Shown here in pieces: positions 1 to 64,000 of a stretch of DNA of 64,000 bases. The notes under the pieces are model-generated. The model was not told the DNA's origin. It searched no databases and saw only the letters and a program-made list of their open reading frames with translations. Source of the stretch: Gemmatimonadota bacterium (GTDB lineage Bacteria > Gemmatimonadota > Gemmatimonadetes > Longimicrobiales > Gaopeijiaceae); contig JAOTVA010000005.1 of assembly GCA_029863645.1 (NCBI GenBank), forward strand, positions 14,460 through 78,459, written 5' to 3'. Positions within the stretch are counted from its first letter, which is position 1, and each line of letters opens with the position of its first letter. The position numbers were made by a program, and so were the translations under genes.

Positions 1-604
1 CGGGGATCGCGTCGCCCTGACCGAGCACGAAGTCGTAGTCGCGGCCCTCTTCCGAGTCGGCCTCGCCCAGCTTGGCCAGCTTCACCGACACCAGATCTCC
101 TTCCTCGGGGTGGCCCCCTTCGACCGGCTGCCAAGCGCCGGTCTGCTCCCTGATGCGCTCGAGGACCTGGTTGACCTGTTCATCGGTCACGTCGGCCGCC
201 GGTCGTTCCACCGCGAAGCCGCCGAGGCGGCCGAGCTCGAAGACGGGCTGCACATCGAAGGCAACGTGGAAGCTCAGGTCTTCTTCGGGAGCGTACTTGA
301 CGTCCTCGATCTGACCTTCGCTGATGGGTCGCAGCTGCTCGGTGGCCAGCGCCTGCCGGTATGCATCGCCGATGAGCTTGTCGAGCGCCTCCTGTCGCAA
401 GGCGCCCGCGAAGCGCGAGGAGATGACCTTCGCCGGAACACGGCCCTTCCTGAATCCCTTGAGCTTGGCCCGCGAGGCCAGGTTTCGGGCGGCCTTCCGT
501 TCCTCTTCTTGAACCACGGCGGCAGGAACCGTGACGCTCATGCGGCGGCGCCAGTGTTCCTGCTCCTGAACGGAGATCTGCAAGCGTGAAGCGTCTATAG
601 TCAT
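1..604 (-). CDS. tig: Trigger factor, N-terminal part (gene continues past window start)
   Basis: Absent from the ORF track because there is no stop inside the window. Manual minus-strand translation from ATG 604..602 gives MTIDASRLQISVQEQEHWRRRMSVTVPAAVVQEEERKAARNLASRAKLKGFRKGRVPAKVISSRF..., which is the trigger-factor ribosome-binding domain with the GFRxGxxP signature. The frame stays open to position 1. Confidence 0.85.
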   Translation of the reverse strand, partial: MTIDASRLQISVQEQEHWRRRMSVTVPAAVVQEEERKAARNLASRAKLKGFRKGRVPAKVISSRFAGALRQEALDKLIGDAYRQALATEQLRPISEGQIEDVKYAPEEDLSFHVAFDVQPVFELGRLGGFAVERPAADVTDEQVNQVLERIREQTGAWQPVEGGHPEEGDLVSVKLAKLGEADSEEGRDYDFVLGQGDAIP

Positions 605-636
605 CGAGCGTGGCGCGGGCTCTCGGGAATCGGGGA

Positions 637-719
637 TGCGAAAGGGGGGACTCGAACCCCCACGGCACGGGGCCACGGGATCCTAAATCCCGCGCGTCTA
701 CCAATTCCGCCACTTTCGC
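637..719 (-). tRNA. tRNA-Leu (anticodon TAG)
   Basis: The reverse complement folds as a class II tRNA. Acceptor stem is GCGAAAG/CTTTCGC. Anticodon stem is CGGGA/TCCCG with loop TTTAGGA. It has a long variable arm and T-arm GGGGG-TTCGAGT-CCCCC. The discriminator is A and no CCA is encoded. Confidence 0.9.
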
Positions 720-778
720 GCGTCCGGTGGAAGATAAACCCGCGGTCGAGAGCGGTTCAATCTTCTAGGATGTCCGGG

Positions 779-2362
779 CTAGGGCATCCTCACGTTCAGG
801 ACCCGGCCGGTTCCCGCGCGGTCTTCGAAATGCAGCGACACGATCCGACCGCTCTGGACCCTGTTCAGCGCCGCCCTCACGTCTTCGGGCGTCCGGATCG
901 CGTCGTCGTTGATGCGCACCAACCGGTGACCCTGATACCGGATGGCGTCCCTCCGCTCGGCGGCGCTTCCAGGCGCCACGTCGGTGAGGACCACCCCGCC
1001 CGGCTCGGCGAAGCCGAAGCTCTCAGCTCGTGCGGCGTCGATAGGCTCGACGCCAATCCCGAGTCGCTGTTCTGAGGTCGCGGCGGCGGAGGCTGCGACC
1101 GGCGGCGGGTTATTGATCGGCGCCTCGCCTAAGCGGACGTCCACGTCCACGGGCTGACGGTCGCGGTATACCGTGACGCTGACGACGTCACCCGGTCGCC
1201 GCTGGGCGATCCTCGCCTGAAGCTCGGCCGTGTACCCGACGGGCTGGCCGTCGATGGAGACGATCACGTCCTCGGCCCTGAGGAGACCCATCGAGGGTCC
1301 GTTCTGGACCTCCTGGACGAACACGCCGGAGATGGATGGCAGGCCGTACAGCTCCGCGTCCTCAGGGGACACGTTGTCGATCGCGACACCGATGCGGGGA
1401 CGCCTGACGTGGCCGTACTCGACCAGATCCTCCATGACGCGCCGCGCGAGGTTGATGGGAATCGCGAAGCCGTACCCTTGGTAGCCGCCGGTTTCGGAAG
1501 CGATGGCAGAGTTGATGCCGACCACCTGTCCATGGAGGTTGACCATGGGTCCACCGGAATTGCCCGGATTGATCACGGCGTCCGTCTGAATGAAGTCTTC
1601 GATGGACCAGGAAGCTTGGTCGCCACCATACCTGGGATCGTTGAAGATGTCGTTGCGGAGCAGGTTGAGCCCTCGCCCCCGAGCGCTGATGATGCCGGCG
1701 GTTACGGTAAAGTTCAGCTGCGTCCTCCCCCCGAACCCGGGGTTACCGATCGCGAGGATCCACTCCCCGACCTTCACGTTGTCCGAGTCACCGAAGGCCA
1801 TGCTCGGCAGCCGGTCGTCCGAGTCGATCTTGATTACCGCGACGTCTGTAAACGGATCAGTTCCCACGATTTCCGCGTTGAACTGGCGACGATCCTCGAA
1901 GTAGACCGTGACTTCCTGTGCGCCCGCCACCACGTGGTTGTTCGTCAGGATGTACCCGTCGTCAGATACGATGAAGCCCGTACCTCCTGCCACGCGAGGC
2001 GCTCTGGGCGTGTCGCCGCCAGGAGGCGTGGTGCCGTCCGGGTCGAAGGGCAGGTCGGGGAAGAACCGCCGCAGGATCTCAGGGTCCGGCTGCGCACTGG
2101 ACTGAGTCGCAGCGGTGCGGGGGCGCCGCGTCTCGATGCGGACCACGGCCGGCGTGACGGCCTCGGCCAGATTCGTGAAGGCCTCGCTGAGGTCGAGCGC
2201 TGGCTGCACGGCCTCGGCCGACACCTGGGGCGCAGTCGTGATCGTCGGCATCGCGTGAGACACGGAAGTCCATCCGAGTCCGCTCGCCACACCGATCCCG
2301 AACAGGAACGTGACGGCGGCGTAGATGACTACTTTCGCCTTGGCCCTAAGAGGGTCGTACAT
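779..2362 (-). CDS. htrA: HtrA/DegP-family periplasmic serine protease with PDZ domains
   Basis: ORF 779..2428. Catalytic triad motifs TNNHVV, DVAVIKI and GNSGGP are present, with an N-terminal TM/signal and two PDZ-like C-terminal segments. I chose the start at ATG 2362 (MYDPLRAK...) because a GGAGG lies 7 nt upstream. Confidence 0.9.
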   Translation of the reverse strand: MYDPLRAKAKVVIYAAVTFLFGIGVASGLGWTSVSHAMPTITTAPQVSAEAVQPALDLSEAFTNLAEAVTPAVVRIETRRPRTAATQSSAQPDPEILRRFFPDLPFDPDGTTPPGGDTPRAPRVAGGTGFIVSDDGYILTNNHVVAGAQEVTVYFEDRRQFNAEIVGTDPFTDVAVIKIDSDDRLPSMAFGDSDNVKVGEWILAIGNPGFGGRTQLNFTVTAGIISARGRGLNLLRNDIFNDPRYGGDQASWSIEDFIQTDAVINPGNSGGPMVNLHGQVVGINSAIASETGGYQGYGFAIPINLARRVMEDLVEYGHVRRPRIGVAIDNVSPEDAELYGLPSISGVFVQEVQNGPSMGLLRAEDVIVSIDGQPVGYTAELQARIAQRRPGDVVSVTVYRDRQPVDVDVRLGEAPINNPPPVAASAAATSEQRLGIGVEPIDAARAESFGFAEPGGVVLTDVAPGSAAERRDAIRYQGHRLVRINDDAIRTPEDVRAALNRVQSGRIVSLHFEDRAGTGRVLNVRMP

Positions 2363-2525
2363 CGTATCTGCCTCCAACTGGCTGCATCGGATTTCGTTTT
2401 TGGGGCCGGTAGGTCGACCGGAGGCCAACTCACCAGCAACTGCTCGGATGCCGTGCTCGGGCGGCGGGGTTGCTCCACTGCCGACCTTGGTACCCTAGGA
2501 CGTCCCAGCCGGGTCCAGGCGAGGC

Positions 2526-2557
2526 AGAGGGCCGGCGGGGACACCCACCGGCCCTCT
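2526..2557 (-). terminator. Stem-loop just downstream of the dnaK stop (possible terminator)
   Basis: Perfect 10-bp inverted repeat AGAGGGCCGG / CCGGCCCTCT with a 12-nt loop, 17 nt after the dnaK stop codon. No clear U-tract follows. Confidence 0.4.
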
Positions 2558-2573
2558 AGGAGCCGACCCTACC

Positions 2574-4508
<1,935 letters not shown>

Positions 4509-4549
4509 GCTCTCTCTGCCCCATTCCGTTCAGGTGATGTGCGATGTGC

Positions 4550-4565
4550 TGGCACACGACGTGCA
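4550..4565 (+). promoter_or_regulatory. Candidate sigma54 (-24/-12) promoter facing nupC
   Basis: TGGCAC-ACGAC-GTGCA compared with consensus TGGCAC-N5-TTGCA. The GG and GC dinucleotides have correct spacing and there is one mismatch. It lies in the dnaK/nupC divergent intergenic region about 200 nt upstream of the nupC ATG. Confidence 0.35.
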
Positions 4566-4766
4566 ATCGATGTGCCGCGATCGGGCCCCGGAATCCCGCC
4601 GGATTGACGGGATCGAGCACGCGGACCTGCCATTGTGGCAGGCCTGGCGCGGCCTGAATGCTCGATCGTCGTGTCCCGCCCCAGTACGGGCGGCTGGTGG
4701 TGAGCCCCACGCGAGCAGATATTCGGCCACCCGTTCGCAGCCTCCACCCCGACCTCTCGTGACCAC

Positions 4767-6263
4767 ATGACGCTACCCGGCCCGAGGGTGCTCATCCTGT
4801 GGGCCGCCGCCGTGGCCTTGGTGGGAGCGGGCGCGTGGTCCTCGCTGCGTGCCGATACGGCTCTGCAGGTGGTCACTCCCGAGGTCTCGCAGGCGGTGGC
4901 TCCCGCCGTTCAGGCCCCTCCCCAACTCGCGGTCCCCCGCGGCTCACTGGGAACGCCGCTGCTTCCACGTTTGCGCTCGCTCCTGGGCCTCTTCGCGCTG
5001 ACCTTGCTCGCGTGGGCCATGAGTGTGCACCGCGAGCGTATCGACTGGCGGGTCGTGGTGTGGGGGCTCTCCCTTCAGCTGATCTTCGCGATTCTGATTC
5101 TCCGCACGCCTGTCGGCGAGGGCGTGTTCTTCGCCATGAACGGAGTCGTGGTCGCGCTCCTCGGGTTCACCCTCGATGGCGCCAGGTTCATCTTCGGGAA
5201 CCTCGTACTGGATACGGTCCCCGTGGGCACCGGCACCGTGGGGCAGGGCGACTTCACTGCGATTCCCGGCCAAGTCGCGAGCACCGGCGCGTTCTTCGCC
5301 TTCAATGTGCTTCCGACGATCATCTTCTTCTCGTCACTCATGACGGTCCTCTACTACCTGGGCATCATGCAGCTGCTCGTGAAGGGCTTCGCCTGGATCA
5401 TGCAACGCACGATGAAGACGTCGGGAGCGGAGACCCTCTCTGCCGCGGGGAACATCTTCGTGGGCATGACGGAAGCGCCGTTGCTCATCAAGCCCTTCGT
5501 CGAGCGGATGACCATGTCGGAGCTCATGGCGGTCATGACTGGGGGGTTCGCCACCGTCGCCGGGGGCGTGCTCGCGGCCTACGTGCTCATGCTCGTGGCA
5601 TTCTTTCCAGATGTCGCCGGTCACCTGATGGCGGCGTCGGTCATGTCTGCACCGGCGGCCCTGGTCGTGGCCAAGCTGATGCACCCCGAGACGGAGACCG
5701 CTGTTACCGCTGGCACGCTGGAGATCGAGGTCGAGAAGCGGGACGCGAACGTGGTCGATGCGGCCGCACGAGGCGCCTCGGAGGGGTTGATGCTGGCCCT
5801 GAACGTCGGAGCCATGCTGCTGGCATTCGTGGCGCTCATCGCCATGTGCAACGGACTGCTGGCGTGGCTCGGAGGGCTCGCAGGCTGGGACGGATTGAGC
5901 CTTGAGCTGATTCTCGGCTGGGCGCTCGCTCCGCTGGCCTGGCTCATGGGCGTGCCCTGGGTCGACGCGCCCGAGGTCGGCGCGCTCCTGGGCGTGAAGA
6001 CCGTCCTGAACGAGTTCTTCGCCTACTTGCAGCTGACGGCATCCCTCGGTGGCGATCAGCTGCTACAGCCGCGCTCGATCTTGATCGCGACGTATGCTTT
6101 GTCCGGATTCGCGAACTTCGGCTCCATCGCCATCCAACTGGGGGGCATCGGTGGCATCGCACCGTCTCGCAGACAGGATCTTTCCCGCCTGGGTCTCAGG
6201 GCGATGATCGGCGGATCCATCGCGGCGTTCATGACCGCCTCAGTGGCTGGGATGCTCTTGTGA
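4767..6263 (+). CDS. nupC: Concentrative nucleoside transporter (NupC/CNT family)
   Basis: 498-aa polytopic membrane ORF. The SGAETLSAAGNIFVGMTEAPLLIKPF segment is typical of the NupC family. The N-terminal ~60 aa extension makes the start uncertain. Confidence 0.85.
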   Translation: MTLPGPRVLILWAAAVALVGAGAWSSLRADTALQVVTPEVSQAVAPAVQAPPQLAVPRGSLGTPLLPRLRSLLGLFALTLLAWAMSVHRERIDWRVVVWGLSLQLIFAILILRTPVGEGVFFAMNGVVVALLGFTLDGARFIFGNLVLDTVPVGTGTVGQGDFTAIPGQVASTGAFFAFNVLPTIIFFSSLMTVLYYLGIMQLLVKGFAWIMQRTMKTSGAETLSAAGNIFVGMTEAPLLIKPFVERMTMSELMAVMTGGFATVAGGVLAAYVLMLVAFFPDVAGHLMAASVMSAPAALVVAKLMHPETETAVTAGTLEIEVEKRDANVVDAAARGASEGLMLALNVGAMLLAFVALIAMCNGLLAWLGGLAGWDGLSLELILGWALAPLAWLMGVPWVDAPEVGALLGVKTVLNEFFAYLQLTASLGGDQLLQPRSILIATYALSGFANFGSIAIQLGGIGGIAPSRRQDLSRLGLRAMIGGSIAAFMTASVAGMLL

Positions 6264-6273
6264 GGCTCGGCTG

Positions 6274-7110
6274 GTGACCGCCTCGTTCGACGTGTCGGCG
6301 GCTAGCGAGTATCTGCGCTCGAGGATCGAGTCCGTGCCCGCCGTCTGCATTGTGCTCGGCTCGGGGCTCAGCGCCATCGAGGGTGAGCTCACAGAGGCTG
6401 CGGTGATTCCGTTCGAGGATGTCCCGGGCTTTCCCGCGCCGACTGTGGAAGGTCATGCGGGGCGGTACGTCGTGGGCCGCATCGGCGGCGCGCAGGTGCT
6501 CCTTCAGAGCGGCCGCTTCCACCACTACGAGGGCCATTCACCCGAGGTGGTCGCCGCGCCGGTGCGCATCGCCGCGGCGCTAGGGGTACGTGGCCTCGTC
6601 CTCACGAATGCATCCGGTGCGATCCGCCCCACGCTTGAGCCCGGTGACCTGCTGGTTCTCTCGGACCACATCAACTTGATGTTCCGAAGCCCCCTGGTGG
6701 GACCGGTGCGGCCGGGCGAGACGCGCTTCCCGGACATGTCAGCGGCCTACGATCCTCGACTTCGCCATCTCGCACTCGAGGTGGCCGTCGAGACCGGGGA
6801 GGATCTCCACGAAGGCACGTATGTAGCCATGCTCGGGCCTTCCTATGAGACGCCCGCCGAGGTGCGGATGCTCGGGGGGCTCGGTGCCGACGTCGTGGGG
6901 ATGTCGACGGTACCCGAAGTCCTCGTGGCGCGCGCGCTCGGACTACGGTGTGTCGCGTTCAGCGTGGTCACGAACCACGCGGCGGGCCTTGGTTCCGGCG
7001 GGTTGAGTCACCGTGATGTCTTGGACGTAGGTGCCTCGGCGGGAGCGCGGTTGGCTGCTCTGCTGACCGTTCTGATACCGCGCGTCGCGGACGAGCTCAG
7101 TCGGGGCTGA
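6274..7110 (+). CDS. punA: Purine nucleoside phosphorylase (trimeric PNP/PunA type)
   Basis: 278-aa ORF with GRFHHYEGH and GMSTVPEV motifs. It lies 10 nt after nupC, so operon context fits nucleoside salvage. Confidence 0.9.
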   Translation: MTASFDVSAASEYLRSRIESVPAVCIVLGSGLSAIEGELTEAAVIPFEDVPGFPAPTVEGHAGRYVVGRIGGAQVLLQSGRFHHYEGHSPEVVAAPVRIAAALGVRGLVLTNASGAIRPTLEPGDLLVLSDHINLMFRSPLVGPVRPGETRFPDMSAAYDPRLRHLALEVAVETGEDLHEGTYVAMLGPSYETPAEVRMLGGLGADVVGMSTVPEVLVARALGLRCVAFSVVTNHAAGLGSGGLSHRDVLDVGASAGARLAALLTVLIPRVADELSRG

Positions 7111-7894
7111 CGAAGTGACTCACCGGACCCCGACCCGACCCCAGCCCCGGCGCGGCTGCGATGCCCCGACCGATGAACCGGATGCCCCGTTCCACCGCAT
7201 TGGGCAGCGGTTCGCCGAGCGCGAGAGCGGCGGCGATCGCCGCGGACAATGTGCAACCCGTGCCGTGCGTGTGGCGGGTATCGATGCGGGGGCGCGCCCA
7301 GGTGTGCTCCTCGCCACCGACCAAAAGGATGTCCACCACGTCGCCCTCGAGATGACCCCCCTTCATGAGCACCGCTCGGGCACCAAGGTCGAGGATGCGA
7401 CTGCCCGCTTCCCGCATGTCCTGAGTCGTCTCGACCGAAATGTCGGCCAGGATCGACGCTTCGTGGAGGTTGGGCGTCACCAGGGACGCGAGCGGCAGCA
7501 GCTCTCCGACGATTGCCGCCACGGCGTCCTCCTCGAGGAGCGGATCGCCGCTGGTCGCGACCATGACGGGGTCCATCACGTACCGTTCGAGGCCGTGCTC
7601 ACGAATCGCGTCAGCCACGGTCGACACGAGCTCCGCGGTCGCGAGCATCCCGGACTTGAAAGCAAGCGGGCGCAGGTCCGACACCACCGCGTCGAGCTGG
7701 GCGCGCACGGTCTCCAACGGGATCGCGTGAATGTCTGTGACCCCTCGCGTGTTCTGGGCTGTTACCGCGGTAACCACGCTCGTCCCGTAGACACCAAAGG
7801 CGTGAAACGTCTTGAGGTCTGCCTGGATTCCGGCCCCACCGCCGGAGTCACTGCCGGCGATGGTGAGTGCGATGGGGTGGCTTGGTGCGTTCAT
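7097..7894 (-). CDS. thiD: Hydroxymethylpyrimidine/phosphomethylpyrimidine kinase
   Basis: ORF 7097..7954. [21 protein letters not shown] is the ThiD N-terminal signature. I chose the start at ATG 7894 ([11 protein letters not shown]...). Confidence 0.9.
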
Positions 7895-7917
7895 GGGTTG
7901 AAAAGGTGGCGCGAGGC

Positions 7918-8682
7918 ATGAGCCTGAGCCAGCGACGCGAGCGGTTGATCGCACGGCTCAGGGTGCCCAAGACGCGCGGTCGTGAGGGCGCGGTGCTTGT
8001 CGAGGGAGTACGTGCGGTATCGGAGGCTCTCGACGCCGGGGTGGCGCCGACCTTCGCGGTGGTTTCTCCCCGCCTGGAGGAGTCCGCAGCCGGGTCGGCC
8101 TTGGCTGGCCGTCTCGGCGGCCTCGAATTGGTGCGCCTGGAACAAGCTCAGCTCGACCTGCTCTCAGACACGGAGACGGGCCAGGGCGTCATGCTCGTCT
8201 GCGGCGAGCCATCGACTCGGCTCGACTCCATAGCTTCGGGGGGACGCTACCTGGTGCTTGACGGGGTGCAGGACCCGGGGAATACGGGGACGCTCATCCG
8301 TGCAGCGGTCGCGTTCGGACTCGACGCCGTCCTGTGTCTGGACGGCACGGCGGACCCTTGGGGACCCAAGCCGGTACGCGCCTCTGCCGGGATGATCTTT
8401 CGCGTACCCGTCGTGCGGGCGCCGGCCCCCGCGGCGGTGAAATGGCTCGAGGCCTCTGGCGTGCCGCTCTATGTGGCGGACGCCAAAGGAAGGGACGTCC
8501 AGGAGCAACCGAGGATGGAGTCGTTTGCCATTGCAGTCGGGAACGAAGGGCGGGGCGTGCGCGCCCTCCTCGCGGAATCGGCACAAGGGATGCTGGCCGT
8601 GCGCATGCGCGGCGGCGCAGAGTCGCTCAACGTCGCGATGGCCGGGTCGATCATCATGCACGCGCTGACCCGGGAGCCCTAA
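7918..8682 (+). CDS. TrmH/SpoU-family RNA 2'-O-methyltransferase
   Basis: ORF 7867..8682. SpoU methylase motifs GNEGRGV and ESLNVAMAGSI are present. I chose the start at ATG 7918 to avoid overlap with divergent thiD. Confidence 0.8.
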   Translation: MSLSQRRERLIARLRVPKTRGREGAVLVEGVRAVSEALDAGVAPTFAVVSPRLEESAAGSALAGRLGGLELVRLEQAQLDLLSDTETGQGVMLVCGEPSTRLDSIASGGRYLVLDGVQDPGNTGTLIRAAVAFGLDAVLCLDGTADPWGPKPVRASAGMIFRVPVVRAPAPAAVKWLEASGVPLYVADAKGRDVQEQPRMESFAIAVGNEGRGVRALLAESAQGMLAVRMRGGAESLNVAMAGSIIMHALTREP

Positions 8683-8683
8683 C

Positions 8684-9490
8684 GTGGACGAACGGCTCTT
8701 CTTATCGATCATCGCCGGCCTGTTCGGGATGAATCTCGGCTCGTTCTTGAACGTCTGCTCGCTTCGTTGGCCTGTCGACGAATCGGTGATCTCGCCTCGA
8801 TCCCGGTGCCCGAGCTGTCACGAGCCGGTGAGCTGGTACGACAACGTCCCCGTCTTCTCGTGGCTATGGCTGCGTGGAAGGTGCCGTCACTGCGAAGAGC
8901 GTGTCTCCGTGCAGTATCCGCTCGTGGAGCTCGCGACCGGTCTGGTGTGGGCAGGCGTCGTGGCCGCGTACGGACCGACGTGGGAGGCGCTTCGCGGGGG
9001 AATGTTCCTCACGATCCTCTTCGGGATCTCCATCTCGGATGCGCGCTTTTACATCATCCCGGACGAATTCTCCATCGGAGGCACCGTCCTTGGGATAGGC
9101 TTGGCCTTCTTGCCCGGTGGACTCGGATGGATGGATGCCGTGATCGGCGCAGCGGTCGGGTACGGGGTGTTTTGGCTCGTGGGCGTCGCCGGGACGACGT
9201 TGATCAAGCGGCTCTCCCCTGGGCGGCTGGAGGAGGCGGGCGTCGATCAGGCCATGGGCGGTGGCGACGTGAAGATGATGATGATGATCGGCGCGTTCTT
9301 GGGAATTTGGGGCGTCGCGCTGACGACGTTTCTCGGGTCGGTCCTCGCCCTGGTCGTCTTCGGGCCGATCTCGGCCCTGTCGAAGCGCCTCGTACCCCTG
9401 GGCGTGTTCTTGGCCGCGGGCGGGGGGGTCGCTTATGCGTGGGGCGAGCAGATGATCGCGTGGTATCTGCGCTTCGCGGGGATGGCGTGA
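8684..9490 (+). CDS. pilD: Prepilin (type IV leader) peptidase, A24 family
   Basis: 268-aa ORF. The N-terminal CPSC...CRHC zinc-binding domain (DiS_P_DiS type) is followed by polytopic membrane segments and GGGDVKMM, the A24 aspartyl protease motif. Confidence 0.85.
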   Translation: MDERLFLSIIAGLFGMNLGSFLNVCSLRWPVDESVISPRSRCPSCHEPVSWYDNVPVFSWLWLRGRCRHCEERVSVQYPLVELATGLVWAGVVAAYGPTWEALRGGMFLTILFGISISDARFYIIPDEFSIGGTVLGIGLAFLPGGLGWMDAVIGAAVGYGVFWLVGVAGTTLIKRLSPGRLEEAGVDQAMGGGDVKMMMMIGAFLGIWGVALTTFLGSVLALVVFGPISALSKRLVPLGVFLAAGGGVAYAWGEQMIAWYLRFAGMA

Positions 9491-9509
9491 TAACACCAGG
9501 CGGTACCGC

Positions 9510-9626
9510 CTAGGGGTCGGAGCAGTCCCGGGTATATCCGCACTTGGTGCAGATGAGCTTGCAGTGGGTCTCGCGCATCGGCGCACCACACAAGTCGCAT
9601 AGCGGTGGCTTCGGGGGCGCCTTCAC
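9510..9626 (-). CDS. Unannotated 38-aa cysteine-rich zinc-ribbon-like small protein
   Basis: Too short for the ORF track. The GTG start overlaps the TGA stop of the upstream gamma-CA gene (GTGA). Translation is VKAPPKPPLCDLCGAPMRETHCKLICTKCGYTRDCSDP, with CxxC...CxxxCxxC...C. About 31 of 38 third codon positions are G or C, matching the coding bias of the genome. Confidence 0.45.
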   Translation of the reverse strand: MKAPPKPPLCDLCGAPMRETHCKLICTKCGYTRDCSDP

Positions 9627-10162
9627 TCCTCGCGGCGCCCGATCCCTTCAGCCATGTACTTCCGCGACAGCTCTGCGTAGTGGTCCCCGCCATCCTTGAT
9701 CCACTCTGCCGCACCGCCTGTGAGCGTCTTCTTGACCTTGCCAGGCACACCGGCGACGACGCTGCGCGCGGGAATGTCGGCTCCTTCTAGCAACACCGTA
9801 CCGGCCGCGATGACGCACTCTTCGCCGATGCGCGCGTTCTGCAGGATGACGGCGTTCATGCCGATGACGGAGCGATCGCCGATCGTGCAACACTCGAACT
9901 TGGCGCCGTGCCCGACGGTGACGTCGTCACCCACCACGGTCGGACCCCACCGGCCCACGTGGACGACGCAGTTCTCCTGGATGCTCGTACGGCGACCGAT
10001 GACGATGCCGTGGTCCGGGTAGTCACCGCGAATGACCGCGCCGAACCAGACGCTCGACTCCGCTCCGATTTCTACGTCCCCGATGATCACGGCCGTCGGC
10101 GCGATGAACGCAGACGGGTCTATGGTGGGCGTCTTTCCGGCGAAGGGAATGATCAGCCCCAT
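9623..10162 (-). CDS. Gamma-class carbonic anhydrase / hexapeptide-repeat (LbH) protein, YrdA-PaaY like
   Basis: 179-aa ORF with left-handed beta-helix hexapeptide repeats and the typical N-terminus (TPTIDPSAFIAPTAVIIGDVEIG...SVWFGAVIRGD). Confidence 0.8.
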   Translation of the reverse strand: MGLIIPFAGKTPTIDPSAFIAPTAVIIGDVEIGAESSVWFGAVIRGDYPDHGIVIGRRTSIQENCVVHVGRWGPTVVGDDVTVGHGAKFECCTIGDRSVIGMNAVILQNARIGEECVIAAGTVLLEGADIPARSVVAGVPGKVKKTLTGGAAEWIKDGGDHYAELSRKYMAEGIGRREE

Positions 10163-11424
10163 CAGTCCGTCGCCTCCTCGACGTCAGCCAGTTTGGTCAG
10201 GCGTGCCTTGAGTACCTGAGTGTCGGTCGCCTCGAGGATCTCAATCTGGACTCCGGCCCGCTCGAAGCTCGCACCCTGCTTGGGGACGTGGCCGAGCTCC
10301 TCCAGGATGAAGCCGTTCAAAGAGCGATGCTCGGCCTTGGGAAGCGAGACCTCGAGCGCCTCGTTCAGATCTCGTAGGTCTGTCCCGGCGCCGGCCTCGA
10401 GGGCCACGGGCGAGACGTGGACGATACCCTCACTCTCCACGTCGGTCTCGTCGTGGATCTCGCCGACGAGCTCTTCGAGGATGTCCTCCAGGGTCACCAA
10501 CCCGTCGGTTCCGCCGAACTCGTCTGCGACGATGCCCATGTGAATTCTTCGGGCCTGGAAATCGTGCAGGAGCTGCGTGAGTGACAACGATCCCGGCACG
10601 AAGAAAGGCTCGCGCGCGAGATCTCGCAGCATGGCCGTCCGGTTACCTCCAGCGACCCGCTCGTAGACTTCGCGGATGTAGACGATGCCCGTGACGTCGT
10701 CCACCGAGTCGCTATAGACCGGCACGCGGCTGTAGGGAACTTCGGGGAGTCCCCCCACGATGGCGTCGAGGGTTAGATCATCCTTCCAAGCGAAGATGTC
10801 GACCCGCGGCACCATGACGTCCCAAGCCGTGAGCTCGTCGAGGTGAAAGGCACGCTCCACGAGGAGGTTCTCGGCTTCCTCTAGGATCCCTTCCTCCTCC
10901 CCGATCTCCTGGATCTCCAGAAGTTCCCGGCGCTCGGTGGACAGCGTCTCATCGCTGCCCCCGACCATGCGTTCCTCGAGGTGAGCAGCCGGGGCGGTGA
11001 GGAGCCGTGTCCATCGCGTCACGCCCAGTAGGGTGGAGGCCGAAGCCAGCGCGATCCGGACGGGGCTTCGGGCAGCGACCGCATGGGGAATGATGTCGCC
11101 GATGACCAAGACGGCTGCAATCGTGCCGACGACGACCGCAACGACCGGACCCGGGGCGTCCCAGGTCACCGAGGCGATGATGGCGGTGATGCCCAGAGCT
11201 GCCAAGTTGAACGACTGAGTCACGAGTCGGACACTGGCCCGAACCCTAGCTTCCCGCTCGCGGACTTCCGACAGCGCGGCCGCACCGGTGAAGCCCTCCT
11301 CAAGGAGCGTGCGCACCCTCGACGCTCCCATCTGTGACGTCGCCGCCTGCGCGGCAGTCAACATGGCCGCACACACGACGAGGACCACCCCCGCGACTCC
11401 GGCAGCCCACATCATGGGGTGCAC
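10162..11424 (-). CDS. DUF21-CBS-CorC_HlyC membrane protein (CorC/TlyC family, putative divalent cation efflux)
   Basis: 420-aa ORF with N-terminal TM segments, a CBS pair region and a C-terminal CorC/HlyC transporter-associated domain. Its stop overlaps the start of the downstream CA gene by 1 nt. Confidence 0.85.
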   Translation of the reverse strand: MHPMMWAAGVAGVVLVVCAAMLTAAQAATSQMGASRVRTLLEEGFTGAAALSEVREREARVRASVRLVTQSFNLAALGITAIIASVTWDAPGPVVAVVVGTIAAVLVIGDIIPHAVAARSPVRIALASASTLLGVTRWTRLLTAPAAHLEERMVGGSDETLSTERRELLEIQEIGEEEGILEEAENLLVERAFHLDELTAWDVMVPRVDIFAWKDDLTLDAIVGGLPEVPYSRVPVYSDSVDDVTGIVYIREVYERVAGGNRTAMLRDLAREPFFVPGSLSLTQLLHDFQARRIHMGIVADEFGGTDGLVTLEDILEELVGEIHDETDVESEGIVHVSPVALEAGAGTDLRDLNEALEVSLPKAEHRSLNGFILEELGHVPKQGASFERAGVQIEILEATDTQVLKARLTKLADVEEATD

Positions 11425-11476
11425 CGGAGCCCGCCGCTTCTACTCGGAGGGCGGTCGGCTGAGCCGGAGTTGGCGT

Positions 11477-12493
11477 CTACGCCCAACCCTCGCTCTCCCG
11501 GAGAAGCTCGCTGATCACATCGCGCGTCGTCCGCCCGTCCGCTTCCGCCTCGAAGTTCAGCACGAGACGGTGCGCCAGCACCGCGGGGGCGACAGCGCGC
11601 ACGTCGTCGTAGGACGGGAGCGGAGCGCCACGAGATGCCGCTCGAGCCTTGGCTCCCAAGACCAAGAACTGGGAAGCTCGCGGCCCGGCGCCCCAAGAAA
11701 CGTACTTGGAGGCGACCGGCGATGCTTCGTCCCCTGGGCGAGTCGACCGTGCCAGGCGCACCGCGAACGAGACCAGCGAAGGCGGGGCCGGAATCCGTCG
11801 AACCAGCCCCTGGATGTCGATCAGCCCCTGGGCGTCAACCACCGGCTGAACATGCGGCTCTTCCTCGCCGGTCGTCCGAGTCGCGATCTCCTCCTCCTCG
11901 CTCTTCGAGGGGTAGTAGATCGGTAGCTCGAGCATGAAGCGATCGAGCTGCGCCTCGGGAAGAGGGTAGGTGCCTTCCTGCTCGATCGGGTTCTGCGTTG
12001 CGAGCACGAAGAACGGCGGAGGAAGTGGGAAGTTCTCTCCCGCCACGGTGACCGCCCGCTCCTGCATCGCCTCGAGGAGAGCGGCCTGCGTCTTGGGCGG
12101 CGTCCGGTTGATCTCGTCGGCGAGCACGATGTTCGCGAAGATCGGACCCTTCTGGAAGCGAAACACCCGCTTGCCCGTGGTCCGGTCCTCTTCGATCACC
12201 TCAGTACCGGTGATATCGGTCGGCATGAGATCCGGCGTGAATTGGATCCGACTGAAGTCGAGGTCCAAGGCCTCGGCCAGAGTCTGCACCAACAGGGTCT
12301 TGGCGAGCCCGGGAACGCCGACCAGAAGGACATGCCCGTTGGCCAACAGCGCGACGAGCAGTTCGTCCACGACGTCGCGTTGGCCGACGATGCGCTTCTC
12401 GACTTGGCCGCGCAGCGCGGCGGTCACCCCGGCCGCTCGGTCGAGGAGCTCGACATCGCGGTCGAGGATGGTCGCTGCTTGTGTGGAGGTCAT
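11477..12493 (-). CDS. MoxR-like AAA+ ATPase
   Basis: 338-aa [27 protein letters not shown] (Walker A), a Walker B region, and the AAA_3/MoxR-typical length and C-terminal lid are present. Confidence 0.9.
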
Positions 12494-12518
12494 GCCTTGT
12501 CCGGTAGGGATAGCCGCG

Positions 12519-12548
12519 AAGATAGGCGTAAATTTTTCCGCCAGTCAA
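12519..12548 (-). promoter_or_regulatory. Candidate sigma70-type promoter for the moxR operon
   Basis: The minus strand reads TTGACT-N18-TATCTT, ending about 25 nt upstream of the moxR ATG. Confidence 0.3.
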
Positions 12549-12718
12549 GCGCCCGGCCTGCTTCCGAACCGGCCCTGAGGGCCGCTTGCGCTTTTTTTCA
12601 CAAGGGCTAGGTTATCGTTGCTATGGCGGGTATCGCGCCTGATCGGGGGCGGTTCCGCGGTAGCCTGAGGAGTGCGGTTTTGGGCCGTGACCAGAGGGGT
12701 TCGGACCCGCGGGACGTC

Positions 12719-12931
12719 ATGAGAGCTTCGGGCCAGTTCATGGGCCTTGGGCTCAGCTTCGCGCTCGCGGTTCTGCTCTTCCTCGGGCTCGGAGCCTGGG
12801 TCGACTCGAAGCTGGGTACGGCGCCGTTCCTCTTAGTCTTGGGCGCGTTCATCGGGGCAGCCGCAGGCTTCTACAGTCTCTACTACCACATCGTGATCGA
12901 ACCCCGCCAACGAGAGCACGACCCGGAGTGA
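12719..12931 (+). CDS. AtpZ/ATPase_gene1-like small membrane protein (putative F0F1-ATPase accessory subunit)
   Basis: ORF 12623..12931. The two-TM segment MRASGQFMGLGLSFALAVLLFLGLGAWVDSKLGTAPFLLVLGAFIGAAAGFYSLYY is typical of the family, and it sits first in the atp operon. The start (ATG 12719) is uncertain. Confidence 0.6.
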   Translation: MRASGQFMGLGLSFALAVLLFLGLGAWVDSKLGTAPFLLVLGAFIGAAAGFYSLYYHIVIEPRQREHDPE

Positions 12932-13296
12932 GCGCCTCGCTGAGGTACGGTGCCGCTGCCGTTGGGGTCGTAGCGTTGCTCACCCTCGTCCTCTGGCCCT
13001 TTCTGGAGCCCGCGGGCCGGAAGGGCGTTCTGATCGCGGCCGCCGTCGCACTGCCGGTCCAAGTGTCAGCGTTCTCCGTGCTCGTTCACTACCGGGGACG
13101 CACAAACGGCTTCATGGCGGCGTGGGCAGGCGGCATGGCGATTCGCGCCGTGGCGGTCGCCGCAGTCGCGTTCATCGTGATCCGCTCGCAGGCCGAGGGC
13201 GCGATTCCGATGCTCCTGGCGCTCGCGGGATTCTTCTTCGCGCTCCTGCTGATCGAGCCCCTCTACTTTCGCGCCGATTCGACGGAGACCGCGTAG
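12928..13296 (+). CDS. atpI: ATP synthase protein I-like hydrophobic protein
   Basis: 122-aa four-TM ORF. Its GTG start overlaps the upstream stop, and it ends 1 nt before atpB. Position and hydrophobic profile fit AtpI. Confidence 0.55.
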   Translation: MSASLRYGAAAVGVVALLTLVLWPFLEPAGRKGVLIAAAVALPVQVSAFSVLVHYRGRTNGFMAAWAGGMAIRAVAVAAVAFIVIRSQAEGAIPMLLALAGFFFALLLIEPLYFRADSTETA

Positions 13297-14223
13297 ATGA
13301 GCCTGCTCGCACCGTTCAGGGTCCTCCAGGGCGGGGGATCCGCACAGTCGGGCGCTGCCGCCGGAGAGGCGCCGGACCTGCAGGGCATGCTCATGCATCA
13401 CCTGCTCGACGGGAGCGAGATCGAGTTCGAGATCCTCGGCCGTGGCTTCGTGTGGCATCTGCCGCAGTGGGAGCCGGTCCACCTCGGGCCGCTGACGCTC
13501 GACTTTTCGCCAACCAAGCACGTGGTCTTCCTTGTTCTAGCGGCAATCCTCTGCCTCCTGATCTTCATCCCGATCGGCAGGGCCATGAGGGCGAAGTACA
13601 CGGACAAGGCGCCGACCGGGCTCGCGAACGCGATGGAGGCGATGATCCTCTACTTCCGCGACGAAGTCGTGCGCCGCAACATCGGCCATGGGGCAGATGC
13701 TTACACGGGCTACATCCTGACGCTCTTCTTCTTCATCCTGACGATGAACGTTCTGGGGCTCGTTCCGTTCGGGGCGACGGCGACAGGAAACTTCATGGTG
13801 ACGGGCGCGCTGGCATTGGTGACCCTCGGGGTGGTCGAGGTCTCGGGGATGCGCGCGCTGGGCTTCAAGGGCTACATGAGGACGATCTTCTTCGTGCCGC
13901 CCGGGCTGAACCCGGCCATGTCCGTCCTCATGCTGGTCATCCTTACGCCAGTCGAGCTGCTCGGTAAGATCGCGAAGCCATTCGCGTTGATGGTGCGGCT
14001 TTTCGCCAACATGATGGCGGGCCACACGCTGGTGCTTTCTCTCCTCGGGCTCATCTTCATGTTCGCGAGTGCGGGCATGGTGGTCGTGAATGGCGTCGCG
14101 GTCGCGTCTGTTGCCATGGTGACGGCAATCATGATGCTCGAGATCTTCGTGGCGTTTCTGCAGGCGTACATTTTCGCCATGCTGACGGCGGTCTTCATCG
14201 GACTGATCCGTCATGCTCACTAA
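13297..14223 (+). CDS. atpB: F0F1 ATP synthase subunit a
   Basis: 308-aa polytopic ORF with the conserved LMVRLFANMMAGH segment containing the essential Arg. Confidence 0.95.
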   Translation: MSLLAPFRVLQGGGSAQSGAAAGEAPDLQGMLMHHLLDGSEIEFEILGRGFVWHLPQWEPVHLGPLTLDFSPTKHVVFLVLAAILCLLIFIPIGRAMRAKYTDKAPTGLANAMEAMILYFRDEVVRRNIGHGADAYTGYILTLFFFILTMNVLGLVPFGATATGNFMVTGALALVTLGVVEVSGMRALGFKGYMRTIFFVPPGLNPAMSVLMLVILTPVELLGKIAKPFALMVRLFANMMAGHTLVLSLLGLIFMFASAGMVVVNGVAVASVAMVTAIMMLEIFVAFLQAYIFAMLTAVFIGLIRHAH

Positions 14224-14538
<315 letters not shown>

Positions 14539-14558
14539 TCGATCAGGGACACAGGACG

Positions 14559-15158
14559 ATGAGAGCGAGTCGAATTCTGACGACCGCCCTCGTCCTTCTC
14601 GCCTCGGCGCCCAGCTTCGTTTGGGCGCAGGGGGGTGGCGAAGAAGGCGGAGGCAGCCTGTACGACATCAACACGGGCTTGAGCGCGTGGACGCTCGGGG
14701 TCTTCGCGATCCTGGTCTTCGTCTTGGGCAAGTACGCCTGGGGCCCGATCCTGGAGGCTGTGGAGAGCCGGGAGAAGGGGATCCAGTCGGCGTTGGACGA
14801 GGCGGCACAACGAAATGCCGAGGCGGCCAAGCTGCTCGAGGAGCACAAGGCCCAGCTGGCCGACGCGCGACGGCAGGCCAGCGAATTGATTGCCGAGGGT
14901 CGGACCGCGGGAGAGGGCGTCCGTAAGGACATCGAGGAGAAGGCACGGTCCGAAGGCCAGGCGATCATCGAGCGGGCGAGAGTGGAGATCGAGAGGGAGC
15001 GCGACGCGGCGCTGGAGATGCTTCGTAAGGAGTCGGTCGATCTCGCCATCGCTGCGGCGTCTCGCTTGTTGCAGGAGAATCTCGATCAACCCAAGGACCG
15101 CGCGCTGGTCGAGCGGTATCTCAGTGGACTCGGTGATGGTGGGGGCGCACAGGCGTGA
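14559..15158 (+). CDS. atpF: F0F1 ATP synthase subunit b
   Basis: 199-aa ORF with a single N-terminal TM followed by a long charged coiled coil. Operon position supports the call. Confidence 0.9.
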   Translation: MRASRILTTALVLLASAPSFVWAQGGGEEGGGSLYDINTGLSAWTLGVFAILVFVLGKYAWGPILEAVESREKGIQSALDEAAQRNAEAAKLLEEHKAQLADARRQASELIAEGRTAGEGVRKDIEEKARSEGQAIIERARVEIERERDAALEMLRKESVDLAIAAASRLLQENLDQPKDRALVERYLSGLGDGGGAQA

Positions 15159-15724
15159 GAGACGAAACGGTCTCGCGGAACTACGCGGAGACGCTGTTCG
15201 AACTCGCGCGACGAAACAACGCGATTGAGGAGTTCGGGGCTGGCCTCGAAGCGGTCGCCAAGCAGCTGGACGAGGAGCCGAGATTCAGGATGTTCCTCGA
15301 GACGCCGCGAATCGACGACGACGACCGTAAGGCGCTGGTTCGTAAAGTTTTCAGCGATGCCCTGCCGACACTCGTCGTGAACTTCGTGCTCGTCACTATC
15401 GACAAGCGGCGCCAGCGACTCCTGCGCTCGATCTCCAGCGAGTACCAGGCATTGCTCGACGAACACCTGGGCCGCGAACACGTGGACGTGACGTTGGCGC
15501 GGACCCCCGACGAGGCGACGCGAACTGTAATCGCGGAGCGCCTAACCAAGGCATTGGGCAAGAAGGCGATTCCCCACATCCGGGTGAAGCCGGAGATCAT
15601 CGGTGGGCTGATCGTCCGCACGACGGACACGATTTTCGACGGATCGGTACGGCGCCGCCTCGAGGGCATGCGTCGCCGACTGCTCCGCGCGGAGCTGCCT
15701 TCCGGGGCACTCGGCGAGACATAA
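15155..15724 (+). CDS. atpH: F0F1 ATP synthase subunit delta (OSCP)
   Basis: 189-aa ORF between atpF and atpA with a YAETLFELA-type N-terminus typical of delta/OSCP. Confidence 0.9.
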   Translation: MRDETVSRNYAETLFELARRNNAIEEFGAGLEAVAKQLDEEPRFRMFLETPRIDDDDRKALVRKVFSDALPTLVVNFVLVTIDKRRQRLLRSISSEYQALLDEHLGREHVDVTLARTPDEATRTVIAERLTKALGKKAIPHIRVKPEIIGGLIVRTTDTIFDGSVRRRLEGMRRRLLRAELPSGALGET

Positions 15725-15757
15725 TCCGATGCGATTCCAATTGAGGACCGAATAGAG

Positions 15758-17344
<1,587 letters not shown>

Positions 17345-17379
17345 TGCCGATCACCGCGACCGAGTAGAGAGGAGCACAC

Positions 17380-19685
<2,306 letters not shown>

Positions 19686-19686
19686 C

Positions 19687-20004
19687 GTGGCCGGCCCCCT
19701 CAACGTAAGCGTCGTCTCGCCTTCCAAGGTCGTCTTCGACGGCCAGGCTTCGGCCGTGGTCGCGCCCGCATGGGACGGCCAGGTGGGAATCCTACCGGGG
19801 CATGCGCCGATGCTGGCGCTCGTCGGCTCGGGCGTGCTGAGCATCGACCGACCCGGCGGGGGAAGTGATACGTTCCACGTCGCTGGAGGCGTGCTCAAGG
19901 TCGAGCGCGACCAGGTGACGTTGCTCACCGAGTACGCGGGGGACGAGCCGCCCGCGGAGTTACCCGCCGCCGCGATTGTCCACGTGGAGGACGCCGAAGC
20001 GTAG
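19687..20004 (+). CDS. atpC: F0F1 ATP synthase subunit epsilon (short form, beta-sandwich only)
   Basis: 105-aa ORF directly after atpD. The N-terminal beta-sandwich is recognisable (VVSPSKVVFDGQA...GILPGHAPML...). It ends about 20 aa after the sandwich. Confidence 0.85.
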   Translation: MAGPLNVSVVSPSKVVFDGQASAVVAPAWDGQVGILPGHAPMLALVGSGVLSIDRPGGGSDTFHVAGGVLKVERDQVTLLTEYAGDEPPAELPAAAIVHVEDAEA

Positions 20005-20026
20005 GTGCCTCGCGACCGGAGTTCGC

Positions 20027-20845
20027 GTGCGACTGGATCTGCATGTTCATAGCACGGCCTCGGACGGCGCTTGGTCGCCCGAGGCCGTTGTGCGCGGGGC
20101 CGCGGAAGGCGGGCTCGACGTGCTCGCGCTCACCGACCACGACACGATTGCGGGCTTTCCCGCCGCCGAGCGTATCGGCCGGGAGCTCAATGTGCAGGTG
20201 CTTCCCGGCATCGAGGTCAGCTCGACGCATCGAGGTCGTGACGTACATGTCCTGGGGTACTTCGTCGACCCGGAGTCCTCCCCCCTGCTGAAGCATGCCG
20301 ACAGGGCGCTGCGCCGCCGCGAGGAGCGGATGCGCGAGATGTTGGTGCGCCTGGCGGACCAGGGCATTGCCATAGAGTATGCCGGGGTCGAGGAAGCGGC
20401 GGGACCGGACCATGTCGTAATCGGTCGCCCGCACCTGGCCAAGGCGCTCGTAGCCGCGGGCCACGCCTCGTCGGTTCCCGACGCCTTCAACAAGCTGATC
20501 GGCGACGACCATCCAGCCTTCGTGCCGACACACCTTCTGACCCCCGTCGAGGCGGTAGAGCTGGTGGAGGCGGCCGGGGGGGTCTCCATCTGGGCGCACC
20601 CGCCGGGCGATCTGGTGGACTCCCTCCTGCCGGACTTGATCGAGGCCGGGCTGGGCGGGCTGGAGGTGTACCGGCCACGGCACGGAAAGGCCGAGGTGCT
20701 CCGCTACGAGAACATCTGCCGGTCGTCGGGACTTCTCGTATCCGGCGGATCGGACTGGCACACTCCCGAGGGCGGATACTCGCTCGGCGACTTCTTCGTG
20801 ACCGGCGACGAGGTCGGAGAGCTACTGACTGTCGGGGGCATGTAG
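20027..20845 (+). CDS. PHP-domain metal-dependent phosphoesterase (TrpH/YciV-like)
   Basis: ORF 19976..20845. LDLHVHSTASDG and LTDHDT motifs are present. I chose the start at GTG 20027 to avoid overlap with atpC. Confidence 0.8.
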   Translation: MRLDLHVHSTASDGAWSPEAVVRGAAEGGLDVLALTDHDTIAGFPAAERIGRELNVQVLPGIEVSSTHRGRDVHVLGYFVDPESSPLLKHADRALRRREERMREMLVRLADQGIAIEYAGVEEAAGPDHVVIGRPHLAKALVAAGHASSVPDAFNKLIGDDHPAFVPTHLLTPVEAVELVEAAGGVSIWAHPPGDLVDSLLPDLIEAGLGGLEVYRPRHGKAEVLRYENICRSSGLLVSGGSDWHTPEGGYSLGDFFVTGDEVGELLTVGGM

Positions 20846-20850
20846 GCGGC

Positions 20851-21495
20851 TCAGCCTATCCGCGTCCATGGCTGCAGGAGCGTCCGGACGGCCCGGCCCA
20901 CGTCAGTCGCCCCCATGACCGCCGCGACGACCGCCACGCCCGCGGCTGCGGTCTTCGCGACCTCCGCCGCGCGCCCCGGCGTGATGCCTCCGATGCCGAC
21001 GACCGGGGCGGCGACCGCGCGAGCGACCCGGTCCAGACCCTCTGGCCCCAACACATTACCGGCGTCAGGCTTGGTCGTCGTCTGGTACACCGTACCGCAT
21101 CCGATGTAGTCCGCGCCGTCCGCGACGAGTGCTTCTGCCTCCTTCGGATCGTCCGTCGAGGTCCCGATGAGGAAGTCGCGCGGAACCGCACCGCGAATCG
21201 CCCTCACGGGCAGGTCGTCGGGGCCTACGTGCACGCCGTCGGCCCCCAAGGCGAGCGCCACGTCCACGCGGTCGTTCACGAAGAAGAGCGCTCCGGCGCC
21301 GTGCACGATGGGGAGGAGCTCCCGTCCAGCCTCGAGCAGTGCCCGGGCCGTGGCCGTCTTGTCACGGAGTTGGATCGCCGGCGCTCCGGCTTGGAGGGCG
21401 GCCTCGACGACCTCGACGATGGAGCGCGGCGCGGCCGCCTGGCGGTCCGTGATGACGATCAGTCTGAGCCGGGCCCCGAGCTCGGCGGAGGTCAC
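20851..21495 (-). CDS. thiE: Thiamine-phosphate synthase
   Basis: 214-aa ORF with the TMP-TENI fold pattern (LIVITD..., QLRDK, VGPDD, GGI). Confidence 0.9.
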   Translation of the reverse strand: MTSAELGARLRLIVITDRQAAAPRSIVEVVEAALQAGAPAIQLRDKTATARALLEAGRELLPIVHGAGALFFVNDRVDVALALGADGVHVGPDDLPVRAIRGAVPRDFLIGTSTDDPKEAEALVADGADYIGCGTVYQTTTKPDAGNVLGPEGLDRVARAVAAPVVGIGGITPGRAAEVAKTAAAGVAVVAAVMGATDVGRAVRTLLQPWTRIG

Positions 21496-21496
21496 G

Positions 21497-22489
21497 CTAG
21501 CTCCCGCGTTGGGCCGCGTTCATGCCGCGGATATCGATGCGGGCTTGGTTGTGCTCGGCGAGGGAACGGGTGAAGACGTGGTACCCGTCCGGCCGCGCCA
21601 CGAAGAAGAGGTAGTCGTCGATGGGATTGAGCGCCGCGTCGATGGCGGCCTCGCCAGGCGCGCTGATCGGTCCGGGCGGAAGGCCGCTCTGGCGATACGT
21701 GTTGTACGGGTTGTCTGCCACCGAGTCGATCGCGGCGTAGAGCAGACGCTCGCGGTAGCCACCGAGGGCATAGATCACGGTCGGGTCGGCCTGCAGCAAC
21801 CAGCCGATCTCCAACCGGTTGTGGTACACACCTGCGATCCGCGGCATTTCCTCGGGTCGGCGGGCTTCCGCTTGGACGATGGAGGCGAGCGTGACGAGCT
21901 CCCGCTCGGTCCAGCCGAGCTCTTCGAGTTGCGCCAGTCGCTCAGGCGTCCACACCGCGCGATAGCGCTCGGCCATCGTCTCCAAGATCGTGCTGACCGG
22001 TACGCCTGATGCGAACCGATAGGTGTCGGGAAAGAGATAGCCCTCCACGCCCGGGCCGGGAACGCCGAGCCTCTCGACCAGATCGGACTCGGCAAGGAGC
22101 GCCTGCACGGAAGCGGGGCTGACCCCAGCGGCTTCGGCGATCCGGGGCACCATCTGCTGGACCATGAAGCCTTCCGGGATCGTCATTGGCTCGGTCACGA
22201 CTTCGCCGCGAGTTATGCTTCCCAGCGTCGACGCCCACGAGCTGTTGGTGGCGAGCAGATAGTGGCCGGACTTGATCTTTCGGTCCGCGCGGCGCGCTCG
22301 CGCGTACCACTCGAAGAGCGCGCGGCCCCGAATGACGCCACGGGCCGACAGCGAGTCGGCCACCTGAGACAACGTCGCGCCAGAGGGTATGGTCACCTGG
22401 GTGGGCTCCCCCGGAGGGGGCCCCGACAACGCGATGAGAGCAGCGATTACCGCCGCGACCGCGACAGCCGCCTTCCAGCCCCCGCTCAT
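21497..22489 (-). CDS. mltG: Endolytic murein transglycosylase MltG (YceG family)
   Basis: 330-aa ORF with an N-terminal TM and a YceG domain containing LASIVQAEA and YNTY...GLPPGPI motifs. Confidence 0.9.
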   Translation of the reverse strand: MSGGWKAAVAVAAVIAALIALSGPPPGEPTQVTIPSGATLSQVADSLSARGVIRGRALFEWYARARRADRKIKSGHYLLATNSSWASTLGSITRGEVVTEPMTIPEGFMVQQMVPRIAEAAGVSPASVQALLAESDLVERLGVPGPGVEGYLFPDTYRFASGVPVSTILETMAERYRAVWTPERLAQLEELGWTERELVTLASIVQAEARRPEEMPRIAGVYHNRLEIGWLLQADPTVIYALGGYRERLLYAAIDSVADNPYNTYRQSGLPPGPISAPGEAAIDAALNPIDDYLFFVARPDGYHVFTRSLAEHNQARIDIRGMNAAQRGS

Positions 22490-22914
22490 CGAGCGATTCC
22501 CGGCTCATCGAGCCATGCCTGCAGAATCAGCTGCGCCGCAGCCGCGTCGATGCGCCCTTTGCGCTCACGCTTGTTCTTTGGGAGCCCCATCGAACGGATG
22601 GCTTTTTCGGCGCGCACCGAAGTCAGGCGCTCGTCCACGAACGAGACCGGTACCCCGAGGCGACCGGCGAGCTGCTCCCCGACGGTCCTCACCTGCGCGC
22701 ACCACTCGGTCTCGGTGCCCGCCAGGTCGAGCGGAAGGCCCACGACGACATGCTCCACGGAGAGGTCGCGCCCCAGCTGCTCCATCTTGGCCAAAGGCAC
22801 CCGCTTGCCAGCCCTGCGCTGTAGCGTCTCCAGTGGGGTCGCGACGGTCCCGGTCGGGTCGCTCACGGCGAGCCCGATCCTCTTGAGGCCGAAGTCCACG
22901 CCCAACGCTCGCAC
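22486..22914 (-). CDS. ruvX: Holliday junction resolvase-like nuclease RuvX (YqgF)
   Basis: ORF 22486..23061. The conserved N-terminus LGVDFGLKRIGLAVSD begins at GTG 22914. The upstream 49 codons are Arg-rich and non-homologous. Confidence 0.85.
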   Translation of the reverse strand: MRALGVDFGLKRIGLAVSDPTGTVATPLETLQRRAGKRVPLAKMEQLGRDLSVEHVVVGLPLDLAGTETEWCAQVRTVGEQLAGRLGVPVSFVDERLTSVRAEKAIRSMGLPKNKRERKGRIDAAAAQLILQAWLDEPGIAR

Positions 22915-22940
22915 CAGAATCGGTCTCAGACGCGGCCGCT

Positions 22941-23483
22941 CTAGAGAGCGGCGAGCGCTCCGTCGAGGGCGACGCCGTCGAGGAGGCGTCCGTACAGATC
23001 GTGAATGGCGGCCTCGGACCCGAACGCGAACCGGCACGCATCCTCGCCCCGAGTCCGGCACCCCACCTCGAGCACAGCGACCGGTCCGCCGGCCAGCTCG
23101 GAGAGGAGGCCTGAGAGGAAGCCCGTGCTGAAGAAGCAGCTCGCGTCGGGATCGACGTCCCCTGCGCTCGCCTCGGCCCAGTCACCGCTCGACAAGATGC
23201 CTACGGCCGAATGCGCTGGATCGTGACGAAGGGTCCCCCACCCACGTTGGCGGAAGAAGTCGGCCAAACTGGCCCAGAAGACGTCTTGAGCGAGGGCCGC
23301 AGAGCCATTCTTTCCGACACCGACCAATGAGCCAGCCGCGTCCGTACCGGCCTTGTAGCCCGCGTGGTGGAGCGCATGAACCGCGGGGAGCGTCCCGGCT
23401 TCTTTCGCGAGCTCGGTCCTCAAGGAACCGAAGACCGAGACAGGCACCGCGATCTCTCGCGGGGCTCCACCCTTGCTGTCCAT
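22941..23483 (-). CDS. V4R (4-vinyl reductase-like) domain protein
   Basis: 180-aa ORF. The C-terminal CFFSTGFLSGLLSELAGGPVAVLEVGCRTRGEDACRFAF fits the V4R pattern C..G.l.G....E..C...G...C.F. Confidence 0.55.
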   Translation of the reverse strand: MDSKGGAPREIAVPVSVFGSLRTELAKEAGTLPAVHALHHAGYKAGTDAAGSLVGVGKNGSAALAQDVFWASLADFFRQRGWGTLRHDPAHSAVGILSSGDWAEASAGDVDPDASCFFSTGFLSGLLSELAGGPVAVLEVGCRTRGEDACRFAFGSEAAIHDLYGRLLDGVALDGALAAL

Positions 23484-23561
23484 CCGTCCTCCTGTCTCGT
23501 CGATGCGTCGCCACTTTGGCTAATATAGGTACTAAGGTGTGCGTATCCCCCGGGAGAATCC

Positions 23562-23807
23562 ATGGACTACGATCACGAACGTCAGGTTGCGAACTTCCTA
23601 TCTGGGCTGCTCTTGGGGGCAGTGATCGGCGCCAGTGTCGCGTTGCTGACGGCGCCCCGCCAAGGACGCAAGACACGTAAGCGTCTCAAGCGGGCCGCGG
23701 TGGACATTCGTGGGACCGCCGCGGACCGGCTCGACCGGTTGGCGGACGAGGTAAAGGGAAAGGTCGACGAGGTGGTCCAGGGCGCCCGCGGTCGCTTGCA
23801 GAGCTAG
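23562..23807 (+). CDS. YtxH-domain small membrane-anchored protein
   Basis: 81-aa ORF. The N-terminal hydrophobic helix FLSGLLLGAVIGASVALLTAP is followed by a basic stretch and a charged helical tail, which is the typical YtxH layout. Confidence 0.6.
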   Translation: MDYDHERQVANFLSGLLLGAVIGASVALLTAPRQGRKTRKRLKRAAVDIRGTAADRLDRLADEVKGKVDEVVQGARGRLQS

Positions 23808-23819
23808 GGACCCCGGTCG

Positions 23820-25142
23820 ATGATCCCAGCCCGGGTCATCGAGGCAAAGCGAGACGGTGAGGCGCTCGAGCCTTCGCTTCTCGAGGACTTCCTGAACGCC
23901 TATGTGAGAGGCGAGGTCCCGGACTATCAGATGGCGGCCTTCCTCATGGCCGCCTACCTGCGAGGCCTCGACGACGACGAGACCGAGGTCTTCGTACAGT
24001 GTATGCTCGATTCGGGGCCGACACTCGACTTGTCGCATCTCCCGGGCCCGCGGGTCGACAAGCACTCCACGGGAGGCGTAGGGGACAAGGTGTCCCTGGT
24101 GTTGGCTCCACTCGCGGCAGCATGCGGTCTCTTCGTGCCCATGATCTCGGGTCGCGGTCTCGGCCACACGGGGGGCACCCTGGACAAGCTCGAGGCCATC
24201 CCGGGCTTTCAGACGGAGCTCTCACTCGCTCGCTTCAAGAAGGTCTTGGAGGACGTGGGCTGCGCGATGATCGGGCAGACCACGGAGATCGCGCCGCTGG
24301 ACCGGCGGCTCTACGCGCTGCGGGACGTGACCGGTACGGTCTCGTCCGTACCCCTCATCGCCGCGAGCATCATGAGCAAGAAGCTCGCCGAGGGCTTAGA
24401 CGGACTGCTGCTCGATGTGAAGGTCGGCTCGGGGGCCTTCATTCCCGAGGAGGAGCACGCGACTGACCTCGCGCAAAAGATGGTGAAGATCGGGCAAACT
24501 CGGGGGGTCTCGACCGTGGCCCTGCTCACCGCGATGGATCGGCCGCTGGGGCGCGCCATCGGCGTCGGGCTCGAGACGGTGGAGGCGATTCGGTGCCTGC
24601 AGGGGGACGGTCCAGCCGACCTGCGGGAGCTGGTTCTGGTTCAGGCGACGGAGATGCTCCGGCTCGCGGACGGCGACGAGACGGAACACACGGCCCGGGA
24701 ACGGGCCGCCGCGGCGCTCTCCTCGGGGCTGGCGCTCGAGAGGTTCGCGAGGCTCGTCGAGGCGCAGGGCGGCGACCCGGAGGTTGTGAACGATCCTGAG
24801 CGGCTGGCGACAGCGCCGGTGCGAGAGACGGTTAGCGCGACAGCGGACGGCGTGGTGGTGGAAGTGCAGCCCCGGGTCCTGGGAGAAGGGGTCATTGCGC
24901 TGGGAGGTGGGCGGGTGTTGATGCACCAGCCGGTCGACCCCGGCGTTGGCTTCGAGATCTACGTGTCGCCAGGCGACGCCGTCACCCGAGGAGAACCATT
25001 GGGCGTGGTGCACGCGCGCAATCCCGAGGATGCTCGGCTCGGCGCGGACGTTCTCGGCCGTGCGGTCCGGCTGGGGCGGCCGGGCGATCCAGTCGTCCGG
25101 CGACCCCTCGTCTCGGGTCGCGTCGACGGGGCTGTCCGGTGA
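23820..25142 (+). CDS. deoA: Thymidine/pyrimidine-nucleoside phosphorylase
   Basis: 440-aa ORF with DKHSTGGVGDKVSL and SGRGLGHTGGTLDKLE motifs. Confidence 0.92.
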   Translation: MIPARVIEAKRDGEALEPSLLEDFLNAYVRGEVPDYQMAAFLMAAYLRGLDDDETEVFVQCMLDSGPTLDLSHLPGPRVDKHSTGGVGDKVSLVLAPLAAACGLFVPMISGRGLGHTGGTLDKLEAIPGFQTELSLARFKKVLEDVGCAMIGQTTEIAPLDRRLYALRDVTGTVSSVPLIAASIMSKKLAEGLDGLLLDVKVGSGAFIPEEEHATDLAQKMVKIGQTRGVSTVALLTAMDRPLGRAIGVGLETVEAIRCLQGDGPADLRELVLVQATEMLRLADGDETEHTARERAAAALSSGLALERFARLVEAQGGDPEVVNDPERLATAPVRETVSATADGVVVEVQPRVLGEGVIALGGGRVLMHQPVDPGVGFEIYVSPGDAVTRGEPLGVVHARNPEDARLGADVLGRAVRLGRPGDPVVRRPLVSGRVDGAVR

Positions 25143-25179
25143 CGAACGATGAGGTTGGCGCAGGCAGTGTGCTGTTCGC

Positions 25180-25866
25180 ATGTTTCCTGACATGAGCCAT
25201 GTCATTGAGAACCGTTCAGTTCGTTGGTACGTGCCCCCGCGCCGCGTTGCCGTATTGGTGGCCTTTTCGCTCGCTTCGGGCGTCCCGGCGATCGAGGCGC
25301 AGCAGCCCGAGCTCGCCTTCCGCAACGAGCCAGCACGGGAAATCGCGCGCTTCGGTGCTGCGCGAGTCCTCGAGGCAGTGGGGCCGCCCCTGTTCGGGAG
25401 GCGAGAGTTCTACCGCCCCGTGCCGCCACTGCAGCTCCGGAATCGCTGGCTCGTTGTCCAGGATTCGACGTTCGCCCTAGTCTTTACACAGCCCAGCGGG
25501 GTGAAGCCGGATGTCGACGGCTACGATGGCGACATCTACCTCCGTGCGCTCCAAGACATCCGGGCCATCGAGGTCCGCACGCTCGTATTCAACGTGTGGG
25601 GCGACCTGTCGGGTTACTTGGGAATCACGGTGCTGATGGAGGGCAGGGAGGGTGCGGGGTGGGACCTGCATCCCCGGTGGCCTTCCGAAGGCCGGCCCAC
25701 GCACGAGCATCGCACGAGCATCATGTGGATCCACCGGGTCATGTTCGACGATGAATCGATCCTGCAGGCCGACCTCGCCCCGATCGCCGCCGCGTGGTCC
25801 CACGTGACCGGCTCCGCGTTCGAGGGGCTCCCTGAAGAGTTGCTCGTGCGGGCGGTTGGTTCGTAG
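25180..25866 (+). CDS. Hypothetical secreted protein
   Basis: 228-aa ORF with coding-like GC3 and a signal-like segment (VAVLVAFSLASGVPAIEAQ). I do not recognise a family. Confidence 0.5.
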   Translation: MFPDMSHVIENRSVRWYVPPRRVAVLVAFSLASGVPAIEAQQPELAFRNEPAREIARFGAARVLEAVGPPLFGRREFYRPVPPLQLRNRWLVVQDSTFALVFTQPSGVKPDVDGYDGDIYLRALQDIRAIEVRTLVFNVWGDLSGYLGITVLMEGREGAGWDLHPRWPSEGRPTHEHRTSIMWIHRVMFDDESILQADLAPIAAAWSHVTGSAFEGLPEELLVRAVGS

Positions 25867-26009
25867 GACTGAAGACGCGACCACGTCGGTGAGGGGGTCG
25901 AAGTTCCTTTGTATTTGCTGGTCTGGGGTTGCACCTTGGATGTCACCAGCCCGCGCCGGCCCTGTCGAAAAAACGAGCTTCTCCACCAAGGACCCTCAAG
26001 AGGGAGCTG

Positions 26010-26897
26010 ATGGAAGCGGATCGCACCATCCTCTTCGCGGACGTAGTCGACAGCACGGGGATCACCGAGGCGCTCGGCAACGTCGTGTCTCGCAACATGA
26101 TTGCCGAGATTCTCGACCAACTCGCGAGCGCCACGACGGCTGTCGGCGGAATCGTCATCAAGACCATCGGCGACGAGATCATGTGCTCGTTCGAGTCACC
26201 GTTGGACGGGATCGCTGCCGCGGTGGACATGCAGCGGGCTGTGAGTGCGCGTCTTCCCGTCAACGGCATCCACTCCCGCGTGCGTATCGGATTGCACTCG
26301 GGTTCGGTGCTCTTGGAGAGTGGGGACGTGTTTGGTGACGTCGTCAACGTCGCCGCGCGGGTCGTCGGAATGGCGGCCGCCGAGCAGGTCCTCACGACTG
26401 GCGAGACGATGGACCTCGCGGGGCAGGCGTCCGTGCCGTACCGGAGTTTGGGCGTACACGGCGTTCGAGGACGCGACGAGCAGTTACACCTGTGTGAGAT
26501 CCTGTGGCGGGGCGAGACGGCGCAGATGACCGTGGTGGCGCCCAAGCTGGACCGTGGGCCCATGCCCGAGCTGGAGATTCAGCTCGGTGACCAAATCCTG
26601 AAGGTGAAGGCGGCTTCGAACGACGCGATCTCGCTCGGTCGTGGGGGCGAGTGCACGCTTGTCGTTCCCAGCACCTCAGCTTCCCGAGCGCATGCGGATA
26701 TTTTGACACGAGGCGGTCGGTTCTACCTGGACGACCACAGCACCAACGGCACGTACATCCGACCGGAAGGCGCCAACGAGATCTTCGTGCATCGTGACCA
26801 GGCGCTCCTCCAGGGGTCGGGCTTGATACGGTTGGGCGAGCCCATCGCCGTCCAAGGTCCTCTGGATGTCGAATACCGAACCCGTTACGGCGGCTGA
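26010..26897 (+). CDS. Class III adenylate/guanylate cyclase domain fused to a C-terminal FHA domain
   Basis: ORF 25929..26897, with the start at ATG 26010 preceded by AGGGAG. Cyclase motifs are ILFADVVDST, IKTIGDEIMCSF and GDVVNVAAR. The FHA signature is ISLGRG...RAHADI...YLDDHSTNGTYI. Confidence 0.85.
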   Translation: MEADRTILFADVVDSTGITEALGNVVSRNMIAEILDQLASATTAVGGIVIKTIGDEIMCSFESPLDGIAAAVDMQRAVSARLPVNGIHSRVRIGLHSGSVLLESGDVFGDVVNVAARVVGMAAAEQVLTTGETMDLAGQASVPYRSLGVHGVRGRDEQLHLCEILWRGETAQMTVVAPKLDRGPMPELEIQLGDQILKVKAASNDAISLGRGGECTLVVPSTSASRAHADILTRGGRFYLDDHSTNGTYIRPEGANEIFVHRDQALLQGSGLIRLGEPIAVQGPLDVEYRTRYGG

Positions 26898-26979
26898 CAG
26901 CATGCGCTGTTGTCGAGCCATCGTGGCCGGAGCATTTTTTTGTCTCGCTGTGTCGTTTCGAACAGGGTCAGCGTAGCGC

Positions 26980-29900
26980 ATGTCGAATTCGGTCTCGTGC
27001 AAACAGTGCGGGAAGGCGATGGCCAAGGGTGATCGCTTCTGCCCCGGCTGCGGGACGACCGTCGCCGAACCGATGGACACCGCCACCGCTCAGACCGCGC
27101 AGAGTGCCGGTACGAACATGACGCAGTGCGTCCATTGCGCGACTCCGATGGGCCGCGACGACCGGTTCTGCCCGAAGTGCGGAACGTCGCGCCCCGCGGA
27201 GGCGACCGTCATTTCGCACGTGTCGCTTCGCAACGCTCAGGCTGGCCATCTCATCGAAGCCACCAAGGGCGAATTCGACATCATCCAAACGCTAGGTACC
27301 GGCGCGATGGGTGCCGTGTACCTCGCCAAGGACATCGCCTTGAGCCGCAACGTGGCCATCAAGGTGATCGCGCCCAACCTCTTGTCCGACGAGTCGATGA
27401 TCTCGCGATTCCGGCTCGAAGCCCAAACGGTCGCGTCGCTCCGACATCCGAACATCGTGAACGTGCACGCGGTCCGGCAGTCCGACGACTTGCACTACTT
27501 CGTCATGGAGTTCATCGACGGCCCGCCGCTCCGAAGCATCGTCAAAGGGCATGCGCCCCTCGACGTGGATGTCGTGAAGTCGCTGCTCTTTCAGGTTGGG
27601 TCGGCCCTGAGCTACGCGCACCGCACAGGTGGGGGGGTCATCCACCGCGACATCAAGCCGGCCAACATCATGGTCGACAAGGATGGCAGCGCGTTCGTCA
27701 CCGACTTCGGCATCTCGAAGATCGCTGAGGCTCAGAGCGGCCTCACGCAGACCGGGGCGACCATCGGCACGCCGGAGTACATGAGCCCGGAGCAGTGCAG
27801 AGGCGAGCCGCTCACCGGCGCATCGGATCAGTACGCACTAGGCATCGTGGCCTACGAGATGCTTTGCGGGCATACGCCCTTCAGCGGCACCCAGTACTAC
27901 ATCATGGTCGCGCACACGTCGGAGGCGCCCAAGCCAATCCGCGAGGTGCGTCCCGACTGCCCCGCGGAGGTGGCCGATGCGGTGGAGCGAATGCTCGCCA
28001 AGGAAGCCCATGCGCGATGGCCTGACCTCGACACAGCCGTAGCCGCAATGGGCGGTGGGCCACTGGGGTACCAGAGCCCGATCCGAACGAAGATCGTGGC
28101 GCTCACCGGGGCCACGGTCCCCAACGTGCCCGCGGTCGACACGAGAGGCAGCCGGTCCGAGCCGGACGTGGCCGACACGGCGACGTCCGTAACGGTGACG
28201 GGCATTCCTTCCGTCGTCGAGATCGGCGACACGTTCACGTTGGCGGCCGACGTGAAAGGCACGGGACAGGGCTCGCTCACCGGGCTCGGCGTAGTATGGG
28301 CAAGCACCGACCCGTCGATCGCGAAGGTCGACGCGGGCGTCGTGGAGGCTCTCCAGCGCGGGTCGGTTTCGATCACGGCTATGGCCGGCAACGTCGCCAG
28401 CAGCGTACTCCTCACGGTCGAAGAGCCGAAACCCGCCAAGGTGCTGGTGCGGCCCGGCTCCGTGCGCATCCAGCAGGGTGGACGCATCGGGCTCGCGGCC
28501 ACCGTCCAAGATCGAAAAGGTCGGCCGATGGAGCGCGACGTCCGCTGGAGGACCAGTGACGCGGCGATCGCGACGGTTGCCGAGGACGGCCAAGTCGTGG
28601 CCACCGGCAGCGGTCCCGTGAGCATCGTGGCCGAGAGCGATGGGGTGACGGGAACCGCCGAGATCATCGTCGAGGCGCCCATCGGTGCGACCGCGCCACC
28701 GAAGGCCGTCGCTACACCGCCGGCCCAGCCAGCCAAGGCCACACCATTCAAGCCCGCCGCGGCTCCGCCAAAGGCGCCGGCACCCAAGGCACCTGCAAAG
28801 CCCTCGCGGCCGAAGCCGTCGCCTTCACGGCCACGACCGCAGCCGACCGGGCCACGTCCCGTCTACCGTCGCCCGCCCGTGATCGCCGCCTCGATCGTCG
28901 GGCTTCTTCTCGTCGGGTTTGGGGTCATGAACCTCGTGGGTGGTGGGGGCGAGTCCACGCCAACACCCGTGGGGACGGCAGCCACGCCGACCCCCGAGTC
29001 TGGCGGCGCCGCCCAGGTCGAGCCCCCCATTGGGGCCGGCGGACCCGCCGCCGTCGACCCCGATCCGCCCGCAACCACCACCTCCGGGACCCCCGCCGCT
29101 ACGACGCCAGCCCCGGCGACTACAGCGCCAACCCCAGCGGCCACGACCCCTCCGCCGAGCACAACAGCCGCTACCCCGCCTCCGGCAGCCAGCACGACGC
29201 CCCCTCCGGCCGCTGTCCCGACACCCCGCCAGGTGGAGATCGACCTCACGTCTACGGCGATGGCAGTCGGTGGGACGCAGACCGCGGCCGCCCAGGTCTT
29301 CGCGGACGGCGGCACGAGGATGACGTCCGGGTTCACGCTCTCGTGGCGTTCATCGGACACCTCGGTCCTGTCTGTCGATACCCGTGGTGCGCTGCGCGGC
29401 ACCGGGGCCGGGACGGCCTACCTCGTGGCAACTGCCGGGTCGGCCCGCGACAGCATCTTGGTGGCCGTCGCTGCCGTCGTGGCCAGCGTCGAGATCGCGC
29501 CGTCGGACTTGGCCCTCGAGGTCGGCGGGTCCGGCTCCCTCAGCGCGGTCGCGACCGATCCAAGCGGCGCTCGACTCGAACGGGCGATCGCCTGGTCCTC
29601 GTCGGTGCCTGGAGTCGCGAGCGTGGATGCACGTTCGGGCCGCGTCACGGCGACGAGCGCGGGTACCACGCGGATCACGGCGACGGCGGATGGCATTTCC
29701 GACGCGGTCACGGTAACGGTGGCCGCGCCCGCACCGACGCTCCCGACCGGGGACTTCGTCACTGGTGCGATCACCGCCTACCTAGGCTTCCTGACCTCCA
29801 AGGACGAGGATGCCATCAGGCGCCTTTGGGGCACGGCCGATGAAGACGGCCTGGACGATCTCCTCGACCTGATCGACGAGAACCGCTTCTCGGCTACCCT

Positions 29901-30072
29901 TGGCACAGTGGGCGCAGCGGCCGCGCAGGGCGGAGCCGCTACCGTGCCGTTCGCGGTCAACACGGTATACCGCACCTTCGCCGGCGCCGAACGTCGCTCA
30001 ACGCAGAACTTCTTGGGCCGTTTCGAGCGGTCCGGGTCGAACTGGGTACTTCAGTCGGCCGTAATTCAGTAG
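26980..30072 (+). CDS. Multidomain Ser/Thr protein kinase: double zinc ribbon, Hanks kinase, 2x Big_2, TM, P/T-rich linker, 2x Big_2, C-terminal alpha+beta domain
   Basis: 1030-aa ORF with two CxxC...CPxCG ribbons at the N-terminus. Kinase motifs are GTGAMGAVY, VAIKV, HRDIKPANIM, DFGISK and GTPEYMSPEQ. A single TM (VIAASIVGLLLVGFGVMNLV, nt 28879..28938) is preceded by RPVYRR. Big_2-like repeats lie at about 28180..28675 and 29230..29725. Confidence 0.9.
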   Translation: MSNSVSCKQCGKAMAKGDRFCPGCGTTVAEPMDTATAQTAQSAGTNMTQCVHCATPMGRDDRFCPKCGTSRPAEATVISHVSLRNAQAGHLIEATKGEFDIIQTLGTGAMGAVYLAKDIALSRNVAIKVIAPNLLSDESMISRFRLEAQTVASLRHPNIVNVHAVRQSDDLHYFVMEFIDGPPLRSIVKGHAPLDVDVVKSLLFQVGSALSYAHRTGGGVIHRDIKPANIMVDKDGSAFVTDFGISKIAEAQSGLTQTGATIGTPEYMSPEQCRGEPLTGASDQYALGIVAYEMLCGHTPFSGTQYYIMVAHTSEAPKPIREVRPDCPAEVADAVERMLAKEAHARWPDLDTAVAAMGGGPLGYQSPIRTKIVALTGATVPNVPAVDTRGSRSEPDVADTATSVTVTGIPSVVEIGDTFTLAADVKGTGQGSLTGLGVVWASTDPSIAKVDAGVVEALQRGSVSITAMAGNVASSVLLTVEEPKPAKVLVRPGSVRIQQGGRIGLAATVQDRKGRPMERDVRWRTSDAAIATVAEDGQVVATGSGPVSIVAESDGVTGTAEIIVEAPIGATAPPKAVATPPAQPAKATPFKPAAAPPKAPAPKAPAKPSRPKPSPSRPRPQPTGPRPVYRRPPVIAASIVGLLLVGFGVMNLVGGGGESTPTPVGTAATPTPESGGAAQVEPPIGAGGPAAVDPDPPATTTSGTPAATTPAPATTAPTPAATTPPPSTTAATPPPAASTTPPPAAVPTPRQVEIDLTSTAMAVGGTQTAAAQVFADGGTRMTSGFTLSWRSSDTSVLSVDTRGALRGTGAGTAYLVATAGSARDSILVAVAAVVASVEIAPSDLALEVGGSGSLSAVATDPSGARLERAIAWSSSVPGVASVDARSGRVTATSAGTTRITATADGISDAVTVTVAAPAPTLPTGDFVTGAITAYLGFLTSKDEDAIRRLWGTADEDGLDDLLDLIDENRFSATLGTVGAAAAQGGAATVPFAVNTVYRTFAGAERRSTQNFLGRFERSGSNWVLQSAVIQ

Positions 30073-30091
30073 ACGGTAGCGCGGCCGTCTA
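30070..30091. terminator. Hairpin between convergent kinase and OMP genes
   Basis: TAGACGG-N8-CCGTCTA, a 7-bp stem that includes the kinase stop codon. It sits in the 24-nt convergent gap. Confidence 0.3.
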
Positions 30092-30096
30092 GCGAA

Positions 30097-30705
30097 TCAG
30101 CCCAACCCGATCGCCAGACCGACCCGACCGACCACGTTGGCGCCGGTCCCGAGGTCGAATGTGGCGGTTCCACCGCCGCCCGTCGGAATATCGACCACGC
30201 CGAGATCCTTGTAGCCCATCGTCGCACCCACGTCGAGGTTCACTCGCGCTCCCAGCGGGAAGAGCAGCCCGCCGCCGCCGTTCAGAGTATATCCGGTGCC
30301 GGTACTCTCGAACGAGCCCTGCTGCAGCTTGATCTGGGACAGAGCGGCGCGCGCCGACAGGTAGAGAACGACGTTGTCGCTACCGATGTCCACGACGTAG
30401 CGCGGCTCCACAAAGCCCCCGAGGAACGTGATATCCCGGTTTGACGTCGAAGGAACGCTGTGGAATGTCTGCTCCACGCCTGCGCCGATCGAGAACGCAC
30501 TGGGGTTGATTCTAAGTTGTGCCTCCCAGCCTGCCCCGGCGTCCACGTTCTCGAGTCCACCACCGAAGGGGATCGCGCCGAGTGCGGAGACCTGCAGTGA
30601 GAATTGCTGCGCCGATTGGGCGGAAGCAGCGGTGGGGAGGAGGGCGGTCGCGGTGAACCACGCAGCGACAAAGGCGATCGAACGAGCGATGAGTCGAGTC
30701 GTCAT
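30097..30705 (-). CDS. Outer-membrane beta-barrel protein (OMP_b-brl-like)
   Basis: ORF 30097..30759, with the start taken at ATG 30705. The signal peptide ends ASAQS, followed by alternating hydrophobic beta-strand periodicity rich in G, A and aromatics. Confidence 0.6.
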   Translation of the reverse strand: MTTRLIARSIAFVAAWFTATALLPTAASAQSAQQFSLQVSALGAIPFGGGLENVDAGAGWEAQLRINPSAFSIGAGVEQTFHSVPSTSNRDITFLGGFVEPRYVVDIGSDNVVLYLSARAALSQIKLQQGSFESTGTGYTLNGGGGLLFPLGARVNLDVGATMGYKDLGVVDIPTGGGGTATFDLGTGANVVGRVGLAIGLG

Positions 30706-30896
30706 ATCCGTTGGCGTTGGGATCCAAGGAGTCGGCGGATACACACGCCGAGAGCGCAACCCAATACTAGGCCTTGCTTACCCCGATTGTCGATGATTAC
30801 AAGGCGCTTGCGTGGGATGCGGGGGGCGGGGAAGATTGGGAAGTACACCCGCCGCGACCCCGTCGCGCACCTTCCGACGCCAACTCCGAGGGTTCC

Positions 30897-31535
30897 ATGT
30901 CGGTTCGCCGCACTCTTGTTCCGTTCATGGCGATGGCCGTCGCGCTCGTGCTCAGCTCCTGCAAGGGTGCGGAGCAGGTGTGCGATCCCACTGACCCGTT
31001 GTGCGGCGGGGGCGGTACGCCGACAATCGCGACGATCACCGTGACCTCGCCCGTCGACACCGTGATGGCCGTAGGTCGCACCGTGCAGATGTCGGCCGCG
31101 GCAATGAGTTCCACCGGCAGCCCCGTGTCGGCCACCTTCGTATGGAACTCCACAAGCACGGGGGTCGGAACGGTGAATGCCAACGGCCTGGTCATGGCCC
31201 AGGGTACCGGCACGACGAACGTCCAGGCGATGGCGGGAGGCCAGACGGGGAGCATCCAGATGCGCGCCGTGGACGCCGACCTACCTGCGGTCACACAAAC
31301 ATTGACCGACGCCTACCGGGACGCATTAGCCGCGGCCCTTTCCGGCACCCCGGCTTCGACCCTCTCAGGGCTGATGACGACGTGTGCCAGCCATTTGACC
31401 TCGGGACACGTGCGCTCCTTGAATACGTGCCTCGTCAACGCCTTGAACCTGAGCGGGACCGACGGAAACGACGAAGCCCTTCTCGGCGTGCTCGACCTCT
31501 TTTTCGCGCACGCTCAACGTCAGCTACAACTCTAA
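30897..31535 (+). CDS. Lipoprotein with a Big_2 Ig-like domain
   Basis: ORF 30774..31535, with ATG 30897 preceded by GAGGG. The lipobox is LVLSSC. The Big_2-like segment is ITVTSPVDTVMAVGRTVQMSAAA...GTGTTNVQAMAGGQTGSIQMRAV. Confidence 0.65.
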   Translation: MSVRRTLVPFMAMAVALVLSSCKGAEQVCDPTDPLCGGGGTPTIATITVTSPVDTVMAVGRTVQMSAAAMSSTGSPVSATFVWNSTSTGVGTVNANGLVMAQGTGTTNVQAMAGGQTGSIQMRAVDADLPAVTQTLTDAYRDALAAALSGTPASTLSGLMTTCASHLTSGHVRSLNTCLVNALNLSGTDGNDEALLGVLDLFFAHAQRQLQL

Positions 31536-31561
31536 GACCCCCACCGAAGGATGATGCGCTC

Positions 31562-32185
31562 ATGAATCGGACCTCCTGTCGGCTCGCATTTGCGGCCGTA
31601 GCGGCCCTCCTGGCTCTTGATGGCTCCTCCCTTACGGCTCAGTCGACGTTCGAGGCCTGTCGGGTGCCGAGTGTAGGCGCCATCTACATGATCAACGTGC
31701 CTGGTGCTCCTGCGGCGTGCCTCGACGCAAGCCATGTCGCGTTTTCGTGGACGGAGGGGGGGGTACCGGCGGCGGGGTCGATCACGGACGTGGAGTTGGC
31801 CGCCGACGCGGTGACGTCCGCTAAGATCCTGGACGCATCGATCCTGCCGGCAGACATGCAGGATGGCGCGGTCACGAACGCAAAGCTCGCTCCGGGAATG
31901 TTCCAGTGGGCGATAGTCACAAGTGCCGGCTCCGTGTTCGGGAGTTCGGGTGGCATCACCGGGACTCGAACCGCTACCGGGATCTTCGAGCTGGCCTTCA
32001 CCGAGACCTTGGGCAGCCAATCGAATTGCGCGCATATTGCGACGGCCGCCGAAGGGGCCCATATCCTTCAAACGGTCCATGGCGCACGCTACGGGGGAGG
32101 GAACAACGCGCTCCGAGTGTTGGTCTTCGACGCCGTCGGGGTTGCCGTGAACGGTGGATTCGGCGTCGTGATTATGTGCACGTAA
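31562..32185 (+). CDS. Hypothetical secreted protein with tail-fibre-like DxAVTxAKI repeats
   Basis: This is the C-terminal 207 codons of ORF 31001..32185, starting at ATG 31562 (MNRTSCRLAFAAVAALLAL...). It has a signal peptide and the repeats AADAVTSAKILD / QDGAVTNAKLAP. Confidence 0.55.
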   Translation: MNRTSCRLAFAAVAALLALDGSSLTAQSTFEACRVPSVGAIYMINVPGAPAACLDASHVAFSWTEGGVPAAGSITDVELAADAVTSAKILDASILPADMQDGAVTNAKLAPGMFQWAIVTSAGSVFGSSGGITGTRTATGIFELAFTETLGSQSNCAHIATAAEGAHILQTVHGARYGGGNNALRVLVFDAVGVAVNGGFGVVIMCT

Positions 32186-32211
32186 TACGCTACCGCGCAG
32201 AGAGCGTGAAC

Positions 32212-32246
32212 AACGAGGCCGGCCGCCCCTAGCGGTCGGCCTCGTT
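32212..32246. terminator. Bidirectional terminator hairpin between convergent genes
   Basis: AACGAGGCCGGCCGC-CCCTA-GCGGTCGGCCTCGTT, a 15-bp stem with one mismatch, followed by TGTTT. It lies between the stops at 32185 (+) and 32229 (-). Confidence 0.5.
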
Positions 32247-32810
32247 TGTTTCCGCAGTAGCCATGACCCGCAGCACCCAAGCCCCGACCGCAACCGACCC
32301 TATCATCGCCACGATCCCGCTCCGCCTGAGTGCCGCCCCGATCGCCTGATCCTTGGTGAGCATCCCGTACTTCAGCAGCATGATTGTCCAGTCATGGCTG
32401 TCGACGTCCACGGGCCCGAAGGGCGACACGAGCGGTAGCGCCTGGGCCCGCGCGTCGGCCGCGTAGACGCCCGCGCTGAACAGCGCGGTCCCCAGCCAGA
32501 ACAGGCAGACGGTGGCCCCGAACGGGTCGTCTTGCTTGCGGAGCAGATAGCCCCCGGCAACGATCGGGATCCCCAGCTGGAAGATCGTGCCTCCGGCAAC
32601 GGTCAGGATGCGGTCACCGAGCCAGAAGAAGGCCATGTGGCCCATCTCGTGGAAGGCGAGGGTCACGCCGTCGAAGATCGACCGGTGCAGCGGGTCGGTC
32701 AGGTAGCCGTTGAGCATCCAAAGGAAGACCAAAAGCAAAGGCGCCCGCAGCCACCATATTTGGCCGCGGACGCGCGATGCGATCCACTCTCGAATGAGCC
32801 CCGGGCTCAC
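32229..32810 (-). CDS. Polytopic membrane protein with HEMGH (HExxH) motif
   Basis: ORF 32229..33065, which overlaps the gltB 3' end. A GTG at 32810 lies 7 nt after the gltB stop. It has about 5 TM helices and FHEMGHMAFFWLGD. The start is uncertain. Confidence 0.55.
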   Translation of the reverse strand: MSPGLIREWIASRVRGQIWWLRAPLLLVFLWMLNGYLTDPLHRSIFDGVTLAFHEMGHMAFFWLGDRILTVAGGTIFQLGIPIVAGGYLLRKQDDPFGATVCLFWLGTALFSAGVYAADARAQALPLVSPFGPVDVDSHDWTIMLLKYGMLTKDQAIGAALRRSGIVAMIGSVAVGAWVLRVMATAETNEADR

Positions 32811-32817
32811 GCCTCGG

Positions 32818-35800
32818 TCAGACCGGTGGAGGCGGCGTCTCGAACTGGCTTTCTGGTGCGGCGTCGCCTGACGCCACGGACCGCGGGGCCGCGCGCATGC
32901 TCTGCGGAACGGCCGGTGCGTCCTGGTCCCCACGCTCGGTGGACTCCGAACTAGGCGTGTCCGAATCTTCTGGCAGTAGATGGGGCGCGATCTTCCAGAA
33001 GCGAGGCAACTGGCCCGGCCAGGCTTCCAGGAGTTCCGTGGCACGTTCCGAACCCGTGAGCTCATGGTGCCGTTCGATCAAGGCCCGCAGGGTCTCGATT
33101 TCCTCCGGATCTCCAACCGGGTCAGCCCGTACGAGCTCGCGATTGACCCTATTGGGGAAGCTCCCGTCCATGTCCAGGACGTACGCGACTCCGCCAGACA
33201 TGCCGGCGCCGAAGTTCCGGCCCGCGCGCCCCAGGACCACCACCAGCCCGTCTGTCATGTATTCGCACCCGTGGTCGCCACAGCCTTCCACAACCGCGAC
33301 GGCTCCCGAGTTACGGACCCCGAAGCGCTCGCCGGCGCGTCCGGAGACGAACAGGCTTCCTCCGGTGGCTCCGTAGAGCAGGGTATTCCCGGCGATCGTC
33401 GCATCCGCGGCCTTGAAGCCCGCGTCTGCAGGGGGCCGGATGACGATCTCACCGCCATGCATGCCCTTGCCGACGTAGTCGTTGGCCTCGCCATCCAGGC
33501 GCAGGCTCACGCCTCCGATCAACCAGGCGCCGAAGGACTGCCCGGCGGACCCGGCGAAGCGGAGGTCGATCGATCCCTCCGGCAGGCCGACGTCGCCATG
33601 GGTCCCGGCGATGCGTACCGACAGGCGGCCGCCCACGGTGCGGTCGGTGTTCTGGATCTCGTAGGTCCCTGAGAACGGCGTTCCCGTCTTCAGCGAGTCA
33701 CCGCACTCTTCGATGATGCGATCGTCGAGCGAGGTGCCCGGGCGGTCGTTCCTCGCCTGGTTGCAGTGCAGAGGACCACCCGAAGGCGTAGCGATGAGCC
33801 GCGACAAGTCGACGGACCTCCACCGCTCGTTCTTCTCCGCCTGGATCTGCCGTAACAGGTCCGCGCGGCCGATGACTTCCTCGAGGCTGCGATACCCTAG
33901 CTGCGCGAGAAGCTGGCGCACTTCCTCGGCGACGTGCGTCAGGAAGGTGATGAGCATTTCCGGGGTGCCGAAGTATTTCTGGCGGTACTCCTCGGCCTGC
34001 GTGGCAATGCCCACCGGACAGGTATTCACGTGGCACTGTCTCGCCATCTTACAGCCGAGGGCGATGAGTGCGGCGGTACCGAAGCCGAATCGGTCGGCAC
34101 CAAGCATCGCTCCAGTGACGACGTCGCGGCCGGCGTGCAGCCCGCCGTCTGTGATGACCCGAACTCGGCCCCGCAGTCCGTTCAACACGAGCGTCTGTTG
34201 GGTCTCGGCCAGGCCGAGTTCCCATGGCGCGCCCGCGTACTTGATGGATGACAAGGGTGAGGCGCCTGTGCCCCCGTCGTGGCCGCTGATCTGGATGTTG
34301 TCGGCGAACGCCTTGGCGACACCGGCCGCGATCGTGCCCACGCCTTCCGCTGCGACCAGTTTGACGCCGATCCGGGCCTCAGGATTCGCCATCTTCAGGT
34401 CGTAGATGAGCTGCGCGATGTCCTCGATGGAGTAGATGTCGTGGTGCGGGGGCGGCGAGATGAGCGGCGTGCCCGGCTCGACGTGCCGCAACGTCGCGAT
34501 GTAGGGGCTGACCTTGTGCCCTGGAAGCTGACCGCCCTCGCCGGGCTTGGCTCCCTGAGCGATCTTGATCTCCAGCTCCTGCGCACCGGCCAGGTAAGCC
34601 GGCGTGACGCCGAAGCGCCCCGACGCGACCTGCTTGATGGCCGAGTTGGCCTCGCGCAGGTCCCCATCAAAGGAGTACCGGCGGGGGTCCTCCCCACCTT
34701 CGCCCGTATTGGCCAGCCCGCCGATGCGGGTCATGGCCCGGGCGATGTCCTCGTGCGCTTCCCTGCTCAGGGCGCCGAGCGACATGGCGCCGGTCTGGAA
34801 GCGTTGCAGCACGTTCTCGACGGGCTCGACTTCGCTGATGTCGATGGACTTACGGTCCGACTCGTACGCGAGAAGGTCGCGAAGCGCCGTCGGCGGCCGG
34901 TTGTAGACCAGGTCCGTGTACTCCTTGTAGGCCTCGTCCCCTCCACCCTCCACGACCTTGTGCAGCGCCCGCCACACGGCGGGCTCATTGGCGTGGTAGT
35001 CGGCGCCGCGGCGGAACTTGTACCATCCGCCTGCCTCGAGATCCCCTGACGAATACGCGCGCTGATGCCGCTCCAAGACATCCTGGGCGAGCTCGGTGAG
35101 CCCGATGCCGCCGATGCGGGACGTGGTGCCGGGGAAGCAACGGTCGATGATCTCGTCGCCCAACCCCAAGGCTTCGAAGATCTGTGCGCCATGGTACGAC
35201 GCCACCGCCGAGATCCCCATCTTCGACATGATCTTCAGCAGGCCAGCTTCGACGGCCTTCATGAAGGTCCGGACGGCGCGGTCGGGGTCCTCGAGTCCTT
35301 CACCGAGCTGGCCAGAGGCGGCCAAGTCGCGGACACTCGCGATCGCGACGTGCGGGTAGGCCGCGGAAGCGCCGAAGCCGATCAGCGCCGCAAGGTGGTG
35401 GACGTCACGGGCGTCTCCCGCTTCGGCCACGAGGCTCGCCCTCATGCGGCGTCCCGTGCGAATCAGGTGATGGTGCACGGTCGACACGGCCAGGAGCATC
35501 GGGATCGGCGCTTTGTGCTCGTCGGCGCTGCGGTCGGTGATCACCAGGGCCGTATGTCCCGCGTCAATGGCAGCGGTTGCCGCGCGACACAGGTCGTCGA
35601 GCGCTTCGCGCAGACCTTCGGGTCCGCCTGCAGCTGGGAAGACCGCGTCCAGCGTGGCGAAGGACAGGTCGTCACCGCCGGAACGCATCAGCGTTGCCCA
35701 GGAGATGTCGGAGAGCAGCGGGCTCCGTAGGTGCAGCAGACGCGCCGCTTCCGGTCGTTCCTCGAGCACCGAGAGGCGCTTGCCGAGGTAGGTGTCCAGC

Positions 35801-37419
35801 GACATCACCACGCGCTCCCGGATCGAATCGATCGGGGGATTGGTGACCTGGGCGAAGCGCTGCCGGAAATAGGTGTAGAGGGGCCGTTGCTGGTCGACCA
35901 GCGCCGAGGGTGCGGTGTCGTCACCCATCGAGCCCGTGGGCTCTTTCCCTTCGGCTGCCATGGGGCCGAGGATCTGCTTGACTTCCTCCCGGGTGTACCC
36001 GTGCATCACCTGCACCGTGGCGAGGTCTCCTGATACGGCCGGCGCCACGTCGTCGTTTCCGGCCCCCCCGAGGTGTCGCAGGTTGCCTTCTACCCACTGG
36101 CTGTAGGGCTTGCGGCCTGCAAGACGCTCCTTGATCTCATCGTTGCGAAGCAGCAGCCCATGCTCGGTATCGACCGCGATCATTTCGCCTGGGCCGACGC
36201 GTCCAGACTCGATGACGTCAGATAAGTGGAGGTCGAGTGTGCCCACCTCGGACGCCATGATCACCAGCCCGTCCGCCGTGACTTGGTAGCGCGCCGGACG
36301 CAGACCGTTCCTGTCCATCGTAGCGGCCGCGACGACACCGTCGGTAAACGCGATTGCGGACGGACCGTCCCACGGCTCGGTCAAGCACGCGTGGTACTGG
36401 TAGAACGCGCGCAGCTTCGGGTCGATGTCGGGATCGTTCTCCCACGCCTCCGGGACGAGGATCCTCATCGCGTGCAGCATGTCCCGGCCGGACGTGACGA
36501 GCAGCTCGAAGGCTTCGTCGAGCGAGGCACTGTCGGACCCGATGGGCCAGATGACCGGCGTGAGCTCCTCGAGGTTCTCCCCCCACACCGCGGAGGTGAG
36601 CTCCGGCTCCCGCGCCGACATCCAGTTTCTGTTGCCGAGGAGCGTGTTGATCTCGCCGTTGTGCCCGATCATGCGGAAGGGCTGGGCGAGCTTCCAGTTC
36701 GGCAGCGTGTTCGTGGCGAAGCGCTGATGGAAGAGGGCGACGCTGCTGACCGTGCGTTCGTCGCCGAGGTCGGGGAAGAACCGCTCCACCTGCGGTGCGA
36801 CCATGAGCCCCTTATACACGATCGTGCGTGCGGACATGGACGCGATGTAGGCGTCTATGTCGTGCTCGCGGTACGCCGCTTCGGCTCGCTTCCGTCCCAG
36901 GTAAAGAGCCCGATCGAACTCCACAGCGCTCTGACCGTCTTTACGCGCCAGCAAGAGTTGTTCGATGCCCGGCAGCGTCTCTTTCGCCAGTCCGCCTAGC
37001 ATCGACGGATCGATGGGCACGGGCCTCCATCCGAGCACGTTGACCCCGCTGCGGGCCGCAGCCGACTCGAGGAGGTCGCGCGTCTGGGCGCGGTGCTCCT
37101 GGTTCTCCGGGAGGAAGACCATCGCGACGGCGAGTCGATCCAGCTGATCGCGGGGAAGGCCGAGTCGCGCGGCGTCATCTGCCAGGAGTTCCCGTGGGAC
37201 CTGAATCGTCACGCCGGCTCCGTCGCCGGAGGCGGCGTCTGCCGACACCGCGCCGCGATGCGTGAGTCGCACGAGGGCCTGAACCGCCAACTGGACGACC
37301 CGATGGCTCCGGGTCCCGTCGATGGCGGCAATGAAGCCCGTTCCACAACCGTCGTGTTCGTTCGCGGGGTTGTAGAGGGTCAGCTGTTGGGCCTGGGGCC
37401 CGGTCTTGGCTCTTGGCAT
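32818..37419 (-). CDS. gltB: Glutamate synthase large subunit (GOGAT alpha)
   Basis: 1533-aa ORF with the N-terminal Ntn amidotransferase Cys (CGTGFIA), central, FMN and GXGXG C-terminal domains in canonical order. Confidence 0.97.
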   Translation of the reverse strand: MPRAKTGPQAQQLTLYNPANEHDGCGTGFIAAIDGTRSHRVVQLAVQALVRLTHRGAVSADAASGDGAGVTIQVPRELLADDAARLGLPRDQLDRLAVAMVFLPENQEHRAQTRDLLESAAARSGVNVLGWRPVPIDPSMLGGLAKETLPGIEQLLLARKDGQSAVEFDRALYLGRKRAEAAYREHDIDAYIASMSARTIVYKGLMVAPQVERFFPDLGDERTVSSVALFHQRFATNTLPNWKLAQPFRMIGHNGEINTLLGNRNWMSAREPELTSAVWGENLEELTPVIWPIGSDSASLDEAFELLVTSGRDMLHAMRILVPEAWENDPDIDPKLRAFYQYHACLTEPWDGPSAIAFTDGVVAAATMDRNGLRPARYQVTADGLVIMASEVGTLDLHLSDVIESGRVGPGEMIAVDTEHGLLLRNDEIKERLAGRKPYSQWVEGNLRHLGGAGNDDVAPAVSGDLATVQVMHGYTREEVKQILGPMAAEGKEPTGSMGDDTAPSALVDQQRPLYTYFRQRFAQVTNPPIDSIRERVVMSLDTYLGKRLSVLEERPEAARLLHLRSPLLSDISWATLMRSGGDDLSFATLDAVFPAAGGPEGLREALDDLCRAATAAIDAGHTALVITDRSADEHKAPIPMLLAVSTVHHHLIRTGRRMRASLVAEAGDARDVHHLAALIGFGASAAYPHVAIASVRDLAASGQLGEGLEDPDRAVRTFMKAVEAGLLKIMSKMGISAVASYHGAQIFEALGLGDEIIDRCFPGTTSRIGGIGLTELAQDVLERHQRAYSSGDLEAGGWYKFRRGADYHANEPAVWRALHKVVEGGGDEAYKEYTDLVYNRPPTALRDLLAYESDRKSIDISEVEPVENVLQRFQTGAMSLGALSREAHEDIARAMTRIGGLANTGEGGEDPRRYSFDGDLREANSAIKQVASGRFGVTPAYLAGAQELEIKIAQGAKPGEGGQLPGHKVSPYIATLRHVEPGTPLISPPPHHDIYSIEDIAQLIYDLKMANPEARIGVKLVAAEGVGTIAAGVAKAFADNIQISGHDGGTGASPLSSIKYAGAPWELGLAETQQTLVLNGLRGRVRVITDGGLHAGRDVVTGAMLGADRFGFGTAALIALGCKMARQCHVNTCPVGIATQAEEYRQKYFGTPEMLITFLTHVAEEVRQLLAQLGYRSLEEVIGRADLLRQIQAEKNERWRSVDLSRLIATPSGGPLHCNQARNDRPGTSLDDRIIEECGDSLKTGTPFSGTYEIQNTDRTVGGRLSVRIAGTHGDVGLPEGSIDLRFAGSAGQSFGAWLIGGVSLRLDGEANDYVGKGMHGGEIVIRPPADAGFKAADATIAGNTLLYGATGGSLFVSGRAGERFGVRNSGAVAVVEGCGDHGCEYMTDGLVVVLGRAGRNFGAGMSGGVAYVLDMDGSFPNRVNRELVRADPVGDPEEIETLRALIERHHELTGSERATELLEAWPGQLPRFWKIAPHLLPEDSDTPSSESTERGDQDAPAVPQSMRAAPRSVASGDAAPESQFETPPPPV

Positions 37420-37806
37420 CTATTCACGCTCGAAATCCGGCCCTACGACAGGGATCGGTGGGGAGCCGAGACCGACATTCAGCTCAAACGGGAACGCCTC
37501 AGGCGTCCTCGCCCTTCCGGTTCCCTCCGTGGAGGGCCGCGACGAATAAGAAAACACGGCACACGGTTTGATTGCCCGGACGCCCGGAATCACTTGGCAT
37601 CACGCGGCTGTTCCTCGTGCTAAGAGGAGGCGGGGAACCGCTTGAAGCAGTGCGACGATCATACCCTCTTCCAGGACCTCCGGCAAGTGAGAAAGGCCGG
37701 CGAGAGGCCACGGGCCGGCTACCAATCCCCGGTTTCCCCGAGGGCGGCCGGATGCCTATCTTCACGCCCGAGATCGACCCACCCACAGCGATTCCGAGTA
37801 AAGCAC

Positions 37807-38325
37807 ATGACTGACCGCGCCAACACGCTCCTCGACGCCCGCCGCGAGCGGCTCGAGCGCCTCCTGGGTCGACCTCTCGCCGCCCCCGCGCTCGAAGGCG
37901 GCGCGCCGCTCACCAAAGAGTCCCGGCGCTACCTCTTCGGCGAGGCAGAGGACCTCTATTGGAATGAGCTCGAGTGGGAGCACATCACGGACGAGGAAGC
38001 GCTCGAAGAGGGTCCCATCACCCAGATGACGTTCCCGGGCTTTCTGGCGTTCATCCGTGGCCTCCTCCTCCACGAGGTGATGCCCGACTCGATCGCTCCG
38101 GCCAACCCGAGGCCCGAGGTCGTCGTGGACCTCATGACCTTCCTCGCGCGTCGGGTCGTGGAGTTGGAAGAGGACCTGGCGACGCCGGCCGACGGCGAAT
38201 CCGCGAAGCTGCGCGCGGAGCTCGAGATGACCAGCCAGCTGCTCGATCTGGTCCTTTATGAGTTCCACGGGGTTGCGTCGGACGACGTAGAGCGCCTCGA
38301 GGCGGGCGGACAGGCGTCGGCCTGA
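37807..38325 (+). CDS. Hypothetical acidic protein
   Basis: This is the C-terminal 172 codons of ORF 37642..38325, from ATG 37807 (MTDRANTLLDARRERLE...). GC3 is coding-like. I do not recognise a family. Confidence 0.5.
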   Translation: MTDRANTLLDARRERLERLLGRPLAAPALEGGAPLTKESRRYLFGEAEDLYWNELEWEHITDEEALEEGPITQMTFPGFLAFIRGLLLHEVMPDSIAPANPRPEVVVDLMTFLARRVVELEEDLATPADGESAKLRAELEMTSQLLDLVLYEFHGVASDDVERLEAGGQASA

Positions 38326-38401
38326 TTCGGCGCCGAGGAACGCGACCCTGACTCCCTGGCGGCGTAGGCGTCCCGGCCACCCGTACCTCGCGGGCGCCCC
38401 G

Positions 38402-39196
38402 ATGCTCGTCGCGCACCGGGGGGGCGCGCGCCTGGCCCCGGAGAACACGATGGTCGCGTTTCGGATGGCCAGGGACGCGTGGTGGTCGGACATGTTGGAG
38501 CTGGACGTCCGCCTCACCAAAGACGGGGAGGTCGTCGTCATTCATGACGAGTCGGTCGACCGGACCACGGATGGCAGCGGGCCCGTACGCACGTTCACGC
38601 TAGGGGACATCCAGGCTCTCGACGCGGGCTATCACTTCGTGGACCTGGCGGGGGCCCACTCCTTTCGCGCCAGGGGGGTCGCCATCCCCACCCTCGACGA
38701 AGTCCTGACCGCCTTTCCGGACATGCGCATCAACATCGAAGCGAAAGAACCAGCGGTCGCCGGTCCCACGGTTGCTCTGATCGCCCGGCACGCCGCCGAG
38801 CACCGAGTGCTGGTGGCGGCCGAGTTCGAGTCGTCACGGAAGGATGCGCGTGGGTACCCCGGGCCTTGGGGGGCCAGCTACTTTCAGATTCTCTGCTTCT
38901 GGTTGCTGCACTGGCTGCCGGGCGGCAGCCCCTATACGCCGCGCGCCGACATCTTTCAAGTCCCGGAATGCAGCGGTAGGCTCAGAGTGGTGACGAGGCG
39001 GTTCGTGCGAGCGGCGCACCGGGTAGCCATTCCGGTGCACGTTTGGACGGTGAATCGGGAGGAAGACATGCACCGACTCCTCGATCTGGGGGTCGACGGG
39101 ATCCAGACGGACCGCCCGGATCTGCTCGCATCGGTGCTCACGGAACGAACCGGTAGGCCAGTTCCTCCGGGTACGAGTGGGGGTGGTAGCCAATGA
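38402..39196 (+). CDS. Glycerophosphodiester phosphodiesterase (GDPD family)
   Basis: 264-aa ORF with HRGGARLAPENT, ELDVRLTKDGEVVVIHD and an IPVHVWTVN-type C-terminal motif. Confidence 0.85.
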   Translation: MLVAHRGGARLAPENTMVAFRMARDAWWSDMLELDVRLTKDGEVVVIHDESVDRTTDGSGPVRTFTLGDIQALDAGYHFVDLAGAHSFRARGVAIPTLDEVLTAFPDMRINIEAKEPAVAGPTVALIARHAAEHRVLVAAEFESSRKDARGYPGPWGASYFQILCFWLLHWLPGGSPYTPRADIFQVPECSGRLRVVTRRFVRAAHRVAIPVHVWTVNREEDMHRLLDLGVDGIQTDRPDLLASVLTERTGRPVPPGTSGGGSQ

Positions 39197-40539
39197 CGCA
39201 CCCGCAAGGCGCTCTAAGCGCCCGGTTTCGGGATAGCCTATCGCGATTCGGCACCGGGAAACGCGTCCTCGTCGCCGTGTCCGGCGGCCTGGACTCGACC
39301 GTGCTGCTGCACCTGTCTCGGTTCGCCGCCCGGGACTCTGGTAACGAGTGGATCGCCGCGCACTTCGACCACCGCATGCGCGTATCGAGCGCGGCCGATG
39401 CTCGCTGGGTTTCCGGCCTCTGCCGCGCCTGGGACGTTCCGCTCGTCGTCGGACGGGCCGACACCAGCTTGACGTCCGAAGAGGAGGCGCGGGCCTCACG
39501 GTACGACTTCTTGGCGTCACAGGTCAGACGCAACGCCGCAGACCTTCTCGTCACGGGCCACCACGGCGACGACCAGGCTGAAACCGTGCTCTTCCGCCTT
39601 CTACGGGGCACGGGCTCCAAGGGCCTCGGCGGTATCCCCGCGTTCCGTCCTCCTGGAATCGGCAGGCCCCTCCTCGACTTCTGGCGAGCCGAACTGCTGG
39701 AGTACGCCCAGGCGGTGCGTCTTACGTGGCGGGATGATCCTACTAATAGGAACTCCGCCTATGCGCGCAACGCGCTCCGGAACGGCATCCTGCCCGACAT
39801 CGAACGCTTGGTGGCACCGGGGGCCAGGCGGGCCCTGGTTCGCCTCGCCGATGCAGCCAATGAAGAGGAGGCTGCCTGGGAGAGCATGATGCCGGGGCTG
39901 TTGCGACCTCTGGACGTCCGAGAGGTCGAAAGCGGCGTGTCTGTCGCACGAGCGGCGCTGATCGCGTTGCACCCCGCAGTTCGCGCGCGCGTGATCCGTG
40001 CCCTCTCGGCGAGGGTGGGCGTGTCGTTGGACCGCACGGGGACACGGCTCGCGGTAGAGTTCACCGATTCCGGCTCCAGCGGTCGCGCCATCCAACTCGG
40101 GGCCGCCCTGTTGGTTGGCCTGGAGCTCGACCGCTGCGTCCTCGGCCGAACGATGCCCATCGCCGAAGAGCGCGCGCTCGCGATCCAGGATCCTGGCCCC
40201 GGTAGCGGCACCGTAGTGCTCGCAGGCAGCCCGATTCCCGTCGCTTGGGGAGGAGCGGACTGGGAGAGGAGGCAGGCCTCTGAGGCCTTCGAATTGGCCG
40301 CGTTGCGCTTTCCGCTGACGGTGCGGTCGCGTCGCCCCGGCGACCGCATCCGTCTCCCCGGAGGGACCAAGAAGGTGAAGAAGTTCATGCTCGAGCGCCG
40401 TATTCCACCTTCAGAGCGGCGGTGCGTGCCGCTCGTCGTCGACGCGGAGGGACGGGTGCTGTGGATCCCAGGCCTGGCAAGGGCGGAGTCGGTCGGCCTT
40501 GGGGAAGCCCAGAATCGGCTCCGGATCGGCATCGGATGA
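39193..40539 (+). CDS. tilS: tRNA(Ile)-lysidine synthase
   Basis: 448-aa ORF with PP-loop VAVSGGLDSTVLL. Its ATG overlaps the GDPD stop (ATGA). Confidence 0.9.
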   Translation: MTHPQGALSARFRDSLSRFGTGKRVLVAVSGGLDSTVLLHLSRFAARDSGNEWIAAHFDHRMRVSSAADARWVSGLCRAWDVPLVVGRADTSLTSEEEARASRYDFLASQVRRNAADLLVTGHHGDDQAETVLFRLLRGTGSKGLGGIPAFRPPGIGRPLLDFWRAELLEYAQAVRLTWRDDPTNRNSAYARNALRNGILPDIERLVAPGARRALVRLADAANEEEAAWESMMPGLLRPLDVREVESGVSVARAALIALHPAVRARVIRALSARVGVSLDRTGTRLAVEFTDSGSSGRAIQLGAALLVGLELDRCVLGRTMPIAEERALAIQDPGPGSGTVVLAGSPIPVAWGGADWERRQASEAFELAALRFPLTVRSRRPGDRIRLPGGTKKVKKFMLERRIPPSERRCVPLVVDAEGRVLWIPGLARAESVGLGEAQNRLRIGIG

Positions 40540-41060
40540 CGCCGCAGCCGAAGCCTGGGAAGGTCGTCTACAGCGCGGAGCAGATCTCTACACGTGTCCA
40601 AGAACTGGCCGCTGATATTTCTTCCGCCTACTCGGAGGACGACCGTCTCCTCATCCTCGGCCTACTCAAGGGCTCCTTCATCTTCATGGCTGACCTCGTT
40701 CGCGAGATCACCCTGCCGCACCACGTCGATTTTCTGGTGGCGTCGAGCTATGGTGCCGGGAAACAGTCCAGTGGGGATGTGCGTCTACTCCACGACCCTG
40801 AGTCTCCCCTGGCCGGCCGAGCCGTGATTGTTGTGGAAGACATCGTTGACAGTGGAACGACCTTGGAAGGGGTGCTCCCCCGGCTCCGGGCGCGTGAGCC
40901 GGCCAGCCTGGACGTCTGCACGCTGCTCCACAAGCGCCTCACGCCGCTCGACCCGGAACCCCGGTGGGTAGGCTTCGATGCACCCAATGACTTCCTGGTG
41001 GGGTATGGACTCGACCACGCGGAAGACTTTCGCCATTTGCCCTATATCGCGAGCCTTTAG
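40536..41060 (+). CDS. hpt: Hypoxanthine phosphoribosyltransferase
   Basis: ORF 40422..41060. ATG 40536 overlaps the tilS stop. The PRPP motif VVEDIVDSGTTL is present, and tilS-hpt-ftsH synteny is canonical. Confidence 0.92.
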   Translation: MTPQPKPGKVVYSAEQISTRVQELAADISSAYSEDDRLLILGLLKGSFIFMADLVREITLPHHVDFLVASSYGAGKQSSGDVRLLHDPESPLAGRAVIVVEDIVDSGTTLEGVLPRLRAREPASLDVCTLLHKRLTPLDPEPRWVGFDAPNDFLVGYGLDHAEDFRHLPYIASL

Positions 41061-41095
41061 AACCGCCGACCTGCACGGCTCGCCAGAGTAGCTAG

Positions 41096-43129
41096 ATGTC
41101 ACAAACTGACCCGACTAGACCCGACGAGCAGAACAATCGATTGGGGCGCATCTCCAAGAACGCGGCGTTCTTGATGATGATGGCCCTAATGCTGCTCTTC
41201 GCGATCCAGATCGTCGGAGGGCAGGACGACCCGGTCACGCTCCTGACCTATTCGGATTTCACCCGGCACGTCAGCGACGACCGCGTCGACGAGGTGACGT
41301 TCCGGGACCGCGCCGTCGAGGGCACGTTCAGGCAGCCAGTCCGGGTCGAGGACCGGGAATTCGTGCGCTTCCGCACCATGCTTCCCAGTGACCCGAGCGA
41401 AGGATTGCTCGAAGAGCTTCAGAGTCGGGGTGTCATCGTAGACGCCGAGCTGCCGCAGCGAGGCATCGGCACCCTTCTCTTGCAGGCGCTCCCCTGGCTC
41501 CTCTTCATCGCTTTCTGGATCTGGATCTTCCGCACCATGCAAGGTGGGGGGAACCGCGCGTTCCAGTTCGGCAGGTCCAAAGCGAAGCTGATCTCCCCGG
41601 ACACGCCGAAGGTGACCTTCGCCGACGTCGCGGGGGCGGACGAGGCCAAGGAAGAGCTGCAGGAGATCATCGAGTTCCTGAAGGACCCGGCGAAGTTCTC
41701 GCGGCTCGGAGGGCGGCTACCCAAGGGGGTTCTGCTGGTAGGCCCGCCGGGAACGGGTAAGACGCTTCTCGCGCGTGCATGCGCAGGCGAAGCGGGGCGG
41801 CCCTTCTTCCAGATGTCCGGGTCGGATTTCGTGGAGATGTTCGTCGGCGTGGGCGCGTCGCGGGTCAGGGATCTCTTCGAGCAGGGCAAGGCGCACGCGC
41901 CGTGCATCATCTTCGTCGACGAGATCGACGCGGTGGGCAGGCATCGGGGCGCCGGTCTTGGCGGCGGACACGATGAGCGTGAGCAGACGCTCAACGCGCT
42001 CCTCGTCGAGATGGACGGCTTCGAATCCAACGAAGGCGTGATCCTCCTGGCGGCCACGAACCGCCCGGACGTGCTCGACCCCGCGCTCCTGCGGCCCGGA
42101 CGCTTCGACCGCCAGGTGGTGGTCGACCTTCCGGACGTGAAAGGACGCGAAGGGATCCTGCGGGTGCACGCGAAGAAGCTTCCGCTCGCCGACGATGTCG
42201 AGCTGTCGCTGATCGCGCGCGGCACGCCGGGGATGAGCGGCGCCGATCTGGAGAACATCTGCAACGAGGCGGCGTTGTTGGCTGCTCGCCGCGATGGCGA
42301 CAAGGTCTCTATGGTCGATTTCGAGCAGGCCAAAGACAAGGTGATGCTCGGGACCGAGCGAAAGAGCCTCGTCCTCACTGAGAACGAGCGGAAGCTCACG
42401 GCCTATCACGAAGCTGGCCACGCCGTGTTGGGCACCAGGATCCCGGGGCTCGATCCCATACACAAGGTCACGATCGTGCCGCGCGGGCGAGCCATGGGCA
42501 TCACGGCGAGCCTGCCGGAAGTGGATCGTCACTCCTACACGAAGGAGTGGATGGAGGGTCAGCTGGCCATGCTGTTCGGCGGTCGCGTGGCTGAGGAGAT
42601 GATTTTCGGCCCGCAGGACATCACGACGGGTGCGGGCAACGACATCCAGCGGGCGACATCCATGGCGCGCCGGATGGTCACTTCGTTCGGAATGAGCGAC
42701 GTCGTCGGCCTCGTCGCTGTAGCCGATGACGAGCAAGAAGTCTTCCTGGGGCGCGAGATCATGCAGCGGCGCTCCGTCTCGGAGCACACGCAACGCATCG
42801 TCGACGAGGAAGTGAAGAGGATCATCGACGAGGCGCACCGGCGGGCACACGACGTGCTCGCCGAGCACAAGGATCTGCTCGAGGCCATCGCAGCGGCGCT
42901 TCTGGAGCGCGAGACGCTCGACCGCACTGACGTCGAGACGTTGGCGCGTGGTGAGCCGTTGCCGCCGCTTCCGCTACTCGACGAAGAGCCTCCCAAACTT
43001 TCGCAGGACCCGCCCGCCGCCCCCGATAAAGCTTCCTCGCGCGGGTTCGGGTTCGCCGGTGGGGAAGGTCCGCTTCCCGGGCCGGCGCCGGGCGTGGTCG
43101 AGGCTTCAGGCGACGACGAGCTGATCTGA
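41096..43129 (+). CDS. ftsH: ATP-dependent zinc metalloprotease FtsH
   Basis: 677-aa ORF with [11 protein letters not shown], the SRH region and the HEAGHA zinc site. Confidence 0.98.
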
Positions 43130-43166
43130 TGGTCGTGCGCCGGTCTGCTCAGCCCCGGAGCCGGCC

Positions 43167-43994
43167 TTGAACAGGATCTGGGAGCAGCTTCGATTCCTCC
43201 GTCCAGGATGGACGGATCTGATCGAGATCCTCATCGTCGCGTTTCTGCTCTACCGCGTCCTCTTGGTCATTCAGCGGACCCGGGCGATGCAGATCGTGTT
43301 GGGCGTGGTGTTGCTCGCCTTCACGTACGGCCTGGCGCGACTCTTGGACCTGATTCTCGTCAGGACGCTGCTCGAGGCGGCGTTCCAGTACGGCGCGATC
43401 GCCATCCTGGTCGTCTTCCAGCCCGAGCTCCGGGCGGCGCTGGCCCGGTTGGGCCAAAGCAGGATGATGCGCCCGTTCCAACAGCTACAAGGAAGCAAGG
43501 TCACAGACGAGATCGTGGAGGCCACGGAGCGGCTGGCTCGTGCCCGCCACGGCGCCATCATCGCCATCGAGCAGGAAGTGGGGTTGGGCGAGTACGCGGA
43601 AACGGGCAGCATCGTGGAAGCGCCCGTGTCCGCCGAGATGTTGGTCACGATCTTCACACCGTACTCCCCCCTACACGACGGCGCGGTCCTGATCTCGGGT
43701 GACCGCATCCACAGTGCGGGGGCGATCCTGCCGCTCACCCAATCGCCGGTGAAGGACCGTTCGTTGGGCACGAGGCACCGGGCCGCATTAGGTCTCAGCG
43801 AGGAGACGGACGCGATCGTCCTCGTGGTGAGCGAAGAGACGTCACAGGTAGCAGTGGCCATCGCTGGGTCGCTCGAGCGCGGCGTGAACTCCGAGCGGTT
43901 ACGCGCCATTGTGTCCGGGACGCACCCTGCCAAGGAGGTCGCGGTTCCCTCCGGCCCGGCCGACGTTACCAGTCCGGCACTGACGACTCCGTAG
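43167..43994 (+). CDS. cdaA: Diadenylate cyclase CdaA (DisA_N/DAC domain, membrane-anchored)
   Basis: 275-aa ORF with three N-terminal TM helices. The DAC motifs are HGAIIAI, LHDGAVLI and GTRHRAALGLSEETDA. Confidence 0.9.
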   Translation: MNRIWEQLRFLRPGWTDLIEILIVAFLLYRVLLVIQRTRAMQIVLGVVLLAFTYGLARLLDLILVRTLLEAAFQYGAIAILVVFQPELRAALARLGQSRMMRPFQQLQGSKVTDEIVEATERLARARHGAIIAIEQEVGLGEYAETGSIVEAPVSAEMLVTIFTPYSPLHDGAVLISGDRIHSAGAILPLTQSPVKDRSLGTRHRAALGLSEETDAIVLVVSEETSQVAVAIAGSLERGVNSERLRAIVSGTHPAKEVAVPSGPADVTSPALTTP

Positions 43995-44002
43995 GGCCGG
44001 CC

Positions 44003-44026
44003 GAGACACTGGACGAGACACTGGAC
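44003..44026. repeat. Perfect 12-bp tandem duplication GAGACACTGGAC x2
   Basis: Read directly from the sequence, 9 nt after the cdaA stop codon. Confidence 0.9.
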
Positions 44027-44058
44027 TAGAGCTTCGTAAAGTCCCGCGAAATCACGCG

Positions 44059-44088
44059 TTGACACCCTCGGCGCACGCCTCATAGATT
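44059..44088 (+). promoter_or_regulatory. Candidate sigma70-type promoter for the exbB operon
   Basis: TTGACA (44059..44064), a 17-18 nt spacer, then ATAGAT/TAGATT (44082..44088), about 70 nt upstream of exbB. Confidence 0.4.
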
Positions 44089-44157
44089 GCGCGGTCCTCA
44101 TGCCTGGAGGTACGCCTCCGGCGGGGACGACGGTCTCTCGACAGGAGTGAAGTTCGC

Positions 44158-44904
44158 TTGGGTTCACAATATCGGCTGCTGACCCTGTTCTCTGACGGCG
44201 GATTGATGATGTATCCGCTCGTCCTATGCTCGATGATCGCGTTGGGCGTGATGATCGCTAAAGCGTGGACGCTCTGGCTCGCCCACAAGGGTACGGTGCG
44301 GGTCCTCAGCGGGGTCGAAGAAGCGGCGCTAAGCGGCGATATCGACGGGGCCATCGACATCGCGCACAACACTGCGGGTCCGGCTGCCGCGATCCTGCTC
44401 GCTGGGCTCAGGCGCATCAAGACGAAGAGGCTCGGCGCCGGTGAACTCGAAGCGGCTGTGGCTACGACCGGCACCATCGAGCTGGGCTTCTTGGAGCGCG
44501 GACTCGTCATCTTAGCGACGATCGCCAACGTGGCCCCGCTAATGGGCTTCCTCGGCACCGTGGCTGGCATGATCCTGGCGTTCGCGGCGATCGAGGAGGC
44601 CGGCGACGTCGATCCTTCACTCGTCGCGGGCGGCATCAAGGTGGCGCTCCTCACGACGGCCGCCGGCCTCGTGGTCGCGGTGCCGGTGAACATCGCCTAC
44701 AACGTGTTCGTCACCCGGATCGACAAGCTGATTATCGACATGGAGCAGGGAGCGCAGAAGATCTTCAACCTCGCCTGGGACCTCGAGAAGGACGGCAAGG
44801 TCGAGATCATGCAGAAGAACCAACCGTGGCCATCAGATGTGGCCGCCCCGGCGGCCGCGAAGCCGCCCGCCGGGGGCGCAGGAGCCCCGCCCACCACAGG
44901 GTGA
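44158..44904 (+). CDS. exbB: MotA/TolQ/ExbB proton channel protein
   Basis: 248-aa ORF with three TM helices, the conserved IANVAPLMGFLGTVAGMI segment, and downstream ExbD/TonB genes. Confidence 0.85.
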   Translation: MGSQYRLLTLFSDGGLMMYPLVLCSMIALGVMIAKAWTLWLAHKGTVRVLSGVEEAALSGDIDGAIDIAHNTAGPAAAILLAGLRRIKTKRLGAGELEAAVATTGTIELGFLERGLVILATIANVAPLMGFLGTVAGMILAFAAIEEAGDVDPSLVAGGIKVALLTTAAGLVVAVPVNIAYNVFVTRIDKLIIDMEQGAQKIFNLAWDLEKDGKVEIMQKNQPWPSDVAAPAAAKPPAGGAGAPPTTG

Positions 44905-44961
44905 GCGCGGAACCAACGACCGGATCGCCCAGTAACTGTTAAATAGCGAGGCAGGAGCAAC

Positions 44962-45387
44962 ATGGCCGTTCTCAACAACAAGAAGCAGAAGGTCAGCGAC
45001 GAGGTCCCGACTTCGTCCATGGCGGACATCGCCTTCTTACTTCTGATCTTCTTCCTCGTGACGACCACGTTCCCGAAGGACAAGGGACTCGCGATCGTGC
45101 TGCCCGAGCAGGGTGAGACGCAGGAGATCAGCCAGCGCAACATCATCCACCTCATCATCCAGCCGAACGGCATCGTCGACGTCAAGCGCGGCGAGAGCCA
45201 GCAGGTTCAGCAGGTGAGGGCGGAGCAGATCGAAGGTCTTTGGAGGCAGGCGATCACGGACAACCCCAATCTCATCGCCGCTGTGAAGACCCATCCGGAC
45301 GCGGCCTACGAGTACATGGTCGACGTTCTGGACGCGCTCCATTCTGCGAATGCAGAGCGCATCTCACTCCAGGTATTGGAGCAGTAG
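44962..45387 (+). CDS. exbD: ExbD/TolR biopolymer transport protein
   Basis: 141-aa ORF with the N-terminal motif SSMADIAFLLLIFFLVTT. Confidence 0.85.
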   Translation: MAVLNNKKQKVSDEVPTSSMADIAFLLLIFFLVTTTFPKDKGLAIVLPEQGETQEISQRNIIHLIIQPNGIVDVKRGESQQVQQVRAEQIEGLWRQAITDNPNLIAAVKTHPDAAYEYMVDVLDALHSANAERISLQVLEQ

Positions 45388-45390
45388 ACG

Positions 45391-45840
45391 ATGTCGATGA
45401 AAGGCGGTGGGTTCGATAGGAAGTCCAAGGCTTCATCCGAGGTGCCCGCATCATCGCTCGCGGACATCGCGTTCCTCCTTCTCATCTTCTTCATGGTGAC
45501 GACGGTCTTTCAGTCCGACCAGAACCGTCCCATCGAGTGGCCCGAGGCCGAGGCCGCCATGAAGATCGATGAAAAACAGAAGAACATTCTCAATATTTGG
45601 ATGGAGAGAAGCGGTACGGTCTACATGAACGACCAGCCGTTTGGGATGACCGATGTGTCCGCGTTCGTCGGTCCGCTGTATGCGGCGTCCGAGCGCGCGC
45701 TCGTCATCTCGATCAGGTCCGACAGACAGACTCCGTACCGGTTCGTGGATCAGCTCCAGCAGGAGTTGGTGGCCGCCGGTGTGCTGCGTGTCGTATTCGC
45801 GACGCAGTTGGAGCAGAGCATGCAGAGGGAGAGACGATGA
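45391..45840 (+). CDS. exbD: ExbD/TolR biopolymer transport protein (second copy)
   Basis: 149-aa ORF with the N-terminal motif SSLADIAFLLLIFFMVTT. Confidence 0.85.
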   Translation: MSMKGGGFDRKSKASSEVPASSLADIAFLLLIFFMVTTVFQSDQNRPIEWPEAEAAMKIDEKQKNILNIWMERSGTVYMNDQPFGMTDVSAFVGPLYAASERALVISIRSDRQTPYRFVDQLQQELVAAGVLRVVFATQLEQSMQRERR

Positions 45841-46520
45841 GCGCTGCAGAAGCGGTACCCGCAACCTCAATCCTCACGGAGAACGCGAACGACCGGCTCA
45901 AGCGGACGTTCGACTCCTGGTTTTGGGGATCGATGATCATCGCGACCGTGGTGCATTTCGGCGCCTTCGCGTTCGCCCCGGAAATGACGGCTGAGGACTT
46001 CTCGTTCACGTCCGAGGAACTCGAGGCGATCGTCATGCCGCCCGAGATCGAAATCCCGCCGCCGCCGCAGGCCATCGCCCGCCCGGCGACGCCTGTGATG
46101 GCAACCGCGGACATCGACGAAGACATCACGATCGCGCCGACGACGTTCGACGATAACCCGGTCGACGACCTTCCTCCGCCTCCGGAGGAGATCGCGACGG
46201 ACATCTCGGCCGCGCCGACGTTCACTCCCTTCACGGTCGCTCCGTCTCTCCAGAACCTCGCCGAGGTGCAGCGGGCCCTGACCCGCGAGTACCCGACGGT
46301 GCTGAGAGACTCGGGAATCGGCGGAAGGGTGACGGTCTGGTTCTTCATCGACGAAGAGGGACGTGTGCAGCAGACGCGCGTCAACGAGAGTTCCGGGTAT
46401 GAAGCTCTCGACCAGGCTGCGCTCAACGTGGCCGAAGTCTACCGCTTCTCGCCCGCGCTCAACCGTGAGAACCGGGTGCAGGTTTGGGTCTCACTACCAA
46501 TTACGTTCCAGGTACGCTGA
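45837..46520 (+). CDS. tonB: TonB-family energy transducer
   Basis: ORF 45597..46520. ATG 45837 overlaps the exbD stop (ATGA). It has an N-terminal TM, a Pro-rich spacer and a TonB_C domain (YPTVLRDSGIGGRVTVWFFIDEEGRV...). Confidence 0.8.
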   Translation: MSAAEAVPATSILTENANDRLKRTFDSWFWGSMIIATVVHFGAFAFAPEMTAEDFSFTSEELEAIVMPPEIEIPPPPQAIARPATPVMATADIDEDITIAPTTFDDNPVDDLPPPPEEIATDISAAPTFTPFTVAPSLQNLAEVQRALTREYPTVLRDSGIGGRVTVWFFIDEEGRVQQTRVNESSGYEALDQAALNVAEVYRFSPALNRENRVQVWVSLPITFQVR

Positions 46521-46545
46521 GCCCGGTATCTGTCACGGATCCTTG

Positions 46546-46583
46546 AGGACCCCGCCGGCGCTCCGGCGGGGTCCTTTCCTTTT
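46546..46583 (+). terminator. Rho-independent terminator after tonB
   Basis: 13-bp perfect stem AGGACCCCGCCGG / CCGGCGGGGTCCT with a 4-nt loop, followed by TTCCTTTTG. Confidence 0.7.
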
Positions 46584-46612
46584 GTGGAGATGTCCCGCGT
46601 GACCGCAGTTCG

Positions 46613-47338
46613 ATGATGACGACGCAAGCCTCAGCCGGAGCGTATGCTGCCCGGCTGGAGGAGACGCTTCCGATGGTCAGGGACCGGATGAAGCGGGCGG
46701 CCAGCGCTGCCGGCCGATCCGAAGACTCCGTGCGCCTGGTTGCCGTCACGAAGGGTCATCCCGTGGAAGCCATCGACGCCGCGCTCGGCGCGGGCCTGCA
46801 TGACCTCGGTGAAAACCGCGTGCACGAGCTCGATGAGAAGGCCACGGGCCACAGCGGGCCTGATGTGACATGGCACATGATCGGGCACATCCAGGGACGC
46901 AAAGCCCGTCGCGTCGCGGAGTTGGCCGATCTGATCCACTCGATCGACTCCACGAAGCTGGCCGAGCGGCTGTCCCGCATTGCGGTGGAAGACGGCATCG
47001 AGGTCGCGGGGCTAGCCCAGGTGAACACATCGGGCGAGGGTTCCAAGAGCGGCTTCGACCCTGTGGAGGCAGTGGAGCAGATTCATCGAATTGCGGAGCT
47101 GCCGGGATTGCGGATTCAGGGCCTCATGACCATGGCTCCTTACGTGGACAACGACGCCGTTATCGTGGATGCGTTCGCCGGGTTGCGGGACACGCTCGAC
47201 AGGCTTCACGCCATCACGGAGGTCGTCGGTCCCGAGCTGTCGATGGGGATGACGAACGACATGGACATTGCAATCCGCGAAGGGAGCACCATCGTTCGGA
47301 TCGGAACTGCACTTTTCGGAGAGCGAGTGGGGGCCTGA
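46613..47338 (+). CDS. yggS: YggS-family pyridoxal-phosphate homeostasis protein
   Basis: 241-aa ORF with VAVTKGHP (PLP lysine), the HMIGHIQ..K motif, and the fold-type III barrel length. Confidence 0.9.
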   Translation: MMTTQASAGAYAARLEETLPMVRDRMKRAASAAGRSEDSVRLVAVTKGHPVEAIDAALGAGLHDLGENRVHELDEKATGHSGPDVTWHMIGHIQGRKARRVAELADLIHSIDSTKLAERLSRIAVEDGIEVAGLAQVNTSGEGSKSGFDPVEAVEQIHRIAELPGLRIQGLMTMAPYVDNDAVIVDAFAGLRDTLDRLHAITEVVGPELSMGMTNDMDIAIREGSTIVRIGTALFGERVGA

Positions 47339-47339
47339 G

Positions 47340-48134
47340 ATGATCGACCTGACGCCGCTGGATGTTCGGACCAAGCGTGGTGACTTCAAGAAGCTCATGC
47401 GCGGCTACGATCCCCAGGAGGTCGATGTGTTCCTGGAGATGGTCGCAGAGCGCCTGGAGATGTTGACCCGGGAGAACATCGGGCTCCGCGAGCGGTCCGA
47501 GCTGCTCCAGCAGCAGGTGAATTCTCAGACTGGGCGTGAGCAGGCCGTCCAGGATGCGCTCGTGACGGCGCAGGAGCTGCGCGCCGACATTCGTGGACAG
47601 GCGCAGCGCGAAGCGGAGAACCTGCTCAAGGAGGCGGAAACGGAAGGCCGTAGGTTGATCGCCGAGGCAGAGGCCGAGGCCCGCACCAAGCTGCGGACCT
47701 CCGAGCGCCGACTGGACCAGATCGCCGACGCCCTGCAGGAGATGGAGCGCCGCCGCAATCGCTTCCTCACCCACTTCCGCCAGCTACTTGAGCGGGAGCT
47801 CGACGTCGTCCAGGTGGAGGAGGACCGCAAGCCGCTCGAGGAGCAGACGATCGATCTCGACCTCGGCACCAAGTGGGGAGGGGAGGCAGCTGCTTCCGCC
47901 CAGGTCGACCCCGAGGCAACCACCTTGGAAATCCCTGCAGTGGACGGCGTTCCGCCGCCGGACGCACCAATCGATCAGCTGGCTGAGGCGTACCGGCAGC
48001 ACGCCGAGCCCAACACGGCTCCCCCGGCCATGCCGTCGGCTCTGGGCGAAGCCATGCAAGCGGCCCCGCCCGCGCCCAAGGGGCAGAAGCACGACAACCT
48101 GATGCTCTATCTGGACACGGACGACGAGGTCTGA
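47340..48134 (+). CDS. divIVA: DivIVA-domain protein
   Basis: ORF 47268..48134, with the start at ATG 47340. The N-terminal lipid-binding domain is LTPLDVRTKRGDFKKLMRGYDPQEVDVFLE, followed by a coiled coil and a P/A-rich tail. Confidence 0.85.
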   Translation: MIDLTPLDVRTKRGDFKKLMRGYDPQEVDVFLEMVAERLEMLTRENIGLRERSELLQQQVNSQTGREQAVQDALVTAQELRADIRGQAQREAENLLKEAETEGRRLIAEAEAEARTKLRTSERRLDQIADALQEMERRRNRFLTHFRQLLERELDVVQVEEDRKPLEEQTIDLDLGTKWGGEAAASAQVDPEATTLEIPAVDGVPPPDAPIDQLAEAYRQHAEPNTAPPAMPSALGEAMQAAPPAPKGQKHDNLMLYLDTDDEV

Positions 48135-48158
48135 CCGTCCCCCGAGCCATCTGCGAGC

Positions 48159-51100
48159 GTGACCCGCGAGTCGGCTCCCGACCCTGATATGAGCTACCCT
48201 CAGCTTCCCGACGGCCTCCTCGCTATTGAGGAGCAGATGCTCGCCACTTGGCGTGACGAGGATCTGTTCCGACGGACCCTAGCCGAGAACGCGGGGGGCG
48301 AACCGTTCGTGTTCTTCGAGGGGCCGCCGACGGCCAATGGGCGCCCGGGTCTTCACCACGTCATCAGCCGTGCGATCAAGGACCTCGTGTGTCGTCACCG
48401 AGCGATGCAGGGTCGCGCCGTTACGCGCATCGCGGGCTGGGACACCCACGGCCTTCCGGTTGAGATCGAGGCAGAAAAGAAACTCGGCATAAGCGGAAAG
48501 CCCGAGATCGAGGCGTTGGGCATCGCGGAGTTCAATCAGGCGTGCCGCGACTCGGTGTTCACGTTCAAGGAGGAGTTCGAGCAGCTCAGCGAGCGGATAG
48601 GCTACTGGCTCGAGTACTGGCGGCCCTATGTGACACTCGATCCCAAATACATCGAGTCGGTGTGGTGGCTCCTCAAGACGTTCGCCGACCGGGGCCTCTT
48701 GTACCGGGGTCATAAAAGCGTGCCCTACTGCCCTCGTTGCGGCACGGCGCTTTCGTCTCACGAAGTGGCGCTTGGGTACGAGGATGTCGAGGATCCATCG
48801 CTTGTGTTCGTGGCCGAGGTGCTCACCGCGTCGGGCGATCCGGACCCGCAGGGCCGTGCGCTTCTCGCGTGGACCACCACGCCCTGGACTGTGCCGTCGA
48901 ACACCGGCCTCGCAGTGAATCCAGTCCTGGAGTATGCCGAGGTCCGGGGCGACGACCGCCGCTACATCGTCGCGCAGGGAAGGGTGGAGGCGCTATTCGG
49001 GGAGGAGGCCCGTGTCGTCGCGACGTACACGGGGGCCGACCTGGTGGGCTGGCGCTATCGGCGCCCCCTGGAGGTGGTCCCGCTACCGGATGACCTCGGC
49101 AACGGCTGGACGGTCGTGGCCGAGGACTTCGTCAGCGCGTCGGACGGTACTGGGGTGGTGCATATGGCACCGGCTTTCGGGGCTGACGATTACGCGGCTG
49201 GACAGCGGCACGGTCTGCCCATGCTCAACCCGCTCGACGCATCGGGTCACTTCGAGCAGGAAATCGACCTCGTTGGCGGCATGTTCGTGAAGGACGCCGA
49301 CTCCCTCCTCGTCGACGCCCTCCGGGAAAGACAGCTGCTCTTCGATATCAGCACCGTGGTCCACAGCTATCCGCACTGCTGGCGGTGCCACTCTCCTCTA
49401 TTGTATGTGGCGCGCGACACCTGGTTTGCCGCGACGTCGTCGCTCAAGGATGAGCTCCTGGCGGCCAACGATCAGATCAAGTGGCATCCCCCCGAAGTGG
49501 GCGAGGGGCGCTTCGGAGAGTGGCTTCGCGGAAACGTGGACTGGGCGCTCTCGCGCGACCGCTATTGGGGAACGCCGCTCCCCGCGTGGGTCTGCGAAAA
49601 CGATCCGGACCATGTCAGGTGGATCGGGTCACTGGAGGAGCTCGGCCAAGCAGCCGGCGGTCTTCCGGCCGACTTCGACCCGCACCGGCCCTTTATCGAC
49701 GCGGTGCACTTCGATTGCGGCGAGTGCGAGGGGTCGATGCGCCGTACGCCCGAGGTCCTGGACGCGTGGTTCGACTCCGGCGCCATGCCCTACGCACAGT
49801 GGCACTATCCGTTCGAGAACGAATCGGAGTTCGAGGCGCATTTCCCAGCCGACTTCATTTGCGAGGGGGTAGACCAGACGCGGGGTTGGTTCTACTCGCT
49901 TCTGGCCATCTCCACGCTTCTGGGGAACAAGGCGCCGCCGTACCGAAACGTCTTGGTGAACGACATGATCCTCGACGCAGAGGGTCAGAAAATGTCGAAG
50001 TCCAAGGGTAACATCGCCGACCCGTGGGAAGCGATTGGCGACTACGGTGCCGATGCCGTGCGCTGGTATCTGATCACGTCGTCCAATCCGTGGCTACCCA
50101 AGCGGTACGATCCCGAAGGCGTTCGCGAAGCAGCGCGCCGCTTCTTCGACACGCTCTTCAACACCTATCGATTCTTCGCGTTGTACGCGGAGGCCGAGGC
50201 GTGGTCGCCCTCCGACGACGATCCGGCCCCGGAGGAACGCCCATTGATGGACCGGTGGCTGCTTTCGCGTTTGCATGGGCTCGTCGCGGGGGTGTCTTCC
50301 GACCTCGACGAGTATCAGCTCACGCGGGCCTACCGAGTGTTGGGCGACTTCGTCGTCGAGGATCTCTCCAACTGGTATGTCCGCCGGAGTAGGTCGCGTT
50401 TTTGGGGCAATGTCGACGCGACCGACACGCGCGCTGCCTTCCGCACGCTCTGGGAGGTGCTGAGGGACGTATCGCTGCTCGCCGCGCCGTGCATGCCCTT
50501 CTCCGCGGACTGGATGCACCGAGCCCTGACTGACGAGAGCGTCCACCTCCAGCGCTGGCCCGAGCCGCGTGGGGCGAGAGACGAATCGCTCGAGTCCGAT
50601 ATGGATGCTGCCCGAGTCTTGGTGTCCTTGGGTCGCGCCGCTCGTGAGGAAGCCAAGATCCGCGTGAGGCAGCCACTGCGCGCGGTCCAAGCCGTGCTGC
50701 CGGGCGGGAAGGCGTTGAGCCCCGAGGTGCTGGAGGTGGTGCGGGAGGAGCTGAACGTGAAGGAGGTCGGCTTCATTTCGTCGACGGAGGGAATCGTGAC
50801 GCTTGCGGCGCGCCCCAACTACCGCGCGCTCGGCTCCCGCTTCGGCAAAGAAACGAACGACGCAGCCGGTGCGATTCGGGCGCTCAGCCAGGACGAGCTG
50901 GCGAAGTATTTGGGTGGCGAGCGCATCGAGTTCGAGGTGTCCGGGACGGCCCACGCACTGGAAGAGGGCGACGTCGAAGTCCTGCAGGAAGCCAGCACCG
51001 GCCTGCTGGTGAAGGCGGAGGGGGCCTACGCCATCGCTCTCGACCCAACGCTCGACGAAGCTCTTCTGGCCGAAGGCGTGGCGCGCGAGCTGGTGAATCG

Positions 51101-51341
51101 CATCCAGCGCTTGCGCAAGGATGCGGGGCTGGACATTTCGGACCGCATCGAGCTGGCGATCGGTGGACCGCAGGAGATCGTGAGCGCGGCGACCCGACAC
51201 GAGGACTTCATTGGGGGCGAGACGCTGGCGCTGGGAATCTCGGTGGGTGACGGCGCGGCGGGGGCTGGCTATCCGCATGTGCGCGAAATCGACATCGACG
51301 GGACGCCCGCCACCATCGGCCTTCGTCGCTCGGATCGCTAG
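48159..51341 (+). CDS. ileS: Isoleucine--tRNA ligase (long, type 2-like form)
   Basis: 1060-aa ORF with a HIGH-type motif (PPTANGRPGLHHV), GWDTHGLPVE and KMSKSKGN. Confidence 0.98.
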   Translation: MTRESAPDPDMSYPQLPDGLLAIEEQMLATWRDEDLFRRTLAENAGGEPFVFFEGPPTANGRPGLHHVISRAIKDLVCRHRAMQGRAVTRIAGWDTHGLPVEIEAEKKLGISGKPEIEALGIAEFNQACRDSVFTFKEEFEQLSERIGYWLEYWRPYVTLDPKYIESVWWLLKTFADRGLLYRGHKSVPYCPRCGTALSSHEVALGYEDVEDPSLVFVAEVLTASGDPDPQGRALLAWTTTPWTVPSNTGLAVNPVLEYAEVRGDDRRYIVAQGRVEALFGEEARVVATYTGADLVGWRYRRPLEVVPLPDDLGNGWTVVAEDFVSASDGTGVVHMAPAFGADDYAAGQRHGLPMLNPLDASGHFEQEIDLVGGMFVKDADSLLVDALRERQLLFDISTVVHSYPHCWRCHSPLLYVARDTWFAATSSLKDELLAANDQIKWHPPEVGEGRFGEWLRGNVDWALSRDRYWGTPLPAWVCENDPDHVRWIGSLEELGQAAGGLPADFDPHRPFIDAVHFDCGECEGSMRRTPEVLDAWFDSGAMPYAQWHYPFENESEFEAHFPADFICEGVDQTRGWFYSLLAISTLLGNKAPPYRNVLVNDMILDAEGQKMSKSKGNIADPWEAIGDYGADAVRWYLITSSNPWLPKRYDPEGVREAARRFFDTLFNTYRFFALYAEAEAWSPSDDDPAPEERPLMDRWLLSRLHGLVAGVSSDLDEYQLTRAYRVLGDFVVEDLSNWYVRRSRSRFWGNVDATDTRAAFRTLWEVLRDVSLLAAPCMPFSADWMHRALTDESVHLQRWPEPRGARDESLESDMDAARVLVSLGRAAREEAKIRVRQPLRAVQAVLPGGKALSPEVLEVVREELNVKEVGFISSTEGIVTLAARPNYRALGSRFGKETNDAAGAIRALSQDELAKYLGGERIEFEVSGTAHALEEGDVEVLQEASTGLLVKAEGAYAIALDPTLDEALLAEGVARELVNRIQRLRKDAGLDISDRIELAIGGPQEIVSAATRHEDFIGGETLALGISVGDGAAGAGYPHVREIDIDGTPATIGLRRSDR

Positions 51342-51345
51342 CGCC

Positions 51346-52329
51346 GTGGACGCGCCCGGGGAGAAGACGCATTCCCTGACGGTGGACGAGGGCGCGACGG
51401 GCCGCTTGGACCGGTTCATTGCCACCAGTCTCGACCTCTCTCGCACCCGGGTGCAGGGTCTATTGGCGGAGGGCCGCGTCACAGTAGATGGCCGGGTAGC
51501 GAAGAAGTCCGACCCGGCGTCGCCGGGCACGAAGATCCAAGTCGTCGTGCCGCCTGCCCAACCGGTGGACATGCTCCCCGAGGAGATACCGCTCGACGTC
51601 GTGTTCGAGGACGCTCACCTGGCCGTTGTGAACAAGGCAGCAGGAATGGTGGTGCATCCGGCGCCCGGTCACCGCACGGGTACCCTGGTGAATGCGCTGC
51701 TCTGGCGGATGCCGGACATCGAAGGGGTCGGCGGACGACTCCGGCCGGGGATCGTCCACCGACTCGACCGGGACACATCGGGGCTTCTCGTGGTGGCCAA
51801 GACCGACCTGGCACACCGCACACTGTCCGACGCGCTTCGCCGGCGCCGGGTGAAGCGGCTCTACCTCGCCCTCGCCTGGGGACACCTCAAGGAGTCTCCG
51901 CTCACGATTGAGGCGCCGATCGGGCGGGATCGAAAGAACCGTAAGAAGATGGCCGTCGTCCAAGAGGGGCGATCCGCTATGACGCGTGTCCGGGTGCGCG
52001 AGCGTTTGCTGCGGGCCGATCTGCTCGACGTGGCTCTCAAGACGGGACGTACCCACCAGATTCGCGTGCACCTAGCGTACGCGGGGCACCCGGTGGTGGG
52101 GGATTCGGTTTACGGGGACGGTTGGGAGCGCGGGATGGGCGGGCCTACCAGGCACTGGGCCATTCAATTGGCCCGGAGCACCCCACGGCAGTTTCTGCAC
52201 GCACAACAACTCTCTTTCGACCATCCCATCTCGGGAGAGCGCCTGAGCTTCACGGCCCCGCTTCCGCCCGATCTCGCGGAGGTGGCAGCATGGGCCCGGG
52301 GTACCACCGGCTCCCAGAACCCCGCGTGA
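51346..52329 (+). CDS. rluD: RluA-family 23S rRNA pseudouridine synthase (RluD-like)
   Basis: ORF 51211..52329, with GTG 51346 lying 5 nt after the ileS stop. It has an S4 domain and the catalytic HRLDRDTSGLLVVAK. Confidence 0.9.
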   Translation: MDAPGEKTHSLTVDEGATGRLDRFIATSLDLSRTRVQGLLAEGRVTVDGRVAKKSDPASPGTKIQVVVPPAQPVDMLPEEIPLDVVFEDAHLAVVNKAAGMVVHPAPGHRTGTLVNALLWRMPDIEGVGGRLRPGIVHRLDRDTSGLLVVAKTDLAHRTLSDALRRRRVKRLYLALAWGHLKESPLTIEAPIGRDRKNRKKMAVVQEGRSAMTRVRVRERLLRADLLDVALKTGRTHQIRVHLAYAGHPVVGDSVYGDGWERGMGGPTRHWAIQLARSTPRQFLHAQQLSFDHPISGERLSFTAPLPPDLAEVAAWARGTTGSQNPA

Positions 52330-52426
52330 CACGGGCCTTTTTTTCAGGGACGTTCCGGCCGATACTTATCGTCCGACGTGCGCTTCGGCGCTCTAACGTC
52401 CTCTGCGGGAGCCCGCGACAGCGGCT

Positions 52427-54241
52427 ATGTCGGATCTCGATCCCAAGCTGACATTCGATTCCTTCGTGGTGGGCCCGGCGAACCGTCTGGCCTCCGCAGC
52501 CGCGCGTCGTGCTGCCGACTCGCCGGGCACGAGCTACAACCCCCTGTTCCTCTACTCCGCACCGGGTCTGGGGAAGACGCACATCCTCACGGCCATCGCG
52601 CACCAGTCGGCGAAGGGTGAAGCCAAGAAGGTCGAGTACATGGCGCTGGAGGAGTATCTCGAGCGCTTGGAGGGTTCGCTCCAAGCCGGGCAGGGCGACG
52701 GTGTCTACGGTGAACTGGACATCTTGTTGCTGGACGACGTCCAGTTCCTGACAGGGCAGCCCGAGGCTCAGGAGATGCTGCTCAAGACCCTCGATCAGCT
52801 CAGCACCGCCGGGGGCCAGATCGTGCTCGCCAGCGACAGACCCCCTGCTGACATCGACGGACTCGACGCCCGGCTGCTTTCACGGTTCTCCGGGGGCTTG
52901 ATCGTAGATCTGGGACCGCCTGAGTACGAGACTCGCGTCGCCATCATCCTCAGGAAGTCCGAAGAACGCGGACAGACCCTCGAGGATGGCGTCGCGGAAG
53001 CGGTGGCGAAAGCGCCGTTCAAGAACGTCCGAGAGCTCGGCGGGGTCCTCAACAAGATCTTCGCGACGCAGGAGCTCGAAGGTCGCCAGGTCTCTTCGTC
53101 CGAGGTGACCAAACTCCTTCAGCAACAGGATCAGGTCGCAGCCCTGGGGGGCGGTTCCGACGAATTCGGGTCCTTCCTCACCGAGCTGGCCAGCTCCGTT
53201 GCGGTGGTGGTGGAGAGCAAGGAAGAGCCGTGGCGAAAAGCGATACGTGAAGCCATCGAATCCGCTGACCGGCAGGGCTTCCTGGTGCACCGCCTGGAGT
53301 CCCAGTTCGGTGAGACCGAGCCGAAGGGCTGGGAGAAGCTCGTCGCGACGTTCAAGGCCGATCTGCAGCGGCTGCGCGAGATCGACAACGAGTTGGAGCG
53401 CCTGGGCAACCCGTGGCCGGAGGCTGCCCAGGGGGTGCTCATGGACCCCGACCGGCTGGAAGAGGGCGAGGCGTTGCTCGCGTCCGTTCGGGAGCGCCAA
53501 AGGCCCTTCCCGAGGCTCGGTGACGGTCCGCTCCTGCATGACCTTTCGGGCTTCGAGGCCATCGCGTTGAAGGCGGCCGCCCAGTTCGTGGGTGAGGAGA
53601 AGCCCGAGTACAACCCGCTCTTCATGTGGTCGGGGAACGAAAGGGTGGCTCTGACGTTGCTGGCCGCGGTCGGACGCACGTACAAAGAGTCTTTCCCGGA
53701 TCAGCGGATGGCCGTTGCCTCTGTGGCGCACTTCGCGGAGGACTTCATCCGTGCGCTCGCCGAGGGGGTCGCCGGGGCGTGGCGCGAGCGCTGGTGGACG
53801 GTTGACCTCCTGCTCGTACACGGCATCCAGGAGTTGTCGGAAACCGAACGCGCGCAGGACGAGTTCTTCCATCTGTACGAGGCTCTGAAGCGTCGGGGAG
53901 CGCGTATGATGCTCGTGGCCAACCGCGCGCCATCGAGCGTCGAGTCCATCGATGAACGGCTACGCTCCCGCTTCGAAGGGGGTCTCGTGCTGGAGCTGAC
54001 CAGCGGCCAGGCGGTGGACCTGGAGCTTGTCGAGCACGCGGCCGCGGCGGCGGAAGAAGGCATCTTCGTGCCGGACTTGGAGGCAGAAACGAAAAAGGGA
54101 CCGGATACGGGCACGATGGAGCCCGTTCCGGCCGCGCTACCCGAGCCGCCGAGCAAGGGGGGGGCGTGGTTCCCCGGCCCGGAGAACGTGGTCATCCATT
54201 GGCCTCGGATCGAAGAGCTCCTCATTGAAGAACTGGACTAG
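52427..54241 (+). CDS. DnaA-like protein with two tandem DnaA-type AAA+ modules (second degenerate), no domain I and no DNA-binding domain IV
   Basis: 604-aa ORF. Module 1 (aa 8-225) aligns by eye to DnaA domain III: TFDSFVVGPANRLA, YNPLFLYSAPGLGKTH, ILLLDDVQF, LASDRPP, RLLSRF, NVRELGG. Module 2 (from aa 395) reads YNPLFMWSGNERVALT, LLLVHGIQ, DEFFHLYEAL, RLRSRFEGGL, with the Walker A Lys and Walker B acids lost. Confidence 0.8.
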   Translation: MSDLDPKLTFDSFVVGPANRLASAAARRAADSPGTSYNPLFLYSAPGLGKTHILTAIAHQSAKGEAKKVEYMALEEYLERLEGSLQAGQGDGVYGELDILLLDDVQFLTGQPEAQEMLLKTLDQLSTAGGQIVLASDRPPADIDGLDARLLSRFSGGLIVDLGPPEYETRVAIILRKSEERGQTLEDGVAEAVAKAPFKNVRELGGVLNKIFATQELEGRQVSSSEVTKLLQQQDQVAALGGGSDEFGSFLTELASSVAVVVESKEEPWRKAIREAIESADRQGFLVHRLESQFGETEPKGWEKLVATFKADLQRLREIDNELERLGNPWPEAAQGVLMDPDRLEEGEALLASVRERQRPFPRLGDGPLLHDLSGFEAIALKAAAQFVGEEKPEYNPLFMWSGNERVALTLLAAVGRTYKESFPDQRMAVASVAHFAEDFIRALAEGVAGAWRERWWTVDLLLVHGIQELSETERAQDEFFHLYEALKRRGARMMLVANRAPSSVESIDERLRSRFEGGLVLELTSGQAVDLELVEHAAAAAEEGIFVPDLEAETKKGPDTGTMEPVPAALPEPPSKGGAWFPGPENVVIHWPRIEELLIEELD

Positions 54242-54254
54242 GAGCTAGCGACCC

Positions 54255-55871
54255 ATGGCGATCGAAGGCGCACTCCAAGACGTCAGCCTGGCCGATATCT
54301 GTCAGTTGCTGGGCATGGGGAAGAAGACCGGGTGCCTGAGCATCACGGACCGGTCCAACTTCGGGTACATCTATTTCGAGCAGGGACGCATCATCTACGC
54401 GTCCGTCCTCAATCGGCGGGACCGCCTGGGCGAGCTTCTCGTGCGCAACCACGTCATCACGCGCAAAGCGCTCTCCGAAGCCGTCGAGACCCAGAGCACG
54501 GCCAAGGGGAGGCGGCTGGGTGAGATCTTGGTCGATGTGGGCGCCGTAAGCCTGGAGGACCTGCAGCGGTACATCCAGGCTCAGATCGAGGAGGCGGTCT
54601 ACCACCTCTTCACGTGGAATCAGGGGTCCTTCCACTTCGACACCGACCAGATGCCCGACGAGGAGGGCCTCTACCTGGTGAGTATTCCCGCCGAGGCGCT
54701 CCTCATGGAAGGCGCACGGCGCGTCGACGAGTGGAGTCTGGTGGAGAAGAAGATCCCTTCGTTCGACGTGGTCTTCCAGCTCGATAAGAATCCCGACCAG
54801 TCGTCGGAGGACGTCGAGTTGACCAAGGACCAGAAGAAGGTCCTTCCGTATATCGATGGCGTCCGCACGGTCACCGACATCATGGACGAAGCGGGCCTCG
54901 TCGAGTTCGAGACGGGCAAGGCGCTGTACGGACTCATCCAGGCCGGTTTCGTGTCCCGTGCCGGGGAGCGCAGCACTGAGGAGGAGACCGGCGGCGACGA
55001 GGCGCTCTCGCAGCATCTCAACGTCGGTACCGCCTTCTATCGGTCGGGTATGCTGGAGGATGCCGAGCGGGAGTTCGAGCAGGCGATCGCGATCGATCCG
55101 AAGCAGGCGCGGGCGAACTTCATGATGGGCTTGATCGCGTTCCGGCGGGGTAAGCTCGAGGAATCGCTCAAACACTTCGGTGCGATGCCACCGGGGGCGG
55201 GCGACTACTCGATTCATCGGAACACGGCCCTGGCCCTCGAGTTGATGGGCCAGTATAAGGATGCTCTGCGCGAGCTCGACTCAGCGCTCATCGCACGCCC
55301 GGAAGACCATGAAGTTCACCTGGCGCGCGCTGCGGTCCATCTCAAGGCCCGTGACGTGGCGAAAACACTCGCGGCGCTTCGCCAGTACCGAACGTCACCC
55401 CGCGTGAAGAAACCCTCCGCCCGCTACTACGCGTACACGGTCCTGGCCTCCGCAGTGAGTGGTGACCTCGACTACGCGGTCGCGGTCGGTCGGGAAGGGA
55501 TGGGTCACTACCCAGACTCGGGCCCGATCCTCGTCAACACGGGCGCGGTGCTGGAGCGTCGGGGTGAAGTGGAGGCGGCGCAGGCCCTCTATAAGCGGGC
55601 GACCGGACTCAATCCGCCCGCGCCCCAGGCCCACAAGAACCTCGGAGATCAGGCCTACGCACACGGCGACATGCAGGGCGCGCAGGCCCAATACGAGAAG
55701 GCCGTGAAGCTGTCACCGCGCCTCGGGGACGACGTCTATCTGCGGCTCGGTACGCTCGCGTACAAAGGCAACGACCGGGACATGGCCCGCCTCTTGTGGC
55801 GCAGGGCAGCGGACATCAACCCGCACAACGAGGCCGTGAAGGCGAATCTGGAGATGTTCGCCGGCGAGTGA
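54255..55871 (+). CDS. DUF4388 (PATAN-type) domain, tandem MshEN/T2SSE_N-like motif, C-terminal TPR repeats
   Basis: 538-aa ORF. The N-terminus GALQDVSLADICQLLGMGKKTGCLSITDRSNFGYIYFEQGRIIYA fits DUF4388. It is followed by RLGELLVRNHVITRKALSEAVETQ-STAKGR-RLGEILVDVGAVSLEDLQRYIQAQ. The C-terminal half has multiple TPR-like repeats (e.g. AQAHKNLGDQAYAHGDMQGAQAQYEKAVKLSP). Confidence 0.8.
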   Translation: MAIEGALQDVSLADICQLLGMGKKTGCLSITDRSNFGYIYFEQGRIIYASVLNRRDRLGELLVRNHVITRKALSEAVETQSTAKGRRLGEILVDVGAVSLEDLQRYIQAQIEEAVYHLFTWNQGSFHFDTDQMPDEEGLYLVSIPAEALLMEGARRVDEWSLVEKKIPSFDVVFQLDKNPDQSSEDVELTKDQKKVLPYIDGVRTVTDIMDEAGLVEFETGKALYGLIQAGFVSRAGERSTEEETGGDEALSQHLNVGTAFYRSGMLEDAEREFEQAIAIDPKQARANFMMGLIAFRRGKLEESLKHFGAMPPGAGDYSIHRNTALALELMGQYKDALRELDSALIARPEDHEVHLARAAVHLKARDVAKTLAALRQYRTSPRVKKPSARYYAYTVLASAVSGDLDYAVAVGREGMGHYPDSGPILVNTGAVLERRGEVEAAQALYKRATGLNPPAPQAHKNLGDQAYAHGDMQGAQAQYEKAVKLSPRLGDDVYLRLGTLAYKGNDRDMARLLWRRAADINPHNEAVKANLEMFAGE

Positions 55872-56869
55872 TTCGTTCCGCGGCTTCGCTGCTCGTGGTG
55901 GTCCTTGCCTTGGCTCAGGGCCCGCCGCCGCTCTTCGCCCAGATGCCCGACTCGCTCGCCGGCGAGGAGTACCTGACGCGCGCGGGGAGTCGGGCCACCA
56001 TCCATTTTGTGCGCGAGGACTCACTATTGGCCTTGCGCGTCCTCGATCTGATCGACGGGCAAGCGCCCCTGCCCGGGCTTCCGGACTCTTTTCCGTCCCG
56101 TGTGACCGCGGTGATCGCGCACGGTCCACAGGCCTTCGACGAGCTCACCGGCGGCGTCGTGCCCGAGTGGCGGGCTGGTGTCGCGATTCCTTCGGCTAAC
56201 ATGTTCATCGTCCCGAGCGACGAGGGCCGCAGCCTGGTCGACCGCGAGGGCAGGCGCACCCTTCGCCACGAATGGGCGCACCTCGGTCTGCATGCCTACC
56301 TGGGCGATCTGCGCGCGCCTCGTTGGTTCGACGAAGGGTACGCGCAGTGGGTGTCCGGTGGCTTCGAGGCGGGCGAGGCCTGGAGGTTGCGCGTCCTGTT
56401 GGCGCTGGGGCGCGCTCCCCCCATGGACTCCCTCACGTTGCGTTGGCCGAGCGGCCGAGAAGAGGCGAGGACCGCGTACCTGCTCGCAGCGAGTGCCGTG
56501 ACCTATTTGCTGGAGCCGGGGGGAGAGCGAGGGCTCGAGCTGTTCCTGGATCGCTGGCGTGAGCAACGCTCCTTCGACGAGGCGCTGCGGACCACTTTCG
56601 GGGTGACGCCTGGCCGACTCGAGACAGACTGGGCGCGCCACGTGCGTGCGCGCTACGGATGGCTGTTCGTGCTCAGCCATTCAGCACTCTTCTGGGCACT
56701 TCTGGCACTCGTCTTGCTCTTCATGGTGCGCGTGCGAAAGGGACGGAATCGGGAGAAGCTGGCTCGCATGCGGGCGTCGGAGTTGCCCGACCAGCCCGCG
56801 TATTGGGTCGTGGACCAGACGGAGTCCGGACCCCGCCTGCCACCCCCGGGGATATCAGAAAAGCCATGA
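55868..56869 (+). CDS. Membrane-anchored HExxH metallopeptidase-like protein (MA-clan like)
   Basis: ORF 55796..56869. GTG 55868 overlaps the upstream stop. It has a signal-like N-terminus, RHEWAHLGLH plus a downstream FDEGYAQW (candidate third ligand Glu), and a C-terminal TM (LFWALLALVLLFMV). Confidence 0.65.
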   Translation: MIRSAASLLVVVLALAQGPPPLFAQMPDSLAGEEYLTRAGSRATIHFVREDSLLALRVLDLIDGQAPLPGLPDSFPSRVTAVIAHGPQAFDELTGGVVPEWRAGVAIPSANMFIVPSDEGRSLVDREGRRTLRHEWAHLGLHAYLGDLRAPRWFDEGYAQWVSGGFEAGEAWRLRVLLALGRAPPMDSLTLRWPSGREEARTAYLLAASAVTYLLEPGGERGLELFLDRWREQRSFDEALRTTFGVTPGRLETDWARHVRARYGWLFVLSHSALFWALLALVLLFMVRVRKGRNREKLARMRASELPDQPAYWVVDQTESGPRLPPPGISEKP

Positions 56870-58209
56870 GTGACTCCACCCCCCCGCGAATCCTCGTCGT
56901 CGACGACGACGTGGACGGACTCGAAGTCCTTCGCACTCGACTCGTCCATGCCGGCTACGAGGTTGAAACCGCAGAGAGCGCCGAGAAGGCGCTGTCACGC
57001 GTGAAAGCGTTCGACCCGGGGCTTATCGTCACAGACGTGCGCATGTCCGGGATGACGGGGCTCGAGCTTCTGGAGAAGGTGCGTGCCTCCATGGACTCCG
57101 TTGAGGTTGTGGTCATGACTGCCCACGACGACATGCAGACCGCTGTCGCCGCCATGAAAGGCGGCGCCTTCGATTTTCTCGTGAAGCCCGTCGATCCCAA
57201 GGCCGTGCAGGGCCTGGCGGAGCGCTGCTTCCGGGAGCGAGCGCTGACGGTGGAAGGCGGAGAGCCGGATGTTGTCGCCGCGCTACCGCGAGGACGTTTG
57301 GTCGGCCGGGATCCTCGCATGATCGACATCTACAAGACGATCGGTGCGTTGGCCGGCAACCGGGCCACCGTGCTCGTTCGGGGTGAGACCGGCACGGGAA
57401 AGGAAGTCATCGCCCGCGCGATCCACGAGCACTCCGAACACGTCGACGAGCCGTTCATCGCGGTGAACTGCAGCGCGCTGACGGATACGCTCCTCGAGTC
57501 GGAGCTCTTCGGTCACGTGAAGGGTGCGTTCACCGGAGCGACGGGCTCGAGAAAGGGCTACTTCGAGTTGGCAGGGAAGGGGACCATCTTCCTCGATGAG
57601 ATCGGCGATACGAGCCCGGAGTTCCAGACCAAGCTTCTGAGGGTGCTCCAAGAGCGGCGCTTCTACCCCGTTGGAGGGGAGGAGCCGAGGAAGACCGCAG
57701 CGCGCGTGATCGCCGCGACGCATCAGCCCGTCGAGCAGCTGATCGAGGAAGGACGGTTTCGCGAGGACCTCTACTTCCGCCTCAAGGTCGTTGAGATCAC
57801 CGTACCTCCACTCCGCGAGCGGCGTCGTGACATCGAGCTGGTTGCAACGGCCCTGCTCGGCAGGGTTCGCGACGAGACGAGCCGCGATATTCGGCGAATC
57901 TCCGACGACGCGATGGCCAGGCTCATGACGTACGATTGGCCCGGCAACGTTCGTGAACTCGAAAACACACTAATGAGGGCGGCCATCGTGGCGCGTGGGA
58001 CGGTCATCGGCGTCGACCACCTCATTCTGGAGGACGGCGCGAACCCTGGGGGCACGGACCTCACGCTGAAGGGGGCGATCCTGCGGCACGTCCACTTGGT
58101 TCTCGACCGAGCCGGTGGTGACCGCGCGTCCGCAGCAGAACTCCTCGGCATCACGAAGAAGGAATTGGACCGACAGCTCGCGTTGACCGAGGCTTCTCCC
58201 TCCACTTAG
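56866..58209 (+). CDS. Sigma54-dependent response regulator (NtrC family enhancer-binding protein)
   Basis: ORF 56659..58209. ATG 56866 overlaps the upstream stop (ATGA). It has a receiver domain (ILVVDDD...VTDVRMSGM), an AAA+ domain with GETGTGKE, the GAFTGA loop and ESELFGH, and a C-terminal Fis-type HTH. Confidence 0.92.
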   Translation: MSDSTPPRILVVDDDVDGLEVLRTRLVHAGYEVETAESAEKALSRVKAFDPGLIVTDVRMSGMTGLELLEKVRASMDSVEVVVMTAHDDMQTAVAAMKGGAFDFLVKPVDPKAVQGLAERCFRERALTVEGGEPDVVAALPRGRLVGRDPRMIDIYKTIGALAGNRATVLVRGETGTGKEVIARAIHEHSEHVDEPFIAVNCSALTDTLLESELFGHVKGAFTGATGSRKGYFELAGKGTIFLDEIGDTSPEFQTKLLRVLQERRFYPVGGEEPRKTAARVIAATHQPVEQLIEEGRFREDLYFRLKVVEITVPPLRERRRDIELVATALLGRVRDETSRDIRRISDDAMARLMTYDWPGNVRELENTLMRAAIVARGTVIGVDHLILEDGANPGGTDLTLKGAILRHVHLVLDRAGGDRASAAELLGITKKELDRQLALTEASPST

Positions 58210-58211
58210 TT

Positions 58212-58409
58212 GTGTCGATCATGGCCAAAAGAAAGAAGGCGGAGCCGGCGGCTCTGAAGTTCACGAAGGAGAACGGGTACCTGGCAGCGGCGGGCGTTGT
58301 CTGCCTGGCGCTCGGGTACTGGCTCCTAGCTCAGGGCTCGATCACGGCTGCCCCACTCCTGCTGGTGCTCGCCTACGTGGTTCTGCTGCCGATGGCCATC
58401 ATCCGCTAG
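58212..58409 (+). CDS. Small two-TM membrane protein (DUF3098-like)
   Basis: 65-aa ORF starting 2 nt after the ntrC-like stop. The basic N-terminus AKRKKAEPAALKFTKENGY is followed by two hydrophobic helices. The family assignment is from memory. Confidence 0.5.
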   Translation: MSIMAKRKKAEPAALKFTKENGYLAAAGVVCLALGYWLLAQGSITAAPLLLVLAYVVLLPMAIIR

Positions 58410-58447
58410 ACCCCAGTATTCATGCCGATTTTCCGGCATTGGACGTC

Positions 58448-58522
58448 GGGCGCTTAGCTCAGCCTGGTTAGAGCACCTGCCTTACAAGCAGGGGGTCGCT
58501 GGTTCGAGTCCAGCAGCGCCCA
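58448..58522 (+). tRNA. tRNA-Val (anticodon TAC)
   Basis: Acceptor stem GGGCGCT/AGCGCCC, D-arm GCTC-AGCCTGGTTA-GAGC, anticodon stem CCTGC/GCAGG with loop CTTACAA, and T-arm GCTGG-TTCGAGT-CCAGC. The discriminator is A and no CCA is encoded. Confidence 0.92.
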
Positions 58523-58654
58523 TTTATTGGTAGGGGCCGCCCTATTGCACGGTCTTCCCATCAACGCATACATTCATCTACGTGTCTTCCCCTACGTAGT
58601 TGTAGTGGAAGGCTCAGGAGCTGGTAGCCGTAGTTCACTTGCTCGAGGGAGAGG

Positions 58655-60025
58655 ATGACCATGGAGCACCAAGGTTCGAAGTCCACGCTTGTGGCCGCGA
58701 CACTCGCATTGGTTGCGGTGTTCGCGTTCCAGGGTGCTGCGAACGCACAGGTCGCGTTCAGTTCTTCGGCTGGTGCCGACGACCTGACGTATACCGCCGA
58801 CGTAGCGCCCATCATTCAGCAGAATTGCCAGGTCTGCCACCGGCCGGGAGGCATCGGCCCGATGGATCTGGTGACCTACGACGATGCGCGTCGATATGCA
58901 CGCCGCATCCGTGAGCAGGTCGCGAACCGCCTGATGCCGCCTTACTACTACGACAACGACATCGGCATCCAGGACCTCCAGCACGACTGGCGCCTCTCGG
59001 ATGAGGACATCGCCACGGTAGTCGCATGGGTGGACCAGGGCTCGGTCGAAGGTGATCCGGCCGACATGCCTGTGGCGGTGCTCGCGGACACAGAGGATTG
59101 GTCGCTTGCTGCGGCGCTCGGCCAGCCGGACATCATTGCCCCGTCGACGCCGATCGACGTACCGGCAGCGGGCAACGACATGTGGCATCGCCCCATCGTT
59201 CCGACAGGAATCACCGAAGAGCGCTGCATCAAGGCGCTTCAGGTGAAGCCGGCCGGTAACGCGAAGGGTGTTGTGCACCACGCGAACTCGACGTTCCAAC
59301 TCGAGACCGACGACGGTGGCTTCGAGTCCTCCGGCGACCGTGCGACCGAGTACGCCATGGGCAAGCTCGGCGAGTTGATTCCTGACGGCGTGTGCCGCGT
59401 AATCCCGGCCAACGCCTATGTCGCGTGGGACATCCACCTCTATCCCGGTGGACTCGGTGCCGCGGCCCCGAACGACGTTCTCGAGGACAACGTGGTCGAG
59501 TTGGGCATCTGGCTGCATCCGGCCGACTACGAGTACGAGTACAAGCAGGACCTGGCGCTCTACGGCATCCGCGAGGGCGAGTTGGTCATGAAGCCCCATG
59601 GCACGGCCATGACTCAGGGCTTCCGGACGTTCGACCATCCGGTGCGTATCGATAGCTTCCAGCCTCACGGGCACCTGCGCATGCGCTCGGCGTCCCTCGA
59701 GATCCTCTACCCGGAGACGGGTCGGGTCGAGATCGTCAGCATGGTCTCGAACTGGAGCGCCACGTGGCACCAGAGCCACATCTACGGCGAGAACTCGGCA
59801 CCCTTGGTGCCGGCCGGGGCGGTTCTGATCATGAAGCAGTGGTATGACAACACGGAGAACAACCCGAACGTTGTCGACGCAGATCAGTGGGTCGACGGTG
59901 GCAGCCGCACCGCGGATGAGATGTCTCACGCGTGGATCGCGGTGACGCACCTCGACGAGGAAGGGTATCAAGAGCTTCTCGAGCAGCGCGAGGCGAACGA
60001 GGAGCGTAGGATTACCGACGATTAG
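58655..60025 (+). CDS. Secreted protein: CxxCH heme-c-type module fused to a PHM/DBH-like (copper type II monooxygenase fold) domain
   Basis: 456-aa ORF with RBS GGGAGAGG and a signal peptide. DVAPIIQQNCQVCHRPGGIGPM contains CxxCH at 58826..58840. Downstream are VVHHAN (59276..59281), WDIHLYP, QPHGHLRM (59666..59674) and TADEMSHAW (Met at 59921). This ordering matches the CuH (HH..H) and CuM (HxH..M) ligand pattern. Confidence 0.7.
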   Translation: MTMEHQGSKSTLVAATLALVAVFAFQGAANAQVAFSSSAGADDLTYTADVAPIIQQNCQVCHRPGGIGPMDLVTYDDARRYARRIREQVANRLMPPYYYDNDIGIQDLQHDWRLSDEDIATVVAWVDQGSVEGDPADMPVAVLADTEDWSLAAALGQPDIIAPSTPIDVPAAGNDMWHRPIVPTGITEERCIKALQVKPAGNAKGVVHHANSTFQLETDDGGFESSGDRATEYAMGKLGELIPDGVCRVIPANAYVAWDIHLYPGGLGAAAPNDVLEDNVVELGIWLHPADYEYEYKQDLALYGIREGELVMKPHGTAMTQGFRTFDHPVRIDSFQPHGHLRMRSASLEILYPETGRVEIVSMVSNWSATWHQSHIYGENSAPLVPAGAVLIMKQWYDNTENNPNVVDADQWVDGGSRTADEMSHAWIAVTHLDEEGYQELLEQREANEERRITDD

Positions 60026-60167
60026 GGATCTGTAGCACCCTTCTCGTAGTATGATTTGGTAGCCTTGGGGATCGAAGGACGCTTCGGAAAACGCCGTGGC
60101 TCCTTCGGTCCCCATCGCTCTTTAAGGTCGTCTGCCCGCCTATGAACCAGGGTTTGGACAAGGAGTC

Positions 60168-61133
60168 ATGATGAAGGTTCGGTTGACCGTAGGTGGAGTT
60201 GCCCTCGGGGTCCTTCTGAGCAGCACGCTCGCCGCCCCAGCCCCCTTGAGCGCGCAGGGTCCGGATGGTCGTTGGCCTCTTCAGCCCACGAGTGGGGTGG
60301 GGCGCATCGTGGCGCCGTTCCTCGACGGGTGGTATGAGAACGACGATGGGTCTTACACCTACTCGATGGGATACAACAACTTCAACTCTGACGTGATCTA
60401 TCTCCCTGTGGGAGAGACCAACCTCATCGAGCCAGCAGAGTACAGCGGCATGCAGCCGACGGTGTTCTATCCCGGCAAGGCGCGCGGCGTCTTCACGGTT
60501 ACCGTGCCCGCGGCTCAGGCTGATGGGGACGTCTGGTGGTCGCTGACCAATCCCAATGGCGAGGTCACGAAGGTTCCGGCACGGAACTCCTGGAACGCGT
60601 ACCAGCTGGATCGGCTTCCGCGGCCTCACGGGTCGCTGCCGCCGGCGGTGTGGTTCGACGACGGCAATGACGAGATCGGCAGTGGCCCCGAGGGGGTCGT
60701 GTCACAGCGTACGCTTTCGACCGCCGTTGGATCGCCGCTGGTCGTAGAGGTGGAGGTCGAGGATATCTCCATCAACGATCTTTCCGACGCACGCTTTCGG
60801 AATGGTACCGAGCTTCGCGTGAACTGGGCCCTTTTGCAGGCTCCAGTAGGTGCAGAGGTCGAGTTCACGAGACATGAGTCAACGATGGTCCCCGAGCCGC
60901 CGGCAGGGCGGGGCGGTGATGGTGCCGATCCCGACGGGCCCCCGCGGCGTGGCCCTGGACCCGAGGTCGTCCCGGTGAAGGACGCAGGCACTGCTCGGGT
61001 TATCGCCTCCTTTTCCATGCCGGGCGAGTACGTGCTGATCGGTCAGGTGGACAACTTCCGTCGTCCGGACAGTAACTCGGGCGATCAGTGCTGCTGGACC
61101 AACGCTTATGTGCGGGTGAACGTGACGCAGTAG
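60168..61133 (+). CDS. Hypothetical secreted protein
   Basis: 321-aa ORF with RBS AAGGAG and a signal peptide ending LSAQG. It is predicted beta-rich and has a C-terminal DQCCWTNAY vicinal-Cys motif. I do not recognise a family. Confidence 0.55.
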   Translation: MMKVRLTVGGVALGVLLSSTLAAPAPLSAQGPDGRWPLQPTSGVGRIVAPFLDGWYENDDGSYTYSMGYNNFNSDVIYLPVGETNLIEPAEYSGMQPTVFYPGKARGVFTVTVPAAQADGDVWWSLTNPNGEVTKVPARNSWNAYQLDRLPRPHGSLPPAVWFDDGNDEIGSGPEGVVSQRTLSTAVGSPLVVEVEVEDISINDLSDARFRNGTELRVNWALLQAPVGAEVEFTRHESTMVPEPPAGRGGDGADPDGPPRRGPGPEVVPVKDAGTARVIASFSMPGEYVLIGQVDNFRRPDSNSGDQCCWTNAYVRVNVTQ

Positions 61134-61161
61134 ATCGCTGCATCATTCAGGACGTGCGTGC

Positions 61162-61194
61162 GGGGACCGGGGATTCTTCTCCGGTCCCCGTTTT
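61162..61194 (+). terminator. Rho-independent terminator
   Basis: GGGGACCGG-N10-CCGGTCCCC followed by GTTTTCGGTT, about 30 nt after the stop at 61133. Confidence 0.65.
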
Positions 61195-61287
61195 CGGTTC
61201 AGGCCTGTACTTGTCGCAGCGGCCGCCTCAGCAGAGAATCCAAGTGAGTCGTTTCGTACAGTCATCGAACGTTGAGAGGTGAAGCAG

Positions 61288-62328
61288 ATGAGATCCTTCG
61301 CAACAGCGCTCCTGAGCGCCTTCGCCCTGGTCGCCGGATCGGCGACGATAGCAGCCGCGCAGGGGACCTTCACCGTCCACCCGAGCACTCAGGATCCGTC
61401 GGTGAAGGTGACGCTCGATCAGCTGGCGGTTTGGGAGAAGGATCTCTCCAACTGGGGCCGTTGGGGGCCGAACGACCAGCTCGGCACGCTCAATCTCATC
61501 ACGCCCGAGAAGACGGTGCAGGCGACGCGGCTCGTCACGGACGGCGTCACCGTCTCCTTAGCGCACTTCGTGACGGAAGAAGAGGCCATGGACAGCCAGA
61601 CGTTCGGCCCGACCGAGCACTGGATGACGTCGATCAATCCGGCCACGGGACTGCCCAACTTCGCGCTGGATGCAATCAGCTTCTCGCTCCACGACGGGCA
61701 GCTCTCACATCTCGACGCCCTTTGTCACTACCGGACGGAGATCGACGGCGAATTCGTGATCTTCAATGGCTATCCGCAGAACCTGGATGCCGACGGATGT
61801 AAGGATCTGGCCATCGATCGCATGGGGCCCGGCTACGTGACGCGAGGCGTTCTGGTCGACATCCCGCTCATGCGCGGAGTGGACTATCTCGAGCCGAGCA
61901 CGCCGATCTATGTGTCGGACCTCGAGGCCTGGGAAGAATTCGCTGGCGTCAGGGTCAGTCCGGGCGACGTGCTTCTCGTGAGGGGCGGACGCTGGGCGAA
62001 GCGTGCCCAAGAAGGCCCATGGGCGTACGGGCAGGGGGGGGCGGGACTGCATGCATCGGTACTGCCGTGGCTGCACGAGCGCGGCGTAGCGCTGCTCGTC
62101 GGCGACGCCGTGAATGACGTGCAGCCCTCGGGCGTAGAGGGGATCAACCGCCCGATCCACCAGCTGACTCAGGTCAACCTCGGACTCCCTCTGGTGGACA
62201 ACGGCTACCTCGAGGACGTCGCCCGTGAGGCCGCACAGCGGCGTCGCTGGGCGTTCATGGTGTCCTGGCAGATCCCGGCGGTCATCGGGGGAACCGCGGC
62301 GCCGTTCAACGCCATCGCGACCTTCTAG
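61288..62328 (+). CDS. Secreted cyclase-family (kynurenine formamidase-like) hydrolase
   Basis: ORF 61279..62328, with ATG 61288 eight nt after GAGAGG. It has a signal peptide. WGPNDQLGTLNLITPE and HDGQLSHLDALCH resemble the HxGTHxDAPxH metal motif with a 2-residue insertion. Confidence 0.6.
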   Translation: MRSFATALLSAFALVAGSATIAAAQGTFTVHPSTQDPSVKVTLDQLAVWEKDLSNWGRWGPNDQLGTLNLITPEKTVQATRLVTDGVTVSLAHFVTEEEAMDSQTFGPTEHWMTSINPATGLPNFALDAISFSLHDGQLSHLDALCHYRTEIDGEFVIFNGYPQNLDADGCKDLAIDRMGPGYVTRGVLVDIPLMRGVDYLEPSTPIYVSDLEAWEEFAGVRVSPGDVLLVRGGRWAKRAQEGPWAYGQGGAGLHASVLPWLHERGVALLVGDAVNDVQPSGVEGINRPIHQLTQVNLGLPLVDNGYLEDVAREAAQRRRWAFMVSWQIPAVIGGTAAPFNAIATF

Positions 62329-62386
62329 CCGACGTGGGCCGTCTCTGCCTTTGGGGGCGGAGACGGCTTCGGCGTCCTTCCCACCC

Positions 62387-64000
62387 TTGCACCCTTCCGA
62401 CTTGCCTGCCTTTCTCCTTCTCGCCCTACTCGTCGTAGGTCTGACCGCCCCGGCTGACGCTCAACAACCGGCCAGTTCGAGCGCCGCGTACGATCACGCC
62501 GTGGCTCCGACCGCGCGCGCGCAACGCCGCGGCGGGGCGATCGAGCTCGATGGCCGACTCGTCGAGAGCGACTGGAATCGCGCCGCGCCCGTTCAGGGCC
62601 TAATCCAGACGGTCCCCCTGGAGGGCAGGCCCGTTTCAGAGCGCACTGAGGTGCGCATTCTGTTCGACAGCGATGCCATTTACATCGGCGCGCGCCTCGA
62701 GGACCGGAGTCCGGTTACGACGCGTCTCGCCCGCCGCGACTCGGGCCTGGGCGATTCGGACCGTTTCGTGGTGCTGCTGGACAGCTACCACGATCACGAG
62801 ACGGCCTACCGGTTTTGGACGAATCCGTCCGGAGTGAAGGGCGACGCAATCGTTACCGGCAACAGCACCGGAGGCGGTGACTCCTCCTGGGACCCGATCT
62901 GGGATCTCGCGGTCGAGGTGGACGCCACGGGTTGGGTCGTGGAGATGCGGATCCCCTTCAGTCAACTCCGTTTCGGTGGTGACGTTCAGCAAGTGTGGGG
63001 CGTGCAGGTGGAGCGCAATATCAACCGTAACCAGGAGGTCGCGACCTTTCCGTTCACGCCAGCCTTGGAGCGGGCCGGCGTATCCCGCTTCGCGCACCTC
63101 GAGGGCCTCGAGGAGATCGATGCCGGGCGACCGCTCGAGCTGCTCCCTTACGTGGTGGGCAGGGGTGAGTACACGCGGGTGGAAAGCCCCGCGGGGGTGG
63201 GCTTCACGAATCCGTATCGCAGCGGGTCTGACTACTTCGGGGGCGTGGGTCTCGATCTCAAGTATCGCCTCACGTCGAACGTGACCCTCGACGGGACGGT
63301 AAACCCGGACTTCGGGCAGGTGGAACTCGATCCGTCCGTGATCAACCTGACCGCTTTCGAGACACGCTACAGCGAGCGCCGTCCGTTCTTCGTGGAAGGC
63401 GCCGACATCTTCAGCTTCGGTGAGGCGGGTCCATCGGGGAGCGTGGGACGCGCGCCTGAGCTCTTCTACAGTCGCCGCATTGGTGGTCCGCCCACCGGCT
63501 CGGCGCCCTCAAATGCTGTCTTCTCGGACGTGCCAGGCCAGACGACGATCCTCGGGGCCGCCAAGGTCACGGGCCGGGTCGGAGATGGTTGGACCCTCGG
63601 CATCATGGAGGCCGCAACTGCCTCGGAATCGGCGGCGTATCTGGACGGCACCGGCGTCCCGGGCGAGGCCACTGTCGAGCCCTTCACGAATCACTTCGTA
63701 GGTCGGGTACGGCGGCAGATTCGGGGCGGGGCCACCCGCTTCGGGATGATCGGCACGGCAGTCAATCGCGACATCACCACCGCCGAGCTCACCGACAGGA
63801 TGCACTCCTCGGCGTACTCCGGAGGATTTGACTTCGCGCACGAGTCGACCGATCGGGTGTGGCTGTTTACGGGGGTGGTCGCGGGAAGCCGCGTTAGCGG
63901 CGATGCCAACGCCCTGCTGCGCACCCAGCGCTCGTCTGCGCGCTACTACCAGCGTCCCGATGCAGACCACGTGGAGCTGGATCCCACGGCGACGTCCTTG
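62387..64000 (+). CDS. DUF5916 / CBM9-like carbohydrate-binding domain protein, N-terminal part (continues past window end)
   Basis: Absent from the ORF track because there is no stop in the window. The frame containing TTG 62351/62387/62402 stays open to 64000. It has a signal peptide (LPAFLLLALLVVGLTAPADAQQ). IELDGRLVESDWNRAAP...VRILFDSDAIYIGARLED...WDPIWDLAVEVDATGWVVEMRIPFSQLRF is typical of the family. The exact start is uncertain. Confidence 0.7.
   Translation, partial: MHPSDLPAFLLLALLVVGLTAPADAQQPASSSAAYDHAVAPTARAQRRGGAIELDGRLVESDWNRAAPVQGLIQTVPLEGRPVSERTEVRILFDSDAIYIGARLEDRSPVTTRLARRDSGLGDSDRFVVLLDSYHDHETAYRFWTNPSGVKGDAIVTGNSTGGGDSSWDPIWDLAVEVDATGWVVEMRIPFSQLRFGGDVQQVWGVQVERNINRNQEVATFPFTPALERAGVSRFAHLEGLEEIDAGRPLELLPYVVGRGEYTRVESPAGVGFTNPYRSGSDYFGGVGLDLKYRLTSNVTLDGTVNPDFGQVELDPSVINLTAFETRYSERRPFFVEGADIFSFGEAGPSGSVGRAPELFYSRRIGGPPTGSAPSNAVFSDVPGQTTILGAAKVTGRVGDGWTLGIMEAATASESAAYLDGTGVPGEATVEPFTNHFVGRVRRQIRGGATRFGMIGTAVNRDITTAELTDRMHSSAYSGGFDFAHESTDRVWLFTGVVAGSRVSGDANALLRTQRSSARYYQRPDADHVELDPTATSL

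Follow-up and report, generated by a model that had tools for sequence, protein, structure and literature searches.

Results

A tightly packed five-gene operon is conserved across Gemmatimonadota

Five plus-strand open reading frames, here named g1 to g5, at positions 52427-58409 of the analyzed 64-kb stretch (the window) form a tightly packed operon, whose gene order is kept in at least 80 Gemmatimonadota species. With moderate confidence, we interpret this block as a phylum-specific signalling operon built around an older core of four proteins, g1, g2, g3 and g5. The features of the locus are as follows:

52321..52344, plus strand: hairpin CCCG-cgtgaca-CGGG across the rluD stop codon, then T7 (sequence reading)
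52338..52368, plus strand: promoter-like element TTTT-N19-GATACT(TA), 60 nt before the start codon of g1 (ATG)
52427..54241, plus strand: g1, tandem DnaA-domain-III-type AAA+ protein, 604 aa (Pfam/NCBIfam, PDB match, AF2/Foldseek, 88-sequence conservation, family alignment)
54255..55871, plus strand: g2, cytoplasmic PATAN (DUF4388) followed by about eight TPRs, 538 aa (PF14332, E = 3e-40; multiple TPR families)
54417..54584, plus strand: alpha-helical PATAN insert, g2 residues 55-110, with a predicted tandem MshEN-type c-di-GMP motif (NF053729, phmmer, conservation)
55868..56869, plus strand: g3, HExxH zinc peptidase of the MA clan, 333 aa (PF13485, 38.2 bits, cut-off 32.4; conservation; hydropathy)
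56703..56718, plus strand: predicted sigma54-type promoter TGGCAC-N5-TTGCT, in g3 where its TM segment is encoded, 148 nt ahead of the g4 start codon
56866..58209, plus strand: g4, NtrC-family response regulator/sigma54 activator, 447 aa (Pfam/NCBIfam, 72-sequence conservation)
58212..58409, plus strand: g5, microprotein, 62-65 aa (hydropathy, 46 orthologues)
58448..58522, plus strand: tRNA-Val(TAC) (ARAGORN), the downstream border in this genome, outside the system

Re-reading of the sequence returned the five reading frames and all four junctions exactly as an earlier note on this DNA had given them. The g1 and g2 genes are separated by 13 nt, the g2 stop TGA (55869-55871) is overlapped by the g3 start GTG (55868-55870) in GTGA, the g3 stop TGA (56867-56869) is overlapped by the g4 start ATG (56866-56868) in ATGA, and the g4 stop TAG (58207-58209) is followed after 2 nt by GTG 58212 of g5. 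The N-termini of g5 orthologues ('MAK...') agree better with an in-frame ATG at 58221 than with this GTG. That ATG is the probable true start, in which case g5 would comprise 62 aa and the g4/g5 gap 11 nt. The borders named in that note, an rluD-type pseudouridine synthase upstream (PF00849 plus S4; Pfam/NCBIfam) and the tRNA-Val downstream, were borne out, and its domain calls for the five products held in profile searches.

The note had also suggested a check of orthologue synteny in related genomes. When only loci long enough to be informative were counted, one per species, ileS-rluD-g1-g2-g3-g4-g5 was collinear on one strand in 80/80 species-representative loci, across which the identities were 50-87% for g1 and 48-90% for g2, the latter often being better conserved than any of the other four. 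The median junctions, for which gene boundaries were approximated from tblastn, were 0 nt (g1/g2), -4 nt (g2/g3) and 0 nt (g3/g4), compared with a median spacing of 97 nt for rluD/g1. This order, together with the overlapping or abutting junctions, supports the view that the block is a coupled module and not a chance run of genes. Every named relative of the locus belongs to Gemmatimonadota, so the 'FCB-like' framing of the note is unneeded. A literature search turned up no paper describing the five-gene module, in agreement with the statement that the set is uncharacterized as a system.

Gene order alone does not prove shared function, because ileS and rluD are equally syntenic. Furthermore, the 20 kb upstream consists of housekeeping genes on a single strand (tilS-ftsH-cdaA-exbBD-tonB-yggS-divIVA-ileS-rluD), so that g1 to g5 could be read as five unrelated genes in a co-directional stretch, whose order was frozen in the phylum. 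We regard this as improbable. Three overlapping or abutting junctions are preserved across species, rluD is set apart from g1 by a terminator-like hairpin and a dedicated, conserved element resembling a promoter, and, in a sister subfamily, g1, g2, g3 and g5 stay together although 9-10 signalling genes are inserted between rluD and g1. The four core families also appear phylum-restricted, or specific within the phylum, and travel together.

As for the two elements between rluD and g1, the hairpin with its T-run was found again in orthologous loci with different stem sequences. It is rated weak because it was absent from the output of a consensus terminator scan, and it is likely to be a leaky terminator separating rluD from the module. 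The conserved element TTTT-N19-GATACTTA is the single such site in the 64-kb window. GATACT was found in 69/84 loci, and the T-run ended 16, 17 or 19 nt from it in 59/61, indicating a near-fixed register.

The combination of an AAA+ ATPase, TPRs and a peptidase superficially resembles an anti-phage defence or mobile-element cassette, and PADLOC gave RtcR/PspF-type matches for g4, reflecting the generic sigma54 AAA+ domain. This explanation is effectively refuted, since PADLOC gave no specific family for g1, g2, g3 or g5, the locus lacks an integrase or repeat borders, and its chromosomal position, between ileS-rluD and core genes of the chromosome, is fixed in 80 species, unlike that of a defence island.

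The core recurs behind mglB-mglA in a sister subfamily

A sister subfamily was represented by four loci (L005, L006, L087 and L088), whose g1 proteins are 33-41% identical. In these loci, g1, g2, g3 and g5 recur, and the sigma54 activator g4 is absent from the cluster, which is arranged as cheW-Y-A-C ... mglB-mglA-g1-g2 ... peptidase-microprotein. The order is mglB-like, mglA, g1, g2, TPR, peptidase and 61-aa protein in L005 and L006, and cheR-D-B-W-W is inserted between g2 and the peptidase gene in L087 and L088. A full-length match to Myxococcus xanthus MglA (E = 1e-76) identifies the GTPase as a true MglA, and the mglB-like genes preceding it are Roadblock genes. The mglA/g1 junction ranges from -4 to +8 nt. 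In two of the four loci, the cluster runs into division (dcw) genes, with rsmH in L005 and L088 and additionally ftsL-ftsI in L005. PATAN genes have been recognized among the neighbours of mglA/mglB (PMC4316618), PATAN regulators bind to the type IV pilus motor (bioRxiv 10.1101/2021.06.11.447907), and M. xanthus candidates tied to T4aP regulation include PATAN proteins (PMC11580455).

Because the sister core stands directly behind mglB-mglA, in a che cluster that reaches dcw genes in these two loci, we read the core as an accessory of Ras-like-GTPase/chemosensory polarity control, which may act on a motility apparatus or on division-site placement. The tight mglA-g1 coupling thus strengthens polarity among the functions that the earlier note had offered. 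The cell cycle, which it had likewise offered, would be an option whose sole basis is the DnaA ancestry of g1 and the division-gene neighbours. Neither mglA, mglB, cheA nor cheC occurs within 10 kb in the window or in any of the 80 loci of its subfamily; therefore, the polarity link is borrowed from only the four sister loci. As g4 is absent from the homologous sister cluster, it is regarded as having been inserted into a four-gene core that is older; judging from this distribution, the activator is a lineage-specific insert and a non-ancestral output. The proposal that the output of the module is sigma54-dependent transcription would consequently apply, at most, in the window's lineage.

g1 contains one intact and one degenerate DnaA-type AAA+ domain

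Pfam and NCBIfam detected two Bac_DnaA AAA+ stretches in g1, and neither domain I nor domain IV of DnaA is present. Domain 1 (residues ~1-235) is intact, with Walker A (G47/G49/K50), Walker B (D103/D104), R149/R153 and R202 invariant or nearly so among 88 sequences. A helical domain (~246-358) leads to domain 2 (~378-525), in which Walker A and B are lost in 84 sequences and the arginine finger is kept (R511 and R515, 88/88). Residues 537-594 are disordered, after which comes a conserved acidic C-terminal motif, E..VxxWP....LIEELD (W592, P593 and E601 conserved). These patterns suggest one live DnaA-type ATP site and a degenerate second module serving mainly as an arginine-finger donor. The invariance or near-invariance of Walker A/B, sensor I/II and the arginine finger in domain 1 makes the previously proposed ATP gating plausible.

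The kinship of g1 with DnaA is close. It scored 335 bits against TIGR00362 (cut-off 344), matched DnaA domain III in the PDB down to E = 4e-47, and gave an AF2 model (pLDDT 80) with a Foldseek TM of 0.90 to Bacillus subtilis DnaA domain III, the inter-domain geometry being uncertain (pTM 0.46). As in Hda, the DNA-binding domain is missing, and both arginine fingers, invariant despite the loss of the domain 2 ATP site, would suit a finger acting in trans. An Hda-like g1 could accordingly dock on DnaA-ATP by its arginine finger(s) and stimulate or block ATP hydrolysis or filament formation; with c-di-GMP entering via g2, and the membrane pair and activator reporting envelope state or growth, replication initiation would be coupled to the cell cycle. 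The nearby divIVA in the window and the rsmH and ftsL-ftsI genes of the relatives fit this scheme. Nevertheless, we consider replication control unlikely: g1 reached only 111 bits with the Hda model (cut-off 195), no Hda-type clamp-binding motif was visible on reading the g1 N-terminus, a search of the window for dnaA or oriC features returned g1 alone, and the partner to which g1 of the relatives is translationally coupled is mglA and no replication gene such as dnaA or dnaN.

g2 carries a predicted c-di-GMP motif

The g2 protein, which is 44% identical to its L005 (type G) orthologue, scored 48.9 bits against the NCBIfam c-di-GMP motif NF053729 (cut-off 38), and its phmmer matches in the PDB were the N-termini of PilF, PilB and MshE. 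Within the motif, R57, G59, L62, G89, L92 and Q110 were conserved in 81/81 orthologues and L58 and Q80 in 80/81. Compared with the published MshEN motif (PMC5013675), the first turn carries His and not Gly, and the spacer has 6 and not 5 residues. The score above the cut-off, the three sequence matches and the near-invariant key residues render c-di-GMP gating, also put forward in the note, plausible.

g3 and g5 are a conserved pair of predicted membrane proteins

The g3 protein is a Peptidase_MA_2 member with HEWAH, in which H134, E135, H138 and E156 were invariant in 77/77 sequences. Hydropathy indicated an N-terminal signal/anchor (residues 5-24), a C-terminal TM segment (264-292) and a 41-residue tail; presumably, the catalytic domain is periplasmic and the tail cytoplasmic. 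In g5, a basic N-terminus is followed by two TM helices forming a hydrophobic hairpin with a QGSIT loop between them. The motif GYWLLAQGSITAAPLLLVLxYVVLLPLAII is kept in 46 orthologues, among them sister-subfamily proteins (g5 and the 61-aa protein of L005 are 47% identical), and g5 matched no Pfam family.

The complete catalytic site of g3 in all 77 species and the invariable position of g5 downstream of g3 across the phylum raise the option that this pair processes a surface or periplasmic substrate (pilin, flagellin or adhesin), with g1 and g2 as cytoplasmic regulators or assembly chaperones and g4 tuning expression. The only NCBIfam hit of g3, a weak one to the flagellinolysin HExxH family (29.5 bits, cut-off 205), and a predicted sigma54 promoter directed specifically at g4 and g5 point the same way. 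We find such envelope proteolysis quite doubtful as the main role, because no conserved substrate gene accompanies the locus, the family to which g3 is assigned is a generic one, and five che genes plus a TPR gene lie between g2 and g3 in L087 and L088, making the link of g1/g2 to g3/g5 looser than that between g1 and g2.

g4 has a predicted sigma54 promoter inside g3

The g4 protein consists of REC, a Sigma54_activat AAA+ domain with GAFTGA and a weak Fis-type HTH (HTH_8). D13, D14, D57 and K107 were invariant in 72/72 sequences, as were four of the six GAFTGA positions, the other two being conserved in 65/72 and 71/72. It scored below every NCBIfam equivalog cut-off (NtrC, 418 versus 559; AtoC, 392 versus 714), and the locus contains no cognate kinase. 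Of all sites in the window, the predicted sigma54 promoter alone matches perfectly; 0.02 such matches were expected by chance. With near-consensus defined as at most one mismatch and intact GG and GC, related loci totalling 1.58 Mb contained 33 such sites, 25 of them at this g3-internal position; among 77 species loci, the promoter was perfect in only 18 and near-consensus in ~25. In 20/28 species with the same peptide, the site was kept through two rare codons, GCA (6% of Ala codons) and TTG (7% of Leu codons), and third codon positions vary in its spacer. A search for an upstream activator site found none.

Discussion

In our estimation, the chances are about even that the operon is an ATP- and c-di-GMP-gated polarity or envelope signalling module, to which a sigma54 arm belongs in the window's lineage. 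In the mechanism that we infer, c-di-GMP on the PATAN insert would change the cargo of the TPR scaffold, for which the acidic ...WP....LIEELD tail of g1 and/or the cytoplasmic tail of g3 are candidates. The g1 protein would alternate between ATP-dependent head-to-tail assemblies that engage both of its arginine fingers and a state in which these assemblies have come apart, and the g3-g5 pair would represent the membrane/periplasmic end. In the window's subfamily, an NtrC-type regulator has been inserted between peptidase and microprotein with its own predicted sigma54 promoter inside g3, and phosphorylated g4 may activate sigma54 transcription of at least g4 and g5.

Among known systems, MglA/MglB with Frz of M. 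xanthus resembles the sister loci, where g1 and g2 come right after mglB-like and mglA in a cheW-Y-A-C(-R-D-B) cluster. In contrast, MglA, MglB and Che genes are all missing from the window locus, and none of the described Mgl/Frz systems includes a DnaA-type tandem ATPase, an MA-clan peptidase or a microprotein. With Hda/DnaA (RIDA), g1 shares DnaA domain III modules, Walker A/B, the box VII arginine finger and sensor II, and with Hda the lack of domain IV. It differs in its two tandem modules with a helical domain specific to the family between them, the dead second ATP site in the window's subfamily, the acidic C-terminal motif, scores under both equivalog cut-offs and genomic partners in signalling, not replication.

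The tandem RLGxxLV...Q of g2, above the NCBIfam cut-off, is shared with the N-terminal domains of the MshEN receptors MshE, PilB and PilF; in g2, however, it forms a PATAN helical insert fused to TPRs, rather than the N-terminal part of a secretion ATPase, and has the 6-residue spacer and first-turn His. A PATAN domain is also found in the cyanobacterial response regulators PatA, PixG and PixE, and PatA reportedly interacts with the divisome in Anabaena, according to a paper title (PMC7380572). Cyanobacterial PATAN regulators make protein-protein contacts with polar, membrane or division machinery (bioRxiv 10.1101/2021.06.11.447907 and the same title). Unlike these regulators, g2 has no receiver domain and its PATAN is fused to TPRs, the receiver of the operon being on the separate g4. 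Finally, g4 differs from NtrC-family self-regulated activators in scoring below the named equivalog cut-offs, in having no adjacent kinase and in the position of its promoter within the preceding coding sequence, but resembles them in its REC, AAA+ (GAFTGA) and Fis-type HTH architecture and in the consensus -24/-12 promoter that precedes the activator gene itself.

Structure and borders of the five-gene locus

We analyzed a run of five genes for which ORF calls agreed with the positions and strand proposed in an earlier note, as follows.

52427-54241, plus strand: g1, DnaA-like double AAA+ protein
54255-55871, plus strand: g2, PATAN/TPR protein
55868-56869, plus strand: g3, membrane HExxH peptidase
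56866-58209, plus strand: g4, sigma54 activator
58212-58409, plus strand: g5, microprotein

Direct reading of the sequence also bore out the tight spacing that the note had claimed, namely 13 nt between g1 and g2, overlapping start and stop codons at g2/g3 (GTGA) and g3/g4 (ATGA), and a gap of 2 nt at g4/g5 (TAG-tt-GTG). For g5, an alternative in-frame ATG at 58221 suits the N-termini of its orthologues better. The two proposed borders were likewise found: an RluD-type pseudouridine synthase gene (Pfam) upstream, and tRNA-Val(TAC) at 58448-58522 downstream. Past the g5 stop and ahead of tRNA-Val, at 58422-58439, there is a perfect inverted repeat of 6 bp (ATGCCG-attttc-CGGCAT) that is not followed by a T-run; an RNA processing site and a weak terminator are both possibilities.

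Farther upstream on the same strand are tilS and ftsH, and then, at 43167-52329 and in this order, cdaA (c-di-AMP synthase), exbB, tonB, yggS, divIVA, ileS, and rluD. We take the yggS-divIVA-ileS-rluD run to resemble the tail of the Gram-positive division (dcw) cluster. Elsewhere in the window, a gene for a 1030-aa Ser/Thr protein kinase with N-terminal zinc ribbons and a C-terminal Big_2 domain (26980-30072, plus strand) and a MoxR-type AAA+ gene (11477-12493, minus strand) are, as far as can be seen, unrelated to the module.

Conservation of the module in related genomes

The exact sequence of the g1 protein is on record from a Gemmatimonadota MAG. An exhaustive profile-free search gave ~3,150 proteins at E <= 1e-30 to g1, a count that takes in canonical DnaAs. 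The top matches were tandem proteins of 550-700 aa, down to about 25-30% identity, and the taxon-named family members were all Gemmatimonadota, the most divergent and low-G+C ones included. One of the canonical DnaAs closest to g1 was from Smithellaceae, and the look-up was uninformative as to the origin of g1.

Next, one genome per GTDB species was scanned with two subfamily-specific peptide patterns, which gave 297 relatives, and the best 80 loci were kept. Because the scan used the subfamily alignment, these 80 loci sample only the subfamily of the window, here called type L. This name denotes a protein subfamily and not a verified taxon; the relatives are MAGs with taxonomy as given by submitters, mostly labeled Longimicrobiales or Gemmatimonadota, and some Gemmatimonadales. 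The synteny check that had been suggested for related genomes gave a uniform result: by tblastn, ileS-rluD-g1-g2-g3-g4-g5 was collinear and on one strand in every long-enough type-L locus among the best 80 of 297. The g1 proteins of these loci were 50-87% identical to that of the window. Median junctions, with gene boundaries approximate because they are tblastn-based, were 97 nt for rluD/g1, 0 for g1/g2, -4 for g2/g3, 0 for g3/g4, and about 45 nt for g4/g5. The reading that these genes form no system is, in our estimate, very unlikely. L011 and L015 are separate contigs from one MAG (isolate CA_2019_TPBS_88), and both have a full type-L module; their g1 proteins are 76% and 79% identical to that of the window. 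The bin is mixed, or else the genome has two copies.

g1 is a tandem DnaA-derived ATPase

In Pfam, g1 (604 aa) showed two matches to the DnaA ATPase domain (PF00308, E = 9e-74) and no other match. Domain 1 has the features of DnaA domain III, as its Walker A/B motifs, box VII arginine finger, and sensor II (GLGK(T/S)H, LLLDD, R149/R153, and NVRE with R202) are all invariant or nearly so across 88 sequences. In Walker A, G47, G49, K50, and H52 are invariant except for a single gapped row; D137 and R138 of sensor I and R149 of box VII do not vary at all, and D103/D104 of Walker B, R153 of box VII, and R202 of sensor II are nearly invariant. In the PDB, the N-terminal 230 residues matched DnaA domain III with E = 4e-47, and Foldseek of the AF2 model of g1 gave a TM of 0.90 to 8bv3 (B. 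subtilis DnaA domain III).

Neither DnaA domain I nor the DnaA-box-binding domain IV was found in g1 by Pfam. The protein begins at domain III, with residues 2-233 aligning to positions 102-337 of TIGR00362; the score against this DnaA equivalog (335.4 bits, below the cut-off of 343.9) is a sum from two stretches. Database names for the family are 'chromosomal replication initiator protein DnaA' (JGI) and 'DnaA/Hda family protein' (NCBI). Because the DNA-binding domain is missing, the JGI name is very probably wrong for this family, and in Gemmatimonadota MAGs it could lead predictions of the replication origin astray. The Hda model TIGR03420 scored 111 bits, below its cut-off of 194.8, and Hda is a single AAA+ module, whereas g1 is a tandem. 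Hda carries a QL[SD]LF-like clamp-binding motif at its N-terminus, and on reading the sequence no such motif was seen at the g1 N-terminus, MSDLDPKLTFDSF.

The AF2 model, built with 35 homologues (pLDDT 80; pTM 0.46, so that inter-domain geometry is unreliable), consists of two DnaA-III-like alpha/beta modules with a helical domain (246-358) between them; the C-terminal part is the second AAA+ module followed by a tail disordered at residues 537-594 and ending in a short helix. Foldseek matched the AAA+ modules to DnaA and Hda and then to generic two-ring AAA+ proteins (p97), and returned nothing informative for the helical middle domain. Family-specific features in the alignment are this middle domain (...FRDPDRxxEAExLL...), the second DnaA-type module, and a C-terminal motif, EKvVWxWPxxxxRLIEEL, in which E586, W592, P593, and E601 are conserved.

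The second module differs between type L and a sister subfamily, type G. GxGKTH and DD are kept in domain 2 of type G, and both are gone in 84/84 type-L sequences, which have WS..E.. and L(V/I)(H/Y)G instead. Box VII R511 and R515 are nevertheless present in all 88 sequences. Since the ATP site is dead yet the arginine finger is preserved, domain 2 may act as an arginine-finger donor to another ATP site, either that of domain 1 or that of a partner.

The other four proteins

The g2 protein (538 aa) has a PATAN/DUF4388 domain followed by TPRs (Pfam). PF14332 scored 137 bits against a cut-off of 25, and its match spans residues 4-161 with a profile of only 122 positions, indicating that the PATAN domain holds an insert. 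Residues ~47-118 score above the cut-off of the NCBIfam c-di-GMP motif (NF053729), and a PDB search matched them to the N-terminal parts of PilF, PilB, and MshE. R57, G59, L62, G89, L92, and Q110 are conserved in 81/81 sequences, and L58 and Q80 in 80/81; these are the positions by which PMC5013675 defines the tandem MshEN motif. Both MshEN motifs are present and near-invariant, but they depart from that definition in two respects: motif 1 has a His at the Gly position of the first turn, and the spacer is 6 rather than 5 residues. AF2 modeling of g2 from its sequence alone reached a pLDDT of 42, too low for use.

The g3 protein matched Peptidase_MA_2 (PF13485, 38.2 bits, above the cut-off of 32.4) with a HEWAH motif. 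H134, E135, H138, and the downstream E156 are invariant in 77/77 sequences, as in MA-clan zinc metallopeptidases, and hydropathy indicated a hydrophobic stretch near the N-terminus and a TM helix near the C-terminus. Flagellinolysin was rejected as an identity (29.5 bits against a cut-off of 205). A reading of the module centered on envelope proteolysis, in which this peptidase would be the main actor, appears quite unlikely to us.

The g4 protein has the NtrC-family arrangement of REC, sigma54 AAA+ (GAFTGA), and Fis-type HTH (PF00072, PF00158, and PF25601 match). HTH_8 scored 18.4 bits, below the cut-off of 22, so the DNA-binding part is weakly evidenced. D13, D14, D57, and K107 are conserved in 72/72 sequences, and in GAFTGA four positions are invariant and the other two are kept in 65/72 and 71/72. 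No named EBP was assigned, since all equivalogs fell below their cut-offs: NtrC (418.5 against 558.6), AtoC (392 against 714), FlbD (291.5 against 750), and likewise ZraR and FlgR. A PEP-CTERM PrsR/PrsT reading for g4 and g2 was also rejected on cut-offs (PrsR, 354.5 against 502.6). An anti-phage defence cassette is effectively excluded, as PADLOC gave only generic AAA+/TPR matches at E 1e-4 or weaker, plus sigma54-AAA+ for g4.

The g5 product is a 2-TM microprotein without a Pfam family; its motif GYWLLAQGSITAAPLLLVLxYVVLLPLAII is kept across the phylum.

A predicted sigma54 promoter within g3

One sequence in the window matches the sigma54 consensus perfectly, and 0.02 such matches are expected by chance.

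56703-56718, plus strand: predicted sigma54-type promoter TGGCACTCGTCTTGCT, -24/-12 consensus, in the TM-coding part of g3

This site sits 148 nt 5' of the g4 ATG. Among 1.58 Mb of related loci, both strands considered, 33 near-consensus sites (<=1 mismatch, GG and GC intact) were found, 25 of them at the homologous position. There the DNA encodes L-A-L-V-L-L, and 20 of the 28 species with that peptide use GCA and TTG, which make up 6% of Ala and 7% of Leu codons, respectively, in the same genomes. Third positions in the spacer vary (CTC/CTG/TTG, GTC/CTC). Species with the site have g1 identities from 59% to 100% and are interleaved with site-less species, indicating that inheritance alone is an unlikely explanation. 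We conclude, from codon usage and position, that in part of type L selection acts at the nucleotide level on a predicted sigma54 promoter, which would serve g4-g5. The simplest model is that g4 would autoregulate through it. No inverted repeat suggesting an activator binding site was seen upstream of this promoter.

Other sigma54-type matches were also observed. Two overlapping sites with one mismatch each lie at 4550-4577, between dnaK (2574-4508, minus strand) and a nucleoside transporter gene (4767-6263, plus strand): CGGCACATCGATTGCA on the minus strand, ~54 nt upstream of the dnaK start, and TGGCACACGACGTGCA on the plus strand, ~200 nt upstream of the transporter gene. Since these are the only other good candidates in the window besides a one-mismatch match inside g1 at 53646, an activator such as g4 might act on them as well. 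In a type-L species with no site inside g3, a perfect TGGCAC-N5-TTGCA lies downstream of g5 (L031:16383-16398, plus strand), a possible sign that, in some genomes, the activator acts on the gene behind the operon too.

A conserved element upstream of g1

A consensus scan of 51000-59000 gave no sigma70-type promoter and no convincing terminator, and an element upstream of g1 came to light only through cross-species alignment. It consists of a weak hairpin across the rluD stop codon, then a T-run, and then GATACT(TA) in near-fixed register. GATACT is present in 69/84 loci, and its distance from the T-run end is 16, 17, or 19 nt in 59/61 loci; the T-run/GATACT combination occurs once in the window. 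As aligned, the element resembles a terminator with a dedicated promoter or operator behind it, a layout by which most type-L genomes would have a separate transcription unit starting with g1. There is no such spacing in the most divergent type-L loci, where rluD and g1 abut. The GCCGATAC core of the element resembles the sigma28 -10 box GCCGATAA, but the -35 part does not fit, and a link to sigma28 is no more than a possibility.

Type-G clusters place the core beside Mgl and Che genes

Type G was examined at four loci (L005, L006, L087, and L088), labeled Gemmatimonadales or Gemmatimonadaceae, in which g1 is about 650 aa and 33-41% identical to that of the window. The order is rluD, (cheW), cheY, cheA, cheC, a ~890-aa TPR protein, a PATAN-TPR paralogue, a TPR/Roadblock protein, two Roadblock proteins, a small GTPase, g1, g2, a TPR protein, and the peptidase, with cheR-cheD-cheB-cheW-cheW inserted after g2, ahead of the TPR protein, in two loci. 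At the 3' end, a 57-61-aa protein (called in two loci) is followed by a 580-aa TPR protein. The L005 peptidase and g2 are orthologues of those in the window, and its 61-aa protein is 47% identical to g5. The PATAN-TPR paralogue, which is the second PATAN-TPR gene of the cluster besides g2, also bears the c-di-GMP motif (NF053729, 46.8 bits). No methyl-accepting chemoreceptor gene was called in the 20-22 kb around the module at the four loci.

The small GTPase is a genuine MglA, matching M. xanthus MglA structures over its full length (E = 1e-76), and one Roadblock protein weakly matched MglB. MglA and Roadblock genes adjoin g1 in all four loci, with an mglA/g1 junction between -4 and +8 nt; MglA, Roadblock, CheA, and CheC were absent from the 64-kb window, which thus holds no MglA/MglB polarity module, and from within 10 kb in the 80 type-L loci. 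After the cluster comes rsmH in L005 and L088, with ftsL-ftsI also called in L005. In type G, then, the core sits within an Mgl/Che cluster, which in two loci extends as far as the division gene cluster. Taken with the divIVA-containing run of the window, this puts division genes next to the module, upstream or downstream depending on the genome.

No sigma54 activator was found in the four type-G clusters. Hence, the sigma54-dependent output proposed in the earlier note can hold at most for type L, where g4 and the predicted promoter are present, and does not extend to these clusters: the core shared across the phylum is g1, g2, g3, and g5, into which g4 was inserted in type L.

The main rival explanation is that g1 is Hda-like and acts on DnaA. 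The arginine fingers of g1 and the division-gene neighbors agree with it, whereas the tight coupling of mglA to g1, the absence of a replication partner, and the sub-threshold Hda scores argue against it, and we consider it unlikely.

A candidate polarity or envelope signaling module

We favor, at roughly an even chance, a polarity/envelope signaling module that would be gated by ATP through g1 and probably by c-di-GMP through g2, with a response-regulator/sigma54 arm in type L. This reading is the best supported because of the type-G context and published links of PATAN proteins. One paper, to judge by its title, reportedly describes PatA-divisome interactions (PMC7380572). PATAN genes have been noted in mglA/mglB neighborhoods in comparative work (PMC4316618), binding to the type IV pilus motor has been described for PATAN response regulators (bioRxiv 10.1101/2021.06.11.447907), and M. 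xanthus PATAN proteins are among the listed candidates tied to T4aP regulation (PMC11580455).

A further possibility is that g1 is a nucleotide switch that, in Gemmatimonadota, reuses the self-assembly chemistry of the initiator (an ATP site plus a trans arginine finger) away from oriC. It could then regulate, or act as effector for, both the MglA GTPase and a c-di-GMP-binding PATAN-TPR adaptor, marking a pole or a division (budding) site, and any residual affinity for DnaA might tie polarity directly to replication initiation. As a whole, this picture of g1 as a new kind of switch is speculative, and we give it only a small probability. Should g1 indeed help to control polarity or the division site, the DnaA fold would clearly have been put to new use as a switch outside replication.

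Although Gemmatimonadota abound in soil and water, their cell biology is, to our knowledge, almost unexplored. The operon is a well-conserved signaling locus, with at least 297 related loci among species representatives and thousands of g1 family members in metagenomes, and its core joins an initiator-fold ATPase with polarity-control parts (MglA/MglB, Che, PATAN) and a putative MshEN-type site for sensing c-di-GMP. Testable predictions are the internal sigma54 promoter held by rare codons and the conserved promoter-like element 5' of g1; residues suited to mutation tests are K50, R153, and R515 of g1, R57, Q80, R87, and Q110 of g2, E135 of g3, and D57 of g4.

In agreement with the view that these parts had not been characterized together as a system, neither the tandem DnaA-like family nor the gene set is the subject of any paper in the library that was searched. 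The superfamilies of the parts and the Mgl/PATAN association are already known. New variants, by comparison, are the way in which the genes are combined, the DnaA-derived ATPase with its tandem modules, the occurrence of an MshEN motif within PATAN in this setting, and the predicted sigma54 promoter embedded in codons.

Follow-up and report, generated by a model that had tools for sequence, protein, structure and literature searches.

One gene in the window (the whole stretch of 64,000 nucleotides of Gemmatimonadota DNA that was analysed) encodes a protein of 604 residues that, judged from its sequence, is two copies of DnaA domain III in a single chain, with a dead ATP site in the second. The family to which this tandem protein belongs is previously undescribed; literature on it was not found, and a search turned up no paper on a tandem DnaA-like protein, nor on a DnaA-like component of MglA, PATAN or Che systems. 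The family is so far found only in Gemmatimonadota, and the reading we favour, at a probability of roughly 0.55, is that the protein is an ATP switch that works with the product of the adjacent gene, a PATAN-TPR protein, in a signalling or polarity pathway, and is not an initiator of replication.

The tandem protein and its modules

From its N-terminus, the chain runs through module 1 (core and lid), a helical domain and module 2, then through a spacer that is disordered, and ends in a conserved tail; its features are as follows.

52427..54241, + strand: tandem DnaA-domain-III gene, ATG start, 604 aa, stop codon included
52427..53143, + strand: module 1, complete DnaA domain III (AAA+ core and lid), aa 1-239
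52565-52582, + strand: Walker A of module 1, GLGKTH, aa 47-52
52724-52747, + strand: Walker B of module 1, LLLDDVQF (LLLDDVQ is aa 100-106)
52871-52888, + strand: box VII of module 1, RLLSRF, aa 149-154
53024-53044, + strand: sensor II of module 1, NVRELGG, aa 200-206
53165..53500, + strand: family-specific helical domain between the modules, aa 247-358, conserved across the family
53504..54016, + strand: module 2, DnaA AAA+ core only, predicted pseudo-ATPase, aa 360-530
53630-53656, + strand: degenerate P-loop of module 2, SGNERVALT, aa 402-410, replacing Walker A
53807-53827, + strand: degenerate Walker B of module 2, LLLVHGI (LLLVHGIQ)
53957-53983, + strand: retained box VII of module 2, RLRSRFEGG, aa 511-519
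54035..54166, + strand: disordered hypervariable spacer, aa 537-580, in the place of the module 2 lid
54167..54238, + strand: conserved C-terminal tail, WFPGPENVVIHWPRIEELLIEELD, aa 581-604, motif W.WP...EELD

The Pfam model Bac_DnaA (PF00308, gathering score 23) matches the protein twice, with 247 bits overall and with 2e-45 for module 1; scanned alone, residues 4-161 score 155 bits and residues ~380-522, which cover profile positions 19-161, score 96 bits. The halves of the protein can be aligned with each other (BLASTP E 3e-14, 28% identity), and both modules align with solved structures of DnaA domain III (8bv3, 2z4r and 1l8q; Foldseek E 1e-18). Against B. subtilis DnaA, module 1 aligns with residues 111-336 at E about 2e-46 to 4e-47 and module 2 at E 8e-22, and for either module the identity with canonical DnaA domain III is 44-56%, which is about as close as the domains III of canonical DnaAs from different phyla are to one another. 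The two Pfam matches, the self-match and the structural alignments bear out the earlier note, which had read the gene as a tandem of DnaA domain III modules and had quoted motifs that all lie where it placed them; the doubt it entertained about whether module 2 is related to DnaA is answered by the 96 bits that this module scores alone.

In the AlphaFold model, module 1 consists of core plus lid, and it keeps the Walker A and B motifs, sensor I, box VII, sensor II and lid of DnaA. Among 82 sequences K50, D103, D104, R153, R202 and G206 are invariant or nearly so, R149 and R153 without exception, and the P-loop has an entropy of 0.39 bits in the 27 loci of the window's clade. When the module is set against B. 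subtilis DnaA, whose residue roles, including those of R202 and H231 at the filament interface, have been described (PMC6669920), the whole ATP face is found to be kept, and two deviations stand out: D/E at the position equivalent to R202 of that protein, and, at the ssDNA position that matches I190, a residue that is not hydrophobic.

Module 2 is modelled at pLDDT 88-95 and aligns with the DnaA core only. The P-loop, the Walker B acidic pair and the whole lid, sensor II included, that DnaA possesses are gone, and the box VII arginines are present as they are in module 1, with the arginine finger invariant. The stretches that stand in for Walker A (SGNERVALT) and Walker B (LLLVHGIQ) agree with the earlier prediction of a second site unable to use ATP. 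Across the 27 loci of the window's clade, the P-loop of module 2, at 2.38 bits of entropy, is as variable as the disordered spacer (2.47 bits), compared with only 0.30 bits for box VII, and R453, R511, R515 and L520 are invariant in the 82 sequences. Module 2 has also preserved counterparts of R202 and H231, which lie at the filament interface of DnaA, and of R260, R264 and L269. The equivalent of K222 is Q in module 1 and T in module 2 of the window's clade; in Gemmatimonadaceae, module 2 has kept the equivalents of both I190 and K222, which bind ssDNA.

Whereas DnaA has further domains, the tandem protein has two modules per chain and, as had been claimed, no domain I, II or IV. Bac_DnaA_C and DnaA_N gave no Pfam match at E<=1 in the 604-aa protein, whose N-terminus coincides with the first residues of domain III; the stop codon of rluD lies only 97 bp upstream, and therefore there is no room for domains I and II. 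Nor was a domain IV found anywhere in the window or in 84 loci. A C-terminal DNA-binding domain, which the earlier note had allowed might emerge from sensitive searches, was not detected by Pfam, hhalign or Foldseek, and the C-terminus is disordered save for the short tail.

The region between the modules had been described as a charged, probably coiled-coil linker, and here the earlier description has to be replaced: it is instead a conserved helical domain (aa about 247-358), confidently predicted, with pLDDT 72-91 in the model of the whole protein (for which pTM is only 0.46) and 80 when modelled alone. No Pfam or NCBIfam match was found for it, and Foldseek, run on the domain alone, returned no matching fold from the PDB (best E 1.7). 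That it might be a diverged domain IV was considered and rejected, given an hhalign probability of 0.2% against canonical domain IV together with the lack of a match by Pfam, NCBIfam or Foldseek. As modelled, the middle region is a conserved helical-bundle domain without known relative.

The spacer that follows module 2 has pLDDT below 50, and the length from box VII to the tail ranges from 35 to 352 aa across loci. Despite this variability the tail is kept in nearly all family members, and its conserved sequence suggests that it is likely a docking peptide. Neither the tail nor the loss of the module 2 lid had been part of the earlier description.

The family and its gene neighbourhood

More than 120 full-length homologues were found at 71-100% identity, and the identical protein occurs on three contigs. 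A genome scan was built on an alignment of 12 family sequences, and the best 80 of its 595 loci (species-level) are all from Gemmatimonadota and share the same architecture; the possibility, raised in the earlier note, that a frameshift or an assembly error had fused two genes can be set aside on these numbers. The window's protein aligns end to end with family members, with the tail and the downstream PATAN-TPR gene also present. The distant tandem subfamilies, including the P0169 and P0418 types, come from Gemmatimonadota wherever the source is named, and a spread of the family into other phyla finds no support among named relatives, every one of which is from Gemmatimonadota; many of the metagenome sequences, however, carry no taxon. 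In the deeper branches, i.e., those of Gemmatimonadaceae, module 2 has GxxGxGKT, DD, the lid and sensor II, and both ATP sites are intact; comparison of the sequences suggests that this state is ancestral. A strict link between the loss of the module 2 ATP site and the loss of Mgl and Che genes was also considered, and rejected: the P-loop is dead and MglA is kept at loci L028, L030, L032 and L033, and all of these except L032 keep Che genes too.

Immediately downstream of the tandem gene, the window contains the following.

54255..55871, + strand: partner gene, PATAN (DUF4388/PatA_N) plus TPR, 538 aa (PF14332 3e-40, TPRs)
54423-54494 and 54513-54584, + strand: two MshEN-type c-di-GMP-binding repeats in PATAN-TPR, predicted from the motif
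55868..56869, + strand: Peptidase_MA_2 (HExxH-type) protein with a C-terminal hydrophobic helix (PF13485)
56866..58209, + strand: NtrC-family sigma-54-dependent response regulator (Response_reg and Sigma54_activat)

The PATAN-TPR gene starts 13 bp after the tandem gene and lies directly downstream of it, on the same strand, in 76 of 77 loci. Its stop codon is overlapped by the probable GTG start of the peptidase gene (GTGA), whose own stop is overlapped in turn by the probable ATG start of the NtrC-like gene (ATGA). The peptidase gene is kept downstream of the tandem/PATAN-TPR pair in both types of locus, most loci of the window's clade have the NtrC-like gene (418 bits on TIGR01818, below the cut-off) at that place too, and in this clade the four genes apparently form an operon. 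A promoter scan around it found no sigma-70-like site; upstream of the tandem gene lie ileS and rluD.

The MshEN motif is a tandem 24-residue RLGxx(L/V/I)(L/V/I)xxG(L/V/I)(L/V/I)xxxxLxxxLxxQ, and residues 57-110 of PATAN-TPR score 48.9 bits on NF053729, the NCBIfam model of a c-di-GMP-binding motif, above its cut-off of 38; in the first repeat, H replaces a motif glycine. The motif is present in the partner from 67 of 85 sources, and PATAN-TPR, which agrees with MshEN-type receptors in this motif, is a candidate receptor of c-di-GMP.

In about 50 species the tandem gene is embedded in a cluster of MglA, Roadblock and Che genes, the neighbourhood typical of Gemmatimonadaceae. The gene next upstream codes, in 50 of 79 loci, for a true MglA (E 7e-75 to M. 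xanthus MglA), and around it are two Roadblock/LC7 proteins, a second PATAN protein, TPR proteins and CheA/W/Y/C/R/D/B. MglA and Che genes are absent at the tandem locus in the window's clade, and PatA_N genes are also found nearby in two distant tandem subfamilies. It is known that PATAN genes occur beside those for MglA and MglB (PMC4316618), and in cyanobacteria PATAN response regulators connect Che-like systems to the motor ATPase PilB1 (PMC7690835); the true MglA, Roadblock/LC7, PATAN, TPR and Che neighbours in Gemmatimonadaceae invite comparison with such systems, although our literature search found no report of a DnaA-like or AAA+ component in MglA, PATAN or PATAN-regulator systems.

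The context of the tandem gene is thus, unlike that of DnaA, one of signalling and not of replication. Neither its neighbours nor the GC skew revealed a dnaA, a dnaN or an origin-like feature near it; the cumulative skew is monotonic across the window, and on large assembled contigs and chromosomes position 1 is a long way from the gene. A canonical DnaA in the same genomes was sought among relatives of canonical length, whose clusters returned no Gemmatimonadota names.

A proposed role and the alternatives

We propose that the tandem protein acts together with PATAN-TPR, the product of the next gene, as an ATP-dependent assembly switch. Module 1, with its P-loop, Walker B, sensor II and lid, would be the ATP-binding face, and module 2 would be the canonical donor face, offering the arginine finger R515 together with R453 and H482; the two would probably form one composite catalytic interface of the DnaA-DnaA type, either within one chain or between chains. 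In Gemmatimonadaceae the pathway would be that of the MglA GTPase, the Roadblock proteins and the Che system, and in the window's clade it would be reduced to the four-gene operon, with its membrane HExxH peptidase-like protein and sigma-54 response regulator. The composite site, docking of the tail on the TPRs, an input from c-di-GMP and a cellular output in motility, polarity or surface behaviour are all inferred parts of this scheme, and it is strong gene adjacency that suggests the tie of the tandem protein to PATAN-TPR, MglA and c-di-GMP. Recruitment to a different function had been the fallback of the earlier note, behind the capping or regulation of DnaA filaments; with the PATAN, Mgl and Che context in hand, it becomes the reading that the evidence favours.

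The clamp-loader delta-prime is an AAA+-like stator that binds no ATP and donates an arginine finger. Module 2 would act in the same manner, and the proposed analogy is that of an AAA+ fold which has degenerated but is retained for the donor face and the arginine finger that it presents; however, delta-prime belongs to a different AAA+ clade and is not homologous at the family level, and the tandem protein fuses donor and acceptor. The classical tandem AAA+ proteins p97/Cdc48, NSF and Rix7 likewise have two AAA+ modules per polypeptide, often with one weak or inactive, but they are of the classic clade and form stacked closed rings, whereas the tandem protein has DnaA modules of the initiator clade separated by a helical domain of 110 aa, and Foldseek comparison with them is weak (TM about 0.2, rmsd about 20 A).

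R153 of module 1 is invariant even where module 2 has no ATP site, and a purely intramolecular single-site model therefore fails to explain it. This invariance would suggest that the protein forms higher oligomers or meets another partner with bound ATP, which might be DnaA itself, and the unusually close identity of the modules to canonical DnaA domain III would likewise argue against a departure from replication, as would the ssDNA-binding residues that module 2 has kept in Gemmatimonadaceae. It is possible, at well under even odds, that the tandem protein is a regulator of genuine DnaA that mimics a DnaA-DnaA pair and caps filaments or, in the manner of Hda, triggers hydrolysis of DnaA-ATP, an activity that the neighbouring signalling proteins could control. 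Such a role would fit modules that diverge from canonical domain III no further than DnaAs of different phyla do, the canonical donor face of module 2 (with its equivalents of R202, H231, R260, R264 and L269), the canonical acceptor (ATP) face of module 1 and an invariant module 1 arginine finger that has no partner site inside the window's protein; moreover, Foldseek ranks Hda structures straight after DnaA. Hda/HdaA is, like the tandem protein, a DnaA-derived AAA+ protein lacking a DNA-binding domain, and its key active element is an arginine finger offered to the ATP of another protomer, in which the tandem protein would resemble it. However, Hda consists of one module (~230 aa) that carries a clamp-binding motif at its N-terminus, whereas the 604-aa tandem protein has two modules and resembles DnaA itself far more than Hda: it falls short of the Hda/HdaA models (TIGR03420, 111.3 bits against a cut-off of 194.8; NF051883), and a regular-expression search of the window's protein and four other family members found no beta-clamp-binding motif of the QL[SD]LF or QLSLPL type. 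Also speaking against regulation of DnaA, none of 84 loci places the tandem gene beside dnaA, dnaN or a gene for domain IV, its company being PATAN-TPR and, often, MglA and Che genes, the window's clade has lost the basic ssDNA-contact residue (K222) in both modules, and module 1 has D/E where a filament-forming DnaA needs R202. It seems improbable that MglA, Roadblock and Che proteins in Gemmatimonadaceae, or the c-di-GMP-binding PATAN-TPR in all members, act via the tandem protein directly on replication, in which case the donor face of module 2 and the ATP face of module 1 would dock on DnaA filaments and cap or discharge them.

Far less probable is a replication initiator, or second initiator, that finds the origin through the middle domain or a partner. 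The protein scores 335.4 bits on the DnaA equivalog model TIGR00362, just below the cut-off of 343.9, and JGI pipelines name it 'chromosomal replication initiator protein', but two domain III matches are added together in that near-threshold score, and domain III is all that it shares with DnaA: the protein lacks domains I, II and IV, the GC skew makes no turn of the kind seen at origins, dnaN is not among the neighbours, and the gene is remote from position 1 in large contigs and chromosomes. DnaA itself is, to our knowledge, near-universal in bacteria. An artefact or a product of decay, i.e., two genes fused by a frameshift or misassembly, or a pseudogenised duplicate, is hardly credible; the catalytic motifs and lid of module 2 are indeed lost, but the same single ORF (580-700 aa) recurs in 80 species-level genomes and hundreds of metagenome contigs, one exact protein comes from three contigs, and clear purifying selection acts on box VII and the module 2 core as well as on the middle domain and the tail. 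Conservation rules out a fusion or frameshift. A role in mobile elements or in defence, as a helper ATPase like IstB/DnaC or as an anti-phage AAA+, is effectively refuted as well. The marginal matches that suggest it (IstB_IS21 at 28.8 bits, the IS21 helper and DnaI models, PADLOC mad8 at E 5e-4) all overlap the AAA+ core and are dwarfed by Bac_DnaA; scores on the helper models are far below their cut-offs (NF038214, 40.9 against 200; DnaI, 16.8 against 228), and synteny is kept throughout the phylum, where the locus lies between rluD and the peptidase gene and has no transposase or phage genes.

Significance for DnaA-derived proteins and for Gemmatimonadota

The usual business of DnaA domain III is the opening of origins, and among its derivatives that have no DNA-binding domain only Hda, with its single module, is well known. 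In the family described here the DnaA module has been duplicated, fused and moved into a signalling neighbourhood of MglA, Roadblock, Che and PATAN proteins and a c-di-GMP motif. The lineages with both ATP sites intact and those in which the second module would be reduced to an arginine-finger donor make up a natural series, and a clean evolutionary example of a pseudo-ATPase arising inside an AAA+ pair. On the practical side, the near-threshold TIGR00362 score and the initiator name given in one pipeline can mislead annotation and marker-gene counts in Gemmatimonadota. In the polarity and c-di-GMP pathways of bacteria the tandem protein is a candidate for a new component, and possibly a direct link between these pathways and the control of replication; if such gating, improbable as we judge it, were true, replication initiation would be gated by cell polarity or surface signals in Gemmatimonadota, a phylum that includes budding species.

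Two DnaA modules and the domain between them

Only 97 bp after the stop of the pseudouridine synthase gene upstream comes the tandem gene (52427..54241, + strand), an uninterrupted ORF with an ATG start and a product of 604 aa. The DnaA ATPase domain of Pfam (PF00308, gathering score 23) was found twice in this product, at residues 4-161 (module 1; 155 bits with the first third scanned alone) and at about residues 380-522 (module 2; 96 bits with the last third scanned alone), and the 138 residues separating both matches had no Pfam match. The two halves could be aligned with each other (E 3e-14, 28% identity); against B. subtilis DnaA, module 1 corresponded to residues 111-336, i.e., the AAA+ core plus lid (E 2e-46), and module 2 to the core only (E 3e-21). 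There is one complete ATP site, that of module 1, and module 2 has SGNERVALT in place of GxxGxGKT and LLVHGIQ in place of LLIDDIQ. The earlier note had proposed a two-module DnaA protein with a dead second ATP site, a description borne out by the two PF00308 matches and the degenerate P-loop and Walker B of module 2, and all the motifs it had quoted for both modules were found in place.

In the AlphaFold model of the tandem protein (built on 72 sequences, mean pLDDT 77), which Foldseek ranked closest to DnaA domain III (E about 1e-18) with Hda next, the following regions were delimited.

Regions of the tandem protein in the AlphaFold model
Residues 1-239: module 1, core plus lid, confident
Residues 247-358: middle domain, all-helical, pLDDT 72-91
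Residues 360-530: module 2, core, pLDDT 88-95
Residues 537-591: disordered stretch, pLDDT below 50
Residues 595-603: short terminal helix, low confidence

The region between the modules had been read as a coiled-coil linker; it proved instead to be a conserved domain, kept throughout the tandem family and predicted to be helical (pLDDT 80 when modelled alone). Its model had no match in the PDB (best Foldseek E 1.7), neither Pfam nor NCBIfam matched it, and comparison with the profile of canonical domain IV showed no similarity (hhalign probability 0.2%), so that the supposed linker is a family-specific helical domain. The same searches ruled it out as a hidden DNA-binding domain and, together with the lack of a Pfam match to DnaA_N or Bac_DnaA_C in the tandem protein, upheld the reported absence of domains I and IV. 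In place of the absent module 2 lid is a hypervariable spacer of 35-352 residues, beyond which the extreme C-terminus carries a tail (W-F-x-x-P-E-x-V-V-x-x-W-P-...-E-E-L-D) that, like the middle domain, is conserved.

Family range and the fate of the second ATP site

More than 120 full-length relatives (595-629 aa, 71-100% identity) came out of a word-indexed search, those named by source being "DnaA/Hda family protein" from Gemmatimonadota, Longimicrobiales or Gemmatimonadales. When 1.84 billion representatives were searched exhaustively, about half of the best 150 matches were tandem proteins (480-900 aa, 30-61% identity). A scan of one genome per species confirmed 595 relatives, the best 80 of which all covered both modules and all came from Gemmatimonadota, as did more distant tandem subtypes where source names were given. 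The tandem protein is a real, conserved protein family, and its being an artefact or pseudogene is very unlikely. The databases hold only generic names for it, the JGI label being "chromosomal replication initiator protein" or "chromosomal replication initiator protein DnaA". Against the NCBIfam DnaA equivalog TIGR00362 the tandem protein scored 335.4 bits, just below the cut-off of 343.9, because its two domain III matches add up, and against the Hda model it scored 111 bits, below the cut-off of 194.8.

Among the representatives were two giant proteins, P0177 (1876 aa) and P0183 (1990 aa), with domain III modules some 1400 residues apart (roughly 190-410 and 1600-1920). Many others of 340-445 aa (P0179, P0181, P0184, P0186-P0188, P0195, P0198, P0199, P0209, P0230, P0234, P0240 and P0259) had module 1 and the middle domain without module 2, and could be either truncations at contig ends or a real single-module form of the family. 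The closest species-level relative, at locus L036 (contig CAWBNF010000001.1, 4.05 Mb; 89% identity in the best segment), had a much weaker E-value than loci of lower identity, its match being probably split by a frameshift in a long-read assembly.

The tandem protein was extracted from 81 loci for a motif table, and a neighbour-joining tree was midpoint-rooted. Walker A, Walker B, box VII and sensor II of module 1 were intact in all tabulated loci, and module 2 fell into three groups: in the Gemmatimonadaceae/Gemmatimonadales clade (about 50 loci) it had, apart from a few exceptions, GxxGxGKT and DD together with a lid bearing a sensor II-like motif; L028, L030, L032 and L033 form a small clade in which its P-loop was degenerate; and in the window's clade the P-loop was degenerate in 27/27 loci, with a sequence that differed between members. 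Column entropy in the window's clade was 2.38 bits for the module 2 P-loop and 2.47 bits for the disordered spacer, versus 0.39 bits for the module 1 P-loop and 0.30 bits for module 2 box VII. Across 82 sequences, the arginine fingers (R153 and R515) and the preceding R149 and R511 were invariant, module 2 kept the donor-face equivalents of R202 (R453) and H231 (H482), and module 1 had D/E at the R202 position and a complete ATP face. Strong selection acts on the donor face and arginine finger of module 2, which is ATP-free. At the equivalent of K222, a basic ssDNA-contact residue, modules 1 and 2 had R and K in Gemmatimonadaceae versus Q and T in the window's clade. Since each module was 44-56% identical to canonical DnaA domain III and the modules were 27-47% identical to each other, the duplication is older than the radiation of the family, and the window's module 2 is a derived, fast-evolving form.

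Operon and signalling neighbourhood

Neighbours were compared by tblastn at 84 loci and on three annotated contigs. Of the 77 loci with enough downstream sequence, 76 had a gene for a PATAN (DUF4388/PatA_N) plus TPR protein, about 540 codons long, downstream of the tandem gene and in the same orientation, followed further downstream by a Peptidase_MA_2 gene; the PATAN-TPR linkage is obligatory. That the tandem protein is a mobile-element or defence ATPase is very unlikely.

Features of the window around the tandem gene
46613-52329: yggS (Ala_racemase_N), divIVA, ileS, rluD
52427-54241 (+): tandem gene
54255-55871 (+): PATAN-TPR gene
54423-54584: two RLGxxLV...Q repeats in PATAN-TPR
58592-60115 (-): ORF downstream of the operon, no Pfam match
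58655-60025 (opposite strand): 456-aa ORF overlapping the preceding one; either strand may be coding
60168-61133 (+): ORF downstream of the operon, no Pfam match

Two locus types were seen. The order in the window's clade is ileS, rluD, tandem gene, PATAN-TPR, peptidase and NtrC-family response regulator, and the window's junctions from the tandem gene on (a 13-bp gap, a GTGA overlap and an ATGA overlap) indicate a putative single operon ending with the response regulator. The upstream synteny is kept in the window's clade (L002-L027), its yggS-divIVA-ileS-rluD order resembling the distal end of the division-gene clusters of other phyla.

The Gemmatimonadaceae type expands this frame: rluD, CheW, CheY, CheA, CheC, large TPR, PATAN, TPR-Roadblock, Roadblock, hypothetical protein, small GTPase, tandem gene, PATAN-TPR, CheR, CheD, CheB, CheW, CheW, TPR and peptidase. 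Over its full length the small GTPase matches M. xanthus MglA at E 7e-75 and is thus a true MglA, and in 50/79 loci mglA was found no more than 0.5 kb upstream of the tandem gene; linkage to MglA, Roadblock and Che genes is frequent, with one locus (L032) having the MglA/Roadblock part and no Che genes. The cluster on Gemmatimonadaceae contig JBJMNO010000001.1 (L001:1-19421) comprises nine Che genes, the true MglA, two Roadblock/LC7, two PATAN and several TPR proteins, a layout shared by about 50 loci (L028-L084). It looks like a Frz/MglAB-type polarity system; no MCP gene was seen within 10 kb, and no description of this Gemmatimonadota cluster was found. PATAN proteins have precedents in such settings: PATAN genes are known to neighbour MglA and MglB genes (PMC4316618), and the PilB1 ATPase is linked to Che-like systems through PATAN response regulators (PMC7690835).

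The window's PATAN-TPR protein exceeded the cut-off of NCBIfam's MshE-related c-di-GMP-binding motif NF053729 (48.9 bits versus 38), and its two repeats, of tandem MshEN type, sit in a helical insertion of the PATAN domain, which suggests that the partner may be a c-di-GMP receptor; a loose version of the repeat motif was present in 67/85 sources. PatA_N genes also occur near two distant tandem subfamilies. At locus L086 (Logan contig SRR10018917_134922), a distant tandem gene (P0420, 685 aa) lies in a different neighbourhood, beside genes for a REC-PATAN-REC protein, an amidase, an 817-aa unknown protein, a PAS protein and a 732-aa TPR protein, suggesting that the association of PATAN/TPR proteins with the tandem AAA+ protein is not confined to a single gene arrangement.

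Possible function and significance

DnaA domain IV was not encoded in the window or the compared loci, cumulative GC skew rose steadily through the window, and no clamp-binding motif was found in the tandem protein; the tandem gene is therefore without replication context. These genomes presumably encode a canonical DnaA as well, and that the tandem protein is itself a replication initiator is very unlikely. The possibility raised in the earlier note, that the protein caps DnaA filaments or regulates them, here in an Hda-like way, would fit modules so strikingly close to canonical DnaA, the canonical donor face of module 2 and acceptor face of module 1, and the invariant arginine finger of module 1, for which the window's protein itself offers no ATP partner. 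It is opposed by the genomic context, the lack of a clamp motif, an Hda score below the cut-off and the ssDNA-contact residues lost in the window's clade, and we regard it as rather doubtful. Less probable again is a direct coupling of polarity or c-di-GMP signalling to DnaA and replication initiation.

We favour, at roughly 55%, a composite-site ATP switch that works with its PATAN-TPR partner and is fed by c-di-GMP and, in Gemmatimonadaceae, by MglA/Che. R515 of module 2 would be donated to the ATP bound by module 1, giving a single composite site of the DnaA-DnaA type, and the protein would thus behave as other AAA+ proteins of the initiator clade do, as an ATP-dependent assembly switch and not as a motor. 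Such a role for module 2 would resemble that of the clamp-loader delta-prime subunit, which is ATP-free. The tail or the middle domain would dock on the TPR or PATAN partner, through which c-di-GMP input would arrive, with MglA and Che as further inputs in Gemmatimonadaceae.

Literature searches found no paper on a tandem DnaA-like protein, and no DnaA-like component of MglA, PATAN or Che systems. The fold and family of the modules are already known; what is new is their arrangement in tandem, together with the middle domain, a second ATP site lost by degrees and the signalling context. Given the near-threshold score on TIGR00362, which we take to serve also as a phylogenomic marker, and the initiator name used by JGI, the family carries a risk of mis-annotation and of marker-gene double-counting in Gemmatimonadota genomes.
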